Shown one piece after another: positions 1 to 38,478 of a DNA stretch of 38,478 nucleotides (position 1 is its first letter; each line of letters starts with the position of its first letter). The notes beneath the pieces were generated by a model. The model had not been told where the DNA came from. It saw nothing but the letters and a program-made list of their open reading frames with translations, and searched no databases. The position numbers and the translations under genes were made by a program. Source of the DNA: an uncultured bacterium. Its GTDB lineage: Bacteria > UBP7 > UBA6624. The stretch is from contig CAYFJE010000002.1 of the NCBI GenBank assembly GCA_964343345.1, positions 1 through 38,478 of the forward strand, in the 5' to 3' direction.

Positions 1-932
1 CCGAGCCAACCCCCGAGCCAACACCCGAGCCAAGAAAAAACATCCAAGGCTCGCCTCAAAAGACCAAAGATATTAGGACAAGCCCTGCTGTTAGAAGGTA
101 TTCTCAAGAAAACGAAATCGACCTAACTTCAATCACCGGATCTGGACCAAACGGAAGAATCCAAATGAAAGACGTCTTGTCTTTTAAAAAGCCAAAAATA
201 TCTAAACTGGATACAAAATCTCCAAACAACACAGAAACAAGACAACCTATCAACAGTTCAATGGCTGCAATGGCAAAACATATGGTCAATTCAGTTTCAA
301 CGAGCCCACATTTTTTAATTGTTGACGAGGCTGATATGAGCGAAACTCTTGCTGTGTATAGAAATATGAAAGAAAAACTCAAAGAAAAGGGCGCAAGATT
401 GACCTTGATGAGTTTTTTTGTTAGAGCGGCAGCACAAGCACTCAAAGACTTTCCAAGGATGAACGTTTCTATTGACGGAGAAGAGTTAGTTACTAAAAAT
501 TACAGGAACATTGGGATGGCTGCAAGTGTGGGGGAAAGCTTAATTGTTCCAGTTATTAAAAATGCAGATTTTTTCAATCTTGAAAATCTTGCATTGGAGA
601 TTAACAGACTTGCCACTGCAGCACAAGAAAACAAATTGACAATGCAGGACATTACTGGAGGCACATTCACCATAACCAATGCTGGAATGTTTGGAGGACC
701 GCTGATGTCCGCACCGATAATCAACCAGCCAGAAGCGGGCATTTTAGGGATACACACAGTAAAAGAAAGAGCTGTTGTTGTAGACGGCAATGTCGTTGTT
801 AAACCAATGGTTTACATCTCTTTGTCAAGTGACCACAGGATGGTTGATGGTGTTCTTGCTGTAAGGTTTTTGTGCAGATTTAAAGAACTTCTTGAACACC
901 CAGGCCTTTTGGCTACAGGTCCAATTTCGTGA
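1..932 (+). CDS. 2-oxoacid dehydrogenase E2 component (dihydrolipoamide acyltransferase), 5'-partial; possibly SucB-type
   Basis: Frame +3 is open from the window edge (codons from nt 3). The translation gives an EPTPEPTPEP linker, then a peripheral-subunit-binding motif SPAVRRYSQENEIDLTSITGSGPNGRIQMKDV. The acyltransferase catalytic domain follows, with TFTITNAGMFGG, PIINQPEAGILGIH and the active-site DHRMVDG. It sits directly upstream of lpdA. Confidence 0.9.
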   Translation, partial: EPTPEPTPEPRKNIQGSPQKTKDIRTSPAVRRYSQENEIDLTSITGSGPNGRIQMKDVLSFKKPKISKLDTKSPNNTETRQPINSSMAAMAKHMVNSVSTSPHFLIVDEADMSETLAVYRNMKEKLKEKGARLTLMSFFVRAAAQALKDFPRMNVSIDGEELVTKNYRNIGMAASVGESLIVPVIKNADFFNLENLALEINRLATAAQENKLTMQDITGGTFTITNAGMFGGPLMSAPIINQPEAGILGIHTVKERAVVVDGNVVVKPMVYISLSSDHRMVDGVLAVRFLCRFKELLEHPGLLATGPIS

Positions 933-2305
933 AATACGACCTTGTTATTGTAGGAGCAGGTCCAGGCGGATATGTTTGTGCGATCAGGGCAGCTCAGCTT
1001 GGTTTGAAGGTTGCAGTTGTGGAAAAAGAAAGAGCAGGAGGAACTTGTTTAAATGTAGGGTGCATACCATCAAAAGCACTTTTAGATTCAACGGAGATAT
1101 TTTCAGAAGTTCAAGAAAACAACGAACACGGCATTGAAGCAAAAAATTTAAAAATAAATTGGAAAACCTTACAGCAAAGAAGGGAAGGGATAGTCGAAAA
1201 ACTAACCTCTGGTGTTGAATTTCTTCTTGCCAAATCAAAAATAGATTATTTCAAAGGCTGTGCCCAGGTCAAATCTCGTCACACCGTGATTGTGGGCAGA
1301 AACAACCTCGCAACAAAGAATGTTGTTTTGGCAACAGGTTCAACACCGATAGAGATACCCTTTTTACCTTTTGACGGATTACAAATAATCAATTCAACAG
1401 AAGCCCTTTCACAACCAAATATACCAAAAGAAATGGTTGTTATAGGTGGAGGGTATATTGGTTTGGAGATGGCAAGTGTTTATAACAGAGTAGGGACAAA
1501 AGTGACTGTAGTCGAAATGATGAACAGCATTGTCCCCTTGATGGACCCAGAGATCAGTAAACAGCTTAGGAAATCTTTAAAAAAGCAAGGCATCAAATTC
1601 AAAACATCAACCAAGGTAACAGGATCTAAAAAAACTAAAACCAAAATCATATTGAATGTTGAAAAAAACGGAAAAAAAGAGAAACAAACAACAGAACAAG
1701 TCCTTGTTGCTGTTGGAAGAAAGCCTAATGACGGCAACATTAATCTCAATGCTTTAGGGATAAAAAGAAACGAAAGGGGTTTTGTTGTTGTTGATGAAAA
1801 ACTGGAAACATCTCAAGAAGGGATTTATGCAATAGGAGATTTGGTTCCAGGACCAATGCTCGCACACAAAGCAAGTGAAGAAGGTGTTGTGGTTGCTGAA
1901 AGAGTTGCTGGTAAAAAAACAATACTTAATTACAGTTTGATACCATCAGTCGTTTACACACACCCAGAAGGTGCTTCTATTGGAAAAAACACACTTGAAC
2001 TCCAAAAAGCAGGCATAGAATTCAATACAGGTATGTTTCCATTTTCAGCATCCGGAAGAGCCATGGCTATCGGCTGTACAGAGGGATTTGTTAAGGTTTT
2101 GTCTGACAAAAAAACAGATACGGTTTTGGGAGTGCATATATTAGGGCCAAAAGCTTCCGAATTAATCGGAGAGGCCGCAATGGTCATGGGTTTCTGCGGA
2201 ACTGCTGAAGATGTTGGTGTTTTTATCCACGCTCATCCAACATTAAGCGAAGCTTTAAAAGAGGCCTCTCTTGAAGCTTCTGGACATGGAGCAATCCATA
2301 CTTAA
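929..2305 (+). CDS. lpdA: dihydrolipoyl dehydrogenase (E3)
   Basis: GTG start overlaps the E2 stop (GTGA). It has the FAD motif VIVGAGPGGY and the redox-active disulfide GGTCLNVGCIPSK. It also has the NAD motif VVIGGGYIGLE and the C-terminal HAHPTLSE interface motif. Confidence 0.95.
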   Translation: MKYDLVIVGAGPGGYVCAIRAAQLGLKVAVVEKERAGGTCLNVGCIPSKALLDSTEIFSEVQENNEHGIEAKNLKINWKTLQQRREGIVEKLTSGVEFLLAKSKIDYFKGCAQVKSRHTVIVGRNNLATKNVVLATGSTPIEIPFLPFDGLQIINSTEALSQPNIPKEMVVIGGGYIGLEMASVYNRVGTKVTVVEMMNSIVPLMDPEISKQLRKSLKKQGIKFKTSTKVTGSKKTKTKIILNVEKNGKKEKQTTEQVLVAVGRKPNDGNINLNALGIKRNERGFVVVDEKLETSQEGIYAIGDLVPGPMLAHKASEEGVVVAERVAGKKTILNYSLIPSVVYTHPEGASIGKNTLELQKAGIEFNTGMFPFSASGRAMAIGCTEGFVKVLSDKKTDTVLGVHILGPKASELIGEAAMVMGFCGTAEDVGVFIHAHPTLSEALKEASLEASGHGAIHT

Positions 2306-2312
2306 GGAGAAT

Positions 2313-2495
2313 ATGATGTTTAAATTAATTTTTGCTTTAGGACCGATGGAGATTGGTTTAATAGCACTAGTTGTCTTGGTGCTTTTTGGTCCAAAAAAGG
2401 TTACAGAATTTGCAAGATCGCTTGGAAGAACAAGTGGTGAATTCAAGAAAGGTCTTGAAGAGGGAAAAAAAAGCACAAAAGACAAAGACGAATAG
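2313..2495 (+). CDS. tatA: twin-arginine translocase subunit TatA/E
   Basis: I chose the ATG at 2313, preceded by AAGGAGA (2304-2310), rather than ORF-track start 2271, which lies inside lpdA. The product MMFKLIFALGPMEIGLIALVVLVLFGPKKVTEFARSLG has the TatA pattern: one TM helix, an FGxKK hinge and an amphipathic helix. Confidence 0.85.
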   Translation: MMFKLIFALGPMEIGLIALVVLVLFGPKKVTEFARSLGRTSGEFKKGLEEGKKSTKDKDE

Positions 2496-2504
2496 TTAAA
2501 AAAA

Positions 2505-3215
2505 ATGGAAGACAAAAAAATGTCTTTGTCCGAACATGTTTCAGATTTACAAAAAACAATTTTAAGAAGTTTAGTTTTCTGGATATCAGCTTCTGCCTTT
2601 CTTTCTTTTTTCCATGAATTCCTTTTAAAACACTTACAAGAACCATTAAAACAAGTAGGAATAGATTCACTAGTTGTTTTATCCCCGCAAGAAGGCTTTC
2701 TTATCCCCATCAAATTAGTTTTAATGTGCGGTTTTATAGTTGCCTCACCGTTAATTGTTCGTGAAATTGCTCTTTTTGCATGGCCTGCTCTAAAAAAAAC
2801 AGAAAGAAAGACTTTTCAAATTTTTGTGATTCCAGCTTTTCTAATCGCAATCCTAGGCGCTTTTTTTTGCTGGGAAGTTCTAATTCCTGTTTCTGTTGGT
2901 TTTCTTTTCAAAACAACAACTTCAAATCAATTAGATCCAACATGGACACTTCAACACTGGTTCAATTTTATCCAGTCAATGATGCTTGCTGCAGTTGTTG
3001 CATTTCAACTTCCAATAGTAATGGGAATTCTTGCAAAATTAAGGTTAATAACTTCCAAAATAGTTAAAAAAAACGGTCCTTATGCAATTGTTTTTCTTTT
3101 AATAATTTCAGGTTTTATCACTCCACCAGATGTTGTTACCCAGGTTATTATTGCCATACCCTTGATAGCTCTTTTTTACCTCAGTGTTTTCATAGTGAAA
3201 ATAAACGAAGGCTAA
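2505..3215 (+). CDS. tatC: twin-arginine translocase subunit TatC
   Basis: The N-terminus MSLSEHVSDLQKTILRSL matches the TatC HxxELRxR-type start. The protein is polytopic with about six hydrophobic segments and sits next to tatA. The start could be the internal ATG at 2520. Confidence 0.9.
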   Translation: MEDKKMSLSEHVSDLQKTILRSLVFWISASAFLSFFHEFLLKHLQEPLKQVGIDSLVVLSPQEGFLIPIKLVLMCGFIVASPLIVREIALFAWPALKKTERKTFQIFVIPAFLIAILGAFFCWEVLIPVSVGFLFKTTTSNQLDPTWTLQHWFNFIQSMMLAAVVAFQLPIVMGILAKLRLITSKIVKKNGPYAIVFLLIISGFITPPDVVTQVIIAIPLIALFYLSVFIVKINEG

Positions 3216-3286
3216 AAAGGTAAAGAATGACATCTTTTCAATAGAATTAAAAGGTTTTAGATTTCAAAAAAAACGGAGGAAGAATT

Positions 3287-5611
3287 ATGGCAAGAATTGG
3301 TGTTTTTCTTAGCGAAGAGGGTAAAAGCCTACACCCATTAGACCTAAAGGCAATTTCTGACAAGCTCATTAAGAACGTTCAGGAAGTAAGTAACGTGTTT
3401 ATACACGAGGACCTTAATACCATAGAAGGCCTAGAGGCGATGGAGAGGCAGATAAAGGAACAAAACATCGGTTATGTTGTTATTGGTTGCGGATCTGTCG
3501 ACAAAAGAGAGGAGACCATTAGGACAACACTTAAAAAAGCAGGAATAAACGAATATCTTTTAGAGGTCGTGAATTTAAAAGAAATGGTTGCAAGCGTTCA
3601 TAACGATGAGCCTGAAAAAGCTAACGAGAAAGCGTTCCACCTAATACAAACAGCTGTAATGAAAGCCGAAAAAGGTAAACCGCTCAACGAAACACCAATG
3701 AGGGTAGAACAACAGGTTTTAGTTGTTGGCGGAGGTGTTGCAGGAATGTCCGCCTCTTTAAGAATTGCCGACGCCGGATACAGTGTTGTTTTGGTAGAAA
3801 AGGCACCTGCTCTTGGAGGGCGTGTTGCACTTTTGAAAAACCTTTGGCCAAAATTGGAAGAGGCGGAGGACTTGATGAGAAACCTTTCTATAAGGTGCCA
3901 CCAACACGAAAATATTGTTTTGTATGACTACTCCGAAGTTAAATCAGTTTCAGGAGTTAGAGGGGATTTTGATATTGAGATTTCAAAAAAACCCAGGTAT
4001 GTTGACAGCCAAAAAATAGATAATTTTGAAAAAATAACAGCAGAACTAACACAAGATTTTCCAAACAAGTACGGACCAAGCAATTCTTCAGCAAAAGTTT
4101 TATATCAACCATATCCAGGATGTGTTCCGCCGTTGTTTTTGATTGATCCAGAGCACATAAATCATCCAGAGGTAAAAAAATTAATCACACTTGTTCCAGA
4201 CGGAACTGTTGACACGTCAGAAAAAGAAAAAATTGTTCATGAAAAGGTCGGAGCAATCATTATGGCTTTCGGAGCACAGATGATGGATGTTTCAAAACTC
4301 ACAAACCTGACCTCAGCAAAAAACAAAAATGTTGTTACAGCCATGCATTTTGAATCAAACACACAGGCGGAAGAGGATTCCGAAGCCGTTCTCTGGGTTG
4401 TAGATGCTGGAAGCAATGATCCAAAAAGAGGGGTTCCTTATGCTTCAGAAGTTCCACTCATGACATCTGTCAAACAGGCTATCTCTGTTAAAAAATCTTC
4501 AAAAGACAAAACAAGAACAGTGGTAATCTATTCAGACAGACGATCAAGAACAAAAGGGTATGAAGAGTTTTTAAAAACTGCTGAACAAAAATACAAAATC
4601 GAGATGATTAGAGGGGCGGTTTCAAAAGTAACATCTCAAACGAATGGTCTTTCTGTAAGTTTTCACAATTTAATCCAAGGAGAAGAGCAGCAGATTTCAG
4701 CATCAAAAGTTGTTTTGGCTACAGAAATATCTCCATCTCCAGATACAAAAAATCTTGCAGAAATTATGGATATAGGTTGCGATAATTCAGGATTCCTCTC
4801 AGAGACCCACGCTTCCCTAGACCCTTGCTCAACGAGCAATTCCGGAGTTTTTGTTTGCGGTGACTGTGCATCTCCTGGAGATATTCGCGCTGCTGTTTTG
4901 ACAGCTGAGTCAGCGGTTGCTAAAGCTTTGGCAGTTCTTGGTAAAAAAACAGGAGAGCCATATAGGCTTAAGCAAAAAGATGATAAATTAGCTAGATTCG
5001 ATAATTCTGCACAAACCGTTTCCCCTGAAAGTTTTCAAAAAAACGAAGAAGGAGGAATGAGTTACACACGACTAAATACCGTTTTTGGAAAAACAGAAAG
5101 TGGAGCATCGGTTCCAGCATCTCCGACAAGAAATATCGAATTGCATGGGTGGGAGTTGGCGAAATCAATTGCTGAAATTGAAAACATATGGAGCAATCAA
5201 GTGGAAAATTCTTCTTGGGAGCCAAAAATAACAGGGTTTGCTTCTCAACATGGGGGCTATCCACTTTTGGAGACACTCGGAAGGGAGGAAATCTCATATT
5301 CCCCGTGCTATAGGTTTTTACGTATAAGATCAACAGCTCATCTAGACCCCCTTCTCGTCTTGAAAAGTTTTTTCAATGGAGCCGACGGAGTCTTTATTGT
5401 TGGGGGGCCCTTAGGAAGGGGAAAATTCCATACTGACAATTATCTTGCGAAAAGAAGGTTTAAAGCTCTTGAAGGAGTTTTGGATGCTGGAGGTATAGAG
5501 TCAGAAAGAGTGAAGATTCTTTTTATGGACTCTCACCAGGTTGACGAGGTAGCGCAACATTTGAAAGATTTTCACAACACACTTTCAGACTTGGGGCCAT
5601 TGGGTATTTGA
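3287..5611 (+). CDS. HdrA-like FAD flavoprotein fused to a C-terminal MvhD/FlpD-like domain, lacking the canonical Fe-S ligand cysteines
   Basis: GGAGGA RBS lies upstream. The Rossmann FAD motif VLVVGGGVAGMSASLRIADAGYSVVLVEKAPALGGR is at about nt 3728. The HdrA-like C-terminal FAD segment GVFVCGDCASPGDIRAAVLTAESAVAKA is present. Residues about 646-772 follow the MvhD pattern (GADGVFIVGG, ERVKILFMDS). Family-conserved Cys positions are substituted (see findings). Confidence 0.7.
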   Translation: MARIGVFLSEEGKSLHPLDLKAISDKLIKNVQEVSNVFIHEDLNTIEGLEAMERQIKEQNIGYVVIGCGSVDKREETIRTTLKKAGINEYLLEVVNLKEMVASVHNDEPEKANEKAFHLIQTAVMKAEKGKPLNETPMRVEQQVLVVGGGVAGMSASLRIADAGYSVVLVEKAPALGGRVALLKNLWPKLEEAEDLMRNLSIRCHQHENIVLYDYSEVKSVSGVRGDFDIEISKKPRYVDSQKIDNFEKITAELTQDFPNKYGPSNSSAKVLYQPYPGCVPPLFLIDPEHINHPEVKKLITLVPDGTVDTSEKEKIVHEKVGAIIMAFGAQMMDVSKLTNLTSAKNKNVVTAMHFESNTQAEEDSEAVLWVVDAGSNDPKRGVPYASEVPLMTSVKQAISVKKSSKDKTRTVVIYSDRRSRTKGYEEFLKTAEQKYKIEMIRGAVSKVTSQTNGLSVSFHNLIQGEEQQISASKVVLATEISPSPDTKNLAEIMDIGCDNSGFLSETHASLDPCSTSNSGVFVCGDCASPGDIRAAVLTAESAVAKALAVLGKKTGEPYRLKQKDDKLARFDNSAQTVSPESFQKNEEGGMSYTRLNTVFGKTESGASVPASPTRNIELHGWELAKSIAEIENIWSNQVENSSWEPKITGFASQHGGYPLLETLGREEISYSPCYRFLRIRSTAHLDPLLVLKSFFNGADGVFIVGGPLGRGKFHTDNYLAKRRFKALEGVLDAGGIESERVKILFMDSHQVDEVAQHLKDFHNTLSDLGPLGI

Positions 5612-5614
5612 TAA

Positions 5615-6508
5615 ATGAATGAAATGAGAATAACAATACAAAGAGAAGCCAGAAGGCTTTTGCAACTCGAACGAGTGAGTGTTGTTATAGGTTATGAAAC
5701 AGGGCCGTATCCAGGAACGACATCTCCTTGTTTTGCTTTTACCCCAGATGATGCTCAAAGAATAGTTTTTAATAGTTTTTCAGCAATGAATTTAGCTGTT
5801 TATTTGCCAGGAATTACTGGAAATGTTGGAATAGTGGCAACTCCAGCAACTGTAAGATCTATCAAAGAGCTCGAAAAAGACGGCCTTGTAAAGAGACAAA
5901 ATATTCATATTATTGGCGTTAGGTTTCCAGGGATACTAGATCCAAGAAAGCTTTCCGTGAATCGAGAGAACGAAAACACACTTTCTGTAAATGAACACCC
6001 CGAGGCTCTTTGGGATTGGGCCCTACATGACCTTTACGAGGTTCCATCTGAATACGATATCCTTGTTGAGCCAAGATGGATGAGCGAGTTGGACAAGCAA
6101 AAGAAATTGCAGAAGCCGATTTTGTCTCGTACTAATGTTGAACGACTTCAACAAATGACACATAAAGAAAGAAGGGCTTATTGGTTGCAATATTTTGAAG
6201 AAAACAAACACCCTGACCACAACAAAAACCTTTTTCCTTCAACATATGCTGGAGGAGACCATTTGGAGAAATTCAAATACATAAAGTCAACTTACAGTTC
6301 TAGTGAGTTGTTTTATGAACATCTTTCTTGGGTTTACCAATCTATGGGCCGTGCATCTGGTTTTGATTTGTCCGACTTGACCGAAGAGCCAACAAAGATA
6401 CCCCTCTCCACCCTTAGAGCATGGGCTGCAAGAGAGTTTAGGAGAAACTTTGATTACAGGCCGGGTTTTGACGACACAAACCCCTTATTGAAGAAGGAAA
6501 GTTTATGA
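5615..6508 (+). CDS. uncharacterised operon protein; N-terminal half weakly FrhB/FdhB-like (F420 hydrogenase/dehydrogenase beta family), Cys-depleted
   Basis: It starts 3 nt after the upstream stop, and its end overlaps the next gene (ATGA). NVGIVATPATVRSIKELEK resembles the FrhB-type VAVVGTPCQIxAxRKL segment with Cys replaced by Ala. The whole 297-aa protein has only one Cys. I do not recognise the C-terminal half. Confidence 0.35.
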   Translation: MNEMRITIQREARRLLQLERVSVVIGYETGPYPGTTSPCFAFTPDDAQRIVFNSFSAMNLAVYLPGITGNVGIVATPATVRSIKELEKDGLVKRQNIHIIGVRFPGILDPRKLSVNRENENTLSVNEHPEALWDWALHDLYEVPSEYDILVEPRWMSELDKQKKLQKPILSRTNVERLQQMTHKERRAYWLQYFEENKHPDHNKNLFPSTYAGGDHLEKFKYIKSTYSSSELFYEHLSWVYQSMGRASGFDLSDLTEEPTKIPLSTLRAWAAREFRRNFDYRPGFDDTNPLLKKESL

Positions 6509-7533
6509 CAATGAATAATTATGTTTTGTCAAAAGCCAAACTCAAATATTGGCTTGAGGATATAAGAAGGCGTAATGAGCTTTGGGCTCCCGTTGGAGAG
6601 AGAGATTCAGTGAGTTATTTAAAGAATCCAAAAGGCGAAGATGTAGCAACAGAATTCACAAATAGTTTAGATTGTCCTAAATACATCTTTTCTCCACAGC
6701 AAGATCCAATTTGTAATTTTGAAATCAAGGGAAGAGGAGAGGTTGTTGTGGAGGAAATTAAACCCGATACAACACCAAGAGTTGTTTTTGGACTTAGGCC
6801 ACCAGATGTTAGAGGTCTTGAAATCATGGACGCATATCTTCTAAAAGACAAGGTTGATGAAAGATACAAGGCAAAAAGAGACAATACGACAGTAGTTTCT
6901 TTAGGCTATCACAATCCCGCACCGTGTTGTTTTGCTGAGGCTGTTGGTGTCGATTTGTTTCCAAAAAAAGGTTCGGATATTCTTTTAACAGATCTTGGAA
7001 GAAGCTACTATGTTGAAACTCTTTCTGAAGAAGGAGAAAATCTTGTTTCCGAACACTTCAACGAAGCAGACGACATTGTTCGAAACGAAGCATGGGATAT
7101 CCAAAAAAGATCGAAAGGAACAACAGACTTCGATTTACATTTAGACAAATGGAAAGATTTTACAGACAGTGAAATATACACATTGCCTTATTGGGACGAG
7201 ATATATTTAGGGGTAATAGCTGACTCTGTAGCTACACGTTATTTTTATTCTGGAACATATTTTAAAATTGTTGATGTGTCTAAAGGTACTCGTGGTACAA
7301 GATATAAAACATGGACAACAATGTATTCACCCAACTTTTCTGTCTTGCCCAACGGGTATGATTACAAACCAAGCTTAAAAGAAAAATTCAAGGATTGGAT
7401 ATTAGAAATGTTTCACTTTTTTCCAAAACGACACGGCTTTATTGGGTGTTCCGGAGCACATAGATGTATTGCTGGAATGACAACAAAACATGACATCAGA
7501 AAAATAATTGCAAACGTGGATTTTGGGACATGA
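6505..7533 (+). CDS. AsrA/HydB-like (anaerobic sulfite reductase subunit A / sulfhydrogenase beta family) protein without ferredoxin Cys motifs
   Basis: Collinear similarity to AsrA as I remember it. [21 protein letters not shown] matches [29 protein letters not shown] matches [39 protein letters not shown] matches [45 protein letters not shown] matches MCVGCGRCDDRCP. It has 4-nt overlaps with both neighbours. Confidence 0.65.
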   Translation: [342 protein letters not shown]

Positions 7534-8315
7534 ACCTCCAACCTCAAGTTGTAAATCTAACTGAAAGTACCAAAGAAGGTGCTATTGGTTCCGTTTCTTT
7601 TTCTTGCTCAAAGGAATTATCTGCAGGTCAGGTTTTTAAAATCGGAACTTTTGGCATTGGTGAGACATCTGCATGGGTAACGGATTGGGAAGAGGGAATA
7701 GCAACCGTATCATTTTTAGAAAACAATTCAGTCACACACAAAATCATGCTTTTGCCAAAAGGAGAATGTATAACTTTGAGAGGACCTTTCGGAAACGGAT
7801 TCCCATTTGCCAAAAAAAACTACAAAAAGATTCTCTTGATAAACAAAGATGATGGCATTTTGTCGCAGAAAAAACTCATAAATGACCTTATTCAAACAGG
7901 TTCAGACATCACACTTTTTCACTTCACATCTTCTCCAAAAAATCCAGTCATGAAGAGCTCTTTAGAAAAAACATGTAACAACGAAGAGTCTCCTGTTGAT
8001 GGTCAAATTTTTGACTTGACCAAAAAAGGACCCCAAGACCTGAATTCTTTTATTAGCAAACAGCTAGAACAACATAATTTTTCGGCCGTTGATGCCGTTG
8101 CCATTTCAGGAGATGAAAATTTTCAGCAAGCTATATCTAAAACCCTAGAACAAACAAACATTAAAGACAAAGATATATACATTCTTTTTAATCGCAACTT
8201 CACATCAGGCATGGGTTGGTCAAACCAGGACTTATACGGAGTAACTAACATCTGGAAAGATGGGCCGGTATTCACTCTTTCGGAGGTTCGAAGGTTCCCG
8301 GGAATTTTTATTTAG
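7530..8315 (+). CDS. AsrB/HydG-like FNR-fold protein lacking the NAD(P)H loop and the [2Fe-2S] cysteines
   Basis: AGQVFKIGTFGIGETSAWV...ITLRGPFGNGFPF matches the AsrB/PyrK-type GQFVxVxxPxxGExPxS...LRGxxGNGF pattern. LLINKDDGILS replaces LLVVAGGTGVAP. NFTSGMGWSNQDLYGVTNIWKDGPVF replaces [25 protein letters not shown]. Confidence 0.65.
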   Translation: MNLQPQVVNLTESTKEGAIGSVSFSCSKELSAGQVFKIGTFGIGETSAWVTDWEEGIATVSFLENNSVTHKIMLLPKGECITLRGPFGNGFPFAKKNYKKILLINKDDGILSQKKLINDLIQTGSDITLFHFTSSPKNPVMKSSLEKTCNNEESPVDGQIFDLTKKGPQDLNSFISKQLEQHNFSAVDAVAISGDENFQQAISKTLEQTNIKDKDIYILFNRNFTSGMGWSNQDLYGVTNIWKDGPVFTLSEVRRFPGIFI

Positions 8316-9018
8316 ATTTTAAATTTTTGACTAAAAACAACCCAAGGTCCGAGTCTAAATCTTCAGCCCTGAAACCTTCGGGGATTTTTTTAATTGCAGA
8401 TTCTGAAACTATATTTTTTAGTAAGTTTTTTACCTTTTTTCTTCGTTGGGAAAACATGATTTTGTTTAACATCAAGTAATTTTCAGCATGTTTAAAATCC
8501 TCCTTTTTCCCTTTGTTTAACAGGGTTAAAACAGCACTTTCTACCTTTGGTCGAGGAAAAAAACATTCTGATGACAATATTTTTTGAATTTTGCATGAGT
8601 AAAAATGCTGCAGGGGTCCTGAAAGAGCACCAAATGATTTTGTGCCAGAATTCGAACAAACTCGTTCAGCCACCTCTTTTTGAACGGTAAAAACAGCATG
8701 ATTTATTTTCTGAGGCCATTGTGCAACAGTCCACAGAATCCTTCCTGAAAGATAGTAGGGAAGGTTGCCGACAAGAGATCCTGAAGATGTCTCGTTTTCT
8801 GGGTTCCACGAGCGGATGTCTTTTTTTACAACCTCTTTTCCAAACCTTTGAGCAAGAAGAGAGTGAAGTGTTTCATCGATTTCAAACACACTAAACTCCT
8901 TCCTTTTTTTGATTAGCTCGGTCAAAAAACCCAAACCACCACCTATTTCAATTGTCCAGTTTGAAAGATGCTTATCAAGAAGGTTTTTTATGTAAATCAA
9001 TTCAGAACCCTTTATCAT
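8308..9018 (-). CDS. rsmA: 16S rRNA (adenine1518/1519-N6)-dimethyltransferase RsmA/KsgA
   Basis: SAM motif EIGGGLGFLT, catalytic GNLPYY, FFPRPKVESAV and a C-terminal helical domain are present. The coordinates use the first ATG. The conserved KKxxGQNF motif is encoded upstream (9019-9054), so the real start is probably a non-canonical codon between 9052 and 9105. Confidence 0.9.
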   Translation of the reverse strand: MIKGSELIYIKNLLDKHLSNWTIEIGGGLGFLTELIKKRKEFSVFEIDETLHSLLAQRFGKEVVKKDIRSWNPENETSSGSLVGNLPYYLSGRILWTVAQWPQKINHAVFTVQKEVAERVCSNSGTKSFGALSGPLQHFYSCKIQKILSSECFFPRPKVESAVLTLLNKGKKEDFKHAENYLMLNKIMFSQRRKKVKNLLKNIVSESAIKKIPEGFRAEDLDSDLGLFLVKNLKSK

Positions 9019-9105
9019 GAAGTTTTGACCACGATGTTTCTTTGGAGGGTTTATTGCAAAATATTTAGAAGCCCTCCACCTTAAAGACTCTGGGTTTTTT
9101 CTGAT

Positions 9106-9324
9106 CTAAACTTCCTCGTAAAAAACTAAGGCCCCTGAAACAAACATTGTTGTCTTTATCCCATCTTCCTCTTTTGATGTATCCATTGTTACACCTGAAG
9201 AATACTTGATATCCAAGATTTTAATTTTGCCCTTCTGCTCATCTATCCAGGCATTTATCTCTCTGTCTAAAGGCGGAGTTCGGTAGTTTCCAAGACTAGA
9301 TTCCATGAAATGCTTTACTTTCAT
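9106..9324 (-). CDS. small hypothetical protein (pattern reminiscent of Cse60-type small proteins)
   Basis: 72-aa ORF directly abutting rsmA. The MKVKHF...REINAWIDEQ...ILDIKYS...MFVSGALVFYE pattern resembles Bacillus Cse60-like proteins from memory. This is a weak call. Confidence 0.3.
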   Translation of the reverse strand: MKVKHFMESSLGNYRTPPLDREINAWIDEQKGKIKILDIKYSSGVTMDTSKEEDGIKTTMFVSGALVFYEEV

Positions 9325-9357
9325 AGGTAAATCTTAATTCGAAAAATCAAACAAACC

Positions 9358-9375
9358 TAATCCAATTTTGGATTA
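9358..9375. promoter_or_regulatory. 18-bp inverted repeat in a divergent intergenic region (candidate operator)
   Basis: TAATCCAA-TT-TTGGATTA has perfect 8-bp arms with a 2-bp spacer. It lies in the 96-nt gap between the divergently transcribed 9106-9324 (-) and 9421-10356 (+) genes. Confidence 0.3.
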
Positions 9376-9420
9376 AAACTAAAAATAATGTACCATTGTT
9401 GGATATAAAATTAAAAAAGA

Positions 9421-10356
9421 ATGAAAGTAAATTTATTCAAACAAAACGAAAAGGGAAAGAATAAACTTCTAAGTTTACTCTTGTGCGGAAGTCTTTTTTT
9501 CTCGAAAGGGATTGCTGCCGAGGAGCCTTCTAGTGAAGAACTTTTCGTTAAGACTTTTCTTGTGGAAGGAGTGGTGCTTCCAGAGGGAACTTTGACACTT
9601 CCCAAGATAAAGATTGACTACACGGCAACAAAACATGTTGAAATTGCAAAAAACCTGTTAGGGGAAAATATAGAATCTGAAACACCTAGCGGTTTAACAA
9701 GGGTTATAGATCAAAATTTCCAAAAATATACAACTTCAGAAGGCAAAGAGCTTTTAGTTTTTCAGCATGGTGGCATTCAATTTAAGAACCCTTTTCAAAA
9801 TATAAACGAGATGTATCCAACAACAAGGCCAGAGGCCGAAAAGGTTTTAGAAATCTTCATTGACAACTTCGGGCACTTTCCGCTAGATGCAACCCTAGTC
9901 AGCACTTCAGACATAAAGCATCCAGAGTACCAATCTTTCAACAACAGCCGAGGCTTGCCATTGGGGTACACATATGAGTACGGCAGGTATTTTAAAGATA
10001 TACCTATAAAAAACGATTTCGTTCAAGCAGTCATCATTGGGGGAAGGGTTTTTCAATTTTCTTTTTCCTGGGGACTTTTACCAGAAGAGATAAAAGACAC
10101 AGAGGAAGAAATTATTCCAGCATGGTTGGCCGTGAAGGATGCAATAGAGTATGCTTATAAGAATTTTTTTGCTGGAAAATATTATGCTGACGTTTATGTC
10201 ACCAAGGTTCAATTGATTTATACTTTCAACGGCATGGAAGAGGCTTGGAAAAAAGATGAACCAAAGACACTTGTCCCTGCCTGGACTGTACAGATAAACA
10301 ATAAACATGACATCACAATCGAAGCTTTTTCTAGCCAAATAATACCGATTTATTAG
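9421..10356 (+). CDS. hypothetical exported protein
   Basis: 311-aa ORF with an N-terminal signal-like segment KLLSLLLCGSLFFSKGIAAEE. I recognised no family. Confidence 0.45.
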   Translation: MKVNLFKQNEKGKNKLLSLLLCGSLFFSKGIAAEEPSSEELFVKTFLVEGVVLPEGTLTLPKIKIDYTATKHVEIAKNLLGENIESETPSGLTRVIDQNFQKYTTSEGKELLVFQHGGIQFKNPFQNINEMYPTTRPEAEKVLEIFIDNFGHFPLDATLVSTSDIKHPEYQSFNNSRGLPLGYTYEYGRYFKDIPIKNDFVQAVIIGGRVFQFSFSWGLLPEEIKDTEEEIIPAWLAVKDAIEYAYKNFFAGKYYADVYVTKVQLIYTFNGMEEAWKKDEPKTLVPAWTVQINNKHDITIEAFSSQIIPIY

Positions 10357-10414
10357 TAAAACAATCAAAAACTATAAAAAATTTCTCATTGCTTTAGACA
10401 GCTTCAAAGGGACC

Positions 10415-11539
10415 TTGAGTTCAGCAGAAGCAGGAAGAATTGTTGCAAGAGCAGTCCATGAATATTCTCCGAAATCAAAAACAACTATAAAAAATTTCGC
10501 TGATGGTGGAGAAGGCACTGTTCAAGCTATTCTGGAAAATTATGAATACACCGAACACAAGGTTGAAACAGTTGGAGCCAATGGCATACCTATAGTTGCT
10601 AGTTGGTTTTTTCTAAAAGAAGAACAAATAGCATTATTTGAAATGGCATCAGTTGTCGGGCTTCCCCTCCTCACGGTTGAAGATTTGAATCCTGAGAAAA
10701 CAAGTACATTGGGAATTGCGCCAATCATTCTTGACATTTTAAATAAAAAAGTCAAAAAAGTATGGCTCGCTGCTGGAGGGACCTCAACCCTTGATGCAGG
10801 GCTCGGGCTTCTTAAAGGGATGGGAGTTCGTTTTAAAAACAAGGAATATCCTAAAAATTTAATCGAAATTAAAGGTTCTGAAGTTTTGGATTTTTCTAAA
10901 GTAGAAACAAGCAATAAAAACCTCCAACCTTACCCAGAAAAAGGCAATTGCCTGTTCCCAAGCGTGATTTTTGATATAATTGCTGATGTTCATGCTCCCT
11001 TGCTTGGTAGCAAAGGGGCTGTTTTTGCTTTTGGCAAACAAAAAGGAGCCACCCCAAAAAATACAGCTCTTCTAGAGAGGGGGATGGTTAATTTTTCCAA
11101 TGTCATTCAGGGAAAAACAAAAGATCCATCCTTTTTAAAATTGGGCGGATTGGGAGCAGCAGGAGGGATTGCCTTAGGGCTTTCTTTGTTGTTTAAAGTG
11201 AATATAAAAAAAGGAGCTGATTTTATTGTGGCAAAAACTGGAATAAACAAAACGATAGACAATTGTGACATCCTGATAACAGGAGAAGGGCAATTCAACT
11301 CTCAAAGCAAGCAGGGAAAAGGGCCTTGGGTTCTTGCATCTTTAGCAAAAGAAAGAAATATCCCAGCTTTGATTATTAGCGGGTTAAAGATGAGGAAAGA
11401 GGATAAGGTAGGGGATTTTCATTTTTTGGAAACCTCGAACTCTTCTCCAAAAAGCAAAACAGAAGCAAAGGAAAATCTTTTCAACGCAACAACAAAATGG
11501 CTTAAAGAAAACGAGGTGAATAATAATGAAACAAAATAA
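10415..11539 (+). CDS. glycerate kinase
   Basis: GGEGT motif (FADGGEGTVQAI) and C-terminal ILITGEGQFNSQSKQGKGPWVLASLAKERNIPALIISG are present. The coordinate is the ORF-track TTG. The family N-terminus KKFLIALDSFKGTL is encoded upstream in the same frame (10376-10417), so the true start lies between 10343 and 10390 at a non-ATG/GTG/TTG codon. Confidence 0.88.
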   Translation: MSSAEAGRIVARAVHEYSPKSKTTIKNFADGGEGTVQAILENYEYTEHKVETVGANGIPIVASWFFLKEEQIALFEMASVVGLPLLTVEDLNPEKTSTLGIAPIILDILNKKVKKVWLAAGGTSTLDAGLGLLKGMGVRFKNKEYPKNLIEIKGSEVLDFSKVETSNKNLQPYPEKGNCLFPSVIFDIIADVHAPLLGSKGAVFAFGKQKGATPKNTALLERGMVNFSNVIQGKTKDPSFLKLGGLGAAGGIALGLSLLFKVNIKKGADFIVAKTGINKTIDNCDILITGEGQFNSQSKQGKGPWVLASLAKERNIPALIISGLKMRKEDKVGDFHFLETSNSSPKSKTEAKENLFNATTKWLKENEVNNNETK

Positions 11540-14429
11540 AGTAATTGACATGGGTTTAATGATCACAGAAACACTTGCAGGGATTGCTGAAAAACCCTCA
11601 TCAGACGGTGCAACTTTGAAAGAAATCGAAAAAGGCCTAAAGAAAGGTATTGAAAAAGAGTTTAAATCTCCAAAAAGCAAAAGCGAAAAAGAACACTTTT
11701 TGCTTCAGGTCGATATCTTTATTAAGAATCATGCCAACAAGTTTTTAAAAAATTGTTCTTTCATAAAGGAAGAAAATGGAAAATGGTTTCTGAGGCCAGA
11801 GAAGCTCAGGGCACACGTGTTCGCTACTGAGATTTTAGAAGAAGGCGGAAATTTTATTCTGGAGTCAAAATTAAGGAGTCTTGTTGCAAAAAAAATGAAT
11901 CAAAAAGTTAGTGAAACTAAACTTTACTTAGAGATTGATGACAACTTTGCAAACACCAGTTTTCTCAATACCGACCACCAGGTTGGAAGAGGCAAGGTGT
12001 GGGGTCTTGTAAATTGGTGGCTAATCAACAACATGGCAATCGAGGTTATAGAGTCGGAGGGGCCAATGAAAGAGAAGCAGCTCATTTCTCGTGTAATGGA
12101 AAAGCAGATGCTTGCTGAAACCAAAATTCCCATCTTTTCTCCAGGAATCGACAAGAGGTTTTTGTCAGAATCAGGGAACTTATGGGATGTCGTTAAGCCA
12201 AAAAAGAAAAGTCTCGAATCTCCTAAAACTGGACGTTTAGAAATAAAGATTCGAGAAGAAATAACTGAAAAAATAGAAAGACTTTTAGAAAATCAAGAAT
12301 CTGATAAAAGTTTTTCAAGAGAGGAAATCACTACCGCATTAATAGGTGCGGCCAAAAGTTCTCGAAGTTCTCATTATGGAGAAATTCTTGATGAAATATT
12401 ACAGTGCTTTGAATCAAAAAAAACAATTACAAAAGTTCGTTTTGAACCAAGAAATCCTTCCTGGATAAAGTCAGAAAGTTTGCCAAAAATAAAAATCAAG
12501 AACCTATCTTCTATTTTTCCATTAGCATATCCAGAAGCCAACCTCGTTGGCGATGACATTTTTGATGAAACTCTTTACGAAAATCTTTCTAATCCTGCAC
12601 TTTATTGGCTGGATGGAGATTTTTCAGAAAAAGGATTTCCAGAAGTTGAACCACTTTTGATATTGACTTTTAATGATTTTGTTGACGAAGGGGTTAATTA
12701 CATTTCACAACCTCTATCCAATGCAATACAGGCCTCCCTTTCGTCATCGGGAGAGTGGGGAGAGTTCACCCTCGAAACACCTAACGATGAAGCATTGTCA
12801 GTTTTAATAAATTTCAAAAATCAAACACTTTCTGGAATTGGAGGATGGATTAATGGTCATGCACAACCTGGGGATGTTTATAGTTTTGAATACCTGGGAT
12901 CTTCAAGATTTAGACTTGCAAAAGCAAAAGAAATAAAAACAGTTTCGCTAGATGACGATGAGCTCGAAAGGCTCTTGATGCTCCAGGGATCCAGTAAGTT
13001 GCATATAAAAGATTTAATCATAAAGGTGTTAAAAAACCATTCAGGGGGCCTTACTTTCAGCGGCCTGTTCAACAGAATCATGTTTATTCAGAGAGTCTCA
13101 AGAAGGGCTTTGATGAGCGAGTTAACAAAATTTTACTGTTTTGAAATAAAAGATGAAAAATGGAGATATCATGAAAAACGAGTCGATTTTGGCGAAAAGT
13201 TTTCTGCAAGTGCCTGGCCAATAGCCGGTGTTCAGACAGGTTGCTGGATTGTCAGAGAGTCTATGGCTCCAAAAAATGGAGATTTTGTAAACTTTAACAA
13301 TTCCAAAATAAAAACAAACGATCTTTTTGCAGTCTTGAATGAAAAAGATGAATTAACTTCTGTTTTTAGGGTTCAAGTTAAAGCAAGAAAATTCAATATT
13401 CAAAATGTAAGTTCTTTTGACCGTGTCCCTTTGACAGATTTCAAGTTACCTCAGGGAAAATTAAAAGAAATTGAAAATTCATTATTTTGCGACATTAATG
13501 AACTGGCTGAAAAACATCTTTTAGATTCTGAAGTTTATGCTGGAATCAAAAAGGCTTTTGCTGAATTTGAGCCAGAAGCGAATGTAAACCAAGAGGTCAC
13601 CAGAAGCCTCGAAGACCTGGAAGGGTTACTTGAAGATTCAGGTTCTGTCAGCCCGTTTGGAGGACTTTCTTGGCAATTGCAGCAAAATTTCAACTGGAAA
13701 GAATTCCAGAAAGTTTTAGATTCAAAAATTTACTCTCAAGAGCACGAAAATAGGTTAGATGCAGACAAGTTCTCGCATTGGTTGTCAAAAAGACCAATTT
13801 CGTGGGATGGAGATTCAATTATCTATCCTTCAGGTCATGGGGAGTTGCCTTCAGGCATTTTGGAATCCATTGTGTTGATTATGAAAAATGCTGACTATAC
13901 GATCACAGAACAATCTCTAAATATCAGAACCGCATTCGGAAAAGATTTTATTTTCGATTGGGAACGGTTGATTTCTGATAAAAGAAGGATTGCAAAAATT
14001 GTTAATTCCGAAGACAGTTTTCAACTTGTGGAATTTCTTACCGGTTGGTTTAGGCGTATGGTTAAAATTGTTGAACCTAGAAAATTAGAAAATGTTGTTA
14101 CAAAACTTTCTCTAAACTTAAAAGGAATCGGATCAATCGATACTGAAAGCATTGACTTGCCTGAATTCATCGAAGGGCAAAGAAAATCTTTGAAATCTTC
14201 TTCTCTTGGTGCCGAAAAACATATTAAATATTCCACCTTTTTTGCAGATTTTAGAGGTTTTTCAAAAGCCAAAATTAAAAAAACTTTAAGTCTAATTTCT
14301 TCAAATATCGAAGAAGGAGGAATCCTTATCATTCTTACTTCTGAGGATCAAAAAATACAATTAAGTGAAGGAAGCCTGGAAGAGCAGATGTCAATGGGCC
14401 TAGTCGTTGCAAGGTCTTATATTTTTTAA
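11526..14429 (+). CDS. large (967 aa) hypothetical protein, no family recognised
   Basis: Uninterrupted 2.9-kb ORF. GAGGTG RBS at 11513-11518 lies 7 nt before the ATG, and the start overlaps the glycerate kinase end by 14 nt. The protein is charged and Lys/Glu-rich, with several short helical modules that look winged-helix-like. Confidence 0.6.
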   Translation: MKQNKVIDMGLMITETLAGIAEKPSSDGATLKEIEKGLKKGIEKEFKSPKSKSEKEHFLLQVDIFIKNHANKFLKNCSFIKEENGKWFLRPEKLRAHVFATEILEEGGNFILESKLRSLVAKKMNQKVSETKLYLEIDDNFANTSFLNTDHQVGRGKVWGLVNWWLINNMAIEVIESEGPMKEKQLISRVMEKQMLAETKIPIFSPGIDKRFLSESGNLWDVVKPKKKSLESPKTGRLEIKIREEITEKIERLLENQESDKSFSREEITTALIGAAKSSRSSHYGEILDEILQCFESKKTITKVRFEPRNPSWIKSESLPKIKIKNLSSIFPLAYPEANLVGDDIFDETLYENLSNPALYWLDGDFSEKGFPEVEPLLILTFNDFVDEGVNYISQPLSNAIQASLSSSGEWGEFTLETPNDEALSVLINFKNQTLSGIGGWINGHAQPGDVYSFEYLGSSRFRLAKAKEIKTVSLDDDELERLLMLQGSSKLHIKDLIIKVLKNHSGGLTFSGLFNRIMFIQRVSRRALMSELTKFYCFEIKDEKWRYHEKRVDFGEKFSASAWPIAGVQTGCWIVRESMAPKNGDFVNFNNSKIKTNDLFAVLNEKDELTSVFRVQVKARKFNIQNVSSFDRVPLTDFKLPQGKLKEIENSLFCDINELAEKHLLDSEVYAGIKKAFAEFEPEANVNQEVTRSLEDLEGLLEDSGSVSPFGGLSWQLQQNFNWKEFQKVLDSKIYSQEHENRLDADKFSHWLSKRPISWDGDSIIYPSGHGELPSGILESIVLIMKNADYTITEQSLNIRTAFGKDFIFDWERLISDKRRIAKIVNSEDSFQLVEFLTGWFRRMVKIVEPRKLENVVTKLSLNLKGIGSIDTESIDLPEFIEGQRKSLKSSSLGAEKHIKYSTFFADFRGFSKAKIKKTLSLISSNIEEGGILIILTSEDQKIQLSEGSLEEQMSMGLVVARSYIF

Positions 14430-14924
14430 TTTAAACCAAGGAAATATTGGACCAGGGTCAATCTTTCTTTCGGGAGCTATGTCGGAGTGACCCACGACAT
14501 TCAGGCACTTCGGGTGCTGTTTTTGTATCCAAGAGATTAGTTTAGTAAGGGTTTGAATTTGTTGTTCAGGCCAGTTCGCCCATTTTTTGTCTAGGTGTTT
14601 CGTGTAGCCGCTTTTCCATTTTTTTCCATCTTTCAAAAAACCTGGATTAACTAGTTCGACACCAATTGAAAAATCATTCACATTCCTCCTGTCTTTAAAG
14701 CACGATTTGCCAGCATGCCATGCTTTATAACTAGTATCGACTAACTGAATCACTTTTCCAAATGGGGATATAACAAAATGAGCTGATAGTTTCCTTTTTT
14801 CAAGAACCAACAATGCTTCCTTTGCTGTGAATGTTTCAGTGTAGTGAATTACTATAAGATCAGGATCTATTATCGTTCTTGCATAATTTCTTGTTTTTTT
14901 GAATTTTGAAAATGGGCAAATCAT
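14400..14924 (-). CDS. N-acetylmuramoyl-L-alanine amidase, amidase_2 (AmpD-like) family
   Basis: IVIHYTE, AWHAGKS, NDFSIGVELVN and VVGHSDIAPERKIDPGPIFPW match the AmpD/PGRP zinc amidase motif order. Confidence 0.85.
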   Translation of the reverse strand: MICPFSKFKKTRNYARTIIDPDLIVIHYTETFTAKEALLVLEKRKLSAHFVISPFGKVIQLVDTSYKAWHAGKSCFKDRRNVNDFSIGVELVNPGFLKDGKKWKSGYTKHLDKKWANWPEQQIQTLTKLISWIQKQHPKCLNVVGHSDIAPERKIDPGPIFPWFKLKNIRPCND

Positions 14925-14976
14925 TTTGTTTGTTAATTTTAACTATTTCATCTTAATAAAAAATACAATAACATTC

Positions 14977-17391
14977 ATGAACGCTACCAGAAAAAACAAG
15001 CATGAAGAGCTAGCAAGAACTCTTGGTCTTTACGATGTAACGATGATTGGTGTTGCAGCAATGATAGGTGCTGGAATTTTTGTTCTTACCGGAAAAGCAG
15101 CAGGCATTGCCGGGCCTGCCTTTTTGTTGGCATTTTTTTTGAATGGGGTTGTTGCAATGTTGACAGCAGGTGCATATGCAGAATTAGGGGCATCTTTTCC
15201 AGAGGCTGGCGGTGCTTTTATGTGGGTTGCTCAAGGATACCGAAAGGTGGTTTCTTTTATAGCAGGCTGGATGGGGTGGTTTAGTCACGTTGTTGCTGTT
15301 GCAGTTTACTCCCTTGGTTTCGGTGTTTATTTTCTTGAGCTTTTGAATTTTTTTGGACTAATGGATCATCCTGAGGATATCGGAGATGTGTATCAGCTTT
15401 ATGTGAAGGTTGGTGCTGTTGCTATTTGTTCTGTTTTGGCTTGGGTTAATTTTGTAGGAGTTTCTGAAACAGGAAAATTTGGTTCAATTATGAGCACTGT
15501 AAAAGTTTTAATATTGTTGCTTTTTGCGATTTTTGGTTTTATTCGCATTTTTCAAACAGATGGATTTACTCATTATGAACCGTTTTTCATATCATCAAAC
15601 GAACACGGGACTGCGATATTGGTTTTATTGGCAATGGGTGTTACATACATGGCTTTTGAAGGTTATGAGGTTATAGTGCAGGCAAGCGAGGAGGTCAAAA
15701 ATCCAGAAAAGAATATCCCAAAAGCTATTTTTTTATCAATCTTGGTTGTTTTGCCAGTCTACCTTCTTGTGGGAGGCGCCTCCCTCGGGGCTTTAAGTAT
15801 TTCTGGCTTGCCTGCTTCTCTTGGCGAAAAGTTTTCAGATCTCGCTTCCTCGGCATCACAGCCAATGACAAATTACAACTTAATGGCCTTTTTGGGAGAA
15901 AGAGCTGTTGTCGAGTCTGCAAATCAGTTCGTTTTGCCATTTAAATTTCCAGGCTCTAGCTATACGACAGGAATGTTCTTGGTCATCCTGGCAGGTATCG
16001 CTTCAACAACATCAGCACTGAATGGCACCCTTTTCTCATCAAGCAGGGTTGCTTTTGCAATGGGCAGAGAAGGTTTGCTGCCATCCATTTTAGGAAAAAT
16101 ACATCCGATTAAGCGAACACCCTACATGGGCCTTTTTGCTACAGCTGTGATTGTCATTTTAATCATTGTCACTTTGCCAATGGCAGCTGTTTCTGCCGCT
16201 GCAAATGTTATGTTTTTACTTCTTTTTACACTTGTTAACATGACATTAATCAAGCTTAGAAAAATAAAACCTAATGTGAAAAGACCTTTCAAAATGCCAA
16301 TGGTCCCACTTTTACCGATGATTGCAATTGTTCTTCAGATCATTATTGCAATTGGAGTTTTCTTTATCCCAGTTTCCCCGTTTGACGAACATGCCGCACA
16401 TTCTCCAGGAGCGATTGCTTGGGCGGTTACTTTACTTTGGATTTTTTCGGGGCTTCTTCTTTATGCGGGACCTTTCAGGAAGCTCAAACCAATGTCACGA
16501 TCAAGAATCCTTGAACAAGAAACGATGTATTCACCAGAAAGCAATAGCATACTGCTCGCTGTCGCACATCCAAGAAACCGTGAGTCTTTATCCCATCTTG
16601 CGGAAAGTGTAGCAAGGCCTGAAAACAGTCTTGTCCATATTGTTTCTATTGCAACCATTCCCGAAACAACACCTCTAACTTTTGCTCCTGAAAAGGATGT
16701 AAAAAAGAAACATGATTTAATAGAAGAGATAAGAGACACTTTAGAAAAGAAGAAAATGAAAATTAATTCCAGTGTTGTTGTAGGCAGGCATCCTGCTTCT
16801 GTCATATGTTCCGTAGCAGATTCAAGAGGTACTGATTTGGTTTTAATGGGTTACAGAGGAGGTAAGAAGAAAAAAGGACTCTTTCTAGGGGATACCTTAG
16901 ATAGGGTTTTAGCAGATTCTTCAAAAACCGTTGCAATCCTTAGACATGGCGGTAAAATTCCATACAAAAATGTTGCTGTTGCTGTGGGATTTGGGCCGAA
17001 TACGAAAAAGGCTATTGAAATTGGTACAAAAATTGCTTCCAGCAACAATGGAGAATTATTGATGCTAGCAATTGCAACGAACAAGAAAGAGGAAAAAGAT
17101 GCTCAAGAAAGACTTTCTTCATTTGCCGAGGAGATTAAAAAAGAAAACAAAAAATTAAAATTAAATTTACAAGTTACAAAATCACGATCTATAAAAAAAG
17201 CTATACTTGATTCAGCAAAATCAAGCGATCTTTTAGTGCTTGGAGCAAGTGTTAACGGAATTCTAGACAAGGCAAGGTTGGGAAATATTCAAGAAAGCAT
17301 TGCAAGAGAGTTTGATGGAAGCGTTCTTACTGTAAGAGTTCCTGAGGCACGAGTAAAAAGATGGATACACAGGTTATTGGACGATGAGTAA
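14977..17391 (+). CDS. APC-superfamily amino acid permease fused to two C-terminal universal stress protein (UspA) domains
   Basis: I chose the ATG at 14977 (MNATRKNKHEELARTLGLYDVTMIGVAAMIGAGIF). The ORF-track start 14899 overlaps the divergent amidase gene. About 12 TM segments are followed by two Usp-like repeats (ILLAVAHPRN...LVLMGYRG and VAVAVGFGPN...LLVLGAS). Confidence 0.85.
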   Translation: MNATRKNKHEELARTLGLYDVTMIGVAAMIGAGIFVLTGKAAGIAGPAFLLAFFLNGVVAMLTAGAYAELGASFPEAGGAFMWVAQGYRKVVSFIAGWMGWFSHVVAVAVYSLGFGVYFLELLNFFGLMDHPEDIGDVYQLYVKVGAVAICSVLAWVNFVGVSETGKFGSIMSTVKVLILLLFAIFGFIRIFQTDGFTHYEPFFISSNEHGTAILVLLAMGVTYMAFEGYEVIVQASEEVKNPEKNIPKAIFLSILVVLPVYLLVGGASLGALSISGLPASLGEKFSDLASSASQPMTNYNLMAFLGERAVVESANQFVLPFKFPGSSYTTGMFLVILAGIASTTSALNGTLFSSSRVAFAMGREGLLPSILGKIHPIKRTPYMGLFATAVIVILIIVTLPMAAVSAAANVMFLLLFTLVNMTLIKLRKIKPNVKRPFKMPMVPLLPMIAIVLQIIIAIGVFFIPVSPFDEHAAHSPGAIAWAVTLLWIFSGLLLYAGPFRKLKPMSRSRILEQETMYSPESNSILLAVAHPRNRESLSHLAESVARPENSLVHIVSIATIPETTPLTFAPEKDVKKKHDLIEEIRDTLEKKKMKINSSVVVGRHPASVICSVADSRGTDLVLMGYRGGKKKKGLFLGDTLDRVLADSSKTVAILRHGGKIPYKNVAVAVGFGPNTKKAIEIGTKIASSNNGELLMLAIATNKKEEKDAQERLSSFAEEIKKENKKLKLNLQVTKSRSIKKAILDSAKSSDLLVLGASVNGILDKARLGNIQESIAREFDGSVLTVRVPEARVKRWIHRLLDDE

Positions 17392-18427
17392 AAAGTTTGT
17401 AATATTAGTTTTGTTTTTTACCGGATTCTTCGGTTGTTATCGTCCGGCGATACCTTGGAAGATTACAGCATACTCGATTGTAAAAATAGAACCTGATGAA
17501 CACACAAGGGTAGCTCTAAACTGGAGCGGAGGCCCTGATGGAAAACCTGTTAATATAACAATTATTTACGATCTTCGTTTAGACGGAGATACTTATCGCT
17601 GGGAACCAGTTTCCAGAACGGAAAAATGGAAAAAAGTTCAAAGCTTAGATTTTGCAGAAGATGGAAATTCATTAGTTCTTGCTGCCGATCTCAGAACGCG
17701 AGATATTTGGTTTTGGGAAATAGACAAACTTCCAATCGAATTTACATCAAATAAAGAAATTGAAGGAGATGTTGCTCTTGCAGGAGATTTGGTTGTTTTT
17801 AGAAAAAAAGAAGGCAAGGCACATAATCTTTTTTCGAAATCTATCAATGGAATCGAAGGTCAAAGATTAACTAATGGAAATTCTGTAAGGTGGAATTTAA
17901 AAATTCTAAAAACTGAGTATGGCTTTGATGTAATTCATAATGTTTTGAACGGTATGAATTTAGGTATATCGACTGTTTCGTTAAGCGAAGCAACCCCTAA
18001 AAGGATTTTAGACAACCCAGGACCAGAGCCTTCTTTTGACATTGCTAAGGACAAGATGATTTATTCAAACGAAAATAAATGGTTTTTGTGTGAAGGAAAA
18101 GAGAGACCGTGGGAGGGAGGCTGCAAAGAGCACAGTGTTTCAAGTGAATTTAATTGGACTGGCGATGTTTTTGTTTTAGATAAAGGTGTTTATGGTGGAG
18201 TTGTGGCAAGCGAGGCATCTCCAACCACCAGTTTACTTTACAGAGACACAGAAAGAACTCTAACAAAAAACTACACAGGCGATATAAAGAGTTTAAAGTC
18301 AGAAGGCAACTTGCTTGCTCTTGTTTTAAATAACCCAGCAACAGGAGATTTTTTCAGATTAGAAATTTTTGATGATTCCGGAATAAAATCCCTACCCCCT
18401 CTTTACCCTCCAGAATCAGTAGATTGA
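17384..18427 (+). CDS. hypothetical lipoprotein
   Basis: Lipobox-like N-terminus MSKKFVILVLFFTGFFGC. The start overlaps the permease end by 8 nt. The sequence is beta-rich and I recognised no family. Confidence 0.5.
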   Translation: MSKKFVILVLFFTGFFGCYRPAIPWKITAYSIVKIEPDEHTRVALNWSGGPDGKPVNITIIYDLRLDGDTYRWEPVSRTEKWKKVQSLDFAEDGNSLVLAADLRTRDIWFWEIDKLPIEFTSNKEIEGDVALAGDLVVFRKKEGKAHNLFSKSINGIEGQRLTNGNSVRWNLKILKTEYGFDVIHNVLNGMNLGISTVSLSEATPKRILDNPGPEPSFDIAKDKMIYSNENKWFLCEGKERPWEGGCKEHSVSSEFNWTGDVFVLDKGVYGGVVASEASPTTSLLYRDTERTLTKNYTGDIKSLKSEGNLLALVLNNPATGDFFRLEIFDDSGIKSLPPLYPPESVD

Positions 18428-19356
18428 TTTTCATTCCACAGCATCTTTAGGTGCTTTAGGAGAGTGGGTTTCGGGTAGTTAGATAAAACTCTTACGCTCC
18501 ACCCTTTTTGTGTTTGCGGCAGCATGGCCGCCCATCCTTCTAAATCTAAATCAAGAGCTTTTTTCAAAATTCTGAAATTTTGATTTCTTGTTTGATCTTC
18601 AAAATAAATTAAATAAACATAACTGTCTTTTTCTTCAGAAAGGTATCTCAGGAAAAGGCCTTTGATACCCCCTTCTTCAGCAGCCTTTGTCGAAAGAAAA
18701 ATAGCTTCTTGCTTTTTTGCTCCTAAGATTTTTTCAGGCACGAAAAACTTATGGCTCAGAGATTTTGAAAATTTTGAGATGATGTAATCAACATGTTGTT
18801 TCGGTGGGAAAAAGACACCTTCTTCGAGATTTTCTTCTTCAATATTTATCTCAATAACATCAATCAGTTTTTCACTTTGCTCTTTTACCCGCTCTCTTCT
18901 TATGGGAAGTTGATATTCTTTATGAAGCCAGTAAGTTGTTTTTACACCGTTTTTTTCCCAAGAATCTTCAGAGTTAAAGACGGAAAGAATATCCACGTCA
19001 TCAATAACAAGATCTTCTTTTTCCCAGTCACCATCCTCTTGAGGAATGTTTTTTACCTGGTCCCAAACATAACCAGGCATCAAGAGACGGGCCATTTCTT
19101 TGTTTTGGGGGAAGAAAGTGCGATCGAAAAAAAGATTAACATCAATATCGCTCATGATGTAAATATTTTCTTTTGGTCCAAGAATAAAAAAATTATCATC
19201 ATCTTCCTCAAGTCGGATATTTCCATTTTTTGAGAAATACTTAATACTTTTTTCATTTATTGTTCGACCTTGAATATTTTGATAAAATTTAATTTCACCG
19301 CGATAAGAATAAGGAATTGTTTCCTCGATCAAAAAAAGAAATAAAAATAGAAACAT
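18403..19356 (-). CDS. hypothetical protein, possible LolA/RseB-like partner of the upstream sigma/anti-sigma pair
   Basis: Its start abuts the stop of the anti-sigma candidate (19357/19356). It has a hydrophobic N-terminus. The assignment rests mainly on gene context, with no motif-level support. Confidence 0.3.
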   Translation of the reverse strand: MFLFLFLFLIEETIPYSYRGEIKFYQNIQGRTINEKSIKYFSKNGNIRLEEDDDNFFILGPKENIYIMSDIDVNLFFDRTFFPQNKEMARLLMPGYVWDQVKNIPQEDGDWEKEDLVIDDVDILSVFNSEDSWEKNGVKTTYWLHKEYQLPIRRERVKEQSEKLIDVIEINIEEENLEEGVFFPPKQHVDYIISKFSKSLSHKFFVPEKILGAKKQEAIFLSTKAAEEGGIKGLFLRYLSEEKDSYVYLIYFEDQTRNQNFRILKKALDLDLEGWAAMLPQTQKGWSVRVLSNYPKPTLLKHLKMLWNENQSTDSGG

Positions 19357-19791
19357 CTAACTTAAGAAAGGGTCTTCCGTCAATAAAGAGTTGAGATCTG
19401 AAATATTGCCACTCAATCCAGTTTTCGAAGCCCTTTCAACACGATCCAAGCTTATTTCAATTTGTTCACCCGCCCTGAAAGAATCCCTAACATAGCCCCA
19501 TCCAAAATATGAAATAGAAAGAGAAAATACGAAAAGTGTCGAAAAAGAATACCCCGCTATAGATGTTGCAGCCCATTTTCTTTTCTGGATTTTAATTTTT
19601 CTTTCAATCAGGCCAGATAGATTTTTCCCCAGTTTTTTTGTTTTGAAAGAGTTTAATTCCGGGATATCGGCTTTTTCCTCTTCCATTAGGTTTTTCAAAA
19701 TAATTTTTATATTCTTAGGAGGAACCCGTTTGGGAAGGGTGTTTTTTATCAATTTTAAAAAATCCCGATTTTCTTTTTCAGAAAAAAACAT
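19357..19791 (-). CDS. putative membrane-anchored anti-sigma factor
   Basis: It lies 2 nt downstream of the ECF sigma gene. It has a single TM segment, WAATSIAGYSFSTLFVFSLSISYFGWGY, in the middle of a 144-aa protein. There is no zinc HxxxCxxC motif. Confidence 0.4.
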   Translation of the reverse strand: MFFSEKENRDFLKLIKNTLPKRVPPKNIKIILKNLMEEEKADIPELNSFKTKKLGKNLSGLIERKIKIQKRKWAATSIAGYSFSTLFVFSLSISYFGWGYVRDSFRAGEQIEISLDRVERASKTGLSGNISDLNSLLTEDPFLS

Positions 19792-19793
19792 TA

Positions 19794-20462
19794 TTATTTA
19801 TTATCCATATATTTTTTGAATTTGATACGAGCCTTGTGAATTCTCATTTTTACAGCCGTTACGGAGCAGCCTAAAATTTCTGCAATATCAAGATATGTCA
19901 ATTCTGGCTGTATCGCAAGCAGCAAAGCCTCTCTTAGGTTGATGGGCAGAAGCATCAAGGCTTCTCCAATCTTTTCTGCCTGGCCTTCTTGCTTTATCAC
20001 GTCTTCGGCATTCGGGTTCTTCCCATCTCCTGGATCAAATGTGTCTCCAGCCTCCCCACCTCCAAACATACCCTCTATGGAGGTTGGCCTTTTTCCCTGG
20101 GCTGACAATAAAGTGTTCCCTTGGTTCCTTCCAATTGTGAAAAGCCAAGTTTTGAATTTCTGTTTCGGGTTAAATTTTTTAGCATATTTCCAAACCCTGA
20201 AAAAGGATTCCGCAGCAGCGCCTTCCGCCGTTGCAGGGTCTTTGATGTAAAGGCTCAAGAAATTAAAAAGGGGTGATTGGTATCGTTCCACTAGCTCCCC
20301 CAATGCTTCATGATTGTTTTTGGCTACAAGTTCCATCAATTCTTCGTCAGTTTTCTTCCCAAGGGTCATACCTGACTCCATCCTATACCTCTCAGCCAGG
20401 GGTTTTGTTTCTGAAAAAGTGAGGTTTGGGCATAGACTGCTTGTCAGAATTGCGGGTTCCAA
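19794..20462 (-). CDS. RNA polymerase ECF-type sigma-70 factor
   Basis: Region 2 (ELVERYQSPLFNFL..., FKTWLFTIGRNQ) and the region 4 HTH (LTYLDIAEILGCSVTAVKMRIHKARIKF) are present. The ORF-track start is a TTG at 20462. Internal ATGs at 20381 or 20369 are plausible alternatives. Confidence 0.85.
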   Translation of the reverse strand: MEPAILTSSLCPNLTFSETKPLAERYRMESGMTLGKKTDEELMELVAKNNHEALGELVERYQSPLFNFLSLYIKDPATAEGAAAESFFRVWKYAKKFNPKQKFKTWLFTIGRNQGNTLLSAQGKRPTSIEGMFGGGEAGDTFDPGDGKNPNAEDVIKQEGQAEKIGEALMLLPINLREALLLAIQPELTYLDIAEILGCSVTAVKMRIHKARIKFKKYMDNK

Positions 20463-20466
20463 CTTA

Positions 20467-21810
20467 TTAATAAGTTGGATATCTTGTTGAAACTACAAAT
20501 TCCTGGACCCCGTTATTTAGTCTCGAATACCCAACATGGAATCCGCGATCTCCATGCGGGGAAATGACGTTGTCAAAAACAGGGTTCATGTTGATTGGGA
20601 TATCAGTGGGACTTGATCCATTCCAACCCGTAACAATGTCGCCACCCCAGAGATTCCCTTTTGCGAATCTGTGATTCAAAACAAAGTCAAAAGGAGCTTC
20701 ATGCTCCCACCAGAAAACATGTTTTTTGCCGCTTGGCTCTATCCCTAGAGATATTTCTGCAGCAGCAAGATTATTGACAGGGTCATAAGCCATTGCGACC
20801 AGTTTTTCTGGTCCGGCTGTCAATGGTGTTGAGATTGACCATTCCCTATAAACAATCGCATCTGGATGAAGATTTGATTGGTCTGAATTGCTTTGGTACA
20901 CTAATGTTAGGTATCCTGTAGAGGGGTTGATTTCAAAATCAAATGAATCAGTAACATTTGTTGCTATAAACTGATTACTTCCAGCCCAATTGTTGGCATC
21001 ACTGCAGTCGCTTGTGAGTAGGCAATGGTAAAGCTTTAAACCCAAGCCTGCATTATCTGCTCGGGCAATTATCACAATGCTTCCTCCTGCGATCTTTACG
21101 ACAGGGGATGTTCCTACTGCAGAAAACCCCGCATTTGCCCCATCGATAGACACGTAATTAGTCCAATCTGCAAAGTTGTAGAGCCCTGCTTGTAGGTTTG
21201 CTAATGGATAATCCATCAAGAGCAATTCCATATTAATGGCTAAATCATCAAAACCTTCTTGCCAAGCCAGGAGAAGAGTGTTGTTTGTTGTATCAATTGC
21301 AGCAGTTGGGGCCCCACCACCTATCGTGTTTGGCAAGTTCGATCCACACCCTTGCAGGCTACCTCCCGCTGCCCATGTTCCATCCCAGCACCAGTAGGTT
21401 ACAAATGTGTCAGCACTCGGGACATCCTCAGTTGCAAAAATATGCAATACTCCAATGTTTGTTGAGTTAAAAACCGAATTATTGTTATCAATAATCGCAG
21501 TTACCCCACTGCATCCAATACCACCCCCAATTGTCATTTTTTCGGTTGTGTTAAAACTTCCCGAAACATCTTTGTAAATTTCAAGTTGACCAGCACTCAC
21601 GCCATTTGAGTTACATGATAAAAGATAATTGTTCCCCTGGAAGTCATAAATGTAATGGCTTTCAGAGTAAACGTTAGCAGTTTGCACCAAGGGTACAACA
21701 CTGCTGTCTGGCCCTGCGTAGCCTATCGGATGCGTAACTGAACCCCCACTTCCGCCACATGCGGATATTGCGATAATTAAAATTGCTAAAAGTCTGATGA
21801 TTTTTTTCAT
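20467..21810 (-). CDS. hypothetical lipoprotein, Gly/Asn/Ser-rich beta-type fold
   Basis: Signal peptide plus lipobox, MKKIIRLLAILIIAISAC. 447-aa ORF with no family recognised. Confidence 0.5.
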   Translation of the reverse strand: MKKIIRLLAILIIAISACGGSGGSVTHPIGYAGPDSSVVPLVQTANVYSESHYIYDFQGNNYLLSCNSNGVSAGQLEIYKDVSGSFNTTEKMTIGGGIGCSGVTAIIDNNNSVFNSTNIGVLHIFATEDVPSADTFVTYWCWDGTWAAGGSLQGCGSNLPNTIGGGAPTAAIDTTNNTLLLAWQEGFDDLAINMELLLMDYPLANLQAGLYNFADWTNYVSIDGANAGFSAVGTSPVVKIAGGSIVIIARADNAGLGLKLYHCLLTSDCSDANNWAGSNQFIATNVTDSFDFEINPSTGYLTLVYQSNSDQSNLHPDAIVYREWSISTPLTAGPEKLVAMAYDPVNNLAAAEISLGIEPSGKKHVFWWEHEAPFDFVLNHRFAKGNLWGGDIVTGWNGSSPTDIPINMNPVFDNVISPHGDRGFHVGYSRLNNGVQEFVVSTRYPTY

Positions 21811-21815
21811 AATAT

Positions 21816-23006
21816 TTAGTTTAACACCTTATTTCCTTCAACGAAAAGCATCTTAAGCCGGTTGTTTGACGAAAAAAAATCATCTAAGTCGTTTTTCCAT
21901 ACCCCGATATCAGCAATAGAGCCTTCTTCAATTTTCCCAGTTTTTTTCAGGCCAAGTGCTTTTGCTGGACTGGATGTTATTGCTTTCAATATTTCCTTGT
22001 TTGACATTTTCAAATCTCGTGAAGCCAGCTTCCCAACTTCTAACAGAGACGTGCAAAAAGAAGATCCCGCATTGAAGTCTGTTGCCAAAAATAACTCAAC
22101 ACCAGCATCAAGCAACTTTCTGGCATTTGGCTGTACCCCTGTGTCAAGTTCAATGTTGCAAATAGGCAATATTCCAACAGCGACTCCACTTTCAGCTAAT
22201 TTTTTTTCATCCCCTTCTTTGAGGTGTTCAGCATGATCGATTGAAACAGCTCCATATTTTAAAGCAATTTCAGCACCGCCCATTTCAGAGAATTGTCCAG
22301 CATGCAAAGTGATTTGATAATCTAGCGAACATGCATGAGAAAGGAGAAATTCAGTTTGTTTTTTAGAAAATGCCCCATCTTCCAAAAAAACATCAAAACG
22401 ACTTGCAAGGTTTTCTTTTTTTGCCATTTTTGCTGCTGTGACTATTTCCTCTAGATAAGTTTCTTCATCTTTGTTTTCAGGAAAAGCATGAGCCATCAAC
22501 AATGTTGTGACTACTCGAACTTTTTTCTCAGAAGCCCATTCCTTATAGATTCTTAAATGATGCAATTCTTCTTCAAGAGAAAGGCCGTAACCAGTTTTTA
22601 CTTCGATCGTTGTCGTCCCGGCAGATTGCATTTTTGAGAACCTTTCATCCATAAGGGACTTCAATTCTTCAGTCGTTGATTTTTTTGTTTCGGAAACGGT
22701 ATGTTTTATGCCTCCTCCAGCTTTCAAAATCTCAACATACGAAGCTCCTTTTTTTCTTAACTCCCCCTCAAAGCTTCGATCACCAGAATGAAGGAGGTGA
22801 GTGTGTGCATCAATAAAGCCAGGAGTAATAAAAGACCTCCCACAATCAATAATTTTTACTTGAGTCTTTTTTCTCAAAAAGGAATCAACCTCCTTTCCGT
22901 TTAGGAGACTTTTAACAACACCATTTTTTACACAAATGAAATTAGGGCCTTTTACAACTTTAAAACCATTCCACATATTTCCATTTGTTTTGATTAAATA
23001 ATCCAT
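21816..23006 (-). CDS. hutI: imidazolonepropionase
   Basis: ITPGFIDAHTHLLHSGDR, YVEILKAGGGIKHTV and the amidohydrolase metal-ligand pattern (HAGQ..., IDHAEH, ATDFN) are present. Confidence 0.9.
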   Translation of the reverse strand: MDYLIKTNGNMWNGFKVVKGPNFICVKNGVVKSLLNGKEVDSFLRKKTQVKIIDCGRSFITPGFIDAHTHLLHSGDRSFEGELRKKGASYVEILKAGGGIKHTVSETKKSTTEELKSLMDERFSKMQSAGTTTIEVKTGYGLSLEEELHHLRIYKEWASEKKVRVVTTLLMAHAFPENKDEETYLEEIVTAAKMAKKENLASRFDVFLEDGAFSKKQTEFLLSHACSLDYQITLHAGQFSEMGGAEIALKYGAVSIDHAEHLKEGDEKKLAESGVAVGILPICNIELDTGVQPNARKLLDAGVELFLATDFNAGSSFCTSLLEVGKLASRDLKMSNKEILKAITSSPAKALGLKKTGKIEEGSIADIGVWKNDLDDFFSSNNRLKMLFVEGNKVLN

Positions 23007-23050
23007 AAAAGCACCATAAAAACTACTCTATACTATACAATTTTTGTTCA

Positions 23051-24553
23051 ATGAATCCAAAGGAAGCTTTCTCAAAATTAAAGGAAATATCATCCGATTC
23101 ACATGTAATCAGTGATGTGAGTGCGATTATAGGCTGGGACCAAGAAGTGAATATGCCCCCAAAAGGACTGGAGAACAGAGGGCGAATGATGTCTTGGCTT
23201 GCACAACAAAGGCATAAAAATGCCACACACCCAGCAATAGGAGAAGCACTCGAAGTCGCTCTATCTGGAGACTGGAGCAAAAAAGAGCAAGCTTGCTTGA
23301 GGGAATGGAAAAGAGGCTGGGACCTTGTTACAAAAATTCCGGCAGATCTGGTAAAAAGAGAGGCCTTGGCTTCTGTAAAAGGACATGAGTCATGGAAATC
23401 TGCAAGAGAAAAAGATGATTTTTCAATTTTTAGAAATGATTTAAGTGAATTAATAGAGCTTTCAAAAGAAAGATCAGAATGTCTTGGATATGAAACCGAA
23501 TCTTACGATGCGCTTCTCGACAGTTTTCAGGCAGGAATGAATGTCGAGGGGATTGACAAATTGTTTACAAGTTTAAAAAAGAAACTCACACCCCTCCTTG
23601 AAGAAATTTTAGATTGGCAGGGGGAAATCGAAAAAGACCCTATTGCAGGCCATTACCCAAAAGAGGAACAGAAAAAATTCTGTGAATGGGGAGCAAGGCA
23701 TATTGGCTTTGATTTCGAGGCAGGGAGGATAGACACTGCGGTTCATCCTTTTTGCTCGGGAGCTGGTCCAGGGGATGTTAGGTTAACAACAAGATACAAC
23801 CTTGAGAACCCTTTTGATTCATTTGGGGGATCTCTTCATGAAGCAGGACATGGACTTTATGAACAAGGTTTACCTTCAGGAAAAGAGGAGTACGGAACAC
23901 CGCTAAGTGATTCCGTTTCTTTGGGAATACATGAAAGCCAATCATTATTTTGGGAATCCATTGTTGGACAAAGCCCAGAATTTTGGGAATATGTTTTGCC
24001 TTTTTTCAAACAGCATTTCCCAGGAAGGGCCGATTCGATAACACATTCGCAAATTGTCCGTAGAACAAACAGGGTTTCAAGATCTCTAATTAGAGTTGAA
24101 GCTGACGAGGTAACCTATCCACTTCATGTTATTTTAAGATTTGAGATAGAAAGAGATATTTTCAAAGACAATCTTTCTGTAGACGATCTGCCAGATGCCT
24201 GGAATCACAAAATGAAAGAGCTTATCGGAGTGACCCCTCCAAATAACACTCTTGGGGTTTTGCAAGATGTACATTGGTCTATGGGTGGTTTTGGCTATTT
24301 TCCAACCTATGCCCTTGGAAGACTTTATTCGGCACAATTTGCAGAACAGCTTTCCAAAGACATGCCTCACTGGAGAGCTGATATGGCAAAGGGGAATTGT
24401 TCCCCTGCTTTAGAGTGGTCAAGAAAAAATATACATTCACAAGGTTCAATTTACAGAACCGAAGAACTAATAGAAAAGGTCACAGGAACCCCCCCAAGCG
24501 AAGAGCCGTTTTTAAATTATCTCAGGGCAAAATACAAAAAGATATTTACTTAA
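23051..24553 (+). CDS. M32 carboxypeptidase (carboxypeptidase Taq family)
   Basis: Family motif order is HPF (AVHPFCSG), then the zinc site HEAGHGLYEQG, then IHESQSLFWE and GYFPTYALG. Confidence 0.9.
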   Translation: MNPKEAFSKLKEISSDSHVISDVSAIIGWDQEVNMPPKGLENRGRMMSWLAQQRHKNATHPAIGEALEVALSGDWSKKEQACLREWKRGWDLVTKIPADLVKREALASVKGHESWKSAREKDDFSIFRNDLSELIELSKERSECLGYETESYDALLDSFQAGMNVEGIDKLFTSLKKKLTPLLEEILDWQGEIEKDPIAGHYPKEEQKKFCEWGARHIGFDFEAGRIDTAVHPFCSGAGPGDVRLTTRYNLENPFDSFGGSLHEAGHGLYEQGLPSGKEEYGTPLSDSVSLGIHESQSLFWESIVGQSPEFWEYVLPFFKQHFPGRADSITHSQIVRRTNRVSRSLIRVEADEVTYPLHVILRFEIERDIFKDNLSVDDLPDAWNHKMKELIGVTPPNNTLGVLQDVHWSMGGFGYFPTYALGRLYSAQFAEQLSKDMPHWRADMAKGNCSPALEWSRKNIHSQGSIYRTEELIEKVTGTPPSEEPFLNYLRAKYKKIFT

Positions 24554-26286
24554 TCACAAAGATCAATACCCATATTTTCAGCATTTTCCTTCGCATCTTC
24601 ATAGCCTGCATCAGCATGTCTCGCAATACCTATTCCAGGGTCGTTTGTCAGGACTCGTTCAAGCCTTTCTTTTTTCGAAGAGGTTCCATCAGCAACAACA
24701 ACCATCCCAGCATGCATTGACATCCCTGTTCCAACACCACCTCCACTATGAAATGACACCCAAGATGCTCCAGAGGCTGTATTCAATGCAAAATTCAAAA
24801 GCGGCCAATCAGCAACTGCATCTGAACCATCAAGCATAGATTCAGTTTCTCTGCTAGGGCTTGCAACAGACCCAGTATCAAGGTGGTCTCTACCTATAAC
24901 TATCGGAGCATCCAATGTCTTATTTTTGACCATTTCATTCATGGCCAATCCAGCTTTTGCTCTATCCCCATATTTGAGCCAACATATTCTTGTAGGCATA
25001 CCTTCAAAAGGCACTTTTGTTTGAGCTAGCCTAATCCATTTTTCCAAAAAAGGATCTTCTGGGAAAAGCTCCAACATCTTTTCATCAGTTTTTTTGATAT
25101 CATCTTTATTTCCTGAAACAGCAGCCCATCTGAATGGCCCCATTCCTTTAGAAAAAAGAGGTCTTATGTATGCTGGAAGAAAACCCGGATAAGCATATTC
25201 CTTATTTTTGGTTTTAATCTCCTTAAAACCAGCAAGATAAGCTTGATCTCTCAAGGCATTTCCATAATCAAAAGCAATAGAGCCTCTTTTTTGCATTCCC
25301 ATAATTGCACTTACATGTTTCATAATGGTTTCTTGTGCTCTCTTCGCATATTCTTTTGGATTTGACATCCTAAGTTGATTCAATTCTCCAATATTGCCTT
25401 CTGGCCAATAGGAAAGCAGATTGTGTGCCGAGGTTTGATCGGTCACTATGTCCGGAATCTCATCTTTTTCAAGAAGATTTGTTGCAACAGTTGCGATATT
25501 TCCAACAAGCCCAATCGAAAGACCTTTTCCATTCAAAACTGCCTCATTCTTCCATTTAAGAGCTTCTTCGAGATTGTCAGTGATTTTGTCGCAAAAACCC
25601 TGTTTGACCTTTTTTTCAATTCTTTCCCTAAGCACCTCCACACATAATATACATGCACCGGACATTGACCCCGCAAGTGGCTGGGCACCACTCATTCCCC
25701 CAACACCCGCTGTAAGTATCCACCTATTAGAAAGGTCGCTTGTTCCATATTCTTTTTCTGCAAGAGCAACAAATGTTTGATAAGTGCCTTGAAGTATTCC
25801 TTGTGTTCCAATGTATATCCAGGATCCAGCAGTCATTTGCCCATACATGAATAAACCTTTTTGATCTAGCTCATTGAAGCATTTTTCATTTGCCCAATTT
25901 GGGACAAGGTTGCTGTTTGCAATAATGACTCTCGGGGCTTCTTCATGCGTCTTTCCAACATAAACAGGTTTTCCGCTTTGGACACAAAGTGTTTCGTCGG
26001 GCTTGAGCCTTTTTAGAGTTTCAAGTATTCTCCAGTATTCTTTCCAGTTCCTTGCAGCTCTCCCGGATCCGCCATAAACAATTAACTTCTCCCAATCAAC
26101 AGCAACCCTAGGATCTAGATTATTTTGCAACATTCGATAGGCTGATTCAATATCCCAATTCTTACAAGTCAAAGATGTTCCCAAAGGAGCTTTTGGGGGT
26201 TTTTTTGGCCGCATGTCCATGAACATCGGCCTGCCGTAAAGAGATTTTTCGTTAAATTTTTCGGGTTGAAAGAATGTCATTCCCAA
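24550..26286 (-). CDS. hutU: urocanate hydratase
   Basis: LTCKNWDIESAYRMLQNNLDPRVA, VYGGSGRAARNW, QSGKPVYV, GQMTAGSWIYIGTQGILQGTYQTF and GRDHLDTGSVASPSRETE match HutU throughout. Confidence 0.95.
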   Translation of the reverse strand: MGMTFFQPEKFNEKSLYGRPMFMDMRPKKPPKAPLGTSLTCKNWDIESAYRMLQNNLDPRVAVDWEKLIVYGGSGRAARNWKEYWRILETLKRLKPDETLCVQSGKPVYVGKTHEEAPRVIIANSNLVPNWANEKCFNELDQKGLFMYGQMTAGSWIYIGTQGILQGTYQTFVALAEKEYGTSDLSNRWILTAGVGGMSGAQPLAGSMSGACILCVEVLRERIEKKVKQGFCDKITDNLEEALKWKNEAVLNGKGLSIGLVGNIATVATNLLEKDEIPDIVTDQTSAHNLLSYWPEGNIGELNQLRMSNPKEYAKRAQETIMKHVSAIMGMQKRGSIAFDYGNALRDQAYLAGFKEIKTKNKEYAYPGFLPAYIRPLFSKGMGPFRWAAVSGNKDDIKKTDEKMLELFPEDPFLEKWIRLAQTKVPFEGMPTRICWLKYGDRAKAGLAMNEMVKNKTLDAPIVIGRDHLDTGSVASPSRETESMLDGSDAVADWPLLNFALNTASGASWVSFHSGGGVGTGMSMHAGMVVVADGTSSKKERLERVLTNDPGIGIARHADAGYEDAKENAENMGIDLCD

Positions 26287-26771
26287 TTATCTTCTTTGAT
26301 GTTTGGAGGAATTACGGAATATTTTTGAGACAATGTTTTTTGCAGATAAAGAGAGGTTGTGGTAATCCTTTGAACTGCTTCTATAATGCATTCTGAAGTC
26401 AGTTCGCTTGCTCGCTTGTTTTCACAAGAGTATAACCATCCATCACCGGGTGCTGAAATGTTAGAAAAGCTAGAGTGCGCAATAGATAAAGAGTCTTTTA
26501 AAAATGCAATCCTTTTTGATTCTGGGAATGGCAAGCATTGAGCTTCTCCTTTAAAAACAACACCCCCTTCAGAATCTTTATGTACCCCTAAAACAACAGG
26601 GACTGTATGTCTTGGCCAAAAACCGATAGACACACCATCATCATCATCTTCCATTGTGTGTTCAAGGAAGTTTATTTTGAGCTTTTTGCAGACTTCTACA
26701 AGGAGATCTCTACCAAGACCCAATTCATCTTTTAGAGGTTTTAAATTGTCGAAAATGTTTTCTGAACCCAC
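26277..26771 (-). CDS. hypothetical protein
   Basis: 164-aa ORF that overlaps the hutU start by 10 nt, which suggests co-transcription. No family recognised. Confidence 0.4.
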   Translation of the reverse strand: MGSENIFDNLKPLKDELGLGRDLLVEVCKKLKINFLEHTMEDDDDGVSIGFWPRHTVPVVLGVHKDSEGGVVFKGEAQCLPFPESKRIAFLKDSLSIAHSSFSNISAPGDGWLYSCENKRASELTSECIIEAVQRITTTSLYLQKTLSQKYSVIPPNIKEDNWE

Positions 26772-26802
26772 TACGATTTATCATAACAATCCAAACCAAA
26801 AA

Positions 26803-27969
26803 CTAAACCAAAAACCAGTCTTTTTGTCTTTTGGTGGTTACTACAGGTTCGGGTTTTAAAACAAGGTTTATTTCACTCCTTATCCCCCATTTTGAATAGT
26901 AGATTCCAGGTTCAATGGTCCCCCCCCATCCCGGCAAAAGTGTTCTGGTGTCTTTTGCTTCATAGCTGTCTAGCTGAGCTGCATCTCCATGTGCACTCAT
27001 GAGTCCAAGGTTATGCCCCGTCCTATGAATGAAACCATCTCCAAACCCAGAGCTTTCAAGCACATTTCGAACCGCTTCATCAACCTCATAACCGAAGATA
27101 ACTCTTTTTTGATTGAATGCTTTTTCAATTGCTTCAACCCCTGCATCTCTCGCTGCAAGAACAGAATAGAAACCTTTATCTATAACAGGTTCAACCTTTC
27201 CCCTTTTTGCCATCCATGTTATGTCAGCATAAGCGGGGCCCAGTTCTTTTTTTGTTCCCCAAAGATCAATGAGTAGAACAAAATTTTCTCCAAGTTTAGA
27301 ACCGCCTTTTTTCGGAGTTGCATAATGGGGGTCCCCGGCATGCTCGTTGACTGCAACAACTGGGGGATGGTCTGTAACCATTCCTTCATTTTCAAATCCT
27401 TCAAGGAGCCATTTTTGAACAATCGATTCATCAGTTTCAAAAGGTTTTGTTTTTGAGATTCTGTTAAACACATCAAGGACAATTGATGTAAGGCTATTTG
27501 CAGCTTCAATATGTGCAGAGATAGTTTTTTTTGACCACATTAGGAGATGTTTTTGAGATATGTCGCCGCTACTGAAAAGCTTACAGCCTATTGATTTGAG
27601 CAAGTCAACCAAACCACCATCAAGATAAGAGAGGTAAGGAATCGCACCGTTTTTAAACCACTCGACATAAATACTTTTATTTGAAAGATGTTTAGAAAGG
27701 ACATCATGCCATTCTTCGAAATTTTTATAAGTTATTATGGGCATCTCTGTCGATGAAAGGCTTTTTGACTCTATTGCATTTACGACCATTAAGGCTTTTC
27801 CTTGTTTCGGAATCCATATTGCCCACCTTCTGCTCAAGAAAGTTTTTTTGTTTAGGAACCTTTGAGCAATTGGATTGTGTCCATGAAAATCTGCAACAAA
27901 CCACCCATCCTTAGAAGAATTCTGAAGATCCTTTTGGATATTTTCGATAAGTCCTTTTAAGTTTTCCAT
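26803..27969 (-). CDS. M24-family metallopeptidase (Xaa-Pro aminopeptidase/dipeptidase type)
   Basis: Pita-bread fold motifs are present: LLIDLWG, HRTGHNLG and GWGGTIEPGIY. Confidence 0.8.
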   Translation of the reverse strand: MENLKGLIENIQKDLQNSSKDGWFVADFHGHNPIAQRFLNKKTFLSRRWAIWIPKQGKALMVVNAIESKSLSSTEMPIITYKNFEEWHDVLSKHLSNKSIYVEWFKNGAIPYLSYLDGGLVDLLKSIGCKLFSSGDISQKHLLMWSKKTISAHIEAANSLTSIVLDVFNRISKTKPFETDESIVQKWLLEGFENEGMVTDHPPVVAVNEHAGDPHYATPKKGGSKLGENFVLLIDLWGTKKELGPAYADITWMAKRGKVEPVIDKGFYSVLAARDAGVEAIEKAFNQKRVIFGYEVDEAVRNVLESSGFGDGFIHRTGHNLGLMSAHGDAAQLDSYEAKDTRTLLPGWGGTIEPGIYYSKWGIRSEINLVLKPEPVVTTKRQKDWFLV

Positions 27970-28036
27970 TAAAGAAAATTTTATAGTCTAAACAAATTAA
28001 TTTCAATATTCCCCATTAAAATTACCATCCATCAAA

Positions 28037-28858
28037 ATGATAGGTGCTTTCTTGCTTGCGTTTTTATTTAAGCCTTGTGTTGGGCATGAAGATTTTTGTG
28101 AAAAAAGATATAACGAAATTTCTTATTTGGTTACTCACAATGCAATGTCTTCAACATACGATCGTTGGTTTTTCCCAAATCAAGACCAAGGTCTTCTAGA
28201 GCAACTTGAAGATGGGGTTAGAGGTCTGTCTTGGGATATTCATTACGACGAAGGGAAAGTGTATCTTTGTCACGGATATTGTTGGCTCGGCAAGAGAGAA
28301 TTGGGAGAAGATCTAAAAATTTTAAAAAACTGGCTTGAAGAAAATCCAAGGGAAATTATTTCAATTTTTTTTGAAAGCTATGTTTTGCGAGAAGATGTTG
28401 AGAAAGTGTTTGAAGAAGTCGGCTTGATTCCTTACCTGCATCACCAGGAAAAAAATAAAGAATGGCCAAAAACTATAGAAATGATAACTAGCAACAAGAG
28501 AATCGTTGTTTTTACAAGCAAAGATGGAGGTGTTACCAATTGGTATCATGATGGATGGATGTATATGTGGGACACAGATTTTTCTTACAGAAAAACAGAA
28601 GACTTTACATGTTCAAGACATAGAGGTGAAAAGTCATCTTTAAACCTCTATAGCCTTAACCACTTCTTGACAAATCCTCTGGCTTCTAGAAAACTTGCAA
28701 AGAAAGCAAACCCAACCTTGTACGAGAGGGCAGTAAAATGCTGGTCAGAAGTTGGACAGAGGCCTAACTTTATTTTTGTCGACTTCTACTCCATTGAAGA
28801 AACCCTTGAAGCGGTCGAAAGGTTAAATTTCTACAGTCTTGATGCAACGAAGAGATAA
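28037..28858 (+). CDS. PI-PLC X-domain-like phosphodiesterase
   Basis: YLVTHNAMSS and GVRGLSWDIHYDEGKVYLCHG resemble PLC-like phosphodiesterase TIM-barrel proteins (PLCXD-like). It has a short hydrophobic N-terminus. Confidence 0.5.
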   Translation: MIGAFLLAFLFKPCVGHEDFCEKRYNEISYLVTHNAMSSTYDRWFFPNQDQGLLEQLEDGVRGLSWDIHYDEGKVYLCHGYCWLGKRELGEDLKILKNWLEENPREIISIFFESYVLREDVEKVFEEVGLIPYLHHQEKNKEWPKTIEMITSNKRIVVFTSKDGGVTNWYHDGWMYMWDTDFSYRKTEDFTCSRHRGEKSSLNLYSLNHFLTNPLASRKLAKKANPTLYERAVKCWSEVGQRPNFIFVDFYSIEETLEAVERLNFYSLDATKR

Positions 28859-28880
28859 CAGCAACTTACAATTCAGAAGA

Positions 28881-29810
28881 ATGAATACAAAAGACGAGTC
28901 TTCGATAATACAACTCAATGTCATAAGGCTTGGGAAGCTTGTTGGTTTTGCAATGAAAAAAGCCCTTAAGGGAAAACCTTTTAACACAGATGTTTTTTTG
29001 GCAAAAGCAAGAGCCAGAGAGTCCGAGATTAACACTTTAGAAATTGAAATTGAACAAGATATTCAAAAATTAATCAAATTCAAACTTGAAGAAAAAGAAT
29101 CGAGGCATTTGACAGCATTGTTGAAAATGAACAATGATTTAGAAAGAATTGGAGACTATGCAATGGCTATAGCCAAATATCTGGTTGAAATAGATATAAA
29201 AAATGTACCTGATATTGAAGCCAAATTCAAAAAACTTTCAAAAGCCTCCCTAGGAATGCTTGAAAGAGCTGTCCGCGCACTTGAGCTAGGTGATTTAAAT
29301 TTAGCAAAACAAGTCATCAAAGACGATGATCATGTCGATGCTCTTAATAAGTCAATTATCGAGAAACTGCTTTCTTCAAAGACAAGGGATTTAGTTTCAC
29401 TTGTTGCACTAATCAATCTCTGTAGACGACTTGAAAGAACAGCCGACCATGCAACGAATATAGCCGAGGACCTGGTTTTTTGGATAGAGGGAGATGTAAT
29501 TAGGCACCCTTTGAAAAAAAGATCTTTTTATTTTCACGATATCGAAATTTTCCCTAATAGCAGGGAAATCAAAATTGGAGAAAAAATCCATTTGTCAAAA
29601 AGCGAATGGGAGATTTTTATGAACCTAATTGAAAAATCCCCCAACGGCGTCTCAAGAGAGGAGTTAATGAAAAATGCACTTGGTTATGACTCTTCTGTCG
29701 AAACCCGAACTATTGACCAGCATGTTGTTGGTCTGCGTAAAAAACTTGGAGACAAAAAGGAGATGCTCAAATCCATTCCAGCTTTTGGCTACAAAATACT
29801 TAATTCGTAG
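28881..29810 (+). CDS. PhoU-domain / OmpR-PhoB-type winged-helix DNA-binding domain fusion protein (no receiver domain)
   Basis: Two PhoU repeats carry the signature motifs NDLERIGDYAMAIA and RRLERTADHATNIAEDLVFWIEG. From about nt 29526 there is a trans_reg_C-like domain: IHLSKSEWEIFMNLIEKSPNGVSREELMKNALGYDSSVETRTIDQHVVGLRKKLG...IPAFGYKI. The start is ambiguous among TTG 28839, ATG 28842 and ATG 28881. I prefer 28881 because it does not overlap the upstream gene. Confidence 0.8.
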   Translation: MNTKDESSIIQLNVIRLGKLVGFAMKKALKGKPFNTDVFLAKARARESEINTLEIEIEQDIQKLIKFKLEEKESRHLTALLKMNNDLERIGDYAMAIAKYLVEIDIKNVPDIEAKFKKLSKASLGMLERAVRALELGDLNLAKQVIKDDDHVDALNKSIIEKLLSSKTRDLVSLVALINLCRRLERTADHATNIAEDLVFWIEGDVIRHPLKKRSFYFHDIEIFPNSREIKIGEKIHLSKSEWEIFMNLIEKSPNGVSREELMKNALGYDSSVETRTIDQHVVGLRKKLGDKKEMLKSIPAFGYKILNS

Positions 29811-29823
29811 AATTAACACAAAA

Positions 29824-29855
29824 TTTTTACAACTTTTTTACAACTTTTTAAAAAA
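29824..29855 (+). promoter_or_regulatory. Pho-box-like direct repeats upstream of pstS
   Basis: TTTTTACAAC (29824-29833) is followed by TTTTTTACAAC (29834-29844). The TACAAC cores sit at 29828 and 29839, exactly 11 bp apart. A degenerate third unit TTTTTAAAAAA follows. A TATTTA -10 candidate is at 29869-29874, an AAAGGAGG RBS at 29895-29902, and the pstS ATG at 29916. Confidence 0.45.
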
Positions 29856-29915
29856 TCTTTAAAAACCCTATTTAGGATTTAAATTTAAACCCGAAAAGGA
29901 GGATTTTTTTTAAAA

Positions 29916-30803
29916 ATGAGATTTAAATTTATCAGTTTCTTCACATTGTTAGCCTTGCTAGCAGTAAGCTGTGCACGCCCTCAAGAATCAGGCGGAAACA
30001 CTGCTGAAAAAAATTCTTCTTCAGGGGGAGAGCAAAGCATTCAAGTTACAGGTTCTGACACCATGGTCAACCTGGGTCAAGCATGGGCAGAAGAGTATAC
30101 TAAAACAAACCCTAATGCCTATATTGCTGTTGGTGGTGGAGGCTCTGGGGTTGGAATCGCTGCTTTGATGAACGGCACTGCTGATCTTGCAAACTCTTCA
30201 AGGGCCATCAAAGACAAAGAGATCAACAAAGCAAACGAGCTTGGCTTCGGAATAGAGGAGTATATTGTTGGTTGGGACGGACTTGCTGTTGTTGTTCACC
30301 CTGATAACCCAGTTAACAATTTAAGTATTTTGCAAATAGCCGAAATATTTACTGCAAAAATTACAAACTGGAAAGAGGTTGGAGGAGAGGATTTGGAAAT
30401 CGTTCTTTTATCACGAGAAGTAAATAGCGGAACCCATGTTTATTTCAAGGAGAAGGTTGTAGGTTCTTTAGGAAAAGGAACAGAATTTAGCGAAGAGGCA
30501 CTATTGATGCCAAGTAGCCAAGCCCTTGCTGACGAAACAGCAAATAACACCGGAGCAATTGGATATTATGGTATGGGATACTTGTCGCCAGCACAAAAAC
30601 CTATCAATGTATCTGTTGATGGAGTTACTTTCGTTTCGCCAACTGTTGAGAATGTAATGAACAAATCCTACCCAATCGCAAGACCTTTACACATGTTCTC
30701 AAGAGACAATATTTCCCCAGCAGCAAAAGCTTATATCGATTGGATTATGAGTGATGGTGGGCAAGCTGTGGTTTCAGCACAGGATTTTGTTCCTCTAAGG
30801 TGA
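29916..30803 (+). CDS. pstS: phosphate ABC transporter substrate-binding lipoprotein
   Basis: Lipobox LLAVSC is present. The PBP-like_2 pattern is seen in VTGSDTMVNLGQAWAEEY, GGGGSGVGIAAL and REVNSGTH. The gene heads a pstCAB cluster. Confidence 0.9.
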   Translation: MRFKFISFFTLLALLAVSCARPQESGGNTAEKNSSSGGEQSIQVTGSDTMVNLGQAWAEEYTKTNPNAYIAVGGGGSGVGIAALMNGTADLANSSRAIKDKEINKANELGFGIEEYIVGWDGLAVVVHPDNPVNNLSILQIAEIFTAKITNWKEVGGEDLEIVLLSREVNSGTHVYFKEKVVGSLGKGTEFSEEALLMPSSQALADETANNTGAIGYYGMGYLSPAQKPINVSVDGVTFVSPTVENVMNKSYPIARPLHMFSRDNISPAAKAYIDWIMSDGGQAVVSAQDFVPLR

Positions 30804-30810
30804 TTAGTAT

Positions 30811-31719
30811 TTGAAAACCAAACCAAGCAAGAAAAAAGCAGAGGATTTCAAACAGCCTTTGTCTGAGAAAATAACAGAGGCATGCATTCGCTTCGCAGCT
30901 TGGCTTTGCATTTTTTTCATTGGTTGCATTCTTTACTTTTTGATCAAGGAAAGCGGAGGCGTTTTTTTTAAGGATATTTTCACGATAACAGGTAAATACT
31001 GGAGACCAATTAGTGAACCACCAGATTTTGGTGTTTGGGTTTTGCTTGCAGGAAGTTTAGCAGTAACGCTTACAGCATCAGTCATTGCTGTTCCTTTAGG
31101 CATTTGTGCGGCTATTTTCATAGGGGAGTTGTTGCCACAGAAATTCCGAGAACTTTTAAAAGTTATGGTTGAATTTTTAGCAGCAATACCAAGCGTTGTC
31201 ATCGGTTTTTTGGGGATGATTATTCTTGCCCCATACATCAAGGAAACTTTTGATTTAAAAACAGGATTAACAGCTTTTTCAGCAGCAATAATGCTTGCGT
31301 GGATGGCAATGCCAACAATAGTTAGCCTTACTGAAGATGCCCTTAGGAGTGTGCCAGATACCTTGAGAGACGGAGCCTTGGCTCTTGGTGCTACGAAATG
31401 GCAGATGATTACAAGAGTTCTTTTGCCAACAGCAAAACCAGGGATACTTGCCGCAGCAATGCTTGGTATAGGCAGGGTTATTGGTGAAACTATGGCAGTG
31501 TTGATGATTAGCGGTAATTCCGCAAGAATTCCAAAAGGCATCATGGAACCAGTCCGAACACTTACTGCGACAATTGCTGCAGAAATGGGAGAAACAGTCA
31601 AAGGGGATGAACATTATCAAGCTCTTTTCGGGCTCGGTGTTGTTTTGTTTATTATCACATTATTGATCAACACTGCAGCAGATAAATTTATCAATAAAAA
31701 ATACACGGAAGAATCATGA
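30811..31719 (+). CDS. pstC: phosphate ABC transporter permease PstC
   Basis: TTG start. Polytopic membrane protein with an EAA-type loop (LTEDALRSVPDTLRDGALALGATKWQMITRVLLP). Confidence 0.9.
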   Translation: MKTKPSKKKAEDFKQPLSEKITEACIRFAAWLCIFFIGCILYFLIKESGGVFFKDIFTITGKYWRPISEPPDFGVWVLLAGSLAVTLTASVIAVPLGICAAIFIGELLPQKFRELLKVMVEFLAAIPSVVIGFLGMIILAPYIKETFDLKTGLTAFSAAIMLAWMAMPTIVSLTEDALRSVPDTLRDGALALGATKWQMITRVLLPTAKPGILAAAMLGIGRVIGETMAVLMISGNSARIPKGIMEPVRTLTATIAAEMGETVKGDEHYQALFGLGVVLFIITLLINTAADKFINKKYTEES

Positions 31720-32576
31720 GTTTCAAAAAACAAAATCCAATCAGCCAGCAAAAAAGAGCCACATTTGGTTTAGGGCTTATTACAGCTATTGTGGTTATTC
31801 CGGTGCTGTTGATACTGGGTGTTGTTTTTGTTAAAGGGATTTCGGTTATAGATTGGAATTTCCTAACAACAGAACCGACAAATGGCTTAAGGGATGGCGG
31901 TGTTTTTCCTGCCATAATTGGGACATTGATTCTTGTTGTAGGTGCTGTTGTTTGGAGTGTTCCCTTTGGCGTAGCAACAGCGATTTATCTAGTTGAGTAT
32001 TCACCAAGAAGTCGTGTAGCCAACTGGATAAGATTGGCAATTTTAAATTTAGCAGGTGTCCCAAGTGTTGTTTATGGACTTTTCGGGCTCGGGGTGTTTG
32101 TCATAGCTTTGAAGTTTGGCGCAAGTATTCTTGCAGGCACTTTGACCTTGGCATTAATGAATTTACCCGTAATAGTGACATCAACTGCAGAAGCATTAAA
32201 AGCTGTTCCAGACAGATTTAGAGAAGCAAGTTTGGCATTAGGTGCTAGCAAATGGCAAACAACAAGACACGTTGTTCTCCCCAACTCAATACAAGGCATC
32301 TTGACTGGAATAATATTGGAAATCAGTCGTGCTGGAGGGGAAACTGCACCAATTTTATTTACTGTTGCAGCATTTTATTTGCCAAGATTGCCGCAAAGTA
32401 TTTTTGATCAGGTGATGGCACTTCCTATGCATCTTTTTGCTATTTCCACACAGGTTCCTAATATAGGTTTGGATGTGAGGTATGCCGTTGCCCTAACTCT
32501 TTTATTTTTGGTTTTAGGTGTAAATGCAATTGCGATTTTCATGAGAGCAAAAATAAGGAAAAACAGAATATGGTAA
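31716..32576 (+). CDS. pstA: phosphate ABC transporter permease PstA
   Basis: 4-nt overlap with pstC. EAA loop STAEALKAVPDRFREASLALGASKWQTTRHVVLP is present. Confidence 0.9.
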   Translation: MSFKKQNPISQQKRATFGLGLITAIVVIPVLLILGVVFVKGISVIDWNFLTTEPTNGLRDGGVFPAIIGTLILVVGAVVWSVPFGVATAIYLVEYSPRSRVANWIRLAILNLAGVPSVVYGLFGLGVFVIALKFGASILAGTLTLALMNLPVIVTSTAEALKAVPDRFREASLALGASKWQTTRHVVLPNSIQGILTGIILEISRAGGETAPILFTVAAFYLPRLPQSIFDQVMALPMHLFAISTQVPNIGLDVRYAVALTLLFLVLGVNAIAIFMRAKIRKNRIW

Positions 32577-33319
32577 AAGAGATAACTATCGAAAAACTTT
32601 CAGTTTCATACGGAAGAAAACAGGCCATAGGAGATCTTTCTTTGTCGATTGAAAAAAATGAAATATTGGGAATAATTGGTCCCACCACTTCTGGGAAGAC
32701 AACTTTGCTTACGGTTTTAAACAGAATGATTGACACAATATCGTCAGCCACTATTTCTGGCAGTGTGTTTATGGGTGATATCGATATTCTAAAAACACGA
32801 AACATCCATAGTTTGAGGCGGTCTGTTGGGATGATATTTGCTCTTCCGGTTGCTTTACCAATGAGCATCAGGGAAAACGTTGAATATGGCCCAAAAATGG
32901 CAGGAGAGCCAAAAAACGAACTCAACAAGCGAGTCCAAGAAAGCCTTGTTCAGGCAGGATTGTGGGACGAGGTTAGTGACAGACTAGATTCACCAGCCTT
33001 AAAGCTTTCAGGAGGGCAGCAGCAAAGACTCTGTATAGCAAGAGCCTTGGCGTTGAAGCCCAGAGTTCTATTGCTGGACGAACCTTGCTCTGGGCTTGAT
33101 CCAATATCAACAGCCAGAATAGAAGATACATTGGGTGAATTGAAAAAAGAAATGACTATCATTTTGGTCACCAACAACCCCCACCAAGCCGCTCGTGTTG
33201 CGGATCGAACAGCTTTTATGTTGAAGGGGGAGCTTGTCGAACTCTCTGAAACAAACAAATTGTTTACAAATCCTTCAGACAAAAGAACAAAAGAGTATAT
33301 AGAGGGGAAGTTTGGTTAA
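32570..33319 (+). CDS. pstB: PstB-like ABC ATPase, degenerate copy (Q-loop Gln to Ala, switch His to Asn; signature intact)
   Basis: Walker A is GPTTSGKTT. The Q-loop position reads VGMIFALPVALPMSI (GCT at 32840-32842). The signature is LSGGQQQRLCIARA and Walker B is LLLDEPCSGLDP. The H-loop reads LVTNNPHQAARV (AAC at 33173-33175). The C-terminal PstB tail is KRTKEYIEGKFG. Confidence 0.85.
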   Translation: MVKEITIEKLSVSYGRKQAIGDLSLSIEKNEILGIIGPTTSGKTTLLTVLNRMIDTISSATISGSVFMGDIDILKTRNIHSLRRSVGMIFALPVALPMSIRENVEYGPKMAGEPKNELNKRVQESLVQAGLWDEVSDRLDSPALKLSGGQQQRLCIARALALKPRVLLLDEPCSGLDPISTARIEDTLGELKKEMTIILVTNNPHQAARVADRTAFMLKGELVELSETNKLFTNPSDKRTKEYIEGKFG

Positions 33320-34083
33320 TGACAAAAATATTAATAAAGTCTGAAAAATTTAATTTATGGTATGGCGACTTCCAGGCTTTAATAGATGTAAATCTTGATA
33401 TACCAGAAAATCAAGTTACTGCTGTTGTAGGTCCTTCTGGGTGTGGAAAAAGCACTTTTGTACGATGTATCAATAGGCTAAATGACCAAATTAACACCGT
33501 TACGACCAAAGGCTCTATTTCTATTGATGGAATAGATATTTACCAATATACAACTGACGAGGTTGTCGGCCTCAGGAGATCTGTAGGCATGGTTTTTCAA
33601 AGGCCTAACCCTTTTCCTCTTTCTGTTTTCGAAAATGTTGCTTTTGGCTTGAAAACGAATCCAATGGTCCCTGACGATTTGGCTATAAAAAAAGAAGTTA
33701 ACAAGGCATTAAAAGCTGTAGGCTTGTTCGAAGATTTAGAAGGGGATTTTTCAAAATTGGGGACCAGTCTTTCATTGGAGCAACAGCAAAGATTATGTAT
33801 TGCAAGATGCCTTCCAACAAAACCAAAAATATTACTTATGGACGAACCCTGTTCCGCGTTGGACCCAAGTGACACAGATAAAGTGGAAGAGCTCATAAGA
33901 GAATTAAGGAGAGACTATACTGTTGTAATAGTGACACATAATTTACAACAAGCTGGAAGAATTTCCGATCAGGCTGTACTGTTTCATTTAGGAAAAATCG
34001 TTGAAGCAGCTCCAACAAAGGATTTTTTTCAAAATCCACAAGAAAAAAGAACAAGAGACTTTATTACAGGTCGGTACGGATAG
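33319..34083 (+). CDS. pstB: PstB ABC ATPase, catalytic copy with degenerate signature motif (LSLEQ)
   Basis: Canonical Walker A GPSGCGKST, Q-loop VGMVFQRPNPFP, Walker B LLMDEPCSALDP and H-loop VIVTHNLQQAGR are present. The signature reads LSLEQQQRLCIARC (33769-33783) instead of LSGGQ. The start overlaps the upstream stop by 1 nt. Confidence 0.9.
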   Translation: MTKILIKSEKFNLWYGDFQALIDVNLDIPENQVTAVVGPSGCGKSTFVRCINRLNDQINTVTTKGSISIDGIDIYQYTTDEVVGLRRSVGMVFQRPNPFPLSVFENVAFGLKTNPMVPDDLAIKKEVNKALKAVGLFEDLEGDFSKLGTSLSLEQQQRLCIARCLPTKPKILLMDEPCSALDPSDTDKVEELIRELRRDYTVVIVTHNLQQAGRISDQAVLFHLGKIVEAAPTKDFFQNPQEKRTRDFITGRYG

Positions 34084-34092
34084 GAGTAAATA

Positions 34093-34740
34093 ATGACAAG
34101 AAGATTGACTAAATTAATCGACAAAATTAAAGGAAAAACCTTAGCGATGGCACAAGATGTTTGCGCTTCAATGGACGATGCAATGAATGCGATACTGAAT
34201 TCCACCGATAAAAAATACCAAGAAATGAAAACAAGAGAAAACGGAATTGATGCTTTGGAAGTTGAAATAGAAGAATCAATACTTGGGACAATTGCTGTTC
34301 ATCAGCCCGTCGCGGATGATTTGAGAATTCTTGCAGCAATGCTGAAGATAACAAATGACCTAGAGAGGATTGGCGATTATGCAATAAAAATTGCTCAAAG
34401 AGGCAAGGATATTGATGCAAATTTGATAAAAAGTATCAAGGCTCCACTGTCACAACTAGGAGACTCTTCAATTCAGATGATTAAAGATGCAGTTGAAGCT
34501 TTAGATAAAGGAGACGCGGATCTTGCTCAAAAGGTTAGAGATGCTGATGACAGGGTGGACGATTTAAACAAATCTTTAATCAAGGAGTTAGCAAAGATAA
34601 ATGACGATGATTTTGAGTCACTGGTTGCTCTTGTTTCAATATCTAGACGATTTGAAAGAGCTGCAGATCATGCTACGAATATTGCGGAAGATGTTTTGTT
34701 TTGGCTTGAAGGGAGGATCTTCAGACACGGAGAAACATAG
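34093..34740 (+). CDS. phoU: phosphate signalling accessory protein PhoU
   Basis: 215 aa with two PhoU repeats, carrying NDLERIGDYAIKIA and RRFERAADHATNIAEDVLFWLEG. It sits immediately after pstB. Confidence 0.9.
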   Translation: MTRRLTKLIDKIKGKTLAMAQDVCASMDDAMNAILNSTDKKYQEMKTRENGIDALEVEIEESILGTIAVHQPVADDLRILAAMLKITNDLERIGDYAIKIAQRGKDIDANLIKSIKAPLSQLGDSSIQMIKDAVEALDKGDADLAQKVRDADDRVDDLNKSLIKELAKINDDDFESLVALVSISRRFERAADHATNIAEDVLFWLEGRIFRHGET

Positions 34741-34765
34741 GTCTTTCAAGGCATAAAATTGCCTA

Positions 34766-35656
34766 ATGAAGAAAGTTCGTTATTTTGAAAGACCAAAGAA
34801 ATATTGGGAAGGGCATGTTTTCCCGATGAAAAAAATGCAACTTTTAAAAGACAGAATCTCTGTTGATTTTGAAGTCGAATTTAATGAACCTGAAGCATTG
34901 CCGGAAGGAGCTGTTGAATTAACTCATGATGCTGATTTTTTATCAAGAATAGATTCTTATTTTAAAAACCCAGAAGCTTCTTATGGGGAATTTGAAGCTC
35001 GATGTGATTCGGATGTTTTCGAGAATGAGTGTAGGGCAGTTGCAGGCACTCTTTCATCCTGCAGAGATGCATTGAATCAGGGTTGGGGGTTTAATATTGG
35101 CGGGGGATTGCATCACTCTTTTCCGGATCATGGCGAAGGGTTTTGTATCATTAACGATGTGGCAATTTCAATAAATCAGTTAAGAAAAGAAAAGGTTATC
35201 AAAAAAGCTGCTGTTATTGATCTCGATGTTCATCAAGGCAATGGAACAGCAGTATGTTTTCAGGGAATTCCTGAAGTTACAACTATTTCAATACATCAGC
35301 AAAACAACTATCCTTCCTGGAAGCCAAAATCCGATCTTGATTTAGGTCTCGCAGATGGAACTGGAGATGACGAGTATCTTCTTCAGTTGTCAAAATCGCT
35401 TGAATGGCTTTCTAAATACAGCAAACCCGATCTTATTTTGTTTTTAGCAGGAGCAGACCCTTACAGAAAAGATCAGCTCGGAGGATTGTCTTTAACAAAA
35501 AAAGGACTAGAGGCCAGAGACAAACGCGTTTTTAATTGGGCAAGAGATAACAACTGTCCAGTTTCTGTCGTTTTGGCAGGAGGTTACGCAAAAGATGTAA
35601 ACGATGTTGTTGATATACACTTCAATACATTCAAATGCTTAATGGAGGTTTACTAA
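34766..35656 (+). CDS. histone deacetylase-family (arginase-fold) deacetylase/amidohydrolase
   Basis: GGGLHHSFPDHGEGFCIINDVA, DLDVHQGNGT and AGADPY are the HDAC-family catalytic and zinc motifs. Confidence 0.85.
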   Translation: MKKVRYFERPKKYWEGHVFPMKKMQLLKDRISVDFEVEFNEPEALPEGAVELTHDADFLSRIDSYFKNPEASYGEFEARCDSDVFENECRAVAGTLSSCRDALNQGWGFNIGGGLHHSFPDHGEGFCIINDVAISINQLRKEKVIKKAAVIDLDVHQGNGTAVCFQGIPEVTTISIHQQNNYPSWKPKSDLDLGLADGTGDDEYLLQLSKSLEWLSKYSKPDLILFLAGADPYRKDQLGGLSLTKKGLEARDKRVFNWARDNNCPVSVVLAGGYAKDVNDVVDIHFNTFKCLMEVY

Positions 35657-35657
35657 A

Positions 35658-36473
35658 ATGATTTTTTGTTTTATTTTTTTAATTAACATCTTCCAAGATC
35701 CTGATTGGAAACCTGAAGAGTATTCCGTAAAACAGACTCATACAAAAATTAAAATTGATGGAGTCATTAGCGATGAGGAATGGGGGCACGCTCCTTGGTC
35801 AAATTATTTTGTGGATATTGAGGGTGATTTGAAGCCACTTCCAAAATACAAAACAAAAATAAAAATGTTATGGGACGAAAATTATTTTTATATTGTTGCA
35901 CTGATGGACGATCCTCATATATGGGCAGTAAGCACAGAAAGGGATTCGTATATTTGGCAGAACGAGGGCGATTTTGAAGTTTTCTTAGACCCTGATGGAG
36001 ATTCGTTTGATTATATTGAAATAGAAATCAATGCCATGGGAACCGAGTGGGATTTGCTTATGGACAAGCCATATAGCGAAGGAGGTGTTAACGACGATGC
36101 CTGGAACATTGAGGGCTTAAAGTCAGCTGTCGTTGTTAACGGAACTTTAAACAATCCGGAAGATGTTGATTCGAATTGGGTCGTTGAAATTGCAATTCCT
36201 TGGGATGGAATCAGGCATACATCCAATGTTTCAATGCCTCCAAAACCAGGAGAATCTTGGAGAATTAATTTTTCAAGAGTTTGGTGGAATCATGAAGTTG
36301 TTGATGGGAAGTATGTGAAGATAGGGGAACCTTTTGAAGGGCATCCTGAATCAAATTGGGTTTGGTCGCCGCAAGGTTTAATAAACATGCATATCCCAAG
36401 GCTTTGGGGTTTCATTCACTTTAGGGGAGAAGAAAAAAGAGATAACAGAATATTAGATTTTCTTTCTCGATGA
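35658..36473 (+). CDS. carbohydrate-binding family 9 (CBM9/DOMON-like) domain protein
   Basis: KIDGVISDEEWGHAPWS...KIKMLWDENYFYIVALMDDPHIW...YIEIEINAMGTEWDLL matches the CBM9-like pattern as I remember it. It has a hydrophobic N-terminus. Confidence 0.55.
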   Translation: MIFCFIFLINIFQDPDWKPEEYSVKQTHTKIKIDGVISDEEWGHAPWSNYFVDIEGDLKPLPKYKTKIKMLWDENYFYIVALMDDPHIWAVSTERDSYIWQNEGDFEVFLDPDGDSFDYIEIEINAMGTEWDLLMDKPYSEGGVNDDAWNIEGLKSAVVVNGTLNNPEDVDSNWVVEIAIPWDGIRHTSNVSMPPKPGESWRINFSRVWWNHEVVDGKYVKIGEPFEGHPESNWVWSPQGLINMHIPRLWGFIHFRGEEKRDNRILDFLSR

Positions 36474-36480
36474 AAACTTT

Positions 36481-38418
36481 ATGAATGCAGCAAATCTAGA
36501 TTGGTCAATTATTTTTTTTACATGGGCGATCATGGTTCTTTCTGTCCCAATTGCAAAAAAATACATGAGAAGCGTTGCTGATTACCTTTCTGCAGGAAGG
36601 TCAGCTGGACGATACATACTTTCTGTTGCCCAAGGTATTGCAGCGCTTGGGGCAATTTCTGTTGTCGCAATGATGGAACAAAACTACATTGCAGGTTTTT
36701 CAATGTCTTGGTGGGGGCTCACAATGAATCTTGTTGTTCTGGCGGTAACGGCTTCTGGCTGGGTTATTTACAGATTCAGAGAAACAAGATGTCTAACTTT
36801 GGCTGAGTTTTTTGAAAGAAGATATAACAAAAAATTTCGAATATTTTCAGGATTCATCGCTTTTGTTTCAGGGATAGTTAATTTCGGAATATTCCCAGCT
36901 GTTGGAGCAAGGTTTTTTTTAAACTATCTTGGGCTTCCTGAAAGTCTTTCGGTTATGGGCCTTGATATCCCTACTTTTGCTTTGTTGATGTTGTTTTTGC
37001 TTTCTACTTCTTTGTATTTTGTTTTTTCTGGCGGGCATGTTGCCGTGACGATTGCTGATTTCATTCAAGGGGTTTTCAGTAATTTTGTTTTTATTTGGAT
37101 GATTTTGTTTTTCCTCTTCAATGTTTCATGGGATCAAATTTTTTACTCTTTGAATCAAGCTCCGGAAAATGCATCCTTGATTAACCCTTTCAAAACCAGC
37201 CAGGTAGAAGATTTCAACCTAGGGTTCTTTTTGATAGGTATACTGATTTACGTTTATGGAACAATGTCTTGGCAAGGGACGCAGGCCTATAATGCCTCAG
37301 CAAAAAATGCTCATGAGGCAAAAATGGGGAGCCTTTTGACGAACTGGCGAAATATCCCACAAAACCTCTTTATGTTGTTTATCCCAATAATTGCTTACAC
37401 TGTTTTGCATCATCCAGATTTTGCTAATGAAGCGGGTTTTGTTAACTCTGTTTTAAATAGCGGGACCAGCGATACAGCTGTAAGTCAAATGCGTGTCCCA
37501 ACTGTTTTGGTTTCAATGTTGCCTCCCGGTTTGATGGGGGCTTTTGCAGCAGTTATGTTGGCTGCTTTTATAAGCACTCATGACACTTATCTTCACTCCT
37601 GGGGGAGCATCTTTGTTCAAGACGTTTATATGCCATTCCAAAAAAAGCCACTTAGCCCCGAAAAACACTTAAAGGTTTTGAGATGGTCAACAATTGGCGT
37701 TGCAATTTTTATATTTATGTTTTCCTTGATATTTCAACAAAGCGAGTATATTCTTCTATTCTTTGCAATTACGGGAGCAATTTTCTTTGGAGGATCGGGA
37801 GCAGTTTTGATTGGAGGGCTCTATTGGAAGAGAGGGACAGCTCAAGGGGCATGGTGGGCAATGTCGCTCGGGGCGTCTCTGTCTGTTTTCGGCATATTTG
37901 GAGAAAGGTACATTGACAGTTGGCCAACTTGGCTTAACGGGCAGGTAATGACAGGAATTGTTATTGCATGCTGCATCGTTGCGTATCTTATTGCTTCACT
38001 GAATTCAAAACAAAAAGGTGTCAATTTAGATAAGCTGTTGCATCGTGGAAAATATGAAACCAAAAAAGAAAAAAAATTAATCCAAAGCGAGGTCCCAAGA
38101 GGTTTGAAGGCAATAGGAATTACTGAAGAATTTACCAAGTCTGATCGCAGGATTTATTACTTTACTTACACATGGGTAATTGGGTGGTTTTTGGTTTTTC
38201 TAGTTGGCACAATATACAACCTTAACGCAGATGTTTTAGATGATCAGTGGGTATCATTTTGGAAAATATACATGTGGGTTAATGTTGTTGCTGCAATTTT
38301 CGTTACGATTTGGTTTACATGCAATGGATTCAAGGATTTAAAGGAAATGCTTAAACGGCTCAAGAACAGAAAAATAGACGTTAATGACAACGGGATTATT
38401 TCAGAAAATGATATTTAG
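36481..38418 (+). CDS. sodium:solute symporter (SSF) family transporter
   Basis: 645 aa, polytopic with at least 13 hydrophobic segments. The SSF-like N-terminal pattern DYLSAGRSAGRY is present, and the C-terminal tail is charged. Confidence 0.8.
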   Translation: MNAANLDWSIIFFTWAIMVLSVPIAKKYMRSVADYLSAGRSAGRYILSVAQGIAALGAISVVAMMEQNYIAGFSMSWWGLTMNLVVLAVTASGWVIYRFRETRCLTLAEFFERRYNKKFRIFSGFIAFVSGIVNFGIFPAVGARFFLNYLGLPESLSVMGLDIPTFALLMLFLLSTSLYFVFSGGHVAVTIADFIQGVFSNFVFIWMILFFLFNVSWDQIFYSLNQAPENASLINPFKTSQVEDFNLGFFLIGILIYVYGTMSWQGTQAYNASAKNAHEAKMGSLLTNWRNIPQNLFMLFIPIIAYTVLHHPDFANEAGFVNSVLNSGTSDTAVSQMRVPTVLVSMLPPGLMGAFAAVMLAAFISTHDTYLHSWGSIFVQDVYMPFQKKPLSPEKHLKVLRWSTIGVAIFIFMFSLIFQQSEYILLFFAITGAIFFGGSGAVLIGGLYWKRGTAQGAWWAMSLGASLSVFGIFGERYIDSWPTWLNGQVMTGIVIACCIVAYLIASLNSKQKGVNLDKLLHRGKYETKKEKKLIQSEVPRGLKAIGITEEFTKSDRRIYYFTYTWVIGWFLVFLVGTIYNLNADVLDDQWVSFWKIYMWVNVVAAIFVTIWFTCNGFKDLKEMLKRLKNRKIDVNDNGIISENDI

Positions 38419-38478
38419 TAGGCACGAGAGAAATCCAATAATTACAAGGGAAGACATCCCGCTTAGTTGTACAGAGGG
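38408..38478 (+). CDS. 3'-truncated ORF, N-terminus resembles GH130-type glycoside phosphorylase/hydrolase
   Basis: The ATG at 38408 overlaps the symporter end by 11 nt. The translation MIFSRHERNPIITREDIPLSCTE resembles the GH130 N-terminal xxNPI(I/L)TPEDIP motif. Only 23 codons are visible. Confidence 0.3.
   Translation, partial: MIFSRHERNPIITREDIPLSCTE

What the first reader, a model, noticed from the sequence alone, without database searches (positions are those of the whole stretch)
3287..8315. Intact, translationally coupled Hdr/Mvh/Frh/Asr-like operon in which the Fe-S ligand positions are systematically substituted
Four consecutive plus-strand genes are joined by a 3-nt gap and two ATGA overlaps. 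Their products align collinearly to subunits that normally form Fe-S-rich electron-transfer or bifurcating modules: HdrA plus MvhD, FrhB-type, AsrA/HydB (FlxBC-type) and AsrB/HydG (FlxA-type).

Reading the translations, I find no CxxCxxCxxxC(P) ferredoxin motif in any of the four proteins. The MvhD and AsrB [2Fe-2S] cysteines are replaced. The AsrB GGxGxxP NAD(P)H loop is replaced. The only cofactor motif clearly retained is the HdrA-type FAD GxGxxG.

The ORFs are long (774, 297, 342 and 261 aa), uninterrupted and tightly coupled. That argues for a maintained function rather than decay. Possible explanations are a flavin-only or pseudoenzyme derivative of a Flx-Hdr-type complex, for example iron-sparing remodelling, a scaffold, or a new activity. 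I know of no characterised Cys-free version of this module.
Basis: partly seen in the sequence, partly recalled or inferred. Interest (0 to 1): 0.85.

Follow-up and report, generated by a model that had tools for sequence, protein, structure and literature searches.

The report
Iron-sulfur-stripped Flx-HdrA operon, still conserved
An uncultured marine bacterium keeps, under strong selection, a four-gene relative of an anaerobic electron-bifurcating enzyme (HdrA plus FlxDCBA) that has lost almost every iron-sulfur and NADH-binding residue, so the complex must now do something other than its ancestral job.

Summary
Window 3287-8315 holds four intact, coupled genes: an HdrA::MvhD/FlxD fusion, then FlxC-like (FrhB-type), FlxB-like (AsrA/HydB-type) and FlxA-like (AsrB/PyrK-type) genes. 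This is the gene order of canonical hdrCBA-flxDCBA clusters, but hdrB and hdrC are absent.

Of 66 cysteine columns conserved in canonical homologues, 63 are replaced. The NAD(P)H and FAD motifs of the FlxA-like subunit are also gone. The HdrA FAD pocket is kept, including the equivalents of E356 and K409.

This is not decay. The operon is intact in at least 12 assemblies and 5 GTDB species, with genome GC from 37 to 70%. Its dN/dS is 0.02-0.09, which matches or beats the neighbouring lpd, tatC and ksgA.

I add three points.
- The FlxB-like protein keeps three canonical cysteines, plus new invariant Cys and His residues, so one small metal site is possible.
- Partly depleted relatives exist, which suggests stepwise cluster loss.
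- All depleted forms sit directly downstream of tatC, whereas none of 84 canonical loci does.

The function is unknown. My best guess is a repurposed flavoprotein complex that has lost its electron wire. I found no description of it in the literature.

The parts
2313..2495 (+). tatA (small ORF; possible starts at 2286 or 2313), upstream context
   Evidence: ORF translation has a TatA-like N-terminal helix. Orthologous positions in L003, L006, L008 and L009 are called PF02416 TatA_B_E.
2505..3215 (+). tatC, immediately upstream of the operon. Linked to it in all clade and intermediate loci where the upstream flank was recovered.
   Evidence: PF00902 at orthologous positions. The gap to P1 is 71 nt here. 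It is -4 nt in L003 and L006, +1 in L103 and -8 in L106 and L107. There are 0 TatC hits in 84 canonical hdr-flx loci.
3273..3277 (+). Shine-Dalgarno-like GGAGG a few nt before the P1 ATG. No terminator-like site lies between tatC and P1.
   Evidence: Sequence read; promoter and terminator scan.
3287..5611 (+). P1: HdrA-like flavoprotein fused to an MvhD/FlxD-like domain (residues ~641-774). The FAD pocket is kept; all 26+5 ligand Cys columns are replaced.
   Evidence: NCBIfam HdrA2 E 3.5e-122 but 409 bits against a cutoff of 1100; PF02662 82 bits. 5odc_A and 5odc_D matches. AF2 pLDDT 84, Foldseek 5odc_A TM 0.80. Cys tables. E356 and K396 (equivalent to K409) retained.
5615..6508 (+). P2: FlxC-like (FrhB/FdhB C-terminal-type domain plus a former 2x[4Fe-4S] region). 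15 of 15 ligand Cys are replaced. It is the most conserved subunit.
   Evidence: Relatives with PF04432 plus Fer4; hhalign 99.9%; Foldseek 8rvu_E, 7bkb_E and 4ci0_C; Cys table; 56-62% identity to L006 and L003.
6505..7533 (+). P3: FlxB-like (AsrA/HydB/ShyB-type). 12 of 15 ligand Cys are replaced. Invariant motifs GYHNPxPCCFAE and [16 protein letters not shown] are kept.
   Evidence: NCBIfam ShyB 1.5e-18; PF17179 29.8 bits; 9nez_B 1.4e-15; Cys table and motif alignment.
7530..8315 (+). P4: FlxA-like (AsrB/PyrK/HydG-type). It lacks the [2Fe-2S] Cys, the GGxGxxP, YGAR and CGPPxM NAD(P)H motifs and the FAD loop. It is the least conserved subunit.
   Evidence: NCBIfam AsrB 4.1e-14; 9nez_C; motif table; Cys table.
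8367..8383 (+). Terminator-like hairpin plus T-run about 50 nt after the P4 stop, inside the convergent ksgA.
   Evidence: Consensus scan only. The number of such sites does not exceed the shuffled expectation.

Best explanation
Shown: the four genes are the end-member of a tatC-linked branch of the hdrA-flxDCBA gene cluster that lacks hdrBC. The canonical cluster encodes an NADH dehydrogenase / heterodisulfide-reductase-type flavin-based electron-bifurcating system of anaerobes. In the window's clade 63 of 66 conserved ligand cysteines are gone. The NAD(P)H and FAD motifs of the FlxA-like entry subunit are gone as well.

Inferred from solved Hdr complexes: electrons in those complexes reach and leave the HdrA flavin only through chains of Fe-S clusters. 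This assembly therefore cannot carry electrons from NADH to the HdrA flavin, nor onward to ferredoxin or HdrBC.

Shown to be kept under strong purifying selection:
- the protein architecture as a whole;
- an HdrA core with a complete FAD-binding signature, including the two residues reported to mark bifurcating HdrA;
- the MvhD-like docking domain;
- the FrhB-like P2;
- two invariant Cys/His motifs in P3.

Inferred: it is still made as a soluble multi-subunit complex. Its chemistry is local to the HdrA FAD, and possibly to one small Cys/His metal site in P3. P2 to P4 act largely as remodelled structural partners. This would resemble the cofactor-less FhcB and ElpA subunits of other former redox complexes. 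Its activity differs from NADH-driven bifurcation, and its substrate is unknown.
For: Homology and collinearity of all four proteins.

Canonical gene order hdrCBA-flxDCBA in relatives (PMC12125255).

Column-by-column Cys loss. Loss of the GGxGxxP, YGAR and CGPPxM motifs and the FAD loop in P4.

FAD pocket kept:
- GGGxxG, E171, GG177-178 and D532 are retained, as are 98 of 218 highly conserved non-Cys HdrA columns.
- E356 and K409 equivalents are retained (their significance is taken from PMC12054007).

Within P1, the FAD parts and the MvhD-like domain are the most conserved (60-63%). The former inserted ferredoxin domain is the least conserved (29-36%).

Selection and conservation:
- dN/dS is 0.02-0.09, against lpd 0.05-0.06, tatC 0.09-0.10 and ksgA 0.11-0.16.
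- Identity to distant clade members is equal to or above housekeeping neighbours.
- The operon is intact in every assembly, across genome GC of 37-70%.
- 32 of 63 former ligand columns are invariant within the clade.

The loss is specific to this operon: LipA of the same lineage keeps both of its cluster motifs.

In known complexes electrons reach the HdrA FAD only through Fe-S chains, over gaps of 20-25 A (PMC12350162).
Against: There is no biochemical, expression or structural evidence for complex formation, flavin content or activity.

FAD binding is inferred from motifs only. The P3 Cys/His site could not be tested in three dimensions. A purely non-catalytic role would explain the same sequence data. 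Translational coupling and conservation do not prove that the four proteins still assemble.

dS is saturated (above 1.2), so the dN/dS values are approximate.
Confidence: 0.55

Rival explanations
1. It is a non-catalytic pseudoenzyme complex. All redox function is lost, the FAD (if still bound) is only structural, and the complex is kept for a scaffolding, regulatory or chaperone-like role. That role may be connected with the Tat export genes to which it is always coupled.
For: tatC lies immediately upstream, with gaps from -8 to +71 nt, in every clade and intermediate locus where the upstream flank was recovered. This holds even though TatC is only 28% identical between them and the other neighbours differ. 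No TatC is found in 84 canonical loci. The most conserved parts include the cofactor-less MvhD-like domain and P2. The entry subunit P4 has lost every cofactor motif.
Against: The FAD pocket is retained in detail, including residues thought to tune flavin reactivity. That is more than a structural flavin would seem to need. P1 to P4 show no Tat signal or membrane segment. The adjacency could be inherited operon structure without any functional link.
Confidence: 0.27
2. It is an iron-sparing or oxygen-tolerant remodelling that preserves the ancestral NADH-dependent bifurcating activity. Other cofactors or non-cysteine ligands would take the place of the Fe-S clusters.
For: The lineage is pelagic marine (Tara Oceans and other ocean assemblies), where iron is scarce. 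Some former ligand positions are now Ser, Asp, Glu or His.
Against: At most cluster sites all four ligands are replaced, often by Ile, Leu, Val, Phe, Gly, Ala or Pro. The NADH site itself and hdrBC are gone. No new flavin-binding or other cofactor domains were detected. The same organisms still make Fe-S enzymes.
Confidence: 0.04
3. The genes are decaying pseudogenes or relaxed relics that happen still to be open.
For: Massive loss of catalytic residues. P4 is the fastest-evolving of the four.
Against: No stop or frameshift occurs in any of more than 12 assemblies spanning 51-100% identity and GC of 37-70%. dN/dS is 0.02-0.09. P2 and P3 are more conserved than lpd. Half of the substituted positions are invariant.
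Confidence: 0.01

Closest known systems
FlxABCD-HdrABC (hdrCBA-flxDCBA) NADH dehydrogenase / heterodisulfide reductase of Desulfovibrio and other anaerobes
   Same: Same protein families in the same order: hdrA, flxD (MvhD-like), flxC (FrhB_C plus Fer4), flxB (Fer4_22/AsrA-like), flxA (PyrK/AsrB-like). All four are collinear full-length homologues.
   Different: No hdrB or hdrC at the locus. HdrA and FlxD are fused. 63 of 66 ligand Cys and the NAD(P)H/FAD motifs of FlxA are lost. The operon is tatC-linked. The host looks like a marine heterotroph with a PDH complex rather than an anaerobe.
HdrA2 (HdrA-MvhD fusion) of Methanosarcina, and HdrA of HdrABC-MvhAGD, Fdh-Hdr and Elp-Hdr complexes (PDB 5ODC, 7BKB, 8RVU)
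   Same: Same domain order and fold (TM 0.80 to 5odc_A). FAD motifs and the E356/K409 equivalents are kept. The best NCBIfam model is HdrA2.
   Different: None of the six [4Fe-4S] sites, nor the MvhD [2Fe-2S] site, has its ligands. The score of 409 bits is far below the family cutoff of 1100.
sHdrA (HdrA-like flavoprotein of sulfur oxidisers, PDB 6TJR)
   Same: A reduced HdrA-type flavoprotein from non-methanogens. It is a structural match (Foldseek E 3e-24).
   Different: sHdrA is a minimal protein of about 340 aa that keeps one [4Fe-4S] cluster and works with HdrBC-like subunits. P1 keeps all domains but no cluster ligands.
Cofactor-less subunits retained in former redox complexes: FhcB of the formyltransferase/hydrolase complex, and ElpA of Elp-Hdr
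   Same: Homologues of redox subunits that lost their cofactor ligands yet remain as structural parts of a complex (PMC12054007, PMC12350162).
   Different: In those cases a single subunit is cofactor-less within an otherwise active redox or hydrolase complex. Here the entire electron wire, across four proteins, is gone.
Partly depleted tatC-hdrA'-flxDCBA'-miaA operons (P0050 and P0171 lineage; L103, L106, L108)
   Same: tatC linkage and no hdrBC. The same three HdrA cluster sites are lost (N-terminal, C192/C195, FAD-proximal). They group with the clade in NJ trees at 99-100%.
   Different: They still have 12-14 Cys in HdrA', 12 of 15 in FlxC, both ferredoxin motifs in FlxB and the [2Fe-2S] motif in FlxA. 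They are only about 31-34% identical to the clade.

Membership tests
HdrA (electron-bifurcating heterodisulfide reductase subunit A) | Thioredoxin-reductase-like FAD domain with GxGxxG and the associated FAD motifs | tested here: met
   GGGVAG 148-153, E171, GG177-178 and D532 are present; 98 of 218 highly conserved non-Cys columns are kept. Fold TM 0.80 to 5odc_A.
HdrA (electron-bifurcating heterodisulfide reductase subunit A) | Cysteine ligands for the [4Fe-4S] clusters (N-terminal, inserted and C-terminal ferredoxin domains, FAD-proximal) | tested here: not met
   0 of 26 conserved Cys columns retained in the window protein.
HdrA (electron-bifurcating heterodisulfide reductase subunit A) | Residues E356 and K409 (M. 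thermolithotrophicus numbering), reported to distinguish bifurcating HdrA | tested here: met
   E356 and K396 align to them and are invariant in the clade. Their significance is taken from PMC12054007.
HdrA (electron-bifurcating heterodisulfide reductase subunit A) | Curated family score (NCBIfam HdrA2, HdrA) | tested here: not met
   409, 275 and 260 bits against cutoffs of 1100, 1300 and 1400.
HdrA (electron-bifurcating heterodisulfide reductase subunit A) | Partner subunits HdrB (CCG domains) and HdrC | tested here: not met
   No HdrB or HdrC in the 38-kb window or in any clade or intermediate locus. They are found in 29 (HdrB) and 40 (HdrC) of the 84 canonical loci. The rest of these genomes was not searchable.
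MvhD / FlxD (PF02662 FlpD) | Pfam gathering score | tested here: met
   82 bits against a cutoff of 22.3, covering residues 648-770; 5odc_D E 2e-20.
MvhD / FlxD (PF02662 FlpD) | [2Fe-2S] cysteine ligands | tested here: not met
   5 of 5 invariant Cys columns are Ser or Gly.
FlxC-type (FrhB_FdhB_C plus 2x[4Fe-4S]) | Full-length homology to the family | tested here: met
   phmmer E 1e-20 to members; hhalign 99.9%, E 1.4e-36, 277 columns; Foldseek FdhB, ElpB and FrhB. The direct PF04432 hit is absent.
FlxC-type (FrhB_FdhB_C plus 2x[4Fe-4S]) | Fe-S cysteine ligands | tested here: not met
   0 of 15 retained.
FlxB / AsrA / HydB-ShyB type | Homology and the Fer4_22 domain | tested here: met
   PF17179 29.8 bits against a cutoff of 27. 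ShyB 1.5e-18, which is below the equivalog cutoff. 9nez_B 1.4e-15.
FlxB / AsrA / HydB-ShyB type | Fe-S cysteine ligands | tested here: not met
   3 of 15 retained (C142, C315, C321). No site keeps four ligands.
FlxA / AsrB / PyrK / HydG type | Homology | tested here: met
   AsrB 4.1e-14 and PyrK 6.1e-14, both below curated cutoffs; 9nez_C 4.7e-08.
FlxA / AsrB / PyrK / HydG type | NAD(P)H motifs (GGxGxxP, YGAR, CGPPxM), FAD loop and [2Fe-2S] Cys | tested here: not met
   The GG of GGxGxxP is K/D, YGAR is HFTS, and CGPPxM is SGDENF. The FAD loop is deleted. 0 of 5 Cys are kept. 22 of 76 conserved columns are kept.
FlxABCD-HdrABC system | NADH-dependent electron transfer or bifurcation to ferredoxin and a disulfide acceptor | not testable with these tools
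   Requires biochemistry. The sequence features needed for it are absent, as shown in the rows above.

The most novel reading that the evidence does not exclude
A whole electron-bifurcating module (HdrA-FlxDCBA) was stripped of its Fe-S wire step by step and recruited to a new, essential, non-bifurcating function in pelagic bacteria. That function is either an oxygen-compatible flavoenzyme acting at the preserved HdrA flavin, or a cytoplasmic partner of the Tat export machinery with which it has stayed translationally coupled. The residual Cys/His motifs of the FlxB-like subunit would form a new metal or redox-active site.
Probability: 0.3. Interest if true: 0.85.

Novelty: new variant of a known kind. 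Interest (0 to 1): 0.75.

Why it matters
HdrA-type complexes are the textbook case of flavin-based electron bifurcation. They are thought to depend absolutely on chains of Fe-S clusters.

Here a complete four-protein set has lost that chain, has lost its NADH entry site and its HdrBC exit, and is still conserved as tightly as pyruvate dehydrogenase genes. It would be a natural experiment on what else the HdrA flavin scaffold can do, and on how anaerobic redox machinery is recycled when a lineage moves into oxic, iron-poor water.

The partly depleted relatives give an ordered series of cluster losses that could be reconstructed and tested. The unexpected tatC linkage gives a concrete lead to the function.

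The case also warns that annotations such as 'hydrogenase iron-sulfur subunit' or 'heterodisulfide reductase' on these genes would mislead metabolic reconstructions of marine MAGs.

Tried and rejected
Taxonomy of the host:
- Record titles say only 'bacterium' or 'uncultured bacterium'.
- Nearest Lpd homologues outside the clade are 50-53% identical and come from many phyla, so they are uninformative.
- A paper search for the MAG name found nothing.
- The phylum therefore remains unknown.

P3 cluster ligands: I looked for the published P. furiosus sulfhydrogenase I structure (9NEZ), to decide whether C142 and C315/C321 could share a site.

P2 identification: direct Pfam, NCBIfam and PDB sequence searches with P2 gave nothing significant. 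It was resolved only through homologues, profile comparison and fold.

Considered and rejected:
- Selenocysteine or recoding. The substitutions are ordinary sense codons of many kinds and there is no in-frame TGA.
- Organism-wide loss of Fe-S proteins or of cysteine. LipA keeps its motifs, and the Cys content of P1 to P4 (0.3-1.75%) is at the window background of 0.88%.
- Assembly artefact. The same operon appears in many independent assemblies.
- Secreted or membrane proteins. There is no hydrophobic segment or signal.

A correction to an earlier reading: the exhaustive search first suggested there were no intermediates. Cys counting of its hits showed partly depleted relatives.

The promoter and terminator scan gave no more sites than shuffled sequence.

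Four literature searches for cysteine-less Hdr or Flx proteins found no description.

Full report

Yes. The + strand of the window carries four consecutive ORFs: 3287-5611 (774 aa, P1), 5615-6508 (297 aa, P2), 6505-7533 (342 aa, P3) and 7530-8315 (261 aa, P4). They are joined by a 3-nt gap and two ATGA overlaps. A GGAGG lies a few nt before the first ATG.

- P1 matches the NCBIfam HdrA2 model from end to end (residues 3-772 against 1-774 of 777, E 3.5e-122). It also matches Pfam FlpD at its C-terminus (82 bits), HdrA of PDB 5ODC (E 1.9e-74) and MvhD of 5ODC (E 2e-20).
- P3 matches sulfhydrogenase beta and AsrA models (E 1e-18) and PDB 9nez_B. P4 matches AsrB, PyrK and HydG models (E 4e-14) and 9nez_C.
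- P2 has no direct family hit. It does have full-length relatives at 26-30% identity (E down to 1e-20) that carry PF04432 (FrhB_FdhB_C) plus ferredoxin domains. A profile-profile comparison gives 99.9% probability over 277 columns. An AlphaFold model (pLDDT 79) finds ElpB, FdhB and FrhB as best structural matches.
- The P1 model (pLDDT 84, pTM 0.80) superposes on HdrA 5odc_A with a TM-score of 0.80.

**2. What is the ancestral system?**

The canonical relatives of P2 sit in clusters with this order: hdrC, hdrB, hdrA, mvhD/flxD, a FrhB_C plus Fer4 protein (about 315 aa), a Fer4_22 protein (about 340 aa), and a FAD_binding_6/NAD_binding_1/DHODB_Fe-S protein (about 285 aa). This is the hdrCBA-flxDCBA arrangement described for the NADH-dependent Flx-Hdr complex of sulfate reducers and Bilophila (PMC12125255, PMC10920352). 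A scan of species-representative genomes returned 80 such loci from Armatimonadota, Dehalococcoidia, Bacillota and others. With the two loci, 63 of 82 carry all four of flxD, flxC, flxB and flxA in order. The window operon is therefore hdrA::flxD, flxC, flxB, flxA, with hdrB and hdrC missing.

**3. The ligand table.**

I aligned the window clade with 22-80 canonical sequences per protein and listed every column that is cysteine in at least 70-80% of canonical members.

- HdrA part: 26 columns, none retained. Replacements include S9, E11, N44, G69, E192, D195, a hydrophobic set in the former inserted ferredoxin domain, D373/A386/P390/L391 at the FAD-proximal site, and A/D/A/S plus K/S/S/S in the C-terminal ferredoxin domain.
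- FlxD domain: 5 of 5 replaced by Ser or Gly.
- P2: 15 of 15 replaced.
- P4: 5 of 5 replaced.
- P3: 12 of 15 replaced, with C142, C315 and C321 retained.

In total 63 of 66 columns are replaced. Canonical proteins carry 28-37 Cys (HdrA-MvhD fusions) and medians of 16, 17 and 7 Cys for the other three. The window proteins carry 8, 1, 6 and 3. That equals the background Cys content of the other window ORFs, 0.88%.

In P4 the GG of GGxGxxP is K/D, YGAR is HFTS, CGPPxM is SGDENF and the FAD loop is deleted.

In contrast, the HdrA FAD signature is intact. GGGVAG, E171, GG177-178 and D532 are present, and 98 of 218 highly conserved non-Cys columns are kept. The two residues reported to mark bifurcating HdrA, E356 and K409, are retained as E356 and K396 (PMC12054007).

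**4. Maintained or decaying?**

The same operon, in the same neighbourhood, occurs in many independent assemblies. The neighbourhood is dnaA, 3HCDH, aconitase-like, lipB, lipA, pdh E1ab, E2, lpd, tatA, tatC, the operon, and convergent ksgA. The assemblies include five GTDB species representatives (CAZDPU01, CAZFBE01, CAXGSM01, PBAU01, JACNFQ01) and Tara Oceans contigs. P1 identity ranges from 100% down to 51%, and locus GC from 37% to 70%.

No copy has a stop or frameshift. Between the window and the most distant members, P1 to P4 are 51-52%, 56-62%, 54-55% and 37% identical. The comparable figures are 52-53% for Lpd, 35-39% for TatC and 41-42% for KsgA.

Nei-Gojobori dN/dS is 0.04-0.08 (P1), 0.02-0.04 (P2), 0.02-0.05 (P3) and 0.08-0.09 (P4). 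It is 0.05-0.06 for lpd, 0.09-0.10 for tatC and 0.11-0.16 for ksgA. dS is saturated (above 1.2), so these ratios are approximate.

Half of the substituted ligand columns (32 of 63) are invariant across the clade. The loss is therefore old and the new residues are themselves constrained. LipA of the same lineage keeps its CxxxCxxC and Cx4Cx5C motifs, so the loss is specific to this operon. Pseudogenisation is excluded.

**5.

(a) P3 is not stripped bare. Two invariant motifs, GYHNPxPCCFAE and [16 protein letters not shown], hold four Cys (C141, C142, C315, C321) and three His. All are conserved from the 37% GC genomes to the 70% GC genomes. A small Cys/His metal or redox-active site is possible. 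I could not test its geometry.

(b) The former cluster regions of P2 are remodelled into invariant polar motifs (FPSTYxGGxHL and WVYQ..GR.SGFD) rather than degenerating.

(c) The exhaustive search of 1.84 billion representatives shows the clade is isolated. Only two representatives are close, and the next hit drops to 32% identity. Counting Cys in those hits, however, revealed partly depleted HdrA homologues.
- P0050 and P0171 (12-14 Cys) lack the N-terminal, C192/C195 and FAD-proximal ligands, just like the window clade. They keep the C-terminal ferredoxin clusters and one inserted cluster.
- Their operons read tatC, hdrA', flxD, flxC, flxB, flxA', miaA, again without hdrBC.
- Their subunits retain 3 of 5 (FlxD), 12 of 15 (FlxC), 8 of 15 (FlxB) and 4 of 5 (FlxA) ligand Cys.
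- In neighbour-joining trees they group with the clade in 99-100 of 100 bootstraps, even after removal of the Cys columns. Raw distances to canonical HdrA are no larger, though, so long-branch attraction is not excluded.

(d) tatC lies directly upstream in every clade and intermediate locus where the upstream flank was recovered, with gaps from -8 to +71 nt. TatC is only 28% identical between the two groups, and the other neighbours differ. None of 84 canonical loci (876 kb) contains a TatC.

**6. How it most likely works.**

In solved Mvh-, Fdh- and Elp-Hdr complexes, electrons reach the bifurcating FAD only through chains of Fe-S clusters. These run through the FrhB-type subunit, the HdrA N-terminal domain and the MvhD [2Fe-2S] cluster. 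Electrons leave through the C-terminal and inserted ferredoxin domains. The remaining gaps of 20-25 A are bridged by arm movements (PMC12350162).

With every one of these stations removed, the NADH site gone and HdrBC absent, the ancestral reaction is impossible. That conclusion is an inference from sequence plus established structural knowledge.

What selection preserves is the fold and the likely interfaces, the FAD pocket and the P3 motifs. Within P1, the MvhD-like domain and the FAD parts are the most conserved, and P2 is the most conserved subunit overall. I therefore favour a soluble complex that is still assembled. Its chemistry would be local to the HdrA flavin, and perhaps to a P3 metal or thiol site, with an unknown substrate (confidence about 0.55). 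No membrane segments or signals are present.

The main rival is a fully non-catalytic complex, possibly Tat-associated (about 0.27). Iron-sparing preservation of the old activity, non-cysteine cluster ligation and gene decay are all unlikely.

**7. Comparison with what is known, and novelty.**

By homology and gene order this is a derivative of Flx-Hdr. By every cofactor criterion except the HdrA flavin it fails membership of the functional families (see the membership table).

Single cofactor-less subunits are known, such as FhcB and ElpA (PMC12054007, PMC12350162). So are minimal HdrA-like flavoproteins, such as sHdrA (6TJR). In the held literature I found no description of an entire Hdr/Flx module without its Fe-S clusters. 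Public annotation calls P1 a 'hydrogenase iron-sulfur subunit' and P2 'hypothetical'.

I classify it as a new variant of a known kind, with real potential for a new function.

**8. Limits.**

- The host phylum is unknown.
- The window context suggests an ordinary heterotroph: PDH complex, histidine utilisation, Pst transport and peptidases. Aerobic metabolism was not demonstrated.
- Complex formation, flavin content, expression and activity are all untested.

Noticed in passing
L103 9262-15212; L106 9090-14930; L107; L108 4217-10201: A second, partly cysteine-depleted lineage carries tatC-hdrA'-flxD-flxC-flxB-flxA'-miaA without hdrBC. It looks like an evolutionary intermediate between canonical Flx-Hdr and the window's fully stripped operon.
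   Followed up: partly
window 2505-3287, and the equivalent junctions in L003, L006, L008, L009, L103, L106 and L107: tatC is always directly upstream of the depleted hdrA'. The two genes overlap by 4-8 nt in several genomes. tatC is never found next to canonical hdr-flx clusters (0 of 84 loci).
   Followed up: partly
L105 1-4705: A third Cys-poor form: a 702-aa HdrA'-FlpD fusion with only 8 Cys (only the C-terminal ferredoxin is kept). It lies next to NfnA/NfnB-like genes, a FlxC-like gene and msrA.
   Followed up: no
window 1-14924 compared with L003, L006, L008 and L009: About 20 kb of gene order near dnaA is conserved among genomes whose GC ranges from 38% to 70%. The order is lipB-lipA-pdhABC-lpd-tatAC-operon-ksgA-hyp-glycerate kinase-hyp967-amidase. 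That is an unusually wide compositional spread for such strict synteny.
   Followed up: partly
window 11526-14429: A 967-aa ORF with no Pfam match. It is conserved at the same position in the clade (73% identity to L001, 37% to L003).
   Followed up: no
window 28839-29810: An unusual fusion of two PhoU domains with a C-terminal OmpR-type winged-helix DNA-binding domain (Trans_reg_C). It lies just upstream of a pstSCAB-like phosphate transporter cluster (29916-34083).
   Followed up: no
window 14899-17391: An amino-acid permease fused to two universal stress protein (Usp) domains (830 aa). It is conserved in L003 and L009.
   Followed up: no
window 21816-26286 (- strand): Histidine-utilisation genes (a urocanase and an imidazolonepropionase-like amidohydrolase), together with M32 and M24 peptidases. 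This suggests a peptide- and amino-acid-degrading heterotroph.
   Followed up: no
L008 495-1346 and 6460-7693: In this assembly the 3HCDH and E2 genes are each split into two called genes, while the depleted operon next to them is intact. The cause is probably assembly or sequencing errors, or local decay.
   Followed up: no

What the first reader, a model, noticed from the sequence alone, without database searches (positions are those of the whole stretch)
3287..5611. HdrA-MvhD fusion protein with all recognisable cluster-binding segments present but Cys-free
Each segment is compared with HdrA/MvhD family patterns recalled from memory:
- IGVFLSEEGKSL versus IGVFVCHCGxNI.
- VVIGCGSVDKRE versus VVAACSPRxHE.
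- NLKEMVASVH versus NIREQCSWVH.
- PRYVDSQKIDNFEKITAELT versus PRYVDxxKCTGCGxCxxxCP (inserted ferredoxin domain).
- C-terminal domain ITGFASQHGGY, IRSTAHLD and VGGPLGRGKFHTDNY versus FxCNWCSYxGAD, CSGR and GCHxGDCHYxxGN of MvhD.

The surrounding non-ligand residues are conserved well enough to align, including GADGVFIVGG, ERVKILFMDS and VGAIIMAFGA. The substitutions therefore look selective for the metal ligands. A roughly 90-residue Ser/Glu/Lys-rich linker (about residues 555-645, nt 4950-5220) joins the two parts.
Basis: partly seen in the sequence, partly recalled or inferred. Interest (0 to 1): 0.7.

Follow-up and report, generated by a model that had tools for sequence, protein, structure and literature searches.

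The report
Iron-sulfur-stripped HdrA/Flx-like complex operon
An uncultured marine bacterium keeps, under strong purifying selection, a four-gene operon descended from an iron-sulfur-rich electron-bifurcating complex in which nearly all ancestral metal-cluster ligands have been replaced and the protein folds are preserved; such a case has apparently not been described before.

Summary
ORF 3287-5611 (774 aa) is a full-length HdrA-MvhD fusion: it matches the HdrA2 profile end to end, and its AF2 model superposes on HdrA 5odc_A with TM 0.82. None of the 26 conserved HdrA Cys columns or the 5 MvhD ligand columns is Cys. By contrast, 46 of 78 conserved non-Cys columns are kept, including every FAD motif (p about 1e-8).

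The three downstream genes are stripped in the same way. They are an FrhB/FdhB-C plus di-cluster protein, a sulfhydrogenase-beta-like protein and a gamma-like protein. Together with MvhD they form an Flx-like module.

All four genes show dN/dS of 0.03-0.08. HdrA* diverges no faster than the housekeeping enzyme LpdA.

Sister lineages (99/100 bootstrap) carry the same tatC-linked operon but still have 3 HdrA clusters and intact partner clusters, which indicates stepwise loss. Among 1.84 billion representative proteins, only this clade has no HdrA clusters.

LipA in this lineage keeps its Cys motifs, so the organism still makes Fe-S clusters.

The most likely function is an FAD-only flavoprotein held in a cofactor-less scaffold. 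Wired electron transfer and bifurcation are excluded. The actual function is unknown.

The parts
3287..5611 (+). hdrA*-mvhD* fusion gene (774 aa). It has the complete HdrA + MvhD domain architecture, keeps the FAD motifs, and has no Cys at any Fe-S ligand column.
3287..3676 (+). N-terminal HdrA domain (residues 1-130). The four conserved Cys are replaced by S9, E11, N44 and G69, and the C/D column by V101.
   Evidence: dN/dS 0.019
3677..3994 (+). First part of the thioredoxin-reductase-like FAD domain (residues 131-236). GGGVAG (148-153), E171 and LGG (176-178) are kept. The DCxxC pair has become E192/D195.
3995..4213 (+). Remnant of the inserted 2x[4Fe-4S] ferredoxin domain (residues 237-309). 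All 8 ligand Cys are replaced by hydrophobic residues (I, F, I, L, I, V, L, V).
   Evidence: dN/dS 0.086; pLDDT 78-95
4214..4951 (+). Second part of the FAD domain (residues 310-555). The four Cys of the cluster next to the flavin (MtHdrA C386/C399/C403/C404) have become D373/A386/P390/L391. E356, K396 (= MtHdrA K409) and the G525-D526 / P530-x-D532 motif are kept.
   Evidence: PMC12054007 for K409/E356
4952..5221 (+). All 8 ligand Cys are replaced (A, D, A, S, K, S, S, S).
   Evidence: (dN/dS 0.035)
5222..5611 (+). MvhD/FlpD-like domain (residues 646-774). The [2Fe-2S] Cys are replaced (S653, G656, S682, G707, G712). It is the most conserved domain within the clade.
5615..6508 (+). Gene X (297 aa), a stripped member of the FrhB/FdhB-C + 2x[4Fe-4S] family (FlxC-like by position and size). 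Both CxxCxxCxxxCP motifs and the other conserved Cys are gone. One clade-specific invariant Cys remains (C39).
6505..7533 (+). Sulfhydrogenase-beta/AsrA-like gene (342 aa, FlxB-like). Ferredoxin motif 1 is lost entirely and motif 2 is reduced to CSGAHRC. Four invariant Cys remain (PPCCFAE and GCSGAHRC).
7530..8315 (+). Sulfhydrogenase-gamma/AsrB/PyrK-like gene (261 aa, FlxA-like). The [2Fe-2S] motif CxxxxCxxC...C is lost, and the GGxGxxP NAD(P) motif is degraded to NKDDGILS.
8367..8383 (+). Terminator-like hairpin followed by a T-run, 52 nt after the stop of the last gene. It is the likely end of the operon.
   Evidence: consensus scan only
2505..3215 (+). tatC, directly upstream. This linkage is conserved in every stripped and partly stripped relative examined. 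Whether it has functional meaning is unknown.

Best explanation
SHOWN. ORF 3287-5611 is a real HdrA-MvhD fusion maintained by selection. It is the first gene of a four-gene operon: HdrA::MvhD, then an FrhB-C/di-cluster-like protein X, then a sulfhydrogenase-beta-like protein, then a gamma-like protein. This is an Flx-type module attached to HdrA.

At least 10 ancestral [4Fe-4S] sites and 2 [2Fe-2S] sites have had their ligands replaced while every domain was kept. The count is 6 [4Fe-4S] in HdrA, 1 [2Fe-2S] in MvhD, at least 2 [4Fe-4S] in X, 2 [4Fe-4S] in beta and 1 [2Fe-2S] in gamma. The NAD(P) motif of the gamma subunit is also gone.

The loss was stepwise. Sister lineages with the same tatC-linked operon still have 3 HdrA clusters and intact partner clusters.

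INFERRED. With no relay clusters, the complex cannot pass electrons between subunits, so it cannot carry out flavin-based electron bifurcation or NADH:ferredoxin/heterodisulfide chemistry. The only cofactor site that looks intact is the FAD site of HdrA*: GGGVAG, E171, LGG, GD...PxD, plus the E356/K409-equivalent pair.

The most likely mechanism is therefore that HdrA* works as a flavin-only enzyme. Its FAD would react directly with diffusible partners, namely a hydride donor and a small acceptor. There is a precedent: HdrA2-type proteins oxidise F420H2 at HdrA without a dedicated dehydrogenase subunit. The other three proteins and the ex-ferredoxin domains would persist as a cofactor-free structural scaffold that keeps the ancestral assembly.
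For: Homology and fold:
- HdrA2 profile match end to end, 409 bits.
- PDB HdrA E 2e-74 and MvhD E 2e-20.
- AF2 mean pLDDT 82.6; Foldseek top hit 5odc_A with TM 0.82 over 661 columns.

Ligand loss:
- 0/26 conserved Cys columns kept against 46/78 conserved non-Cys columns, p 1.6e-8, with all FAD-motif columns kept.
- Partner subunits are stripped at ferredoxin, PyrK-type and NAD motifs without indels.
- Curated-family scores decay stepwise from L015 to L013 to the window.

Selection:
- dN/dS is 0.033, 0.033, 0.027 and 0.082 for the four genes at dS of about 0.5.
- dN/dS is 0.02-0.09 for each HdrA domain, including the ferredoxin remnants.
- HdrA* is 52 % identical between sub-lineages, the same as housekeeping LpdA at 52-53 %.
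- Gene order and start/stop overlaps are conserved in at least 5 independent assemblies.

Stepwise origin:
- L013, L014 and L016 carry tatC-hdrA-mvhD-X-hydB-hydG with partial loss.
- The sister relationship has 99/100 bootstrap support with ligand columns excluded.

Specificity:
- LipA in the same lineage keeps both of its Cys motifs.

Literature:
- HdrA carries 1 FAD and six [4Fe-4S], and MvhD one [2Fe-2S] (PMC5861303).
- K409/E356 and direct F420H2 use by type Ia HdrA are described in PMC12054007.
Against: - No biochemical evidence exists for FAD binding. It is inferred from motifs only.
- Several columns that are nearly invariant in canonical HdrA near the flavin/cluster region have changed: R377 to N/E/D, K510 to S/A, G422 to T, F187 to W. 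The flavin environment is therefore altered.
- No candidate substrate or donor is suggested by the neighbouring genes.
- The beta-like subunit keeps four invariant Cys plus a His, which could form one metal site, so the whole complex may not be Fe-S-free.
- dN/dS is reliable only for one unsaturated pair.
- The Flx assignment rests on domain families, sizes and gene order, not on direct comparison with D. vulgaris Flx sequences.
Confidence: 0.5

Rival explanations
1. Entirely non-catalytic pseudoenzyme complex. All four proteins, HdrA* included, have lost redox function and are kept for a structural, regulatory or chaperone-like role. This would resemble the non-catalytic FhcB or molybdopterin-protein subunits that stabilise other complexes.
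For: - Every testable cofactor site except FAD is gone.
- Some conserved residues near the flavin have changed: R377, K510, G422.
- Non-catalytic structural subunits in Hdr-type complexes have a precedent (PMC12054007).
- Purifying selection is strong and uniform over all domains, including the ex-ferredoxin remnants, as expected for an assembly held together by many interfaces.
Against: - The FAD fingerprint columns (G148, G150, G153, E171, G177, G178, G525, P530, D532) and the K409/E356 equivalents are invariant across a clade that is only 52 % identical overall. That is hard to explain if no flavin is bound.
Confidence: 0.3
2. The complex still transfers electrons. It would use metal centres with non-Cys ligands (Asp, Glu, Ser, His), the four invariant Cys of the beta-like subunit, or aromatic-residue hopping. 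It would then be an oxygen-tolerant or iron-sparing version of the ancestral enzyme.
For: - Some replacements are potential ligands: S9/E11, E192/D195, D373, D572, S605/S608/S612.
- The beta-like subunit keeps CC...CxxxHxC in all members.
- The motif 'RYFYSGTYF' replaces a ferredoxin motif.
Against: - All eight inserted-ferredoxin ligands are aliphatic or aromatic hydrophobic residues, and the cluster next to the flavin is replaced by D/A/P/L.
- No site keeps more than one or two plausible ligands.
- The NAD(P) motif of the presumed entry subunit is destroyed.
- From my own knowledge, no precedent exists for a [4Fe-4S] cluster with no Cys ligand at all.
Confidence: 0.06
3. Decaying pseudogenes, or an assembly or annotation artefact with no function.
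For: - Cofactor sites are lost on a massive scale.
- Scores fall far below curated family cut-offs: 409 against 1100, 67 against 690, 50 against 395.
Against: - The ORFs are intact and of conserved length in at least 6 loci from independent samples and in dozens of cluster members.
- dN/dS is 0.03-0.08.
- Divergence equals that of LpdA.
- Start/stop overlaps are conserved.
Confidence: 0.02
4. Not an HdrA or MvhD relative at all, but a generic FAD-dependent pyridine-nucleotide disulfide oxidoreductase with a chance resemblance.
For: Pfam reports only generic FAD/NAD(P) Rossmann families for the N-terminal two thirds of the protein.
Against: - The HdrA2 profile match runs end to end.
- The match to PDB HdrA has E 2e-74 over residues 41-553.
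- TM is 0.82 to the whole of HdrA, against about 0.5-0.6 for thioredoxin reductases.
- The protein has no second GxGxxG NAD(P)H motif and no redox-active CxxC at the thioredoxin-reductase position.
- It shares synteny with bona fide hdrA-mvhD operons.
Confidence: 0.01

Closest known systems
HdrA2-type (type Ia) HdrA-MvhD fusion proteins, e.g. Methanosarcina acetivorans HdrA2 of HdrA2B2C2 (NCBIfam NF040770)
   Same: - The domain order is the same over the whole length: N-terminal domain, FAD/thioredoxin-reductase domain with inserted ferredoxin, C-terminal ferredoxin, MvhD.
- This is the best curated-profile match, covering residues 3-772 against profile positions 1-774 of 777.
- The FAD motifs and the K409/E356 equivalents are present.
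- Many members of this group already lack the MvhD [2Fe-2S] Cys (7 of the 9 compared).
   Different: - The score is 409 bits against a cut-off of 1100.
- None of the six [4Fe-4S] sites has its Cys.
- The gene is not followed by hdrC/hdrB (Fer4 + CCG domains) but by three Flx-like genes.
- The host is a marine bacterium with a lipoamide-dependent 2-oxoacid dehydrogenase complex, not a methanogen or an archaeon.
FlxABCD-HdrABC NADH dehydrogenase/heterodisulfide reductase of Desulfovibrio vulgaris and other anaerobes (Ramos et al. 2015, as cited in PMC10920352 and PMC5861303)
   Same: - The subunit set and sizes match: FlxA about 31 kDa and gamma-like, FlxB about 39 kDa and beta-like, FlxC about 300 aa with two clusters, FlxD = MvhD, plus HdrA.
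- An intact relative of the module lies next to hdrCBA in an Armatimonadota genome (L015).
   Different: - There is no hdrB or hdrC.
- The gene order is reversed, and MvhD is fused to HdrA instead of to FlxC.
- All Fe-S motifs and the NAD(P) motif are lost.
Partly stripped tatC-linked hdrA-mvhD-X-hydB-hydG operons (L013 'bacterium JZ-2024 1', L014, L016/P0050, P0229)
   Same: - The gene order and the tatC neighbour are the same.
- They form the sister group of the stripped clade (99/100 bootstrap).
- They share derived losses: the N-terminal cluster, the DCxxC pair, and the flavin-adjacent cluster, with identical replacements D/A/P/L in L013.
- Protein X of these operons is the closest relative of window X (about 35 % identity; 181-194 bits against 112 or less for all others).
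   Different: - They retain 1 inserted-ferredoxin cluster and 2 C-terminal ferredoxin clusters in HdrA.
- They retain both ferredoxin motifs in X and in beta, and the [2Fe-2S] motif in gamma.
- hdrA and mvhD are separate genes.
sHdrA of sulfur oxidisers (Hyphomicrobium denitrificans, PDB 6tjr), the minimal 'A0' HdrA
   Same: - It has the thioredoxin-reductase-like FAD core (Foldseek TM 0.82 to the target; phmmer E 5e-13).
- It is found in aerobes.
- It is an example of HdrA with fewer clusters.
   Different: - sHdrA reached its reduced state by lacking whole domains, and it still binds one [4Fe-4S] cluster (own knowledge). Here all domains are kept and only the ligands are removed.
- The window has no sHdrB/C or LbpA genes. 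The nearby lipoylation genes in the related loci (L001, L004, L005, L007; upstream of the window's first base) belong to an ordinary 2-oxoacid dehydrogenase cluster.
Non-catalytic relics inside redox complexes (FhcB; the Cys-less molybdopterin subunit in type II Hdr gene clusters, PMC12054007)
   Same: A subunit has lost its cofactor ligand, and the literature proposes that it is kept as a structural component.
   Different: Those cases involve one cofactor site in one subunit of an otherwise active complex. Here at least 12 sites across all four gene products are gone.

Membership tests
HdrA (heterodisulfide reductase subunit A; NCBIfam NF040770 / NF041778 / NF041891) | Full-length sequence and fold homology to HdrA | tested here: met
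   HdrA2 profile match 3-772 to 1-774 of 777, E 3.5e-122. 5odc_A E 1.9e-74. Foldseek TM 0.82 over 661 columns.
HdrA (heterodisulfide reductase subunit A; NCBIfam NF040770 / NF041778 / NF041891) | Score above the curated family cut-off | tested here: not met
   409 bits against 1100, 260 against 1400, 275 against 1300.
HdrA (heterodisulfide reductase subunit A; NCBIfam NF040770 / NF041778 / NF041891) | FAD-binding fingerprint (GxGxxG, acidic residue after beta2, LGG, C-terminal GD...PxD) | tested here: met
   G148, G150, G153, E171, G177, G178, G525, P530 and D532 are invariant in the clade and in canonical sequences. This is sequence evidence only; cofactor binding was not measured.
HdrA (heterodisulfide reductase subunit A; NCBIfam NF040770 / NF041778 / NF041891) | Six [4Fe-4S] clusters ligated by conserved Cys (PMC5861303) | tested here: not met
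   0 of 26 conserved Cys columns are retained in the window protein. P0005 and P0006 keep one relic Cys.
HdrA (heterodisulfide reductase subunit A; NCBIfam NF040770 / NF041778 / NF041891) | K409 / E356 pair proposed to mark bifurcating HdrA (PMC12054007) | tested here: met
   K396 aligns to MtHdrA K409 and E356 aligns to E356 in the phmmer alignment. Both are invariant in the clade.
HdrA (heterodisulfide reductase subunit A; NCBIfam NF040770 / NF041778 / NF041891) | Partnership with HdrB (CCG domains) and HdrC | tested here: not met
   No CCG-domain or HdrC-like gene occurs in the operon or within 10 kb in any clade locus. The rest of the genome could not be searched.
MvhD / FlpD (Pfam PF02662) | Domain match above the gathering score | tested here: met
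   82 bits against 22.3, residues 648-770 to profile positions 1-123 of 123. 5odc_D E 2.1e-20.
MvhD / FlpD (Pfam PF02662) | [2Fe-2S] cluster Cys | tested here: not met
   The columns that are Cys in P0029, P0119 and L015 are S653, G656, S682, G707 and G712 in the window.
Flx (FlxABCD) NADH-oxidising module | Subunit set: gamma-like flavoprotein (FlxA), beta-like Fe-S protein (FlxB), di-cluster protein (FlxC), MvhD (FlxD), encoded next to hdrA | tested here: met
   Beta-like: 9nez_B E 1.4e-15. Gamma-like: 9nez_C E 4.7e-8. X belongs to the FrhB_FdhB_C + Fer4 family by profile search. Sizes match those in PMC10920352. The match is by architecture, not by direct comparison with D. vulgaris sequences.
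Flx (FlxABCD) NADH-oxidising module | NAD(P)H- and FAD-binding motifs in FlxA (GGxGxxP etc.) | tested here: not met
   L015 has GGGIGMAP, L013 has AQNSGLVP, and the clade has NKDDGILS. The SSP segment is deleted. No Pfam NAD_binding_1 or FAD_binding_6 hit was found.
Flx (FlxABCD) NADH-oxidising module | Fe-S cluster motifs in FlxA, FlxB and FlxC | tested here: not met
   All CxxCxxCxxxCP motifs and the PyrK-type motif are replaced. Only C1 and C3 of one motif survive in the beta-like protein.
Flx (FlxABCD) NADH-oxidising module | Orthology to characterised D. vulgaris FlxA-D (DVU2399-2401) | not tested
   The D. vulgaris sequences were not retrievable with these tools.
sHdrA (sulfur-oxidiser Hdr-like, PDB 6tjr) | Minimal about 340-aa FAD core with one [4Fe-4S], encoded with sHdrB/C and LbpA | tested here: not met
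   The window protein is 774 aa with all accessory domains and no cluster Cys. No hdrB/C-like neighbours were found.
Low-Mr thioredoxin reductase / pyridine-nucleotide disulfide oxidoreductase | Second NAD(P)H Rossmann GxGxxG/A motif and a redox-active CxxC | tested here: not met
   The equivalent segment reads VVDAGSND. No CxxC occurs at the thioredoxin-reductase position. The only CxxC (C524-G-D-C527) sits in the C-terminal FAD motif and is absent from 2 of 7 clade members. Foldseek TM to thioredoxin reductases is about 0.5-0.6.

The most novel reading that the evidence does not exclude
This may be the first documented case in which an entire multi-subunit flavin-based electron-bifurcating machine has been converted, under continuous purifying selection, into a complex with essentially none of its ancestral metal sites and a new job. 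The ancestor had at least 10 [4Fe-4S] and 2 [2Fe-2S] clusters (about 44 Fe) across four gene products.

In this reading the descendant would be either an oxygen-tolerant, iron-sparing flavin-only redox enzyme or a structural or regulatory assembly. Living intermediates (3 clusters, then 2, then 0 in HdrA) would record the route. The most radical form of this reading is that the complex still performs a coupled redox reaction without Fe-S relays.
Probability: 0.15. Interest if true: 0.9.

Novelty: new variant of a known kind. Interest (0 to 1): 0.72.

Why it matters
HdrA-based complexes are regarded as ancient, cysteine-rich, strictly Fe-S-dependent and extremely oxygen-sensitive. The diversity known so far comes from adding or deleting whole cluster domains (PMC12054007, PMC5861303).

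This case differs in that every domain and every partner subunit is kept, and selection is as strong as on a housekeeping enzyme, yet nearly all ancestral metal ligands are removed. This has three consequences:

1. It provides a natural series of cluster-knock-out variants (full, partial, none) for asking which clusters the HdrA fold and assembly need.
2. It is a clear candidate for studying how large redox complexes are repurposed when a lineage moves into oxic, iron-poor sea water.
3. It is a warning for annotation. These genes are currently labelled 'hydrogenase iron-sulfur subunit' or 'heterodisulfide reductase subunit A'. Metabolic reconstructions would therefore wrongly infer bifurcation, hydrogen metabolism or heterodisulfide metabolism in these marine bacteria.

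Tried and rejected
- **Genome-wide Fe-S loss.** The gene at the lipA position in L004 had no precomputed Pfam hit. On rescanning it is a radical-SAM protein with a chimeric N-terminus, probably an assembly problem. LipA in L007 and L001 keeps both Cys motifs, and the aconitase-family gene is normal. Idea rejected.
- **Tat export of the complex**, suggested by the conserved tatC linkage. No subunit has a twin-arginine signal. The 'ARRLL' in X is part of a conserved N-terminal helix that is also present (as KK) in L015, with no hydrophobic region after it. Left as unexplained synteny.
- **Clade-specific Cys (C204, C514, C527) as a new redox-active disulfide.** C527 probably corresponds to the non-ligand Cys of the canonical 'GxC' motif, shifted by one column. 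No coordinates were available to test distances. Not pursued.
- **Taxonomy.** The genome-collection titles say only 'uncultured bacterium'. Cluster members carry no organism names. Paper and taxonomy look-ups for accessions gave nothing. LpdA homologues fall to about 53 % identity across scattered phyla outside the group itself. Unresolved.
- **First tree test.** It gave 0/100 support for clade + L013 + P0229 because P0050 had been left out of the tested group. Corrected.
- **PDB sequence search for X.** It found nothing significant.
- **Rfam scan of the window.** No hits.
- **Literature searches for a previously described Cys-free HdrA.** None found. One search failed on syntax, and a search for the sulfhydrogenase structure paper was unproductive.
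- **Promoter scan.** Fewer sites than in shuffled sequence, so uninformative.

Full report
**1. The observation**

The window contains an ORF at exactly 3287..5611 on the + strand. It is 774 aa long, starts with ATG and is preceded by a GGAGG Shine-Dalgarno sequence.

I aligned the ORF with six close relatives and nine canonical HdrA-MvhD fusion proteins (alignment A1). Every column that is Cys in 9 of 9 canonical sequences is non-Cys in 7 of 7 members of the window's clade.

I repeated the count against 40 canonical HdrA sequences:
- 0 of 26 conserved Cys columns are kept in the clade.
- 46 of 78 conserved non-Cys columns are kept in all clade members.
- The difference is significant (Fisher p = 1.6e-8).
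- The kept columns include the whole FAD fingerprint: G148/G150/G153, E171, G177/G178, G525, P530 and D532.

Two details need correcting:
- The protein is not Cys-free. It has 8 Cys, none at a ligand column.
- The 'Ser/Glu/Lys-rich linker' at residues 555-645 aligns without gaps to the C-terminal 2x[4Fe-4S] ferredoxin domain. The motif CxGCGxCxxxCPxxAI has become ESGASVPASPTRNIEL and is conserved throughout the clade.

**2. Family assignment**

- The NCBIfam HdrA2 model matches end to end (residues 3-772 against profile positions 1-774 of 777, E 3.5e-122). At 409 bits it is far below the 1100-bit cut-off.
- Pfam finds MvhD/FlpD at residues 648-770 (82 bits against 22.3) and no Fer4 family at all.
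- The solved HdrA of Methanothermococcus thermolithotrophicus (5odc_A) matches residues 41-553 (E 1.9e-74). Its MvhD (5odc_D) matches residues 642-772 (E 2.1e-20).
- That alignment shows K396 and E356 are the equivalents of MtHdrA K409 and E356. This is the pair proposed to mark bifurcating HdrA (PMC12054007).
- An AlphaFold2 model built from A1 has mean pLDDT 82.6 and pTM 0.73. Only four short segments fall below pLDDT 50, and both ex-ferredoxin regions have secondary structure.
- Foldseek places the model on 5odc_A with TM 0.82 over 661 columns. Thioredoxin reductases reach only about 0.5-0.6.

**3. The loss extends to the whole operon**

Three ORFs follow hdrA* with 4-bp overlaps or a 3-nt gap: 5615-6508 (297 aa, 'X'), 6505-7533 (342 aa) and 7530-8315 (261 aa). 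A terminator-like hairpin lies at 8367-8383.

- *The 342-aa protein* is a weak relative of sulfhydrogenase beta/AsrA (67 bits against a cut-off of 690; PDB 9nez_B E 1.4e-15).
- *The 261-aa protein* is a weak relative of sulfhydrogenase gamma/AsrB/PyrK (9nez_C E 4.7e-8).
- *X* has no Pfam, NCBIfam or PDB match. A profile of its clade finds about 35 proteins of about 315 aa that carry FrhB_FdhB_C plus a 2x[4Fe-4S] domain.

I aligned each protein with intact relatives from loci L013, L014 and L015:
- X has lost both CxxCxxCxxxCP motifs and five further conserved Cys.
- The beta-like protein has lost ferredoxin motif 1 completely and keeps only C1 and C3 of motif 2.
- The gamma-like protein has lost the PyrK-type [2Fe-2S] motif. 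Its GGxGxxP NAD(P) motif reads GGGIGMAP in L015, AQNSGLVP in L013 and NKDDGILS in the window.

By domain families, subunit sizes and position next to hdrA, this set corresponds to the Flx module (FlxA gamma-like, FlxB beta-like, FlxC, FlxD = MvhD) of FlxABCD-HdrABC systems (PMC10920352; PMC5861303). I could not compare directly with the D. vulgaris sequences.

**4. These are working genes, not wreckage**

- The same four genes, with the same lengths and overlaps, occur in independent assemblies: L001-L003, L004, L005/L006, L007 and L008.
- For the one pair with unsaturated synonymous divergence (L007/L008, dS about 0.5), dN/dS is 0.033, 0.033, 0.027 and 0.082 for the four genes.
- Within HdrA*, every domain is constrained: N-terminal 0.019, FAD 0.029, inserted-ferredoxin remnant 0.086, C-terminal ferredoxin remnant 0.035, MvhD 0.020.
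- The replacement residues are themselves conserved. All eight inserted-ferredoxin ligands became hydrophobic residues.
- HdrA* is 52 % identical between the window lineage and the L001 and L005 lineages. The housekeeping enzyme LpdA from the same contigs is 53 % and 52 % identical. So the stripped protein evolves no faster than a core enzyme.

**5. The loss is specific to this operon, and it was stepwise**

LipA in the same lineage keeps both of its cluster motifs, and the aconitase-family gene is normal. The organism therefore still assembles Fe-S clusters.

The nearest Cys-bearing relatives of X lead to three loci: L012/L013 ('bacterium JZ-2024 1'), L014 and L016 (P0050). They have the same string, tatC-hdrA-mvhD-X-hydB-hydG, but with hdrA and mvhD as separate genes. 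Their status is as follows:
- Their HdrA has already lost the N-terminal Cys, the DCxxC pair and all four Cys of the cluster next to the flavin. In L013 the replacements (D, A, P, L) are identical to those in the window.
- Their HdrA has also lost half of the inserted-ferredoxin ligands.
- They keep one inserted-ferredoxin cluster, both C-terminal ferredoxin clusters and all partner clusters.

A neighbour-joining tree on 538 core columns, with ligand columns removed, makes the stripped clade monophyletic (100/100). It places {L013, P0229, P0050} as its sister in 99 of 100 bootstraps. P0251 (only the C-terminal ferredoxin Cys left) and then P0287 branch next.

An Armatimonadota locus (L015) carries the fully equipped module next to hdrC and hdrB. 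Curated-family scores decay in the same order, from L015 to L013 to the window: beta-like 157, 140, 67 bits and gamma-like 249, 161, 50 bits.

**6. How rare is it?**

I ran an exhaustive HMM search with the clade profile against 1.84 billion representative proteins. It returned 9527 HdrA-like hits (1137 at E < 1e-30). The clade collapses into one full-length representative (1561 bits) plus one 398-aa Cys-free fragment (601 bits). Below the fragment the other HdrA-like hits follow in a steadily declining series from 522 bits.

Among the best 150 hits, only P0229 and P0251 are otherwise Cys-depleted, and both keep 8-12 ligand Cys.

The HdrA surveys I could read describe diversity through gain or loss of whole Fe-S domains and call HdrA 'cysteine rich'. 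None mentions a ligand-free form.

**7. What it probably does**

*Shown:* no complete ancestral Fe-S site remains in any subunit, and the NAD(P) entry motif is gone.

*Inferred:* electrons cannot be relayed between subunits. Flavin-based bifurcation and NADH:ferredoxin/heterodisulfide chemistry are therefore excluded.

The only cofactor site under evident conservation is the FAD site of HdrA*, together with the K409/E356 equivalents. My best explanation (confidence about 0.5) is a flavin-only enzyme whose FAD reacts directly with diffusible substrates. HdrA2-type proteins are reported to oxidise F420H2 at HdrA itself (PMC12054007). The ex-ferredoxin domains and the three partner proteins would be retained as a cofactor-free scaffold.

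The main rival (about 0.3) is a fully non-catalytic complex.

A surviving electron-transfer function through non-Cys ligands or through the four invariant Cys of the beta-like subunit cannot be strictly excluded, but it is unlikely (about 0.06).

Caveats:
- Several near-invariant residues around the flavin have changed: R377, K510, G422 and F187.
- The neighbours give no clue to a substrate.
- FAD binding is inferred from motifs only.

**8. Organism**

The window encodes an ordinary heterotroph's genes: 2-oxoacid dehydrogenase E2/E3, tatC, histidine utilisation, peptidases, Pst phosphate uptake and a Na+:solute symporter. Protein X is identical to a Tara Oceans gene, so this is a marine planktonic lineage.

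All records are labelled only 'bacterium'. LpdA has no relative above about 53 % identity outside its own group. The phylum could not be determined here.

**9. Verdict**

The finding is real, and its scope is larger than reported. The family (HdrA/MvhD/Flx) is known. The state is new: all domains kept, nearly all ancestral metal ligands removed across four gene products, under strong purifying selection, with living intermediates. It is best classed as a new variant of a known kind. It would interest specialists in Fe-S proteins and electron bifurcation, and it has practical consequences for annotation.

Noticed in passing
window 165-932 (and L004 6460-6813 / 6926-7693; L007 6262-6723 / 6880-7647): The 2-oxoacid dehydrogenase E2 gene is split in the window's sub-lineage. 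A separate 117-153 aa lipoyl-domain ORF is followed, after a gap of about 110-160 nt, by a 255-aa catalytic-domain ORF, and no E3-binding domain is detected. In the L001 and L005 lineages E2 is a single 414-444 aa protein with Biotin_lipoyl + E3_binding + catalytic domains. The split appears in three independent assemblies, so it is probably real.
   Followed up: partly
window 6505-7533 (residues ~141-142 and ~316-321): The stripped beta-like subunit keeps four invariant Cys and a His (PPCCFAE and GCSGAHRC) in all clade members. The CC pair is clade-specific and absent from L013 and L014. This could be a new metal or disulfide site.
   Followed up: partly
window 2505-3215 / 3287; L001 9327-10004 / 10001; L005 9336-10004 / 10001; L013 4903-5661 / 5627; L016 7262-7999 / 8001: tatC lies immediately upstream of hdrA, often overlapping it, in every stripped and partly stripped relative. 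No subunit has a recognisable twin-arginine signal, so the meaning of this conserved linkage is unknown.
   Followed up: partly
alignment A1 (P0040, P0043, P0045, P0046, P0053, P0071, P0075): Seven of nine otherwise fully Cys-equipped HdrA-MvhD fusions lack the MvhD [2Fe-2S] Cys. The two whose context was examined (P0043, P0053) are of the HdrA2 type, followed by hdrC and hdrB. A cluster-less MvhD domain is therefore common in this fusion class, independently of the stripped clade.
   Followed up: partly
window 11526-14429: A 967-aa ORF has no Pfam family. It is conserved in synteny after glycerate kinase in the 52 %-identity relatives (964 aa in L001, 955 aa in L002).
   Followed up: no
L004 495-1346 and 3231-4241: In this contig the 3-hydroxyacyl-CoA dehydrogenase gene is broken into 58-aa and 133-aa pieces. 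The lipA ORF carries a GatB_N-like N-terminal piece fused to a truncated radical-SAM domain. This is probably mis-assembly or local decay in that metagenome contig.
   Followed up: partly
window 8308-9018 (- strand) versus 7530-8315 (+ strand): The 3' ends of rsmA/ksgA and the last operon gene overlap convergently by 8 nt. The terminator-like hairpin for the operon (8367-8383) lies inside the rsmA coding region. The window's rsmA ORF (236 aa) is shorter than in relatives (257-291 aa).
   Followed up: no
window 929-2305 (LpdA) and the lineage as a whole: Outside its own uncultured group (78-86 % identity), LpdA drops straight to about 53 % identity, with hits scattered over Alphaproteobacteria, Bdellovibrionales, Planctomycetes and Acidobacteria. 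All public records of the lineage are labelled only 'bacterium'. It looks like a deep-branching, poorly characterised marine lineage.
   Followed up: partly
L013 9949-10797; L014 3663-4508: In the partly stripped sister lineages the gamma-like (FlxA-like) subunit has already lost the canonical GGxGxxP NAD(P) motif while keeping its [2Fe-2S] Cys. The electron donor of those intermediate complexes may therefore no longer be NAD(P)H.
   Followed up: no

Follow-up and report, generated by a model that had tools for sequence, protein, structure and literature searches.

A cluster of four genes on the forward strand at positions 3287 to 8315 of the window, i.e. the whole 38-kb stretch of DNA that was analysed, was very probably derived from an hdrA-mvhD-flxC-flxB-flxA module, as judged from its sequence. 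It contains the genes for an HdrA::MvhD fusion, an FdhB-like 297-aa protein, a 342-aa protein and a 261-aa protein. As homology and gene arrangement suggest, these would form a four-subunit complex descended from that module. Complexes of the HdrA/Flx type serve as models of Fe-S-rich enzymes in strict anaerobes. There, electrons taken from NAD(P)H travel along a chain of Fe-S clusters in the Flx-HdrA module until they reach the FAD of HdrA, where bifurcation takes place. In the small oxic-ocean lineage analysed here all Fe-S ligand sets and the NAD(P)H loop have been replaced, the FlxA-like subunit has probably lost its flavin site too, and the FAD site of HdrA with its tuning Lys/Glu pair would be the only remaining redox centre. 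The loss of ligands spans all four proteins and extends well beyond the pair of 342-aa and 261-aa proteins on which a preliminary description had focused.

The HdrA::MvhD fusion (774 aa, type Ia or HdrA2-like) is encoded at 3287..5611, the cluster-less FdhB/FrhB-like protein at the FlxC position (297 aa) at 5615..6508, the HydB/AsrA/FlxB-like protein (342 aa) at 6505..7533 and the HydG/AsrB/PyrK/FlxA-like protein (261 aa) at 7530..8315, all on the forward strand. The start and stop codons of the last two ORFs overlap by 4 nt, and the 4-nt overlaps and one 3-nt gap within the cluster suggest that the genes are translationally coupled. A 2-oxoacid dehydrogenase operon is located directly upstream of the cluster throughout the lineage. 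Another conserved upstream neighbour is tatC (2505..3215, forward strand; TIGR00945, E 4e-41), which is situated immediately 5' of the hdrA-like gene in the window and also, with a gap of 7 nt, in the distant intermediate locus L021; it is uncertain whether tatC is part of the four-gene system. Export of a subunit by the Tat pathway was considered and dropped, as inspection by eye showed no twin-arginine signal-like N-terminus. A consensus scan revealed a terminator-like hairpin followed by a T-run (8367..8383, forward strand) about 50 nt past the last stop codon. The hairpin is possibly the end of the operon but is weak evidence, because such sites are no commoner than in shuffles; overall, the counts of the promoter and terminator scan of the window did not exceed those in shuffles. 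The Rfam scan of the window gave no match. Genes for hdrB (CCG domains) and hdrC were not present in the window, and neither were genes for the siroheme subunit AsrC or for hydrogenases.

The preliminary description had regarded the 342-aa protein as similar to AsrA and HydB nearly end to end, and profiles, a PDB structure and the structural model agreed with this view. Nearly full-length matches were obtained with the NCBIfam profiles ShyB (E 1.5e-18), HydB (E 1e-17) and AsrA (E 4e-8), all with scores well short of the family cut-offs, and residues 9-324 matched the beta subunit of P. furiosus sulfhydrogenase I (SHI; PDB 9nez_B) with an E value of 1.4e-15. The AF2 model had a pLDDT of 94.7 and a Foldseek TM score of 0.85 to 9nez_B/9nf0_B, but is biased to a HydB-like fold because canonical sequences dominate its alignment. 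The overall fold of AsrA, HydB and FlxB is thus predicted to be shared. An exhaustive search with profiles yielded 2134 relatives, of which the best 149 were aligned. This alignment contained 15 cysteine columns, each kept in 93-98% of the 149 sequences; these canonical cysteines of AsrA, HydB and FlxB include two CxxCxxCxxxCP motifs. Only three of these 15, C142, C315 and C321, persist in the window protein and in five close relatives. The first ferredoxin motif, with the consensus CLxCGxCTYxCPTCHCFD in HydB/AsrA-like relatives, has V237/D240/A243/F247 at the ligand positions, and the last one retains two of its four cysteines, the latter as previously described; the assignment of clusters to cysteines follows motif logic.

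At the former ligand positions of the 342-aa family an invariant residue, F247, is found in one case and Pro and Tyr in others. New invariant residues have appeared at the old cluster sites: H136, C141 and E145 are located next to C142, and H319 and H329 next to C315 and C321. Electrons might be transferred via new metal centres formed by H136/C141/C142/E145 and C315/H319/C321/H329. The candidate ligands are invariant, lie beside retained cysteines and, in the case of H319, H329, H136 and C141, occur in only 0-3% of the canonical relatives. The canonical module, however, carries an estimated 14 to 16 clusters per protomer, deduced from conserved ligand sets, and the cysteines conserved across the family (one in the 297-aa protein, none in the 261-aa protein and three in the HdrA-like protein, all at formerly hydrophobic positions) are too few for a chain replacing them. 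The Phe, Pro and Tyr residues at former ligand positions also argue against new centres, and a pair of separate mononuclear sites would be more likely to have a structural role, e.g. as zinc sites. Electron transfer by this route is considered quite improbable. An aromatic (Tyr/Trp) hopping chain instead of clusters was also considered and dropped, because the ligands have mostly given way to small, hydrophobic or acidic residues.

The 261-aa protein is related to AsrB, HydG and PyrK, as had been proposed. It matched the profiles of AsrB (E 4e-14), PyrK (E 6e-14) and HydG (E 2e-10) and the PDB entry 9nez_C (E 4.7e-8). The segments RGPFGNGF and GPVF do not vary and SVT is kept, and the homology at the superfamily level, previously suggested by such flanking residues, is real. 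In the alignment with cofactor-bearing relatives the [2Fe-2S] motif C-x4-C-x2-C...C has become S...W..D...W, with none of the four cysteines left, and the nucleotide (NAD(P)H) loop GGxG/AGGIG reads NKDDG in the window protein and SMDMG in its L014 orthologue. The preliminary description had reported these losses too and had placed the motifs of both proteins correctly within a few bases. The Pfam domains FAD_binding_6, NAD_binding_1 and DHODB_Fe-S_bind were undetectable in the 261-aa protein, although they were found in its relatives. The flavin motif GEAPIS has changed to GETSAW; (R/A)-P-I-S and the following SSP correspond to S-A-W and D-W-E in the window protein and to T-G-V in L014, so that this position varies even inside the family. 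The 261-aa protein, which has probably lost its flavin site as well, is also the least conserved of the four, with 37% identity to the L014 orthologue compared to 52-62% for the others.

The designation of the two proteins as an AsrA/AsrB-like pair without AsrC was correct with regard to homology and to the absence of AsrC from the 38-kb window, but they are not orphan AsrAB, since the genes stand in an Hdr/Flx context. An electron module of the AsrAB or HydBG type with its catalytic partner, AsrC or a hydrogenase, elsewhere in the genome would account for the shared superfamily. The scores, however, were 5 to 10 times below the curated cut-offs: the 342-aa protein reached 32.8 bits versus 323 for AsrA (TIGR02910) and 64.1 versus 750 for HydB (NF040833), and the 261-aa protein 52 versus 289 for AsrB (TIGR02911). 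Furthermore, the nearest cofactor-bearing relatives adjoin HdrA and MvhD rather than AsrC or hydrogenase subunits, and a module devoid of cofactors could hardly feed a partner. Such a module is regarded as very improbable. Because the genes occupy the FlxB and FlxA positions, the natural partner of the pair would be the HdrA::MvhD fusion two genes upstream rather than a siroheme or hydrogenase subunit.

The 297-aa protein itself gave no match in Pfam or NCBIfam. It is 34% identical to and collinear with protein p304 of locus L021 (E 1e-53), and both share the N-terminus MNE[ML]RIT[IL]QREARRLL. Protein p304 still has the PCD motif, two CxxCxxCxxxCP motifs and 14 cysteines, and its match in the PDB is the FdhB subunit found in Hdr-Fdh complexes (9t1s_M, E 1.4e-15). 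The FdhB-like identity of the 297-aa protein is drawn from this orthologue, and the assignment to FlxC from the gene position. AF2 with an alignment of 18 sequences gave a pLDDT of 35. Profile-profile comparison of the 297-aa and 342-aa families yielded no match, and they are therefore not detectable paralogues.

The 774-aa protein was matched end to end by NCBIfam HdrA2 (E 3.5e-122), with 409 bits versus a cut-off of 1100. It also matched the PDB structures of HdrA (5odc_A, E 1.9e-74) and MvhD (5odc_D, E 2e-20). None of the 28 conserved HdrA::MvhD cysteine columns is kept throughout the window family; C524 persists in the window protein and in some of its near relatives, and the MvhD cysteines are replaced. 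Three cysteines, C204, C514 and C527, have been newly fixed in the family. The FAD motifs (GGGVAG, E171 and GG177-178) are invariant, as are E356 and K396, and by these residues the FAD site is intact; we infer that the HdrA-like protein binds FAD. E356 and K396 correspond to E356/K409 of M. thermolithotrophicus HdrA, in which K409 touches the flavin N5, and a direct reaction with a hydride carrier was suggested to be possible for the FAD in HdrA of type Ia (PMC12054007). In the HdrA-like protein of the window, no site was recognised at which NAD(P)H or some other hydride carrier could act as donor.

The closest sequence relatives of the four proteins are encoded by the loci L021, L025 and L027, in which the gene order is identical (three of three co-located relatives examined) and the proteins are collinear. 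L025 and L027 are modules of uncultured anaerobes with the full cysteine complement: HdrA, FlpD, an FdhB_C-like Fe-S protein of 316-318 aa, a Fer4_22 protein of 345-351 aa and an FAD/NAD/2Fe-2S protein of 279-283 aa. Neither hdrB nor hdrC is adjacent to these canonical modules. Locus L021 is a half-stripped intermediate, to whose proteins each of the window proteins is collinear (E 1e-14 to 5e-99). About half of the cysteines are kept there, compared to essentially none in the window, and in its HdrA the only sites retained are the ferredoxin domain at the C-terminus and one of the clusters in the inserted ferredoxin domain. In the HydB-like protein the number of cysteines falls from the canonical 15 to 8 in L021 and 3 in the window family. 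The relatives thus provide a natural series from loaded through half-stripped to empty, in which the dismantling of a multi-cluster enzyme can be studied. HdrA similarity alone would indicate the wrong partner set, because the canonical type Ia HdrA loci L015, L017 and L019 have hdrC and hdrB downstream and no flx genes. In one source, orthologous proteins were annotated as 'hydrogenase iron-sulfur subunit' and '4Fe-4S dicluster domain-containing protein'; such mislabelling could lead metabolic reconstructions to infer anaerobic redox capacity that is absent. Searching the literature for HdrA/Flx proteins without clusters gave nothing relevant.

The dN/dS ratios were 0.02-0.09 for all four genes, with near-saturated dS, while those of the neighbours lpd, tatC and ksgA were equal or higher. 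The 297-aa gene was the most conserved (0.02-0.05), and the 342-/261-aa pair had ratios of 0.03-0.09. For three of the four genes the family-wide amino acid identity was at least that of lipoamide dehydrogenase. The hosts belong to a small group of bacteria of the oxic, iron-poor surface ocean, and identical proteins were found in a Tara deep-chlorophyll-maximum sample (0.22-1.6 μm fraction); a cluster-stripped version of the module is conserved in this oxygenated habitat as tightly as lipoamide dehydrogenase. Contigs of metatranscriptome X7 span all four L006 orthologues with at least 99% identity and at a depth similar to lpd; they represent a sister species rather than the window organism, and DNA carry-over is possible. 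The orthologous operon is apparently transcribed, and the window sequence itself was present in no RNA run. The loss of all canonical cofactor motifs would also be expected of relics turning into pseudogenes. This explanation is refuted by the selection analysis; reads of the orthologue in RNA libraries, intact frames in at least six species-level genomes and a cluster-less state common to lineages with only 37-62% identity also speak against it, and its probability is negligible. The term 'catalytically dead', used previously for the pair, is appropriate insofar as the two proteins could not serve for electron input from NAD(P)H, but the genes are not decaying.

As the cluster lacks Fe-S sites, yet is conserved and apparently transcribed, a role other than passing electrons is indicated. 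Since only the HdrA FAD site remains in the module, the 342-aa and 261-aa proteins would be non-redox 'pseudo-subunits' retained for assembly or shape, and a scaffold function of this pair is likely. The HdrA flavin would be reduced and re-oxidised by substrates reaching it directly, in a simple two-electron reaction without bifurcation; catalysis by this FAD only is somewhat short of an even chance. The explanation as a whole, with scaffold subunits and the HdrA flavin as sole redox centre, is favoured slightly, and it poses the question of which role is selected for in an electron-bifurcating scaffold once flavin alone remains. The 297-aa and 342-aa proteins are better conserved than the HdrA-like protein, which is more than expected of passive scaffolds. 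Those His, Cys and Glu residues that have become invariant in the 342-aa protein, and which could form metal sites, are a further counterpoint to the scaffold reading.

Similar losses have occurred elsewhere. NuoD and NuoB of complex I are cofactor-less relatives of [NiFe] hydrogenase subunits, in which the ligands were lost and the subunits kept. A non-catalytic, cofactor-less protein of the molybdopterin family is retained in hdr clusters (PMC12054007). In these cases, as in the window, a subunit without ligands is maintained by selection in a complex; however, one site was lost and the other electron path stays, whereas in the window the whole chain would be gone. The molybdopterin-family protein also speaks for an entirely non-catalytic complex, i.e. 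a structural, regulatory or chaperone-like assembly on the old fold, in which any FAD would be purely structural. The very strong conservation of the cofactor-less 297-aa and 342-aa subunits, the tatC adjacency in two distant lineages and the lack of a recognisable substrate or nucleotide site in any of the four proteins (Pfam, NCBIfam) are consistent with such an assembly. The invariance of the flavin-tuning E356 and K396 and of all FAD motifs, which is not obviously needed for a structural flavin, makes it rather unlikely.

A close known counterpart is FlxABCD-HdrABC of D. vulgaris, an NADH dehydrogenase/heterodisulfide reductase (Ramos et al. 2015, cited after PMC10920352). Its subunit set and sizes (FlxA 31 kDa, FlxB 39 kDa, FlxC, FlxD(MvhD) and HdrA; PMC10920352) fit the window proteins. 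Both have flx-type genes beside hdrA and an MvhD-like domain, with HydG-like, HydB-like and MvhD homologies, but MvhD is fused to FlxC in D. vulgaris and to HdrA in the window. In contrast to FlxABCD-HdrABC, the window has no hdrB/hdrC, Fe-S ligands, NAD(P)H loop or FlxA flavin motif, and the habitat of the host is oxic. The sequence argues against NADH oxidation and electron bifurcation by the predicted complex. The beta and gamma subunits of P. furiosus sulfhydrogenase I (9nez, 9nf0) match the fold end to end, but only at about 20% identity, and the hydrogenase subunits, clusters, NADPH loop and flavin motif have no equivalent in the window. HdrA2 of the Methanosarcina HdrA2B2C2 complex (type Ia, MvhD fused) shares the domain order, the FAD motifs and the E356/K409 pair with the 774-aa protein (PMC5296606; PMC12054007), whereas its six [4Fe-4S] sites, the MvhD [2Fe-2S] site and HdrB2C2 are absent from the window.

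An iron-free re-engineering of the complex, rather than a leftover, would combine structural zinc-type His/Cys sites in the 342-aa protein with an HdrA flavin flanked by C204/C514/C527, which might convert a dithiol/disulfide substrate in the manner of a flavin-thiol oxidoreductase; this is improbable. The lipoyl system is a possible substrate in this case because of the adjoining 2-oxoacid dehydrogenase operon.

Four co-oriented ORFs of 774 aa (3287-5611), 297 aa (5615-6508), 342 aa (6505-7533) and 261 aa (7530-8315) lie on the forward strand with near-zero spacing, neighbouring ORFs overlapping by 4 nt (ATGA) at the last two junctions. The 774-aa protein matched NCBIfam HdrA2 over its full length (E 3.5e-122) as well as HdrA (PDB 5odc_A, E 1.9e-74) and MvhD (5odc_D, E 2e-20), and is an HdrA fused to an MvhD domain. 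The 297-aa protein, encoded between the 774-aa and 342-aa ORFs, gave no match of its own in Pfam or NCBIfam. The HydB/AsrA-like 342-aa protein matched ShyB (E 1.5e-18), HydB (1e-17) and AsrA (4e-8) of NCBIfam nearly over the full length of each, with scores 5-10 times under the curated cut-offs, and residues 9-324 matched the beta subunit of Pyrococcus furiosus sulfhydrogenase I (PDB 9nez_B, E 1.4e-15). Its AF2 model had a predicted pLDDT of 94.7 (76-sequence alignment), and the only strong Foldseek matches of this model were 9nez_B and 9nf0_B (TM 0.85). The AsrB/PyrK/HydG-like 261-aa protein matched AsrB (4e-14), PyrK (6e-14), HydG (2e-10) and PDB 9nez_C (4.7e-8). The NCBIfam and PDB matches bear out the homology of the pair to AsrA/HydB and AsrB/HydG/PyrK proposed in the preliminary description.

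An exhaustive profile search with the 342-aa family over 1.84 billion representatives yielded 2134 relatives. The alignment of the best 149 contained fifteen cysteine columns, each 93-98% conserved: four N-terminal cysteines (RPCD, C, CFC), CxxCxxCxxxCPTCHC, WDSC and CxxCxxCxxxCP. Only C142, C315 and C321 are left in the 342-aa protein and five close relatives. The 261-aa protein has other residues at all four [2Fe-2S] cysteine positions, NKDDG for AGGIG and GETSAW for GEAPIS, and a Pfam search did not detect the three domains that define the family in its relatives. The loss of the ferredoxin and [2Fe-2S] cysteines and of the NAD(P)H loop had been described correctly, including the motif coordinates. 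Fold and gene context agree with AsrAB, HydBG or Flx, while every cofactor feature of a functional member is missing.

The other two proteins are stripped as well. None of the 28 cysteine columns conserved in twelve cofactor-bearing HdrA sequences was kept throughout the HdrA-like family; these columns belong to the N-terminal and thioredoxin-reductase-domain clusters and to the inserted and C-terminal ferredoxin domains. The MvhD cysteines are also substituted. In the 297-aa protein PCD is changed to PAT and both CxxCxxCxxxCP motifs are lost. Fused MvhD-like domains without MvhD cysteines also occur in three otherwise Fe-S-replete type Ia HdrA proteins (P0062, P0072 and P0090), so that loss of the MvhD [2Fe-2S] cluster is not unique to the cluster-less lineage.

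The second-best match of the exhaustive search, P0171, retains eight of the fifteen cysteines, exactly the two ferredoxin motifs. It is encoded in locus L021 in the order tatC, hdrA (661 aa), mvhD (139 aa), a gene for a 304-aa Fe-S protein, P0171 and a gene for a 281-aa protein that still has its four [2Fe-2S] cysteines. All cluster proteins of the window were collinear with their L021 counterparts in pairwise comparison (HdrA, E 5e-99; MvhD domain, 2e-17; 297 versus 304 aa, 1e-53 with 34% identity and a shared N-terminus; 342 versus 341 aa, 3e-71; 261 versus 281 aa, 2e-14). Both the N- and C-terminal parts of the 304-aa protein resemble FdhB of Hdr-Fdh complexes of known structure (9t1s_M, E 1.4e-15). 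In the L021 HdrA only the C-terminal ferredoxin domain (8 Cys) and one inserted-domain cluster (4 Cys) still have their cysteines, and the P-I-S motif and canonical Gly loop of its FlxA-like protein are already gone. Judged by these residues, L021 is intermediate in every subunit, which gives a graded series from fully loaded to half-stripped to empty.

Two fully cysteine-bearing relatives, P0177 and P0175, occur in the same arrangement in loci L025 and L027: HdrA, FlpD/MvhD, a 316-318-aa Fe-S protein with a weak FrhB_FdhB_C match, a 345-351-aa Fer4_22 protein and a 279-283-aa protein with FAD_binding_6, NAD_binding_1 and DHODB_Fe-S_bind domains. This corresponds to the layout hdrA-flxD-flxC-flxB-flxA, and the subunit sizes agree with those of Desulfovibrio vulgaris FlxABCD-HdrABC, the closest known system (FlxA, 31 kDa; FlxB, 39 kDa; FlxCD, 54 kDa; HdrA, 71 kDa; PMC10920352). 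Among solved structures, the SHI beta and gamma subunits and HdrA/MvhD come closest. Gene order and subunit sizes thus place the 342-aa/261-aa pair at the FlxB-/FlxA-position end of a Flx-HdrA-type module, and the module was very probably derived from a Flx-HdrA module. The earlier view of an AsrAB pair missing its AsrC has to be given up on this gene context. A search of the 38-kb window for AsrC or hydrogenase genes found none, and for a Flx-HdrA-type module neither is expected.

The tatC gene (2505-3215), preceded by tatA, adjoins the hdrA-like gene with a 71-nt gap, and in the distant, GC-rich L021 tatC (3955-4677) is likewise directly upstream of hdrA (7-nt gap); this adjacency is conserved between both lineages. 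In all of the cluster-less lineage, tatA-tatC-hdrA-like directly follows a 2-oxoacid dehydrogenase operon, which L021 lacks. This operon comprises E2 and E3 genes in the window (165-2305) and genes for LplA, a radical-SAM protein, E1 alpha/beta, E2 and E3 in the related locus L001 (1-5796). Among loci with canonical type Ia HdrA, a lipoamide-dehydrogenase-like gene (L015, 4588-5925) is directly upstream of hdrA2-hdrC-hdrB, and a GCV_H (lipoyl-carrier-like) gene (L017, 9810-10265) adjoins hdrB.

The cluster-less form was present in 6 of 185,579 species-level genomes, all uncultured marine MAGs. The Black Sea MAG lineage L014 is likewise cluster-less with proteins merely 37-62% identical to those of the window, so the state is old. 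Nei-Gojobori dN/dS values, with dS near saturation, were 0.04-0.07 (hdrA-like), 0.02-0.05 (297-aa gene), 0.03-0.05 (342-aa gene) and 0.04-0.09 (261-aa gene), versus 0.04-0.08 for lpd, 0.03-0.12 for tatC and 0.07-0.12 for ksgA. These ratios indicate that the cluster-less genes are functional. Of the four, the 297- and 342-aa proteins show the strongest conservation, stronger than a passive scaffold requires. Contigs from a marine metatranscriptome (X7) span all four orthologous genes of the related L006 species with at least 99% identity, DNA carry-over being possible; their depths were similar to that over lpd, and the convergent ksgA was not covered. One contig has, at L006 7674, a single-base insertion within the hdrA-like gene of this sister species, which could reflect a variant or a mistake in assembly. 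The RNA runs searched for the window's own sequence contained none. Window-identical proteins were present in the deep-chlorophyll-maximum sample of Tara station 034 (0.22-1.6 um fraction), an oxic, free-living habitat.

Invariant among the cluster-less family, L021 and canonical HdrA are the dinucleotide fold GGGVAG with E171, the GG motif 177-178, the C-terminal GD motif, E356 and K396. In the 5odc_A alignment the latter two map to E356 and K409 of Methanothermococcus thermolithotrophicus HdrA, in which K409 contacts the flavin N5 and is positioned by E356 (PMC12054007). The invariance of these motifs and residues marks the flavin site as the one cofactor site kept by selection. Since the clusters are gone, no path connects the subunits and the pair has no means of passing electrons on; its description as dead as an electron-input module stands, and the pair is probably non-redox. 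On the simplest reading the four proteins would still assemble like their ancestors, the FlxC-, FlxB- and FlxA-like subunits being retained for architecture. The sole remaining chemistry would be that of the HdrA flavin, met directly by both donor and acceptor. For type Ia HdrA a direct hydride-carrier reaction at FAD has been put forward (PMC12054007), which makes this flavin-only reading plausible; it is tentative and falls somewhat short of probable.

Other residues were newly fixed. In the HdrA-like protein of the cluster-less family Cys is fixed at positions 204, 514 and 527, where canonical HdrA and L021 have Val, Leu or Ala; C514 and C527 lie on either side of the flavin-binding GD motif. 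Invariant acidic residues now occupy several former ligand positions (E11, E192, D373 and D572). In the 342-aa protein Y135, H136, C141 and E145 are fixed around C142, and H319 and H329 around C315 and C321; these residues occur in 0-3% of canonical relatives (E145, 8%) and could form two mononuclear zinc-like sites in place of the cubanes. With the fixed His, Cys and Glu, the HdrA cysteines and the acidic residues, a less likely reading is that the complex was re-engineered and not merely hollowed out. No account of a cluster-less Flx/HdrA module turned up in the literature that could be searched, which is not proof of absence. For specialists in flavin-based bifurcation such a module comes as a surprise, and it bears on iron economy and annotation.

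Elsewhere in the window, a 323-aa protein with PhoU domains fused to a Trans_reg_C DNA-binding domain (28839-29810) is encoded just upstream of the pst phosphate-transporter operon (29916-34740), in which two ABC ATPase genes in PstB position follow each other and phoU is encoded separately. A 967-aa ORF (11526-14429) without a match in Pfam or NCBIfam is kept in position and size (954-964 aa) in L001 and L006. Downstream of ksgA, an unannotated 72-aa ORF on the reverse strand (9106-9324) is conserved in place across all related loci, with lengths of 64-72 aa.

What the first reader, a model, noticed from the sequence alone, without database searches (positions are those of the whole stretch)
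28881..29810. PhoU domain fused directly to an OmpR/PhoB-type winged-helix DNA-binding domain: candidate one-component phosphate regulator
The N-terminal about 205 residues are a complete two-repeat PhoU. Both signature motifs are nearly identical to those of the canonical phoU at 34093-34740 (NDLERIGDYA and ER(T/A)ADHATNIAED). The C-terminal about 95 residues (from nt about 29526) match the PhoB/OmpR effector domain: LSKSEWEIFMNLIEKSPNGVSREEL ... RTIDQHVVGLRKKLG ... GYKI. There is no receiver domain and no histidine kinase in the window.

In the classical system, PhoU relays the state of PstSCAB to PhoR, which phosphorylates PhoB. Here the PstB-interacting or Pi/metal-binding module is wired straight to the DNA-binding output. 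The gene sits at the head of the pst operon, next to tandem direct repeats. I know of no characterised regulator with this architecture.
Basis: partly seen in the sequence, partly recalled or inferred. Interest (0 to 1): 0.85.

Follow-up and report, generated by a model that had tools for sequence, protein, structure and literature searches.

The report
PhoU fused to PhoB-type DNA-binding domain
A real, conserved but very rare bacterial gene joins the phosphate-signalling protein PhoU directly to a PhoB-like DNA-binding domain next to the phosphate transporter genes, so it probably senses phosphate status and controls those genes without the usual kinase relay; function is untested.

Summary
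Window 28881-29810 (+) encodes a 309-aa protein with a complete two-repeat PhoU module (Pfam 3.4e-30) joined by a short linker to an OmpR/PhoB winged helix (3.7e-15). PhoB models score best for the winged helix. AlphaFold gives mean pLDDT 88.6, with PDB matches to PhoU and to the PhoB DNA-binding domain.

It is not a chimera. The same reading frame occurs in at least six independent assemblies, including four species-level MAGs, always directly upstream of pstSCAB1B2-phoU. Both halves are under purifying selection.

An exhaustive search of 1.84 billion representatives found only three fusion clusters. Domain comparisons suggest at least two independent origins. In the second lineage (L012) a fully canonical PhoU sitting in the normal phoU slot carries the PhoB-like domain.

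The 105-bp spacer before pstS is 77-87% conserved although synonymous sites are saturated. It carries ACAA half-sites at 11-bp phase.

The most likely function is a one-component phosphate regulator of pst. Its polarity, its signal and whether phoBR is absent from the genome all remain untested.

Caveats: the window clade's PhoU module has lost the near-universal QPxAxDLR segment, and the window's own copy has Gly at the position of PhoB Arg201.

I class it as a new variant of a known kind, with archaeal AbrB-PhoU proteins as a conceptual precedent.

The parts
28881..29810 (+). Fusion gene (309 aa plus stop): PhoU module, linker and OmpR/PhoB-type winged helix
   Evidence: ORF. Pfam and NCBIfam. 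Orthologs at 73-81% identity.
28881..29507 (+). PhoU module (residues 1-209): six helices in two three-helix repeats. Both E/D-xxx-D motifs are retained. The canonical ALhQPxAxDLR segment (about residues 40-74) is replaced.
   Evidence: AF2 helices at 3-29, 36-65, 71-101, 110-136, 139-165 and 171-203. Foldseek matches PhoU 4q25, 1t8b and 1xwm with TM(target) 0.85-0.88. Conserved-position test.
29508..29525 (+). Short linker (residues 210-215, PLKKRS). It follows the PhoU C-terminal EG..RH motif and is the same junction point as in the other fusion lineages.
   Evidence: pLDDT falls to about 71-73 here. Junction alignment. In the P0270 model the equivalent linker is disordered.
29526..29798 (+). 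Winged-helix DNA-binding domain (residues 216-306): four-stranded sheet, three helices and a wing hairpin
   Evidence: Trans_reg_C at 3.7e-15. Best NCBIfam models are PhoB. Foldseek matches ArlR and PhoB 1gxp with TM(target) 0.78-0.80.
29730..29732 (+). Codon 284 (GGT, Gly) in the recognition helix. It aligns with E. coli PhoB Arg201, the base-specific contact. All five relatives encode Arg here.
   Evidence: Alignment. The PhoB sequence was verified against 1gxp. Contact role from PMC3973317. Codons.
29811..29915 (+). Conserved spacer between the fusion stop codon and pstS; presumed pst promoter/operator
   Evidence: 77-87% identical to relatives, and 89-97% in the 5' core block, while fourfold-degenerate sites are 27-57% identical.
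29816..29848 (+). Candidate operator: three ACAA-core half-sites at 11-bp phase (cores at 29818-29821, 29829-29832 and 29840-29843). Relatives have two.
   Evidence: Read from the sequence. TRF period 11. WWACAA-N5-WWACAA gives 3 window hits against 0.30 expected, and it occurs just after the fusion stop codon in L001-L008.
29916..30803 (+). pstS (phosphate-binding protein)
   Evidence: PBP_like_2 at 9e-44.
30811..32576 (+). pstC and pstA (permease subunits; ORFs 30811-31719 and 31716-32576)
   Evidence: ORFs. BPD_transp_1 in the syntenic genes of L001.
32570..33319 (+). pstB1: ATPase subunit with a degenerate Q-loop (Q to A) and H-loop (H to N)
   Evidence: ABC_tran. Alignment.
33319..34083 (+). 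pstB2: ATPase subunit with canonical catalytic loops but a degenerate signature motif (LSLEQ)
   Evidence: ABC_tran. Alignment.
34093..34740 (+). Stand-alone canonical phoU. Its clade is the closest non-fusion relative of the fusion's PhoU module.
   Evidence: TIGR02135 at 164.8 bits, above the 130.25 cut-off. Tree.
28037..28858 (+). Upstream gene, 22 bp from the fusion ATG, so probably co-transcribed. It is a weak PI-PLC X-domain-like phosphodiesterase candidate.
   Evidence: PI-PLC-X at E 0.0015, below threshold. The ortholog in L002 carries precomputed PF26178/PF26146 hits.

Best explanation
The gene encodes a soluble one-component phosphate regulator. It is in effect a PhoB-type transcription factor whose phospho-receiver domain has been replaced by a whole PhoU protein.

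Proposed mechanism (inferred):
- The PhoU module supplies the input. It reads phosphate status the way stand-alone PhoU is thought to, by docking on the PstB ATPase of the adjacent PstSCAB transporter in the Pi-replete state and/or by binding metal or Pi.
- It probably also supplies dimerisation.
- The flexible linker lets two winged helices sit head-to-tail on the 11-bp-phased ACAA direct repeats, which lie between the gene's own stop codon and pstS.
- Favoured polarity: when Pi is plentiful the protein is held in an inactive, transporter-bound state. When Pi is scarce it is freed, binds the repeats and activates pstSCAB1B2-phoU as PhoB would.

Shown here: the architecture, the fold, the authenticity of the gene, purifying selection, the linkage to pst in two lineages that appear to be independent, and the conserved phased repeats.

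Inferred: the DNA target, the signal, dimerisation and the polarity of regulation.
For: Architecture and fold:
- PhoU and Trans_reg_C both score well above the Pfam cut-offs.
- AF2 mean pLDDT is 88.6. Foldseek matches PhoU at TM 0.85-0.88 and the PhoB-DNA complex 1gxp at 0.78-0.80.
- PhoB models are the best-scoring response-regulator models for the DNA-binding domain, both in the window and in the L012 lineage.

The gene is real and under selection:
- At least six independent assemblies carry it. The junction is invariant, and it always lies directly upstream of pstS.
- Amino-acid identity is 71-87%, while fourfold-degenerate sites are 27% identical against L007.

Second origin:
- The L012/P0270 fusion sits in the phoU slot after pstSCAB.
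- It keeps 54 of 55 canonical PhoU positions and scores 200 bits on the PhoU equivalog model.
- Its DNA-binding domain is closest to a PhoB-like response regulator paired with a PhoR/PnpS-like kinase.
- The PhoU tree and the DBD similarities do not group it with the window clade.

Candidate DNA target:
- The spacer is 77-87% conserved, with two or three ACAA half-sites at 11-bp phase.
- The L012 pstS promoter has three CT[AC]ACA[AT]T units at exact 11-bp spacing.
- PhoB effector domains bind tandem repeats head-to-tail (PMC3973317).

Activation potential: residues equivalent to PhoB Glu177 and Glu191, the sigma-contacting acidic patch, are Glu260 and Glu274 here.

Canonical PhoU biology:
- PhoU bridges PstSCAB and PhoR (abstracts of PMC13577022 and PMC9239213; PMC4423584).
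- Signalling follows the conformation of the transporter (PMC5775613).
- PhoU proteins form homodimers (PMC11705898).

No kinase or receiver nearby: none was found in the window or in the held flanks.
Against: - There is no experiment. DNA binding, the signal and the polarity of regulation are all unproven.
- The window clade's PhoU module has lost 17 of 55 near-universal PhoU positions. The losses cluster in the ALhQPxAxDLR segment, and the protein falls below the PhoU equivalog cut-off (118.8 against 130.25). Its partner surface may therefore have changed.
- A stand-alone canonical phoU is still present in the same operon.
- S. aureus PhoU homologs did not detectably bind PhoR or transporter proteins (PMC11705898), so PstB docking is not universal.
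- The window's own copy has Gly where PhoB has the base-contacting Arg201.
- No convincing sigma-70 promoter could be placed: matches were at chance level. Operator geometry therefore does not settle activator versus repressor.
- phoBR may exist elsewhere in the genome. Phased ACA repeats upstream of pstS would be expected for any PhoB-type regulator, so they do not discriminate between the fusion and a canonical PhoB.
Confidence: 0.45

Rival explanations
1. Same one-component logic, opposite polarity. The protein is a Pi-replete repressor or anti-activator. In high Pi the PhoU module, which classically acts as a negative regulator, adopts a DNA-binding-competent dimer. That dimer occupies the phased repeats and shuts off pst, either alone or by competing with a canonical PhoB encoded elsewhere for the same Pho-box-like sites.
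For: - PhoU is described as a negative regulator of the phosphate response (PMC11705898; PMC4423584).
- The only sigma-70-like match near the spacer (TTGGCT-17-TAGAAT, ending at 29813) would place the repeats just downstream of the -10 element, which is a repressor geometry.
- The repeats abut the fusion's stop codon, and they lie about 29 bp upstream of the conserved TA(G/T/A)GAT element. That spacing is not the classic PhoB position 10 bp upstream of the -10 (sequence).
- Presence of phoBR elsewhere in the genome is not excluded.
Against: - The TTGGCT/TAGAAT match is at chance level, and its -35 element is not conserved in L007.
- The DNA-binding domain retains the PhoB-like acidic-patch residues associated with sigma recruitment.
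- No kinase or receiver was found in about 101 kb of clade DNA.
Confidence: 0.3
2. The PhoU module no longer reports transporter state. After duplication it became a different sensor or scaffold. It might be a metal- or intracellular-Pi-binding module, a pure dimerisation module, or a partner that heterodimerises with the stand-alone PhoU. In that case the regulator responds to a signal other than PstB conformation, and pst need not be its only or main target.
For: - The near-universal ALhQPxAxDLR segment is lost in the window clade, while both E/D-xxx-D motifs are retained.
- The fusion's PhoU module is sister to the same lineage's canonical PhoU (89% bootstrap), which indicates duplication followed by divergence.
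- The canonical phoU is retained in the operon.
- S. aureus PhoU homologs dimerise but do not detectably bind transporter proteins or PhoR.
Against: - Strict linkage to pst is seen in every locus recovered that has enough flanking sequence, and it holds in both fusion lineages.
- In L012 the PhoU part is fully canonical and is the only phoU of the operon.
- The conserved operator-like block sits exactly at the pstS promoter.
Confidence: 0.15
3. Artefact: an assembly chimera, a frameshift that joins phoU to an orphan DNA-binding gene, or a decaying pseudogene.
For: - The architecture is extremely rare.
- The window copy carries Gly at a key DNA-contact position.
Against: - The same uninterrupted frame occurs in independent ENA, Logan, JGI and GenBank assemblies at 73-81% identity. 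The junction residues F200-F216 are nearly invariant.
- Both halves are conserved while synonymous sites are saturated.
- Two further lineages share the same junction.
- Both halves give confident folds.
Confidence: 0.02

Closest known systems
PhoB (OmpR/PhoB-family response regulator of the Pho regulon)
   Same: - The winged-helix effector domain is C-terminal, and PhoB HMMs score best for it.
- The fold matches the PhoB-DNA complex 1gxp.
- Thr194, His198, Arg203 and the acidic-patch Glu177 and Glu191 have equivalents here. In the relatives, Arg201 does too.
- The likely target is 11-bp-phased direct repeats upstream of pstS.
   Different: - There is no receiver domain and no phospho-acceptor Asp, so the protein cannot be controlled by PhoR phosphotransfer.
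- The input module is PhoU.
- The wing Arg219 is not conserved. Val197 is Gln. The window's own copy has Gly at the Arg201 position.
Stand-alone PhoU (phosphate signalling complex protein; TIGR02135, PF01895)
   Same: - Two PhoU repeats form a six-helix bundle, and both E/D-xxx-D motifs are intact.
- It is 42% identical to the operon's own PhoU.
- It is encoded next to pstSCAB.
   Different: - It carries a covalently attached DNA-binding domain.
- The window clade has lost the ALhQPxAxDLR segment and scores below the equivalog cut-off.
- It is encoded at the head of the operon rather than the tail. In L012, by contrast, it occupies the normal tail position.
[quoted passage not shown]
   Same: A PhoU module and a DNA-binding domain are combined in one polypeptide. 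TK2245 was recovered among chromosome-associated proteins (PMC7325993). This makes it a conceptual precedent for a one-component PhoU regulator.
   Different: - The DNA-binding fold is different (a swapped-hairpin AbrB domain, not a winged helix).
- By my recollection of Pfam architectures, not tested here, the domain order is opposite, with the DNA-binding domain at the N-terminus.
- It is archaeal.
- I found no functional characterisation in my searches.
Receiver-less OmpR-type regulators (CadC/ToxR family; SARP/AfsR family)
   Same: They use an OmpR/PhoB-type winged helix as the output of a one-component system without phosphotransfer. The CadC DNA-binding domain 5ju7 appears among the fold matches. 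CadC is described as a one-component receptor in PMC5430869.
   Different: In those families the winged helix is N-terminal, and the input is a periplasmic or BTAD/NB-ARC module. This is established knowledge and was not tested here. In the present protein the C-terminal placement mirrors a response regulator with its receiver swapped out.
Transporter-sequestered transcription factors (MalT-MalK, Mlc-PtsG)
   Same: This is a 'works like' analogy for the favoured mechanism. A soluble transcription factor is held inactive by a subunit of its cognate transporter in one transport state. This is established knowledge, used as inference only.
   Different: There is no sequence or fold relationship, and sequestration of this protein by PstB is unproven.

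Membership tests
PhoU family (Pfam PF01895) | Two PhoU repeats scoring above the Pfam gathering threshold | tested here: met
   104.7 bits against a 23.5 cut-off, in two stretches.
PhoU family | Six-helix bundle fold made of two three-helix repeats | tested here: met
   The AF2 model has six helices. Foldseek matches 4q25, 1t8b, 1xwm and 2i0m with TM(target) 0.84-0.89.
PhoU family | Conserved E/D-xxx-D motifs (DLERxGD and ERxADHxTNIAED) | tested here: met
   All of these positions are retained.
PhoU equivalog (NCBIfam TIGR02135, 'phosphate signaling complex protein PhoU') | Whole-protein score at or above the curated cut-off of 130.25 bits | tested here: not met
   The window fusion scores 118.8 bits. 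For comparison, P0121 scores 131.5 and the L012 fusion 200.2.
PhoU equivalog | Near-universal helix2-loop-helix3 segment ALhQPxAxDLR | tested here: not met
   The window clade matches 38 of 55 conserved positions, and the losses are concentrated at residues 40-74. L012 keeps 54 of 55.
PhoU equivalog | Physical interaction with PstB and PhoR; negative control of the Pho regulon | not testable with these tools
   This needs BACTH, pull-down or genetics.
OmpR/PhoB-family response regulators | C-terminal Trans_reg_C winged-helix domain | tested here: met
   PF00486 at 56.2 bits against a 26.2 cut-off. The fold matches ArlR, PhoB, CovR and YycF DNA-binding domains.
OmpR/PhoB-family response regulators | N-terminal receiver (REC) domain with a phospho-acceptor Asp | tested here: not met
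   There is no Response_reg hit, and residues 1-209 are PhoU. tblastn with full response regulators aligns only their DNA-binding parts. The protein is therefore not a response regulator.
PhoB equivalog (TIGR02154 / NF053854) | Whole-protein score above the curated cut-off | tested here: not met
   42.5 bits against 296.2, and 54.9 against 270. Only the DNA-binding portion of the model is matched.
One-component signal transduction systems | Input and DNA-binding output domains in one polypeptide, with no phosphotransfer domains | tested here: met
   Met by architecture. That the PhoU module really acts as the input is an inference.
Archaeal SpoVT/AbrB-PhoU regulators | SpoVT/AbrB-type DNA-binding domain | tested here: not met
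   There is no AbrB/MazE Pfam hit; the DNA-binding domain is Trans_reg_C.

The most novel reading that the evidence does not exclude
In these uncultured marine bacteria, and independently in a GC-rich lineage, the seven-protein Pho signalling pathway has been short-circuited. The PstSCAB transporter would talk directly to DNA through a PhoU-wHTH protein, with no PhoR and no PhoB in the genome. The asymmetric PstB1/PstB2 pair, with its one degenerate ATP site, would provide the docking platform. That would make the long-debated signal read by PhoU directly measurable as promoter output or DNA binding.
Probability: 0.3. Interest if true: 0.8.

Novelty: new variant of a known kind. Interest (0 to 1): 0.66.

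Why it matters
How PhoU senses and relays phosphate status is still unresolved after decades. In model bacteria its output can only be read indirectly, through PhoR and PhoB (PMC5775613, PMC4423584, PMC9239213).

A natural protein with PhoU covalently wired to a PhoB-like DNA-binding domain appears to have arisen at least twice, always next to pst. It is Rosetta-stone evidence that the state of a PhoU module can by itself gate a PhoB-type output. It also offers a minimal system of one protein and one about 100-bp DNA fragment, with or without the transporter. That system could be used to test what PhoU responds to: PstB conformation, Pi or metal.

It adds PhoU to the list of input modules that can replace a receiver domain on an OmpR/PhoB winged helix.

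Its rarity, and its restriction so far to uncultured organisms, limit its general physiological importance.

Tried and rejected
- DBD-only homology search. The word index returned 4 candidates and 1 fragment, so it was uninformative. I used NCBIfam, PDB and pairwise BLAST instead.
- Reference-genome scans for the P0270-type and P0121-type fusions. No fusion was found among the representative genomes of 185,579 species. The L015 (Enorma) hit that seemed to cross the junction is a plain 222-aa PhoU.
- Metagenome scan with a linker-plus-DBD alignment.
- Taxonomic placement through urocanase. It recovered only the same unnamed MAG (PBAU01), so the phylum is unresolved. Rfam found nothing in the window.
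- Sigma-70 promoter and terminator scan. Matches were at chance level, so operator position cannot decide activator versus repressor. My attempts to place a -10 or -35 element by eye were not conserved across relatives and were dropped.
- Pho-box-like sites upstream of the PLC-like gene. There is only a partial, poorly conserved resemblance, so I make no claim.
- Mapping the E. coli/Salmonella PhoU Ala147/Arg148 PhoR-contact residues. By eye these positions are not conserved even in the window's canonical PhoU, so the comparison is uninformative and was not pursued.
- The first bootstrap script timed out. It was redone with a faster distance method. The result is a neighbour-joining tree with moderate support, so the claim of at least two origins is suggestive and not proven.
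- Chimera or frameshift hypothesis: rejected (see the rival explanations).
Full report

Yes.
- The + strand carries one uninterrupted ORF ending at 29810. The first-listed start is TTG at 28839, and ATG at 28881 gives 309 aa.
- Pfam finds PhoU (PF01895, 104.7 bits against a 23.5 cut-off, two stretches) and Trans_reg_C (PF00486, 56.2 bits against 26.2, residues 233-305).
- NCBIfam aligns residues 11-205 to the full-length PhoU model. It aligns residues 213-305 to the DNA-binding part of response regulators. The two PhoB models score best, at 54.9 and 42.5 bits, ahead of CseB (37.7) and MtrA (37.2).
The PhoU module is 42% identical to the stand-alone phoU at 34093-34740.
- An AlphaFold2 model has mean pLDDT 88.6. 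It shows six long helices (residues 3-203), a lower-confidence linker, and then a four-stranded sheet, three helices and a wing hairpin (residues 216-306).
- Foldseek against the PDB returns PhoU crystal structures first (4q25, 1t8b, 1xwm, 2i0m; target TM 0.84-0.89). It then returns OmpR/PhoB-family DNA-binding domains, including PhoB bound to pho-box DNA (1gxp, target TM 0.78-0.80).

**2. Is it an artefact?**

No.
- Proteins with the same architecture at 80% and 73% identity come from independent ENA and Logan assemblies.
- Four species-level MAGs carry it at 74-81% identity.
- In every locus with enough flank the order is the same: M24 peptidase (opposite strand), PLC-like gene, fusion, then pstS-pstC-pstA-pstB1-pstB2-phoU.
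- The junction residues are almost invariant: F200, W201, E203-V206, R208-P210 and K212-F216.
- Between the window and L007, fourfold-degenerate sites are only 27% identical, which means they are saturated. The PhoU part is still 72% and the linker-plus-DBD part 80% identical at the protein level. Both halves are therefore under purifying selection.

**3. How common is it?**

Very rare.
- An exhaustive HMMER pass over 1.84 billion cluster representatives, using a profile of the fusion, found only three representatives that match across both domains. These are the window clade (P0003), P0121 (311 aa) and P0123.
- Pfam confirms both domains in P0121 and P0123.
- P0123 was called too short. The ORF in its contig is 322 aa (L012 7866-8834), and a JGI relative, P0270, is also 322 aa.
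- A profile search of the 5.8-billion-cluster collection, limited to the 8,000 candidates it scored, added no further lineage. P0270 was the only additional fusion, and the only source name given to any of these proteins is 'phosphate transport system protein'.
- Scans of the representative genomes of 185,579 species found the fusion only in the four window-clade MAGs.
- Fusions that diverged strongly in both domains could still be hidden below the listed scores.

**4. One origin or several?**
- In a neighbour-joining tree of PhoU modules, the window clade groups with P0121 (68% bootstrap). Together they are sister to the window lineage's own stand-alone PhoU clade (89%). L012/P0270 sit elsewhere among ordinary PhoUs.
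- The DNA-binding domains tell the same story. Window against P0121 gives 77 bits, and every other window pair gives 50 or less. The L012 domain is closest (97 bits, 48% identity) to the DNA-binding domain of an ordinary response regulator in L010.
- The best NCBIfam match of that L010 regulator is PhoB, and it is followed by a PnpS/PhoR-like kinase.
- The fusion therefore appears to have arisen at least twice, with the same domain order and the same junction. In each case the wHTH starts a few residues after the PhoU C-terminal EG..RH motif.
- The tree is a simple distance tree, so this conclusion is suggestive and not proven.
- A second AlphaFold model, of P0270, gives the same plan: pLDDT 91.4 with a disordered linker at 210-226.

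**5. What state is the PhoU module in?**

I took the 55 alignment positions that are at least 85% conserved in 364 stand-alone PhoUs.
- The L012 fusion keeps 54 of them, and it scores 200 bits on the PhoU equivalog model against a cut-off of 130. It is also the only phoU of its pstSCAB operon and occupies the normal phoU slot. This is the cleanest case of a bona fide PhoU wired to a PhoB-like output.
- The window clade keeps 38 of 55. All motif positions survive (DLERxGD, ERxADHxTNIAED, G...RH). The helix2-loop-helix3 segment, consensus A..D...D..EE.CL..LALhQPxAxDLR, is replaced.
- The window fusion scores 118.8 bits on the equivalog model, just below the cut-off.
- Together with the tree, this looks like duplication of the lineage's phoU, fusion to a DNA-binding domain, and divergence of one surface, while a canonical phoU is kept at the end of the operon.

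**6. The DNA-binding domain**

The alignment to E. coli PhoB is.

| E. coli PhoB residue | Window fusion residue |
|---|---|
| Thr194 | Thr277 |
| His198 | His281 |
| Arg203 | Arg286 |
| Glu177 (acidic patch) | Glu260 |
| Glu191 (acidic patch) | Glu274 |
| Val197 | Gln280 |
| Arg219 (wing) | Pro300 |
| Arg201 | Gly284 (Arg in all five relatives) |

- According to PMC3973317, Arg201 makes the base-specific hydrogen bond to guanine. Thr194 and Val197 contact thymines. Glu177 and Glu191 face sigma-70 region 4.
- The codons at position 284 are GGT in the window and CGA, AGA or AGG in the relatives.

**7. Candidate DNA target**
- The 105-bp spacer between the fusion stop codon and pstS (29811-29915) is 77-87% identical to the relatives. 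Its 5' block is 89-97% identical. Synonymous sites are at 27-57%. The spacer is therefore under strong constraint.
- It contains ACAA cores at 29818, 29829 and 29840, one helical turn apart.
- The TTTTTACAACT unit is exactly duplicated in the window. The relatives have a single copy of the unit, and they still have two ACAA cores 11 bp apart.
- The pattern WWACAA-N5-WWACAA occurs 3 times in the window against 0.30 expected. It lies just after the fusion stop codon in all eight window-clade loci.
- In the other lineage, the L012 pstS promoter has three CT[AC]ACA[AT]T units at exactly 11-bp spacing, and the pattern is found nowhere else in that 10.9-kb locus. That pattern was derived from the site itself, so the count only shows that it is unique there.
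- Eleven-bp-phased direct repeats are what head-to-tail OmpR/PhoB effector domains bind (PMC3973317).
- These sites would equally suit a canonical PhoB. They show a PhoB-type operator at pstS, not who binds it.
- Promoter-like matches are at chance level, so I cannot place the repeats relative to a transcription start.

**8. Context**
- No receiver or histidine-kinase domain was found among the window ORFs scanned.
- tblastn with response-regulator and kinase queries hit only the fusion's own DNA-binding domain in about 101 kb of partly redundant clade DNA.
- The rest of the genome could not be examined.
- The gene 22 bp upstream is a weak PI-PLC-X-like phosphodiesterase candidate. That would fit a phosphate-scavenging unit, but the match is below threshold.

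**9. Mechanism**

Established knowledge:
- PhoU bridges PstSCAB and PhoR and represses the Pho regulon at high Pi (PMC13577022, PMC9239213, PMC4423584).
- The signal tracks transporter conformation (PMC5775613).
- PhoU homologs dimerise (PMC11705898).
- Response regulators of this family are activated when receiver dimerisation lets two effector domains bind tandem sites (PMC3973317).

Inference:
- Here PhoU takes the receiver's place.
- It provides dimerisation and a Pi-dependent switch, either by reversible docking on PstB or by metal or Pi binding.
- The wHTH pair binds the phased ACAA repeats to control pstSCAB1B2-phoU.
- I favour activation on Pi limitation. The domain is PhoB-like, the acidic patch is retained, and release from an idle transporter is a known logic (MalT-MalK, Mlc-PtsG, from general knowledge).
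- A Pi-replete repressor or anti-PhoB role is a serious rival.
- For the window clade, the diverged PhoU surface keeps open a changed partner or signal.

**10. Comparison and novelty**
- The protein is not a response regulator, because it has no receiver domain.
- By the curated cut-off, and by the lost segment, the window protein is not a PhoU equivalog either. It is a PhoU-family protein by Pfam, by its motifs and by its fold.
- It fits the definition of a one-component system.
- The nearest conceptual precedent is the archaeal 'SpoVT/AbrB family regulator containing PhoU domain', such as TK2245, listed among chromosome-associated proteins in PMC7325993. That protein uses a different DNA-binding fold.
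- Receiver-less OmpR-type regulators such as CadC/ToxR and the SARPs show that the winged helix can serve other inputs.
- Full-text searches for PhoU combined with Trans_reg_C, winged helix or one-component found no description of this architecture. The searchable library excludes most subscription journals.
- I class it as a new variant of a known kind.

**11. Limits**
- All functional statements are inferences.
- The host phylum is unresolved. The MAGs are named only 'bacterium' or 'uncultured bacterium'.
- The window's GC content is 38.5%.
- At least one source assembly of L008 (ERR594303) is, to my knowledge, a Tara Oceans run. I have not verified that the habitat is marine.

Noticed in passing
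window 32570-34083 (pstB1, pstB2); also L005 and L007: The two PstB paralogs are degenerate in a complementary way. PstB1 has lost the Q-loop Gln (MIFALP) and the H-loop His (VTNN), but it keeps the LSGGQ signature. PstB2 has canonical catalytic loops but a degenerate signature (LSLEQ). This predicts an asymmetric ATPase dimer with one consensus and one degenerate ATP site, which is unusual for Pst. The pattern is conserved in the clade. The PstB proteins of L012 and L015 are canonical. A link to the presence of two PhoU-domain proteins is possible but speculative.
   Followed up: partly
window 29730-29732 and 29824-29849: The window's copy alone has Gly284 at the position of PhoB's base-contacting Arg201; all five relatives have Arg. 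The window alone also has the 11-bp operator unit duplicated, giving three ACAA cores instead of two. This could be compensation, altered specificity or incipient decay. It remains unexplained.
   Followed up: partly
window 28867-28872: A TACAAT hexamer lies 8 nt upstream of the fusion ATG. It is conserved in L005 and L007 even though it sits between two closely spaced genes. It could be an internal promoter giving a short-leader or leaderless transcript.
   Followed up: no
L012 3989-4021: Three CT[AC]ACA[AT]T units at exact 11-bp spacing lie upstream of pstS in the second fusion lineage and occur nowhere else in that locus. A 646-aa hybrid histidine kinase lies convergent to the fusion gene (8930-10870).
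   Followed up: partly
P0225 (374 aa, from the representative search): This is another non-canonical PhoU architecture: PhoU followed by a low-molecular-weight phosphotyrosine phosphatase/ArsC-like domain (PF01451, 1.2e-10).
   Followed up: no
window 28037-28858: The gene just upstream of the fusion is a secreted-looking protein with only a sub-threshold PI-PLC-X match (E 0.0015). Its orthologs carry precomputed Rv2075c_cat/PI-PLC_X hits. It may be a phosphate-scavenging phosphodiesterase co-transcribed with the regulator.
   Followed up: partly
window 11526-14429 and 17384-21810: A 967-aa ORF, and a run of ORFs (347, 317, 144 and 447 aa) flanking an ECF-type sigma factor (19794-20462), have no Pfam match at E <= 0.001.
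   Followed up: no
window 33253-33269; L007 11201-11217 (-): Additional WWACAA-N5-WWACAA matches lie inside pst coding regions: at the 3' end of pstB1 in the window, and in pstA on the minus strand in L001, L007 and L008. They could be chance or intragenic sites.
   Followed up: no

What the first reader, a model, noticed from the sequence alone, without database searches (positions are those of the whole stretch)
32570..34083. Two PstB paralogs with complementary motif degeneracy predict an asymmetric heterodimeric ATPase
PstB-1 (32570-33319) keeps a canonical LSGGQ signature and Walker B. It has Ala at the Q-loop Gln position (FALP versus FQKP, codon 32840-32842), Asn at the switch His (VTNNPHQ versus VTHNMQQ, codon 33173-33175) and a variant Walker A (GPTTSGKTT).

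PstB-2 (33319-34083) has canonical Walker A, Q-loop, Walker B and H-loop. Its signature is LSLEQ instead of LSGGQ (33769-33783).

Each ABC ATP site is built from the Walker, Q and H elements of one subunit and the signature of the other. So a PstB-1/PstB-2 heterodimer would have one fully consensus site (PstB-2 catalytic elements plus the PstB-1 signature) and one doubly degenerate site. This pattern is well known in heterodimeric ABC exporters. Pst importers are normally PstB homodimers. The non-catalytic site could be a regulatory ATP- or PhoU-sensing site.
Basis: partly seen in the sequence, partly recalled or inferred. Interest (0 to 1): 0.7.

Follow-up and report, generated by a model that had tools for sequence, protein, structure and literature searches.

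The report
Phosphate importer with one working ATP site
The two adjacent pstB genes really do carry complementary changes, so only a mixed pair would have one normal ATP-splitting site. The same pair recurs in many bacterial phyla, so it looks like an apparently undescribed asymmetric form of the phosphate importer.

Summary
PstB-1 has Ala for the Q-loop Gln and Asn for the switch His, and keeps LSGGQ. PstB-2 has all catalytic motifs but LSLEQ as its signature. These columns are invariant in about 120 canonical PstB sequences and were placed by alignment to the solved E. coli PstB.

The main new result is that the pair is not peculiar to this window. In 156 loci from many phyla, a "type-1" gene is followed directly by a "type-2" gene after pstS-pstC-pstA.
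- Type-1: Q-loop Gln replaced by Pro or Ala, His replaced by Asn, LSGGQ kept.
- Type-2: consensus catalytic side, signature LxLEQ.

The replacement residues are themselves invariant: Asn 167/167 and Leu-Glu 181/181. Type-1 keeps the residues needed to bind nucleotide.

The best reading is an obligate PstB-1/PstB-2 heterodimer with one consensus site and one re-specified, hydrolysis-impaired site. Either homodimer would have two defective sites. No physical evidence exists.

I found no paper describing this. Degenerate sites are known in exporters and in the RbsA and NupO importers. Tandem pstB genes in Firmicutes are both canonical. I call it a new variant of a known kind.

The parts
28839..29810 (+). 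PhoU domains fused to an OmpR/PhoB-type winged-helix DNA-binding domain, directly upstream of pstS. It is a candidate regulator of the operon (inference only).
   Evidence: Pfam PF01895 plus PF00486. NCBIfam PhoU plus PhoB effector-domain matches. The fusion appears only in the window's own clade.
29916..30803 (+). pstS, the phosphate-binding protein
   Evidence: TIGR02136, 240 bits against a cut-off of 206.6
30811..31719 (+). pstC permease
   Evidence: TIGR02138, 281 bits against a cut-off of 196
31716..32576 (+). pstA permease; overlaps pstB-1 by 7 nt
   Evidence: TIGR00974, 285 bits against a cut-off of 193; sequence
32570..33319 (+). pstB-1, the 'type-1' subunit. It has a complete nucleotide-binding fold, a non-consensus catalytic side and a consensus LSGGQ signature.
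   Evidence: AlphaFold and Foldseek; all of its top 120 homologs share Gln-to-Ala and His-to-Asn
32678..32704 (+). PstB-1 Walker A, GPTTSGKTT. It fits the general GxxxxGK[ST] pattern but lacks the ABC-typical Ser-Gly at positions 3-4.
   Evidence: class-wide GP[AST]x[SA]GK[ST]
32840..32842 (+). PstB-1 Q-loop position: Ala91 in place of Gln (E. coli Gln98)
   Evidence: across type-1 this position is Pro 149, Ala 17, Asp 1 and never Gln
33005..33019 (+). PstB-1 consensus signature LSGGQ, donated to the consensus ATP site
   Evidence: LSGGQQQR in all type-1 sequences of the two main classes
33068..33082 (+). PstB-1 Walker B, LLLDE, with the catalytic Glu retained
   Evidence: Asp-Glu is 100% conserved in type-1
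33173..33175 (+). PstB-1 switch position: Asn202 in place of His (E. coli His210)
   Evidence: Asn in 167 of 167 readable type-1 sequences
33319..34083 (+). pstB-2, the 'type-2' subunit. It has a consensus catalytic side and a non-consensus signature. Its start overlaps the pstB-1 stop by 1 nt.
   Evidence: most of its top 120 homologs carry Glu at signature position 4 and only 4 have LSGGQ
33430..33456 (+). PstB-2 consensus Walker A, GPSGCGKST
33598..33600 (+). PstB-2 Q-loop Gln94
33769..33783 (+). PstB-2 signature LSLEQ in place of LSGGQ (E. coli Gly156 to Leu, Gly157 to Glu). It faces the PstB-1 Walker A in a head-to-tail dimer.
   Evidence: Leu and Glu in 181 of 181 type-2 sequences
33832..33846 (+). 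PstB-2 Walker B, LLMDE
33937..33939 (+). PstB-2 switch His207
34093..34740 (+). phoU, an ordinary stand-alone copy that ends the operon
   Evidence: TIGR02135, 164.8 bits against a cut-off of 130; Pfam PhoU

Best explanation
The window encodes a complete pstS-pstC-pstA-pstB1-pstB2-phoU phosphate uptake operon. Its motor is most likely an obligate heterodimer of two diverged PstB paralogs sitting on the PstC-PstA permease.

In the head-to-tail ABC dimer there are two composite ATP sites.
- **Consensus site.** PstB-2 supplies the Walker A, Walker B, Q-loop Gln and switch His. PstB-1 supplies LSGGQ. This site hydrolyses ATP and drives transport.
- **Non-consensus site.** PstB-1 supplies a variant P-loop, no Q-loop Gln, and Asn for the switch His. 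PstB-2 supplies LSLEQ, with Glu where the second signature Gly normally contacts the gamma-phosphate. This site cannot hydrolyse ATP efficiently.

PstB-1 keeps the adenine-stacking Tyr, the Walker A Lys-Thr and the Walker B Asp-Glu, so the second site probably still binds a nucleotide. It would act as a structural or allosteric hinge, and one ATP would be spent per cycle.

**Shown:** the motif states, their complementarity, their conservation and the gene linkage. **Inferred:** heterodimer formation, loss of hydrolysis, nucleotide occupancy and stoichiometry.
For: 1. Motif states were verified and placed on the solved E. coli PstB. PstB-1 models as a complete PstB-like domain (pLDDT 93.9; TM 0.94-0.96 to 9k3x_C).
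2. Either homodimer would carry two defective sites. Only the mixed dimer has one complete site. This follows from ABC dimer geometry (established knowledge; see PMC3971661, PMC7756269).
3. 156 loci hold a complete complementary pair. In every one it lies on the same strand with type-2 directly after type-1 (median stop-to-stop distance 794 nt). The usual order is pstS-pstC-pstA-type1-type2.
4. Every type-2 gene found alone was cut by a locus end, except L192.
5. Among columns at least 85% conserved in canonical PstB, the fixed type-1 changes are T39, A40, S45, S50, Q98 and H210 (plus P102 and P180 in one subgroup). Gly46 is also replaced, by a varying residue (N, Q or T). The fixed type-2 changes are G156, G157, R161 and residue 167. 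Everything else is retained (numbering corrected).
6. The new residues are invariant: Asn 167/167 and Leu-Glu 181/181. That indicates selection, not decay.
7. Type-1 keeps A-loop Tyr/Phe, the Walker A Lys and the Walker B Asp-Glu at about 100%.
8. In the window the genes are translationally coupled.
9. Partner divergences track each other (mirror-tree r = 0.91; permutation maximum 0.12).
10. Glu at the same signature position in CFTR (G551E/D) blocks ATP-driven closure of that site (PMC4178940). Pdr5's degenerate site uses LNVEQ (PMC7756269).
Against: - There is no physical or biochemical evidence for a heterodimer or for loss of hydrolysis. Multimer modelling was not available.
- PstB-1 keeps the catalytic Walker B Glu, which many degenerate sites lose, so slow hydrolysis is not excluded.
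- The Glu in LSLEQ might prevent the site from closing on ATP at all. That would make it an open or ADP-preferring site rather than an ATP-glued one.
- In E. faecalis, where both paralogs are canonical, excess PstB2 can replace PstB1 (PMC12096839). Tandem pstB genes therefore do not always mean an obligate heterodimer.
- The mirror-tree correlation and the Walker A Gln with signature Gln association (55 of 56) are confounded by shared phylogeny.
- Monophyly of type-1 and type-2 is supported only when the motif columns are included.
Confidence: 0.75

Rival explanations
1. PstB-2 alone, as a homodimer, powers the transporter. PstB-1 is an accessory or regulatory ATP-binding protein that is not part of the motor dimer, for example a partner of PhoU or of the PhoU fusion regulator.
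For: In E. faecalis the downstream PstB2 is required for Pi import. The upstream PstB1 is accessory and can be replaced by excess PstB2 (PMC12096839). PstB-2 has a complete catalytic side.
Against: - A PstB-2 homodimer would have LSLEQ in both sites, with Glu at the position where CFTR G551E/D blocks ATP-driven closure (PMC4178940).
- The invariant LSGGQQQR of type-1 would then have no reason to be conserved.
- The 156 of 156 adjacency and the strict complementarity fit one shared dimer better.
- The E. faecalis paralogs are both canonical, so they are not the same case.
Confidence: 0.1
2. Both ATP sites are catalytically active. In this reading the substitutions (Asn for His, Ala or Pro for Gln, Leu-Glu for Gly-Gly) are tolerated variants, and the pair is simply a diverged heterodimer that uses two ATP per cycle.
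For: PstB-1 retains the Walker A Lys, the Walker B Asp-Glu and the A-loop Tyr. Non-Gly residues at Walker A position 4 occur in other active P-loop ATPases such as RecA (own knowledge).
Against: - Three independent catalytic elements of one and the same site are altered, while the other site is untouched.
- These columns are invariant in about 120 canonical PstB sequences.
- Switch-His and signature-Gly mutations abolish activity in other ABC proteins (established knowledge; PMC4178940 for the Glu).
Confidence: 0.05
3. One of the two genes is a decaying duplicate, and the complementarity is coincidental.
For: Both proteins score below the curated TIGR00972 cut-off: 316 and 330.7 against 343.2.
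Against: - Both ORFs are intact.
- PstB-1 models with pLDDT 93.9.
- Both classes are conserved at about 60-65% mean identity across phyla, and the replacement residues are invariant.
- Hundreds of homolog clusters exist.
Confidence: 0.01

Closest known systems
Canonical PstB homodimer of E. coli PstSCAB (PDB 9k3x, 9k3s; PMC12976172)
   Same: Same fold: PstB-1 model TM 0.94-0.96 and rmsd 1.3 Å. Same operon position after pstS-pstC-pstA and before phoU. By homology, the same type I importer architecture, with one nucleotide-binding domain on PstC and one on PstA.
   Different: E. coli uses two identical subunits with two consensus sites. Here there are two paralogs only 39% identical to each other. 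Each scores below the TIGR00972 equivalog cut-off, and their non-consensus residues are complementary.
Tandem canonical pstB paralogs of Firmicutes (E. faecalis PstB1/PstB2, PMC12096839; B. subtilis PstBA/PstBB modelled as a heterodimer, PMC11466899)
   Same: Two adjacent pstB genes sit in one pst operon. The downstream copy appears to be the main catalytic one.
   Different: [quoted passage not shown] Canonical tandem and triple loci in my sample (L066, L273) are likewise all Gln/His/LSGGQ. In the present pair, neither subunit alone has a full motif set.
Heterodimeric ABC exporters with one degenerate site (TM287/288, TmrAB, BmrCD, PatAB, TAP1/2, CFTR; PMC7756269, PMC3971661), and yeast Pdr5
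   Same: The logic is the same: all non-consensus residues are collected in one composite site. Pdr5's degenerate signature LNVEQ closely resembles the LSLEQ/LQLEQ seen here (PMC7756269).
   Different: Those are exporters with unrelated membrane domains, and they usually lose the Walker B Glu. Here the case is a binding-protein-dependent type I importer, the Walker B Glu is kept, and the non-consensus residues are themselves invariant across phyla.
Fused-NBD sugar and nucleoside importers RbsA and NupO, which have one degenerate site (PMC11466899)
   Same: These are importers in which one of the two ATP sites is predicted to be inactive.
   Different: In RbsA and NupO the two domains are fused in one polypeptide, the second Walker A Lys is lost, and the transporter class differs. 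Here there are two separate PstB polypeptides and both keep the Walker A Lys.

Membership tests
PstB (phosphate ABC transporter ATP-binding protein, NCBIfam TIGR00972) | The best-scoring family model is PstB, aligned end to end | tested here: met
   TIGR00972 is the top hit for both proteins: residues 5-249 and 6-254 against profile positions 2-248.
PstB (phosphate ABC transporter ATP-binding protein, NCBIfam TIGR00972) | Score at or above the curated equivalog cut-off (343.2 bits) | tested here: not met
   PstB-1 scores 316.0 bits and PstB-2 scores 330.7 bits.
PstB (phosphate ABC transporter ATP-binding protein, NCBIfam TIGR00972) | Encoded in a pstS-pstC-pstA-pstB-phoU operon | tested here: met
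   pstS, pstC, pstA and phoU all pass their curated cut-offs and flank the two genes on one strand.
PstB (phosphate ABC transporter ATP-binding protein, NCBIfam TIGR00972) | Three-dimensional similarity to solved PstB | tested here: met
   The PstB-1 model against 9k3x_C gives TM 0.94-0.96 and rmsd 1.3 Å. PstB-2 was compared by sequence only (E = 1.5e-72).
PstB (phosphate ABC transporter ATP-binding protein, NCBIfam TIGR00972) | A full consensus catalytic motif set within one polypeptide (Q-loop Gln, LSGGQ, switch His) | tested here: not met
   PstB-1 lacks the Gln and the His, and PstB-2 lacks Gly-Gly. About 120 canonical PstB sequences have all three.
PstB (phosphate ABC transporter ATP-binding protein, NCBIfam TIGR00972) | ATP-dependent phosphate uptake | not testable with these tools
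   This needs biochemistry or genetics.
ABC nucleotide-binding-domain heterodimer with one consensus and one degenerate ATP site | Two different nucleotide-binding polypeptides are co-encoded | tested here: met
   The genes are adjacent with overlapping ends in the window and adjacent in 156 of 156 loci.
ABC nucleotide-binding-domain heterodimer with one consensus and one degenerate ATP site | All non-consensus residues map to one composite site: the Walker/Q/H side of one subunit and the signature of the other | tested here: met
   The list of class-specific fixed changes shows this (numbering).
ABC nucleotide-binding-domain heterodimer with one consensus and one degenerate ATP site | Loss of the Walker B catalytic Glu in the degenerate subunit (frequent but not universal) | tested here: not met
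   Asp-Glu is retained in 100% of type-1 sequences.
ABC nucleotide-binding-domain heterodimer with one consensus and one degenerate ATP site | The two subunits physically form a heterodimer on the membrane domains | not testable with these tools
   Only single-chain prediction was available.
ABC nucleotide-binding-domain heterodimer with one consensus and one degenerate ATP site | ATP is bound but not hydrolysed at the degenerate site | not testable with these tools
   This is inferred only, from the retained A-loop Tyr, Walker A Lys and Walker B Asp.
Firmicute-type tandem PstB (PstBA/PstBB, PstB1/PstB2) | [quoted passage not shown] | tested here: not met
   The window pair is complementary and non-canonical. 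The Firmicute pairs are canonical (PMC12096839; L273 and L066).

The most novel reading that the evidence does not exclude
The non-consensus site may be a re-specified ligand or state sensor rather than merely a dead ATP site.

- Its replacement residues are invariant across phyla: Asn for the switch His, Leu-Glu for Gly-Gly, and Pro or Ala for the Q-loop Gln.
- The Glu sits exactly where CFTR G551E repels the gamma-phosphate of ATP.
- The site could therefore prefer ADP, or close without a gamma-phosphate, or read cellular energy or Pi status.
- It might pass that state to PhoU. In the window's lineage it might pass it to the PhoU-winged-helix fusion regulator.

This would couple transporter state to Pho signalling through a dedicated non-catalytic nucleotide site.
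Probability: 0.2. Interest if true: 0.85.

Novelty: new variant of a known kind. Interest (0 to 1): 0.66.

Why it matters
**For transporter mechanism.** Reviews present consensus/degenerate ATP-site asymmetry as a hallmark of ABC exporters (PMC3971661, PMC7756269). Why cells keep a non-hydrolytic site is still debated. A binding-protein-dependent type I importer with the same design gives a simple bacterial system for that question. It is conserved across many phyla:
- Planctomycetota, Verrucomicrobiota (including Akkermansia), Acidobacteriota and Myxococcota
- Gemmatimonadota, Nitrospirota, Poribacteria and Omnitrophota
- several proteobacterial groups (including Accumulibacter)

**For phosphate biology.** A substantial set of environmental and gut bacteria would take up Pi with a motor that probably spends one ATP per cycle. 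That motor has a second, conserved nucleotide site that could feed into Pho regulation.

**For annotation.** Both subunits are currently named simply "PstB" and fall below the equivalog cut-off. Two dedicated subfamily models would be justified.

Tried and rejected
- **Literature.** Seven full-text searches covered PstB with degenerate, heterodimer and Walker terms, ABC importer with degenerate-site terms, and the PstSCAB cryo-EM work. None found a paper describing non-consensus PstB pairs. Only open-access papers are covered, so absence is not proof.
- **Phylogeny.** With all columns, neighbour-joining bootstraps support type-1 (86-91%) and type-2 (72-82%) as clades. After removing the five motif blocks, support collapses to 1% and 32-37%, although nearly pure clusters remain. 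A single origin is likely but not shown. No maximum-likelihood program was available.
- **Prevalence.** In the scan meant to catch all classes, 1 of 120 loci was of the asymmetric kind, roughly 1%. The pattern (QQQ[RK]LCIAR) may not be equally sensitive to all classes.
- **Contact covariation.** Type-1 Walker A position 4 = Gln goes with type-2 signature position 2 = Gln in 55 of 56 cases. This mostly reflects one lineage, so I did not use it as evidence of contact.
- **Pho box.** An exact TTACAAC-N4-TTACAAC repeat lies upstream of pstS (29827-29844). It has only one copy in the three closest relatives. Matches with up to 2 mismatches are expected by chance in 35% of shuffles. I rejected it as evidence.
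- **Other scans.** The promoter/terminator scan was at background. Rfam gave no hits. The plasmid tblastn gave no hit above 51% identity, the range seen for canonical PstB.
- **Taxon of the window.** It stays unresolved. The closest records are unclassified marine metagenome-assembled genomes (L001-L003), and there are no rRNA or tRNA markers.
- **Cyanobacteria.** I could not check whether cyanobacterial pstB/pstB' pairs belong to this class.
Full report
**1. What is in the window.**

Bases 28839-34740 (+ strand) hold a phosphate-uptake locus of seven genes.

| Gene | Coordinates |
|---|---|
| PhoU fused to a winged-helix DNA-binding domain | 28839-29810 |
| pstS | 29916-30803 |
| pstC | 30811-31719 |
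| pstA | 31716-32576 |
| pstB-1 | 32570-33319 |
| pstB-2 | 33319-34083 |
| phoU | 34093-34740 |

- pstS, pstC, pstA and phoU pass their curated NCBIfam cut-offs.
- Both pstB genes hit the PstB equivalog TIGR00972 best, but below its cut-off: 316.0 and 330.7 bits against 343.2.
- pstA overlaps pstB-1 by 7 nt. The pstB-1 stop overlaps the pstB-2 start (TAATG). The genes are therefore translationally coupled.

**2.

Re-translation of each stated range gives these motifs.
- PstB-1: GPTTSGKTT, Ala91, LSGGQ, LLLDE, Asn202.
- PstB-2: GPSGCGKST, Gln94, LSLEQ, LLMDE, His207.

Alignment to the solved E. coli PstB (9k3x chain C; structure paper PMC12976172) places the deviations as follows.
- PstB-1 Ala91 falls on Gln98, and Asn202 on His210.
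- PstB-2 Leu153-Glu154 fall on Gly156-Gly157 (numbering checked).

An AlphaFold model of PstB-1 is confident (pLDDT 93.9, pTM 0.90). Its best structural matches are the two E. coli PstB chains (TM 0.94-0.96, rmsd 1.3 Å). PstB-1 is therefore an intact PstB-like domain, not a remnant. The paralogs are 39% identical.

**3. The deviations are not chance.**

I scanned one genome per species for a peptide shared by all PstB classes, QQQ[RK]LCIAR. This returned 120 loci.
- 118 were canonical (some cut by locus ends).
- The Q-loop Gln and the switch His are invariant in the complete genes.
- Signatures are LSGGQ (117), MSGGQ (5) and LSAGQ (1).

**4. The pair is a widespread, conserved unit. This is the main new result.**

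*Protein searches.*
- All 120 best homologs of PstB-1, in a 5.8-billion-protein collection, carry Ala at the Q-loop position, Asn at the switch position and LSGGQ or FSGGQ.
- Most of the 120 best homologs of PstB-2 carry LSLEQ-like signatures with Glu at position 4. A few are LSGEQ, and only 4 are LSGGQ.
- The named sources include Omnitrophota, Chlamydiota, Margulisbacteria and Planctomycetaceae.

*Genome scans.*
- Two scans (and for the type-2 signature) and one context look-up gave 202 loci.
- 156 of them hold a complete pair. In all 156 the type-2 gene lies on the same strand directly downstream of type-1 (median stop-to-stop distance 794 nt).
- The usual order is pstS-pstC-pstA-type1-type2.
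- Every type-2 gene found alone was cut by a locus end, except L192, where type-2 and phoU follow an unrelated gene.

*Taxa named in the records.*
- Planctomycetota.
- Verrucomicrobiota: Akkermansia, Chthoniobacter, Pedosphaera and Prosthecobacter.
- Poribacteria, Acidobacteriota, Gemmatimonadota, Myxococcota, Bacteriovoracaceae, Desulfobacterota, Binatia and Nitrospirota.
- Ignavibacteria, Rhodothermales, Fibrobacter, Elusimicrobiota and Firestonebacteria.
- Gamma- and Betaproteobacteria: Chromatiaceae, Sedimenticolaceae, Lysobacterales and Accumulibacter.
- Magnetococcales.

*Two type-1 subgroups.*
- Group A is the window's kind: Gln to Ala, VTNN, DEPCSGLD.
- Group P is the larger set: Gln to Pro, VTNLVQQ, LDEFSIA[IV]D.

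Both pair with LxLE-type partners.

*Prevalence and co-existence.*
- In the scan meant to catch all classes, the asymmetric kind was about 1% of pstB loci (1 of 120). This is a rough figure.
- Some loci carry a canonical Pst system and an asymmetric one side by side (L116, L147, L140, L170). The asymmetric form is therefore a distinct paralogous transporter.

**5. Anatomy of the asymmetry.**

I took the columns at least 85% conserved in canonical PstB and listed the class-specific fixed changes (E. coli numbering).
- Type-1: T39 to F or L, A40 to G, S45 to A, S50 to T, Q98 to P or A, and H210 to N. Group P adds P102 to G and P180 to F.
- Gly46 in type-1 is also never retained, but its replacement varies (N, Q or T).
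- Type-2: G156 to L, G157 to E, R161 to K, and residue 167 to L.

All type-1 changes lie on the Walker A, Q-loop and switch side. All type-2 changes lie in the signature helix.

In a head-to-tail ABC dimer these two surfaces face each other in one composite site. The other site, built from the type-2 catalytic side and the type-1 LSGGQ, is entirely consensus.

The replacement residues are invariant: Asn 167/167 and Leu-Glu 181/181. Type-1 keeps the A-loop Tyr/Phe, the Walker A Lys and the Walker B Asp-Glu at about 100%. The odd site is thus under selection in its new form, and it probably still binds nucleotide.

**6. Evolution.**

- With all columns, neighbour-joining bootstraps recover type-1 (86-91%) and type-2 (72-82%) as clades. 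Group P is nested within type-1 at 100%.
- After removing the motif blocks, support is lost (1% and 32-37%), although near-pure clusters remain. A single ancient origin is likely but not demonstrated.
- Divergence of partners is tightly correlated (r = 0.91, against a permutation maximum of 0.12). This fits co-inheritance, but any two linked genes would show it.

**7. Mechanism.**

- A PstB-1 homodimer would lack the Gln and the His in both sites.
- A PstB-2 homodimer would have Leu-Glu in both signatures.
- Only the heterodimer has one complete site.

CFTR G551E/D is the same substitution at the same signature position. It blocks ATP-driven closure of its site by repelling the gamma-phosphate (PMC4178940).

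Yeast Pdr5 uses LNVEQ in its degenerate site. Making that site consensus abolishes function (PMC7756269).

I therefore favour an obligate heterodimer with one hydrolytic site and one re-specified, hydrolysis-impaired site (confidence 0.75). Whether that site holds ATP, holds ADP or stays open cannot be decided here.

**8. Comparison with what is known.**

- Reviews describe degenerate sites as an exporter feature (PMC3971661, PMC7756269).
- Among importers, the fused RbsA and NupO proteins have one degenerate site (PMC11466899).
- Tandem pstB genes are known in Firmicutes, but both copies are canonical. Their authors state that no earlier study had compared the relative contributions of tandem pstB paralogs (PMC12096839).
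- B. subtilis PstBA/PstBB has been modelled as a heterodimer (PMC11466899).
- Seven literature searches found no description of complementary non-consensus PstB pairs.

I class this as a new variant of a known kind.

**9. Limits.**

- There is no physical evidence for the heterodimer or for the loss of hydrolysis.
- The prevalence estimate is rough.
- The phylogeny is distance-based.
- The taxon of the window is unresolved. Its close relatives are unclassified marine metagenome-assembled genomes.
- Cyanobacterial pstB/pstB' pairs were not checked.

Noticed in passing
window 28839-29810 (+): A protein with two PhoU domains fused to a C-terminal OmpR/PhoB-type winged-helix DNA-binding domain sits directly upstream of pstS (Pfam PF01895 plus PF00486; the best wHTH matches are PhoB models). 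A second, ordinary phoU ends the operon. In a 5.8-billion-protein search, only the window's own protein and two close relatives (80% and 73% identity) had this architecture among the top 120 hits. Among about 200 pst loci, only L001-L003 have it. It may be a one-component phosphate regulator in which PhoU replaces the PhoB receiver domain.
   Followed up: partly
window 29827-29844 (+): An exact direct repeat, TTACAAC-TTTT-TTACAAC with an 11-bp period like a Pho box, lies about 70 nt upstream of the pstS start. The three closest relatives have only one copy of the unit, and chance matches are not rare (35 of 100 shuffles at up to 2 mismatches). It looks like a local 11-bp duplication rather than a conserved operator.
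   Followed up: yes
L086 998-1798 (-), L105 5500-6357 (+), L180 3647-4498 (-), L137 1724-2512 (+), L156 3351-4214 (+), L184 5378-6199 (-): In Poribacteria-type loci the type-1/type-2 pair is followed by an extra pstC- or pstA-like gene. After that comes a third, still more divergent PstB-like gene and then phoU. The third gene has Q-loop Arg, Gly or Pro, switch Asn, signature LSIGQ or LSRGQ, and D-loop GELD. Its role is unknown.
   Followed up: no
L192 1242-2669 (+): This is the only type-2 pstB (LTLEQ) with enough upstream DNA that lacks an adjacent type-1. It follows an unrelated oxidoreductase-like gene and is followed by phoU. The partner may be encoded elsewhere in that genome.
   Followed up: partly
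L116, L147, L140, L170: A canonical Pst system (with larger PstC and PstA in L116 and L147) and an asymmetric type-1/type-2 Pst system lie side by side. The two forms therefore co-exist as separate transporters in one genome.
   Followed up: partly
homologs of PstB-2 (P0121-P0240): A few relatives have LSGEQ or LTGEQ signatures, in which only the second Gly is replaced by Glu. These may be intermediates on the way to LSLEQ. Glu at signature position 4 is the universal hallmark of the class.
   Followed up: no
L032, L036: Records titled as Bifidobacterium or Bifidobacteriaceae metagenome-assembled genomes carry a pair with the motif states typical of the Verrucomicrobia loci (GPAQSGKT, VTNLVQQ). 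This is probably a binning error in those assemblies.
   Followed up: no
window 929-5611 and 21816-26286: The rest of the window includes a dihydrolipoyl dehydrogenase (929-2305), an HdrA-like flavoprotein (3287-5611) and histidine-utilisation genes: hutI (21816-23006, - strand) and a 578-aa ORF that I read as urocanate hydratase without scanning it (24550-26286, - strand). There are no RNA family hits anywhere in the window.
   Followed up: no
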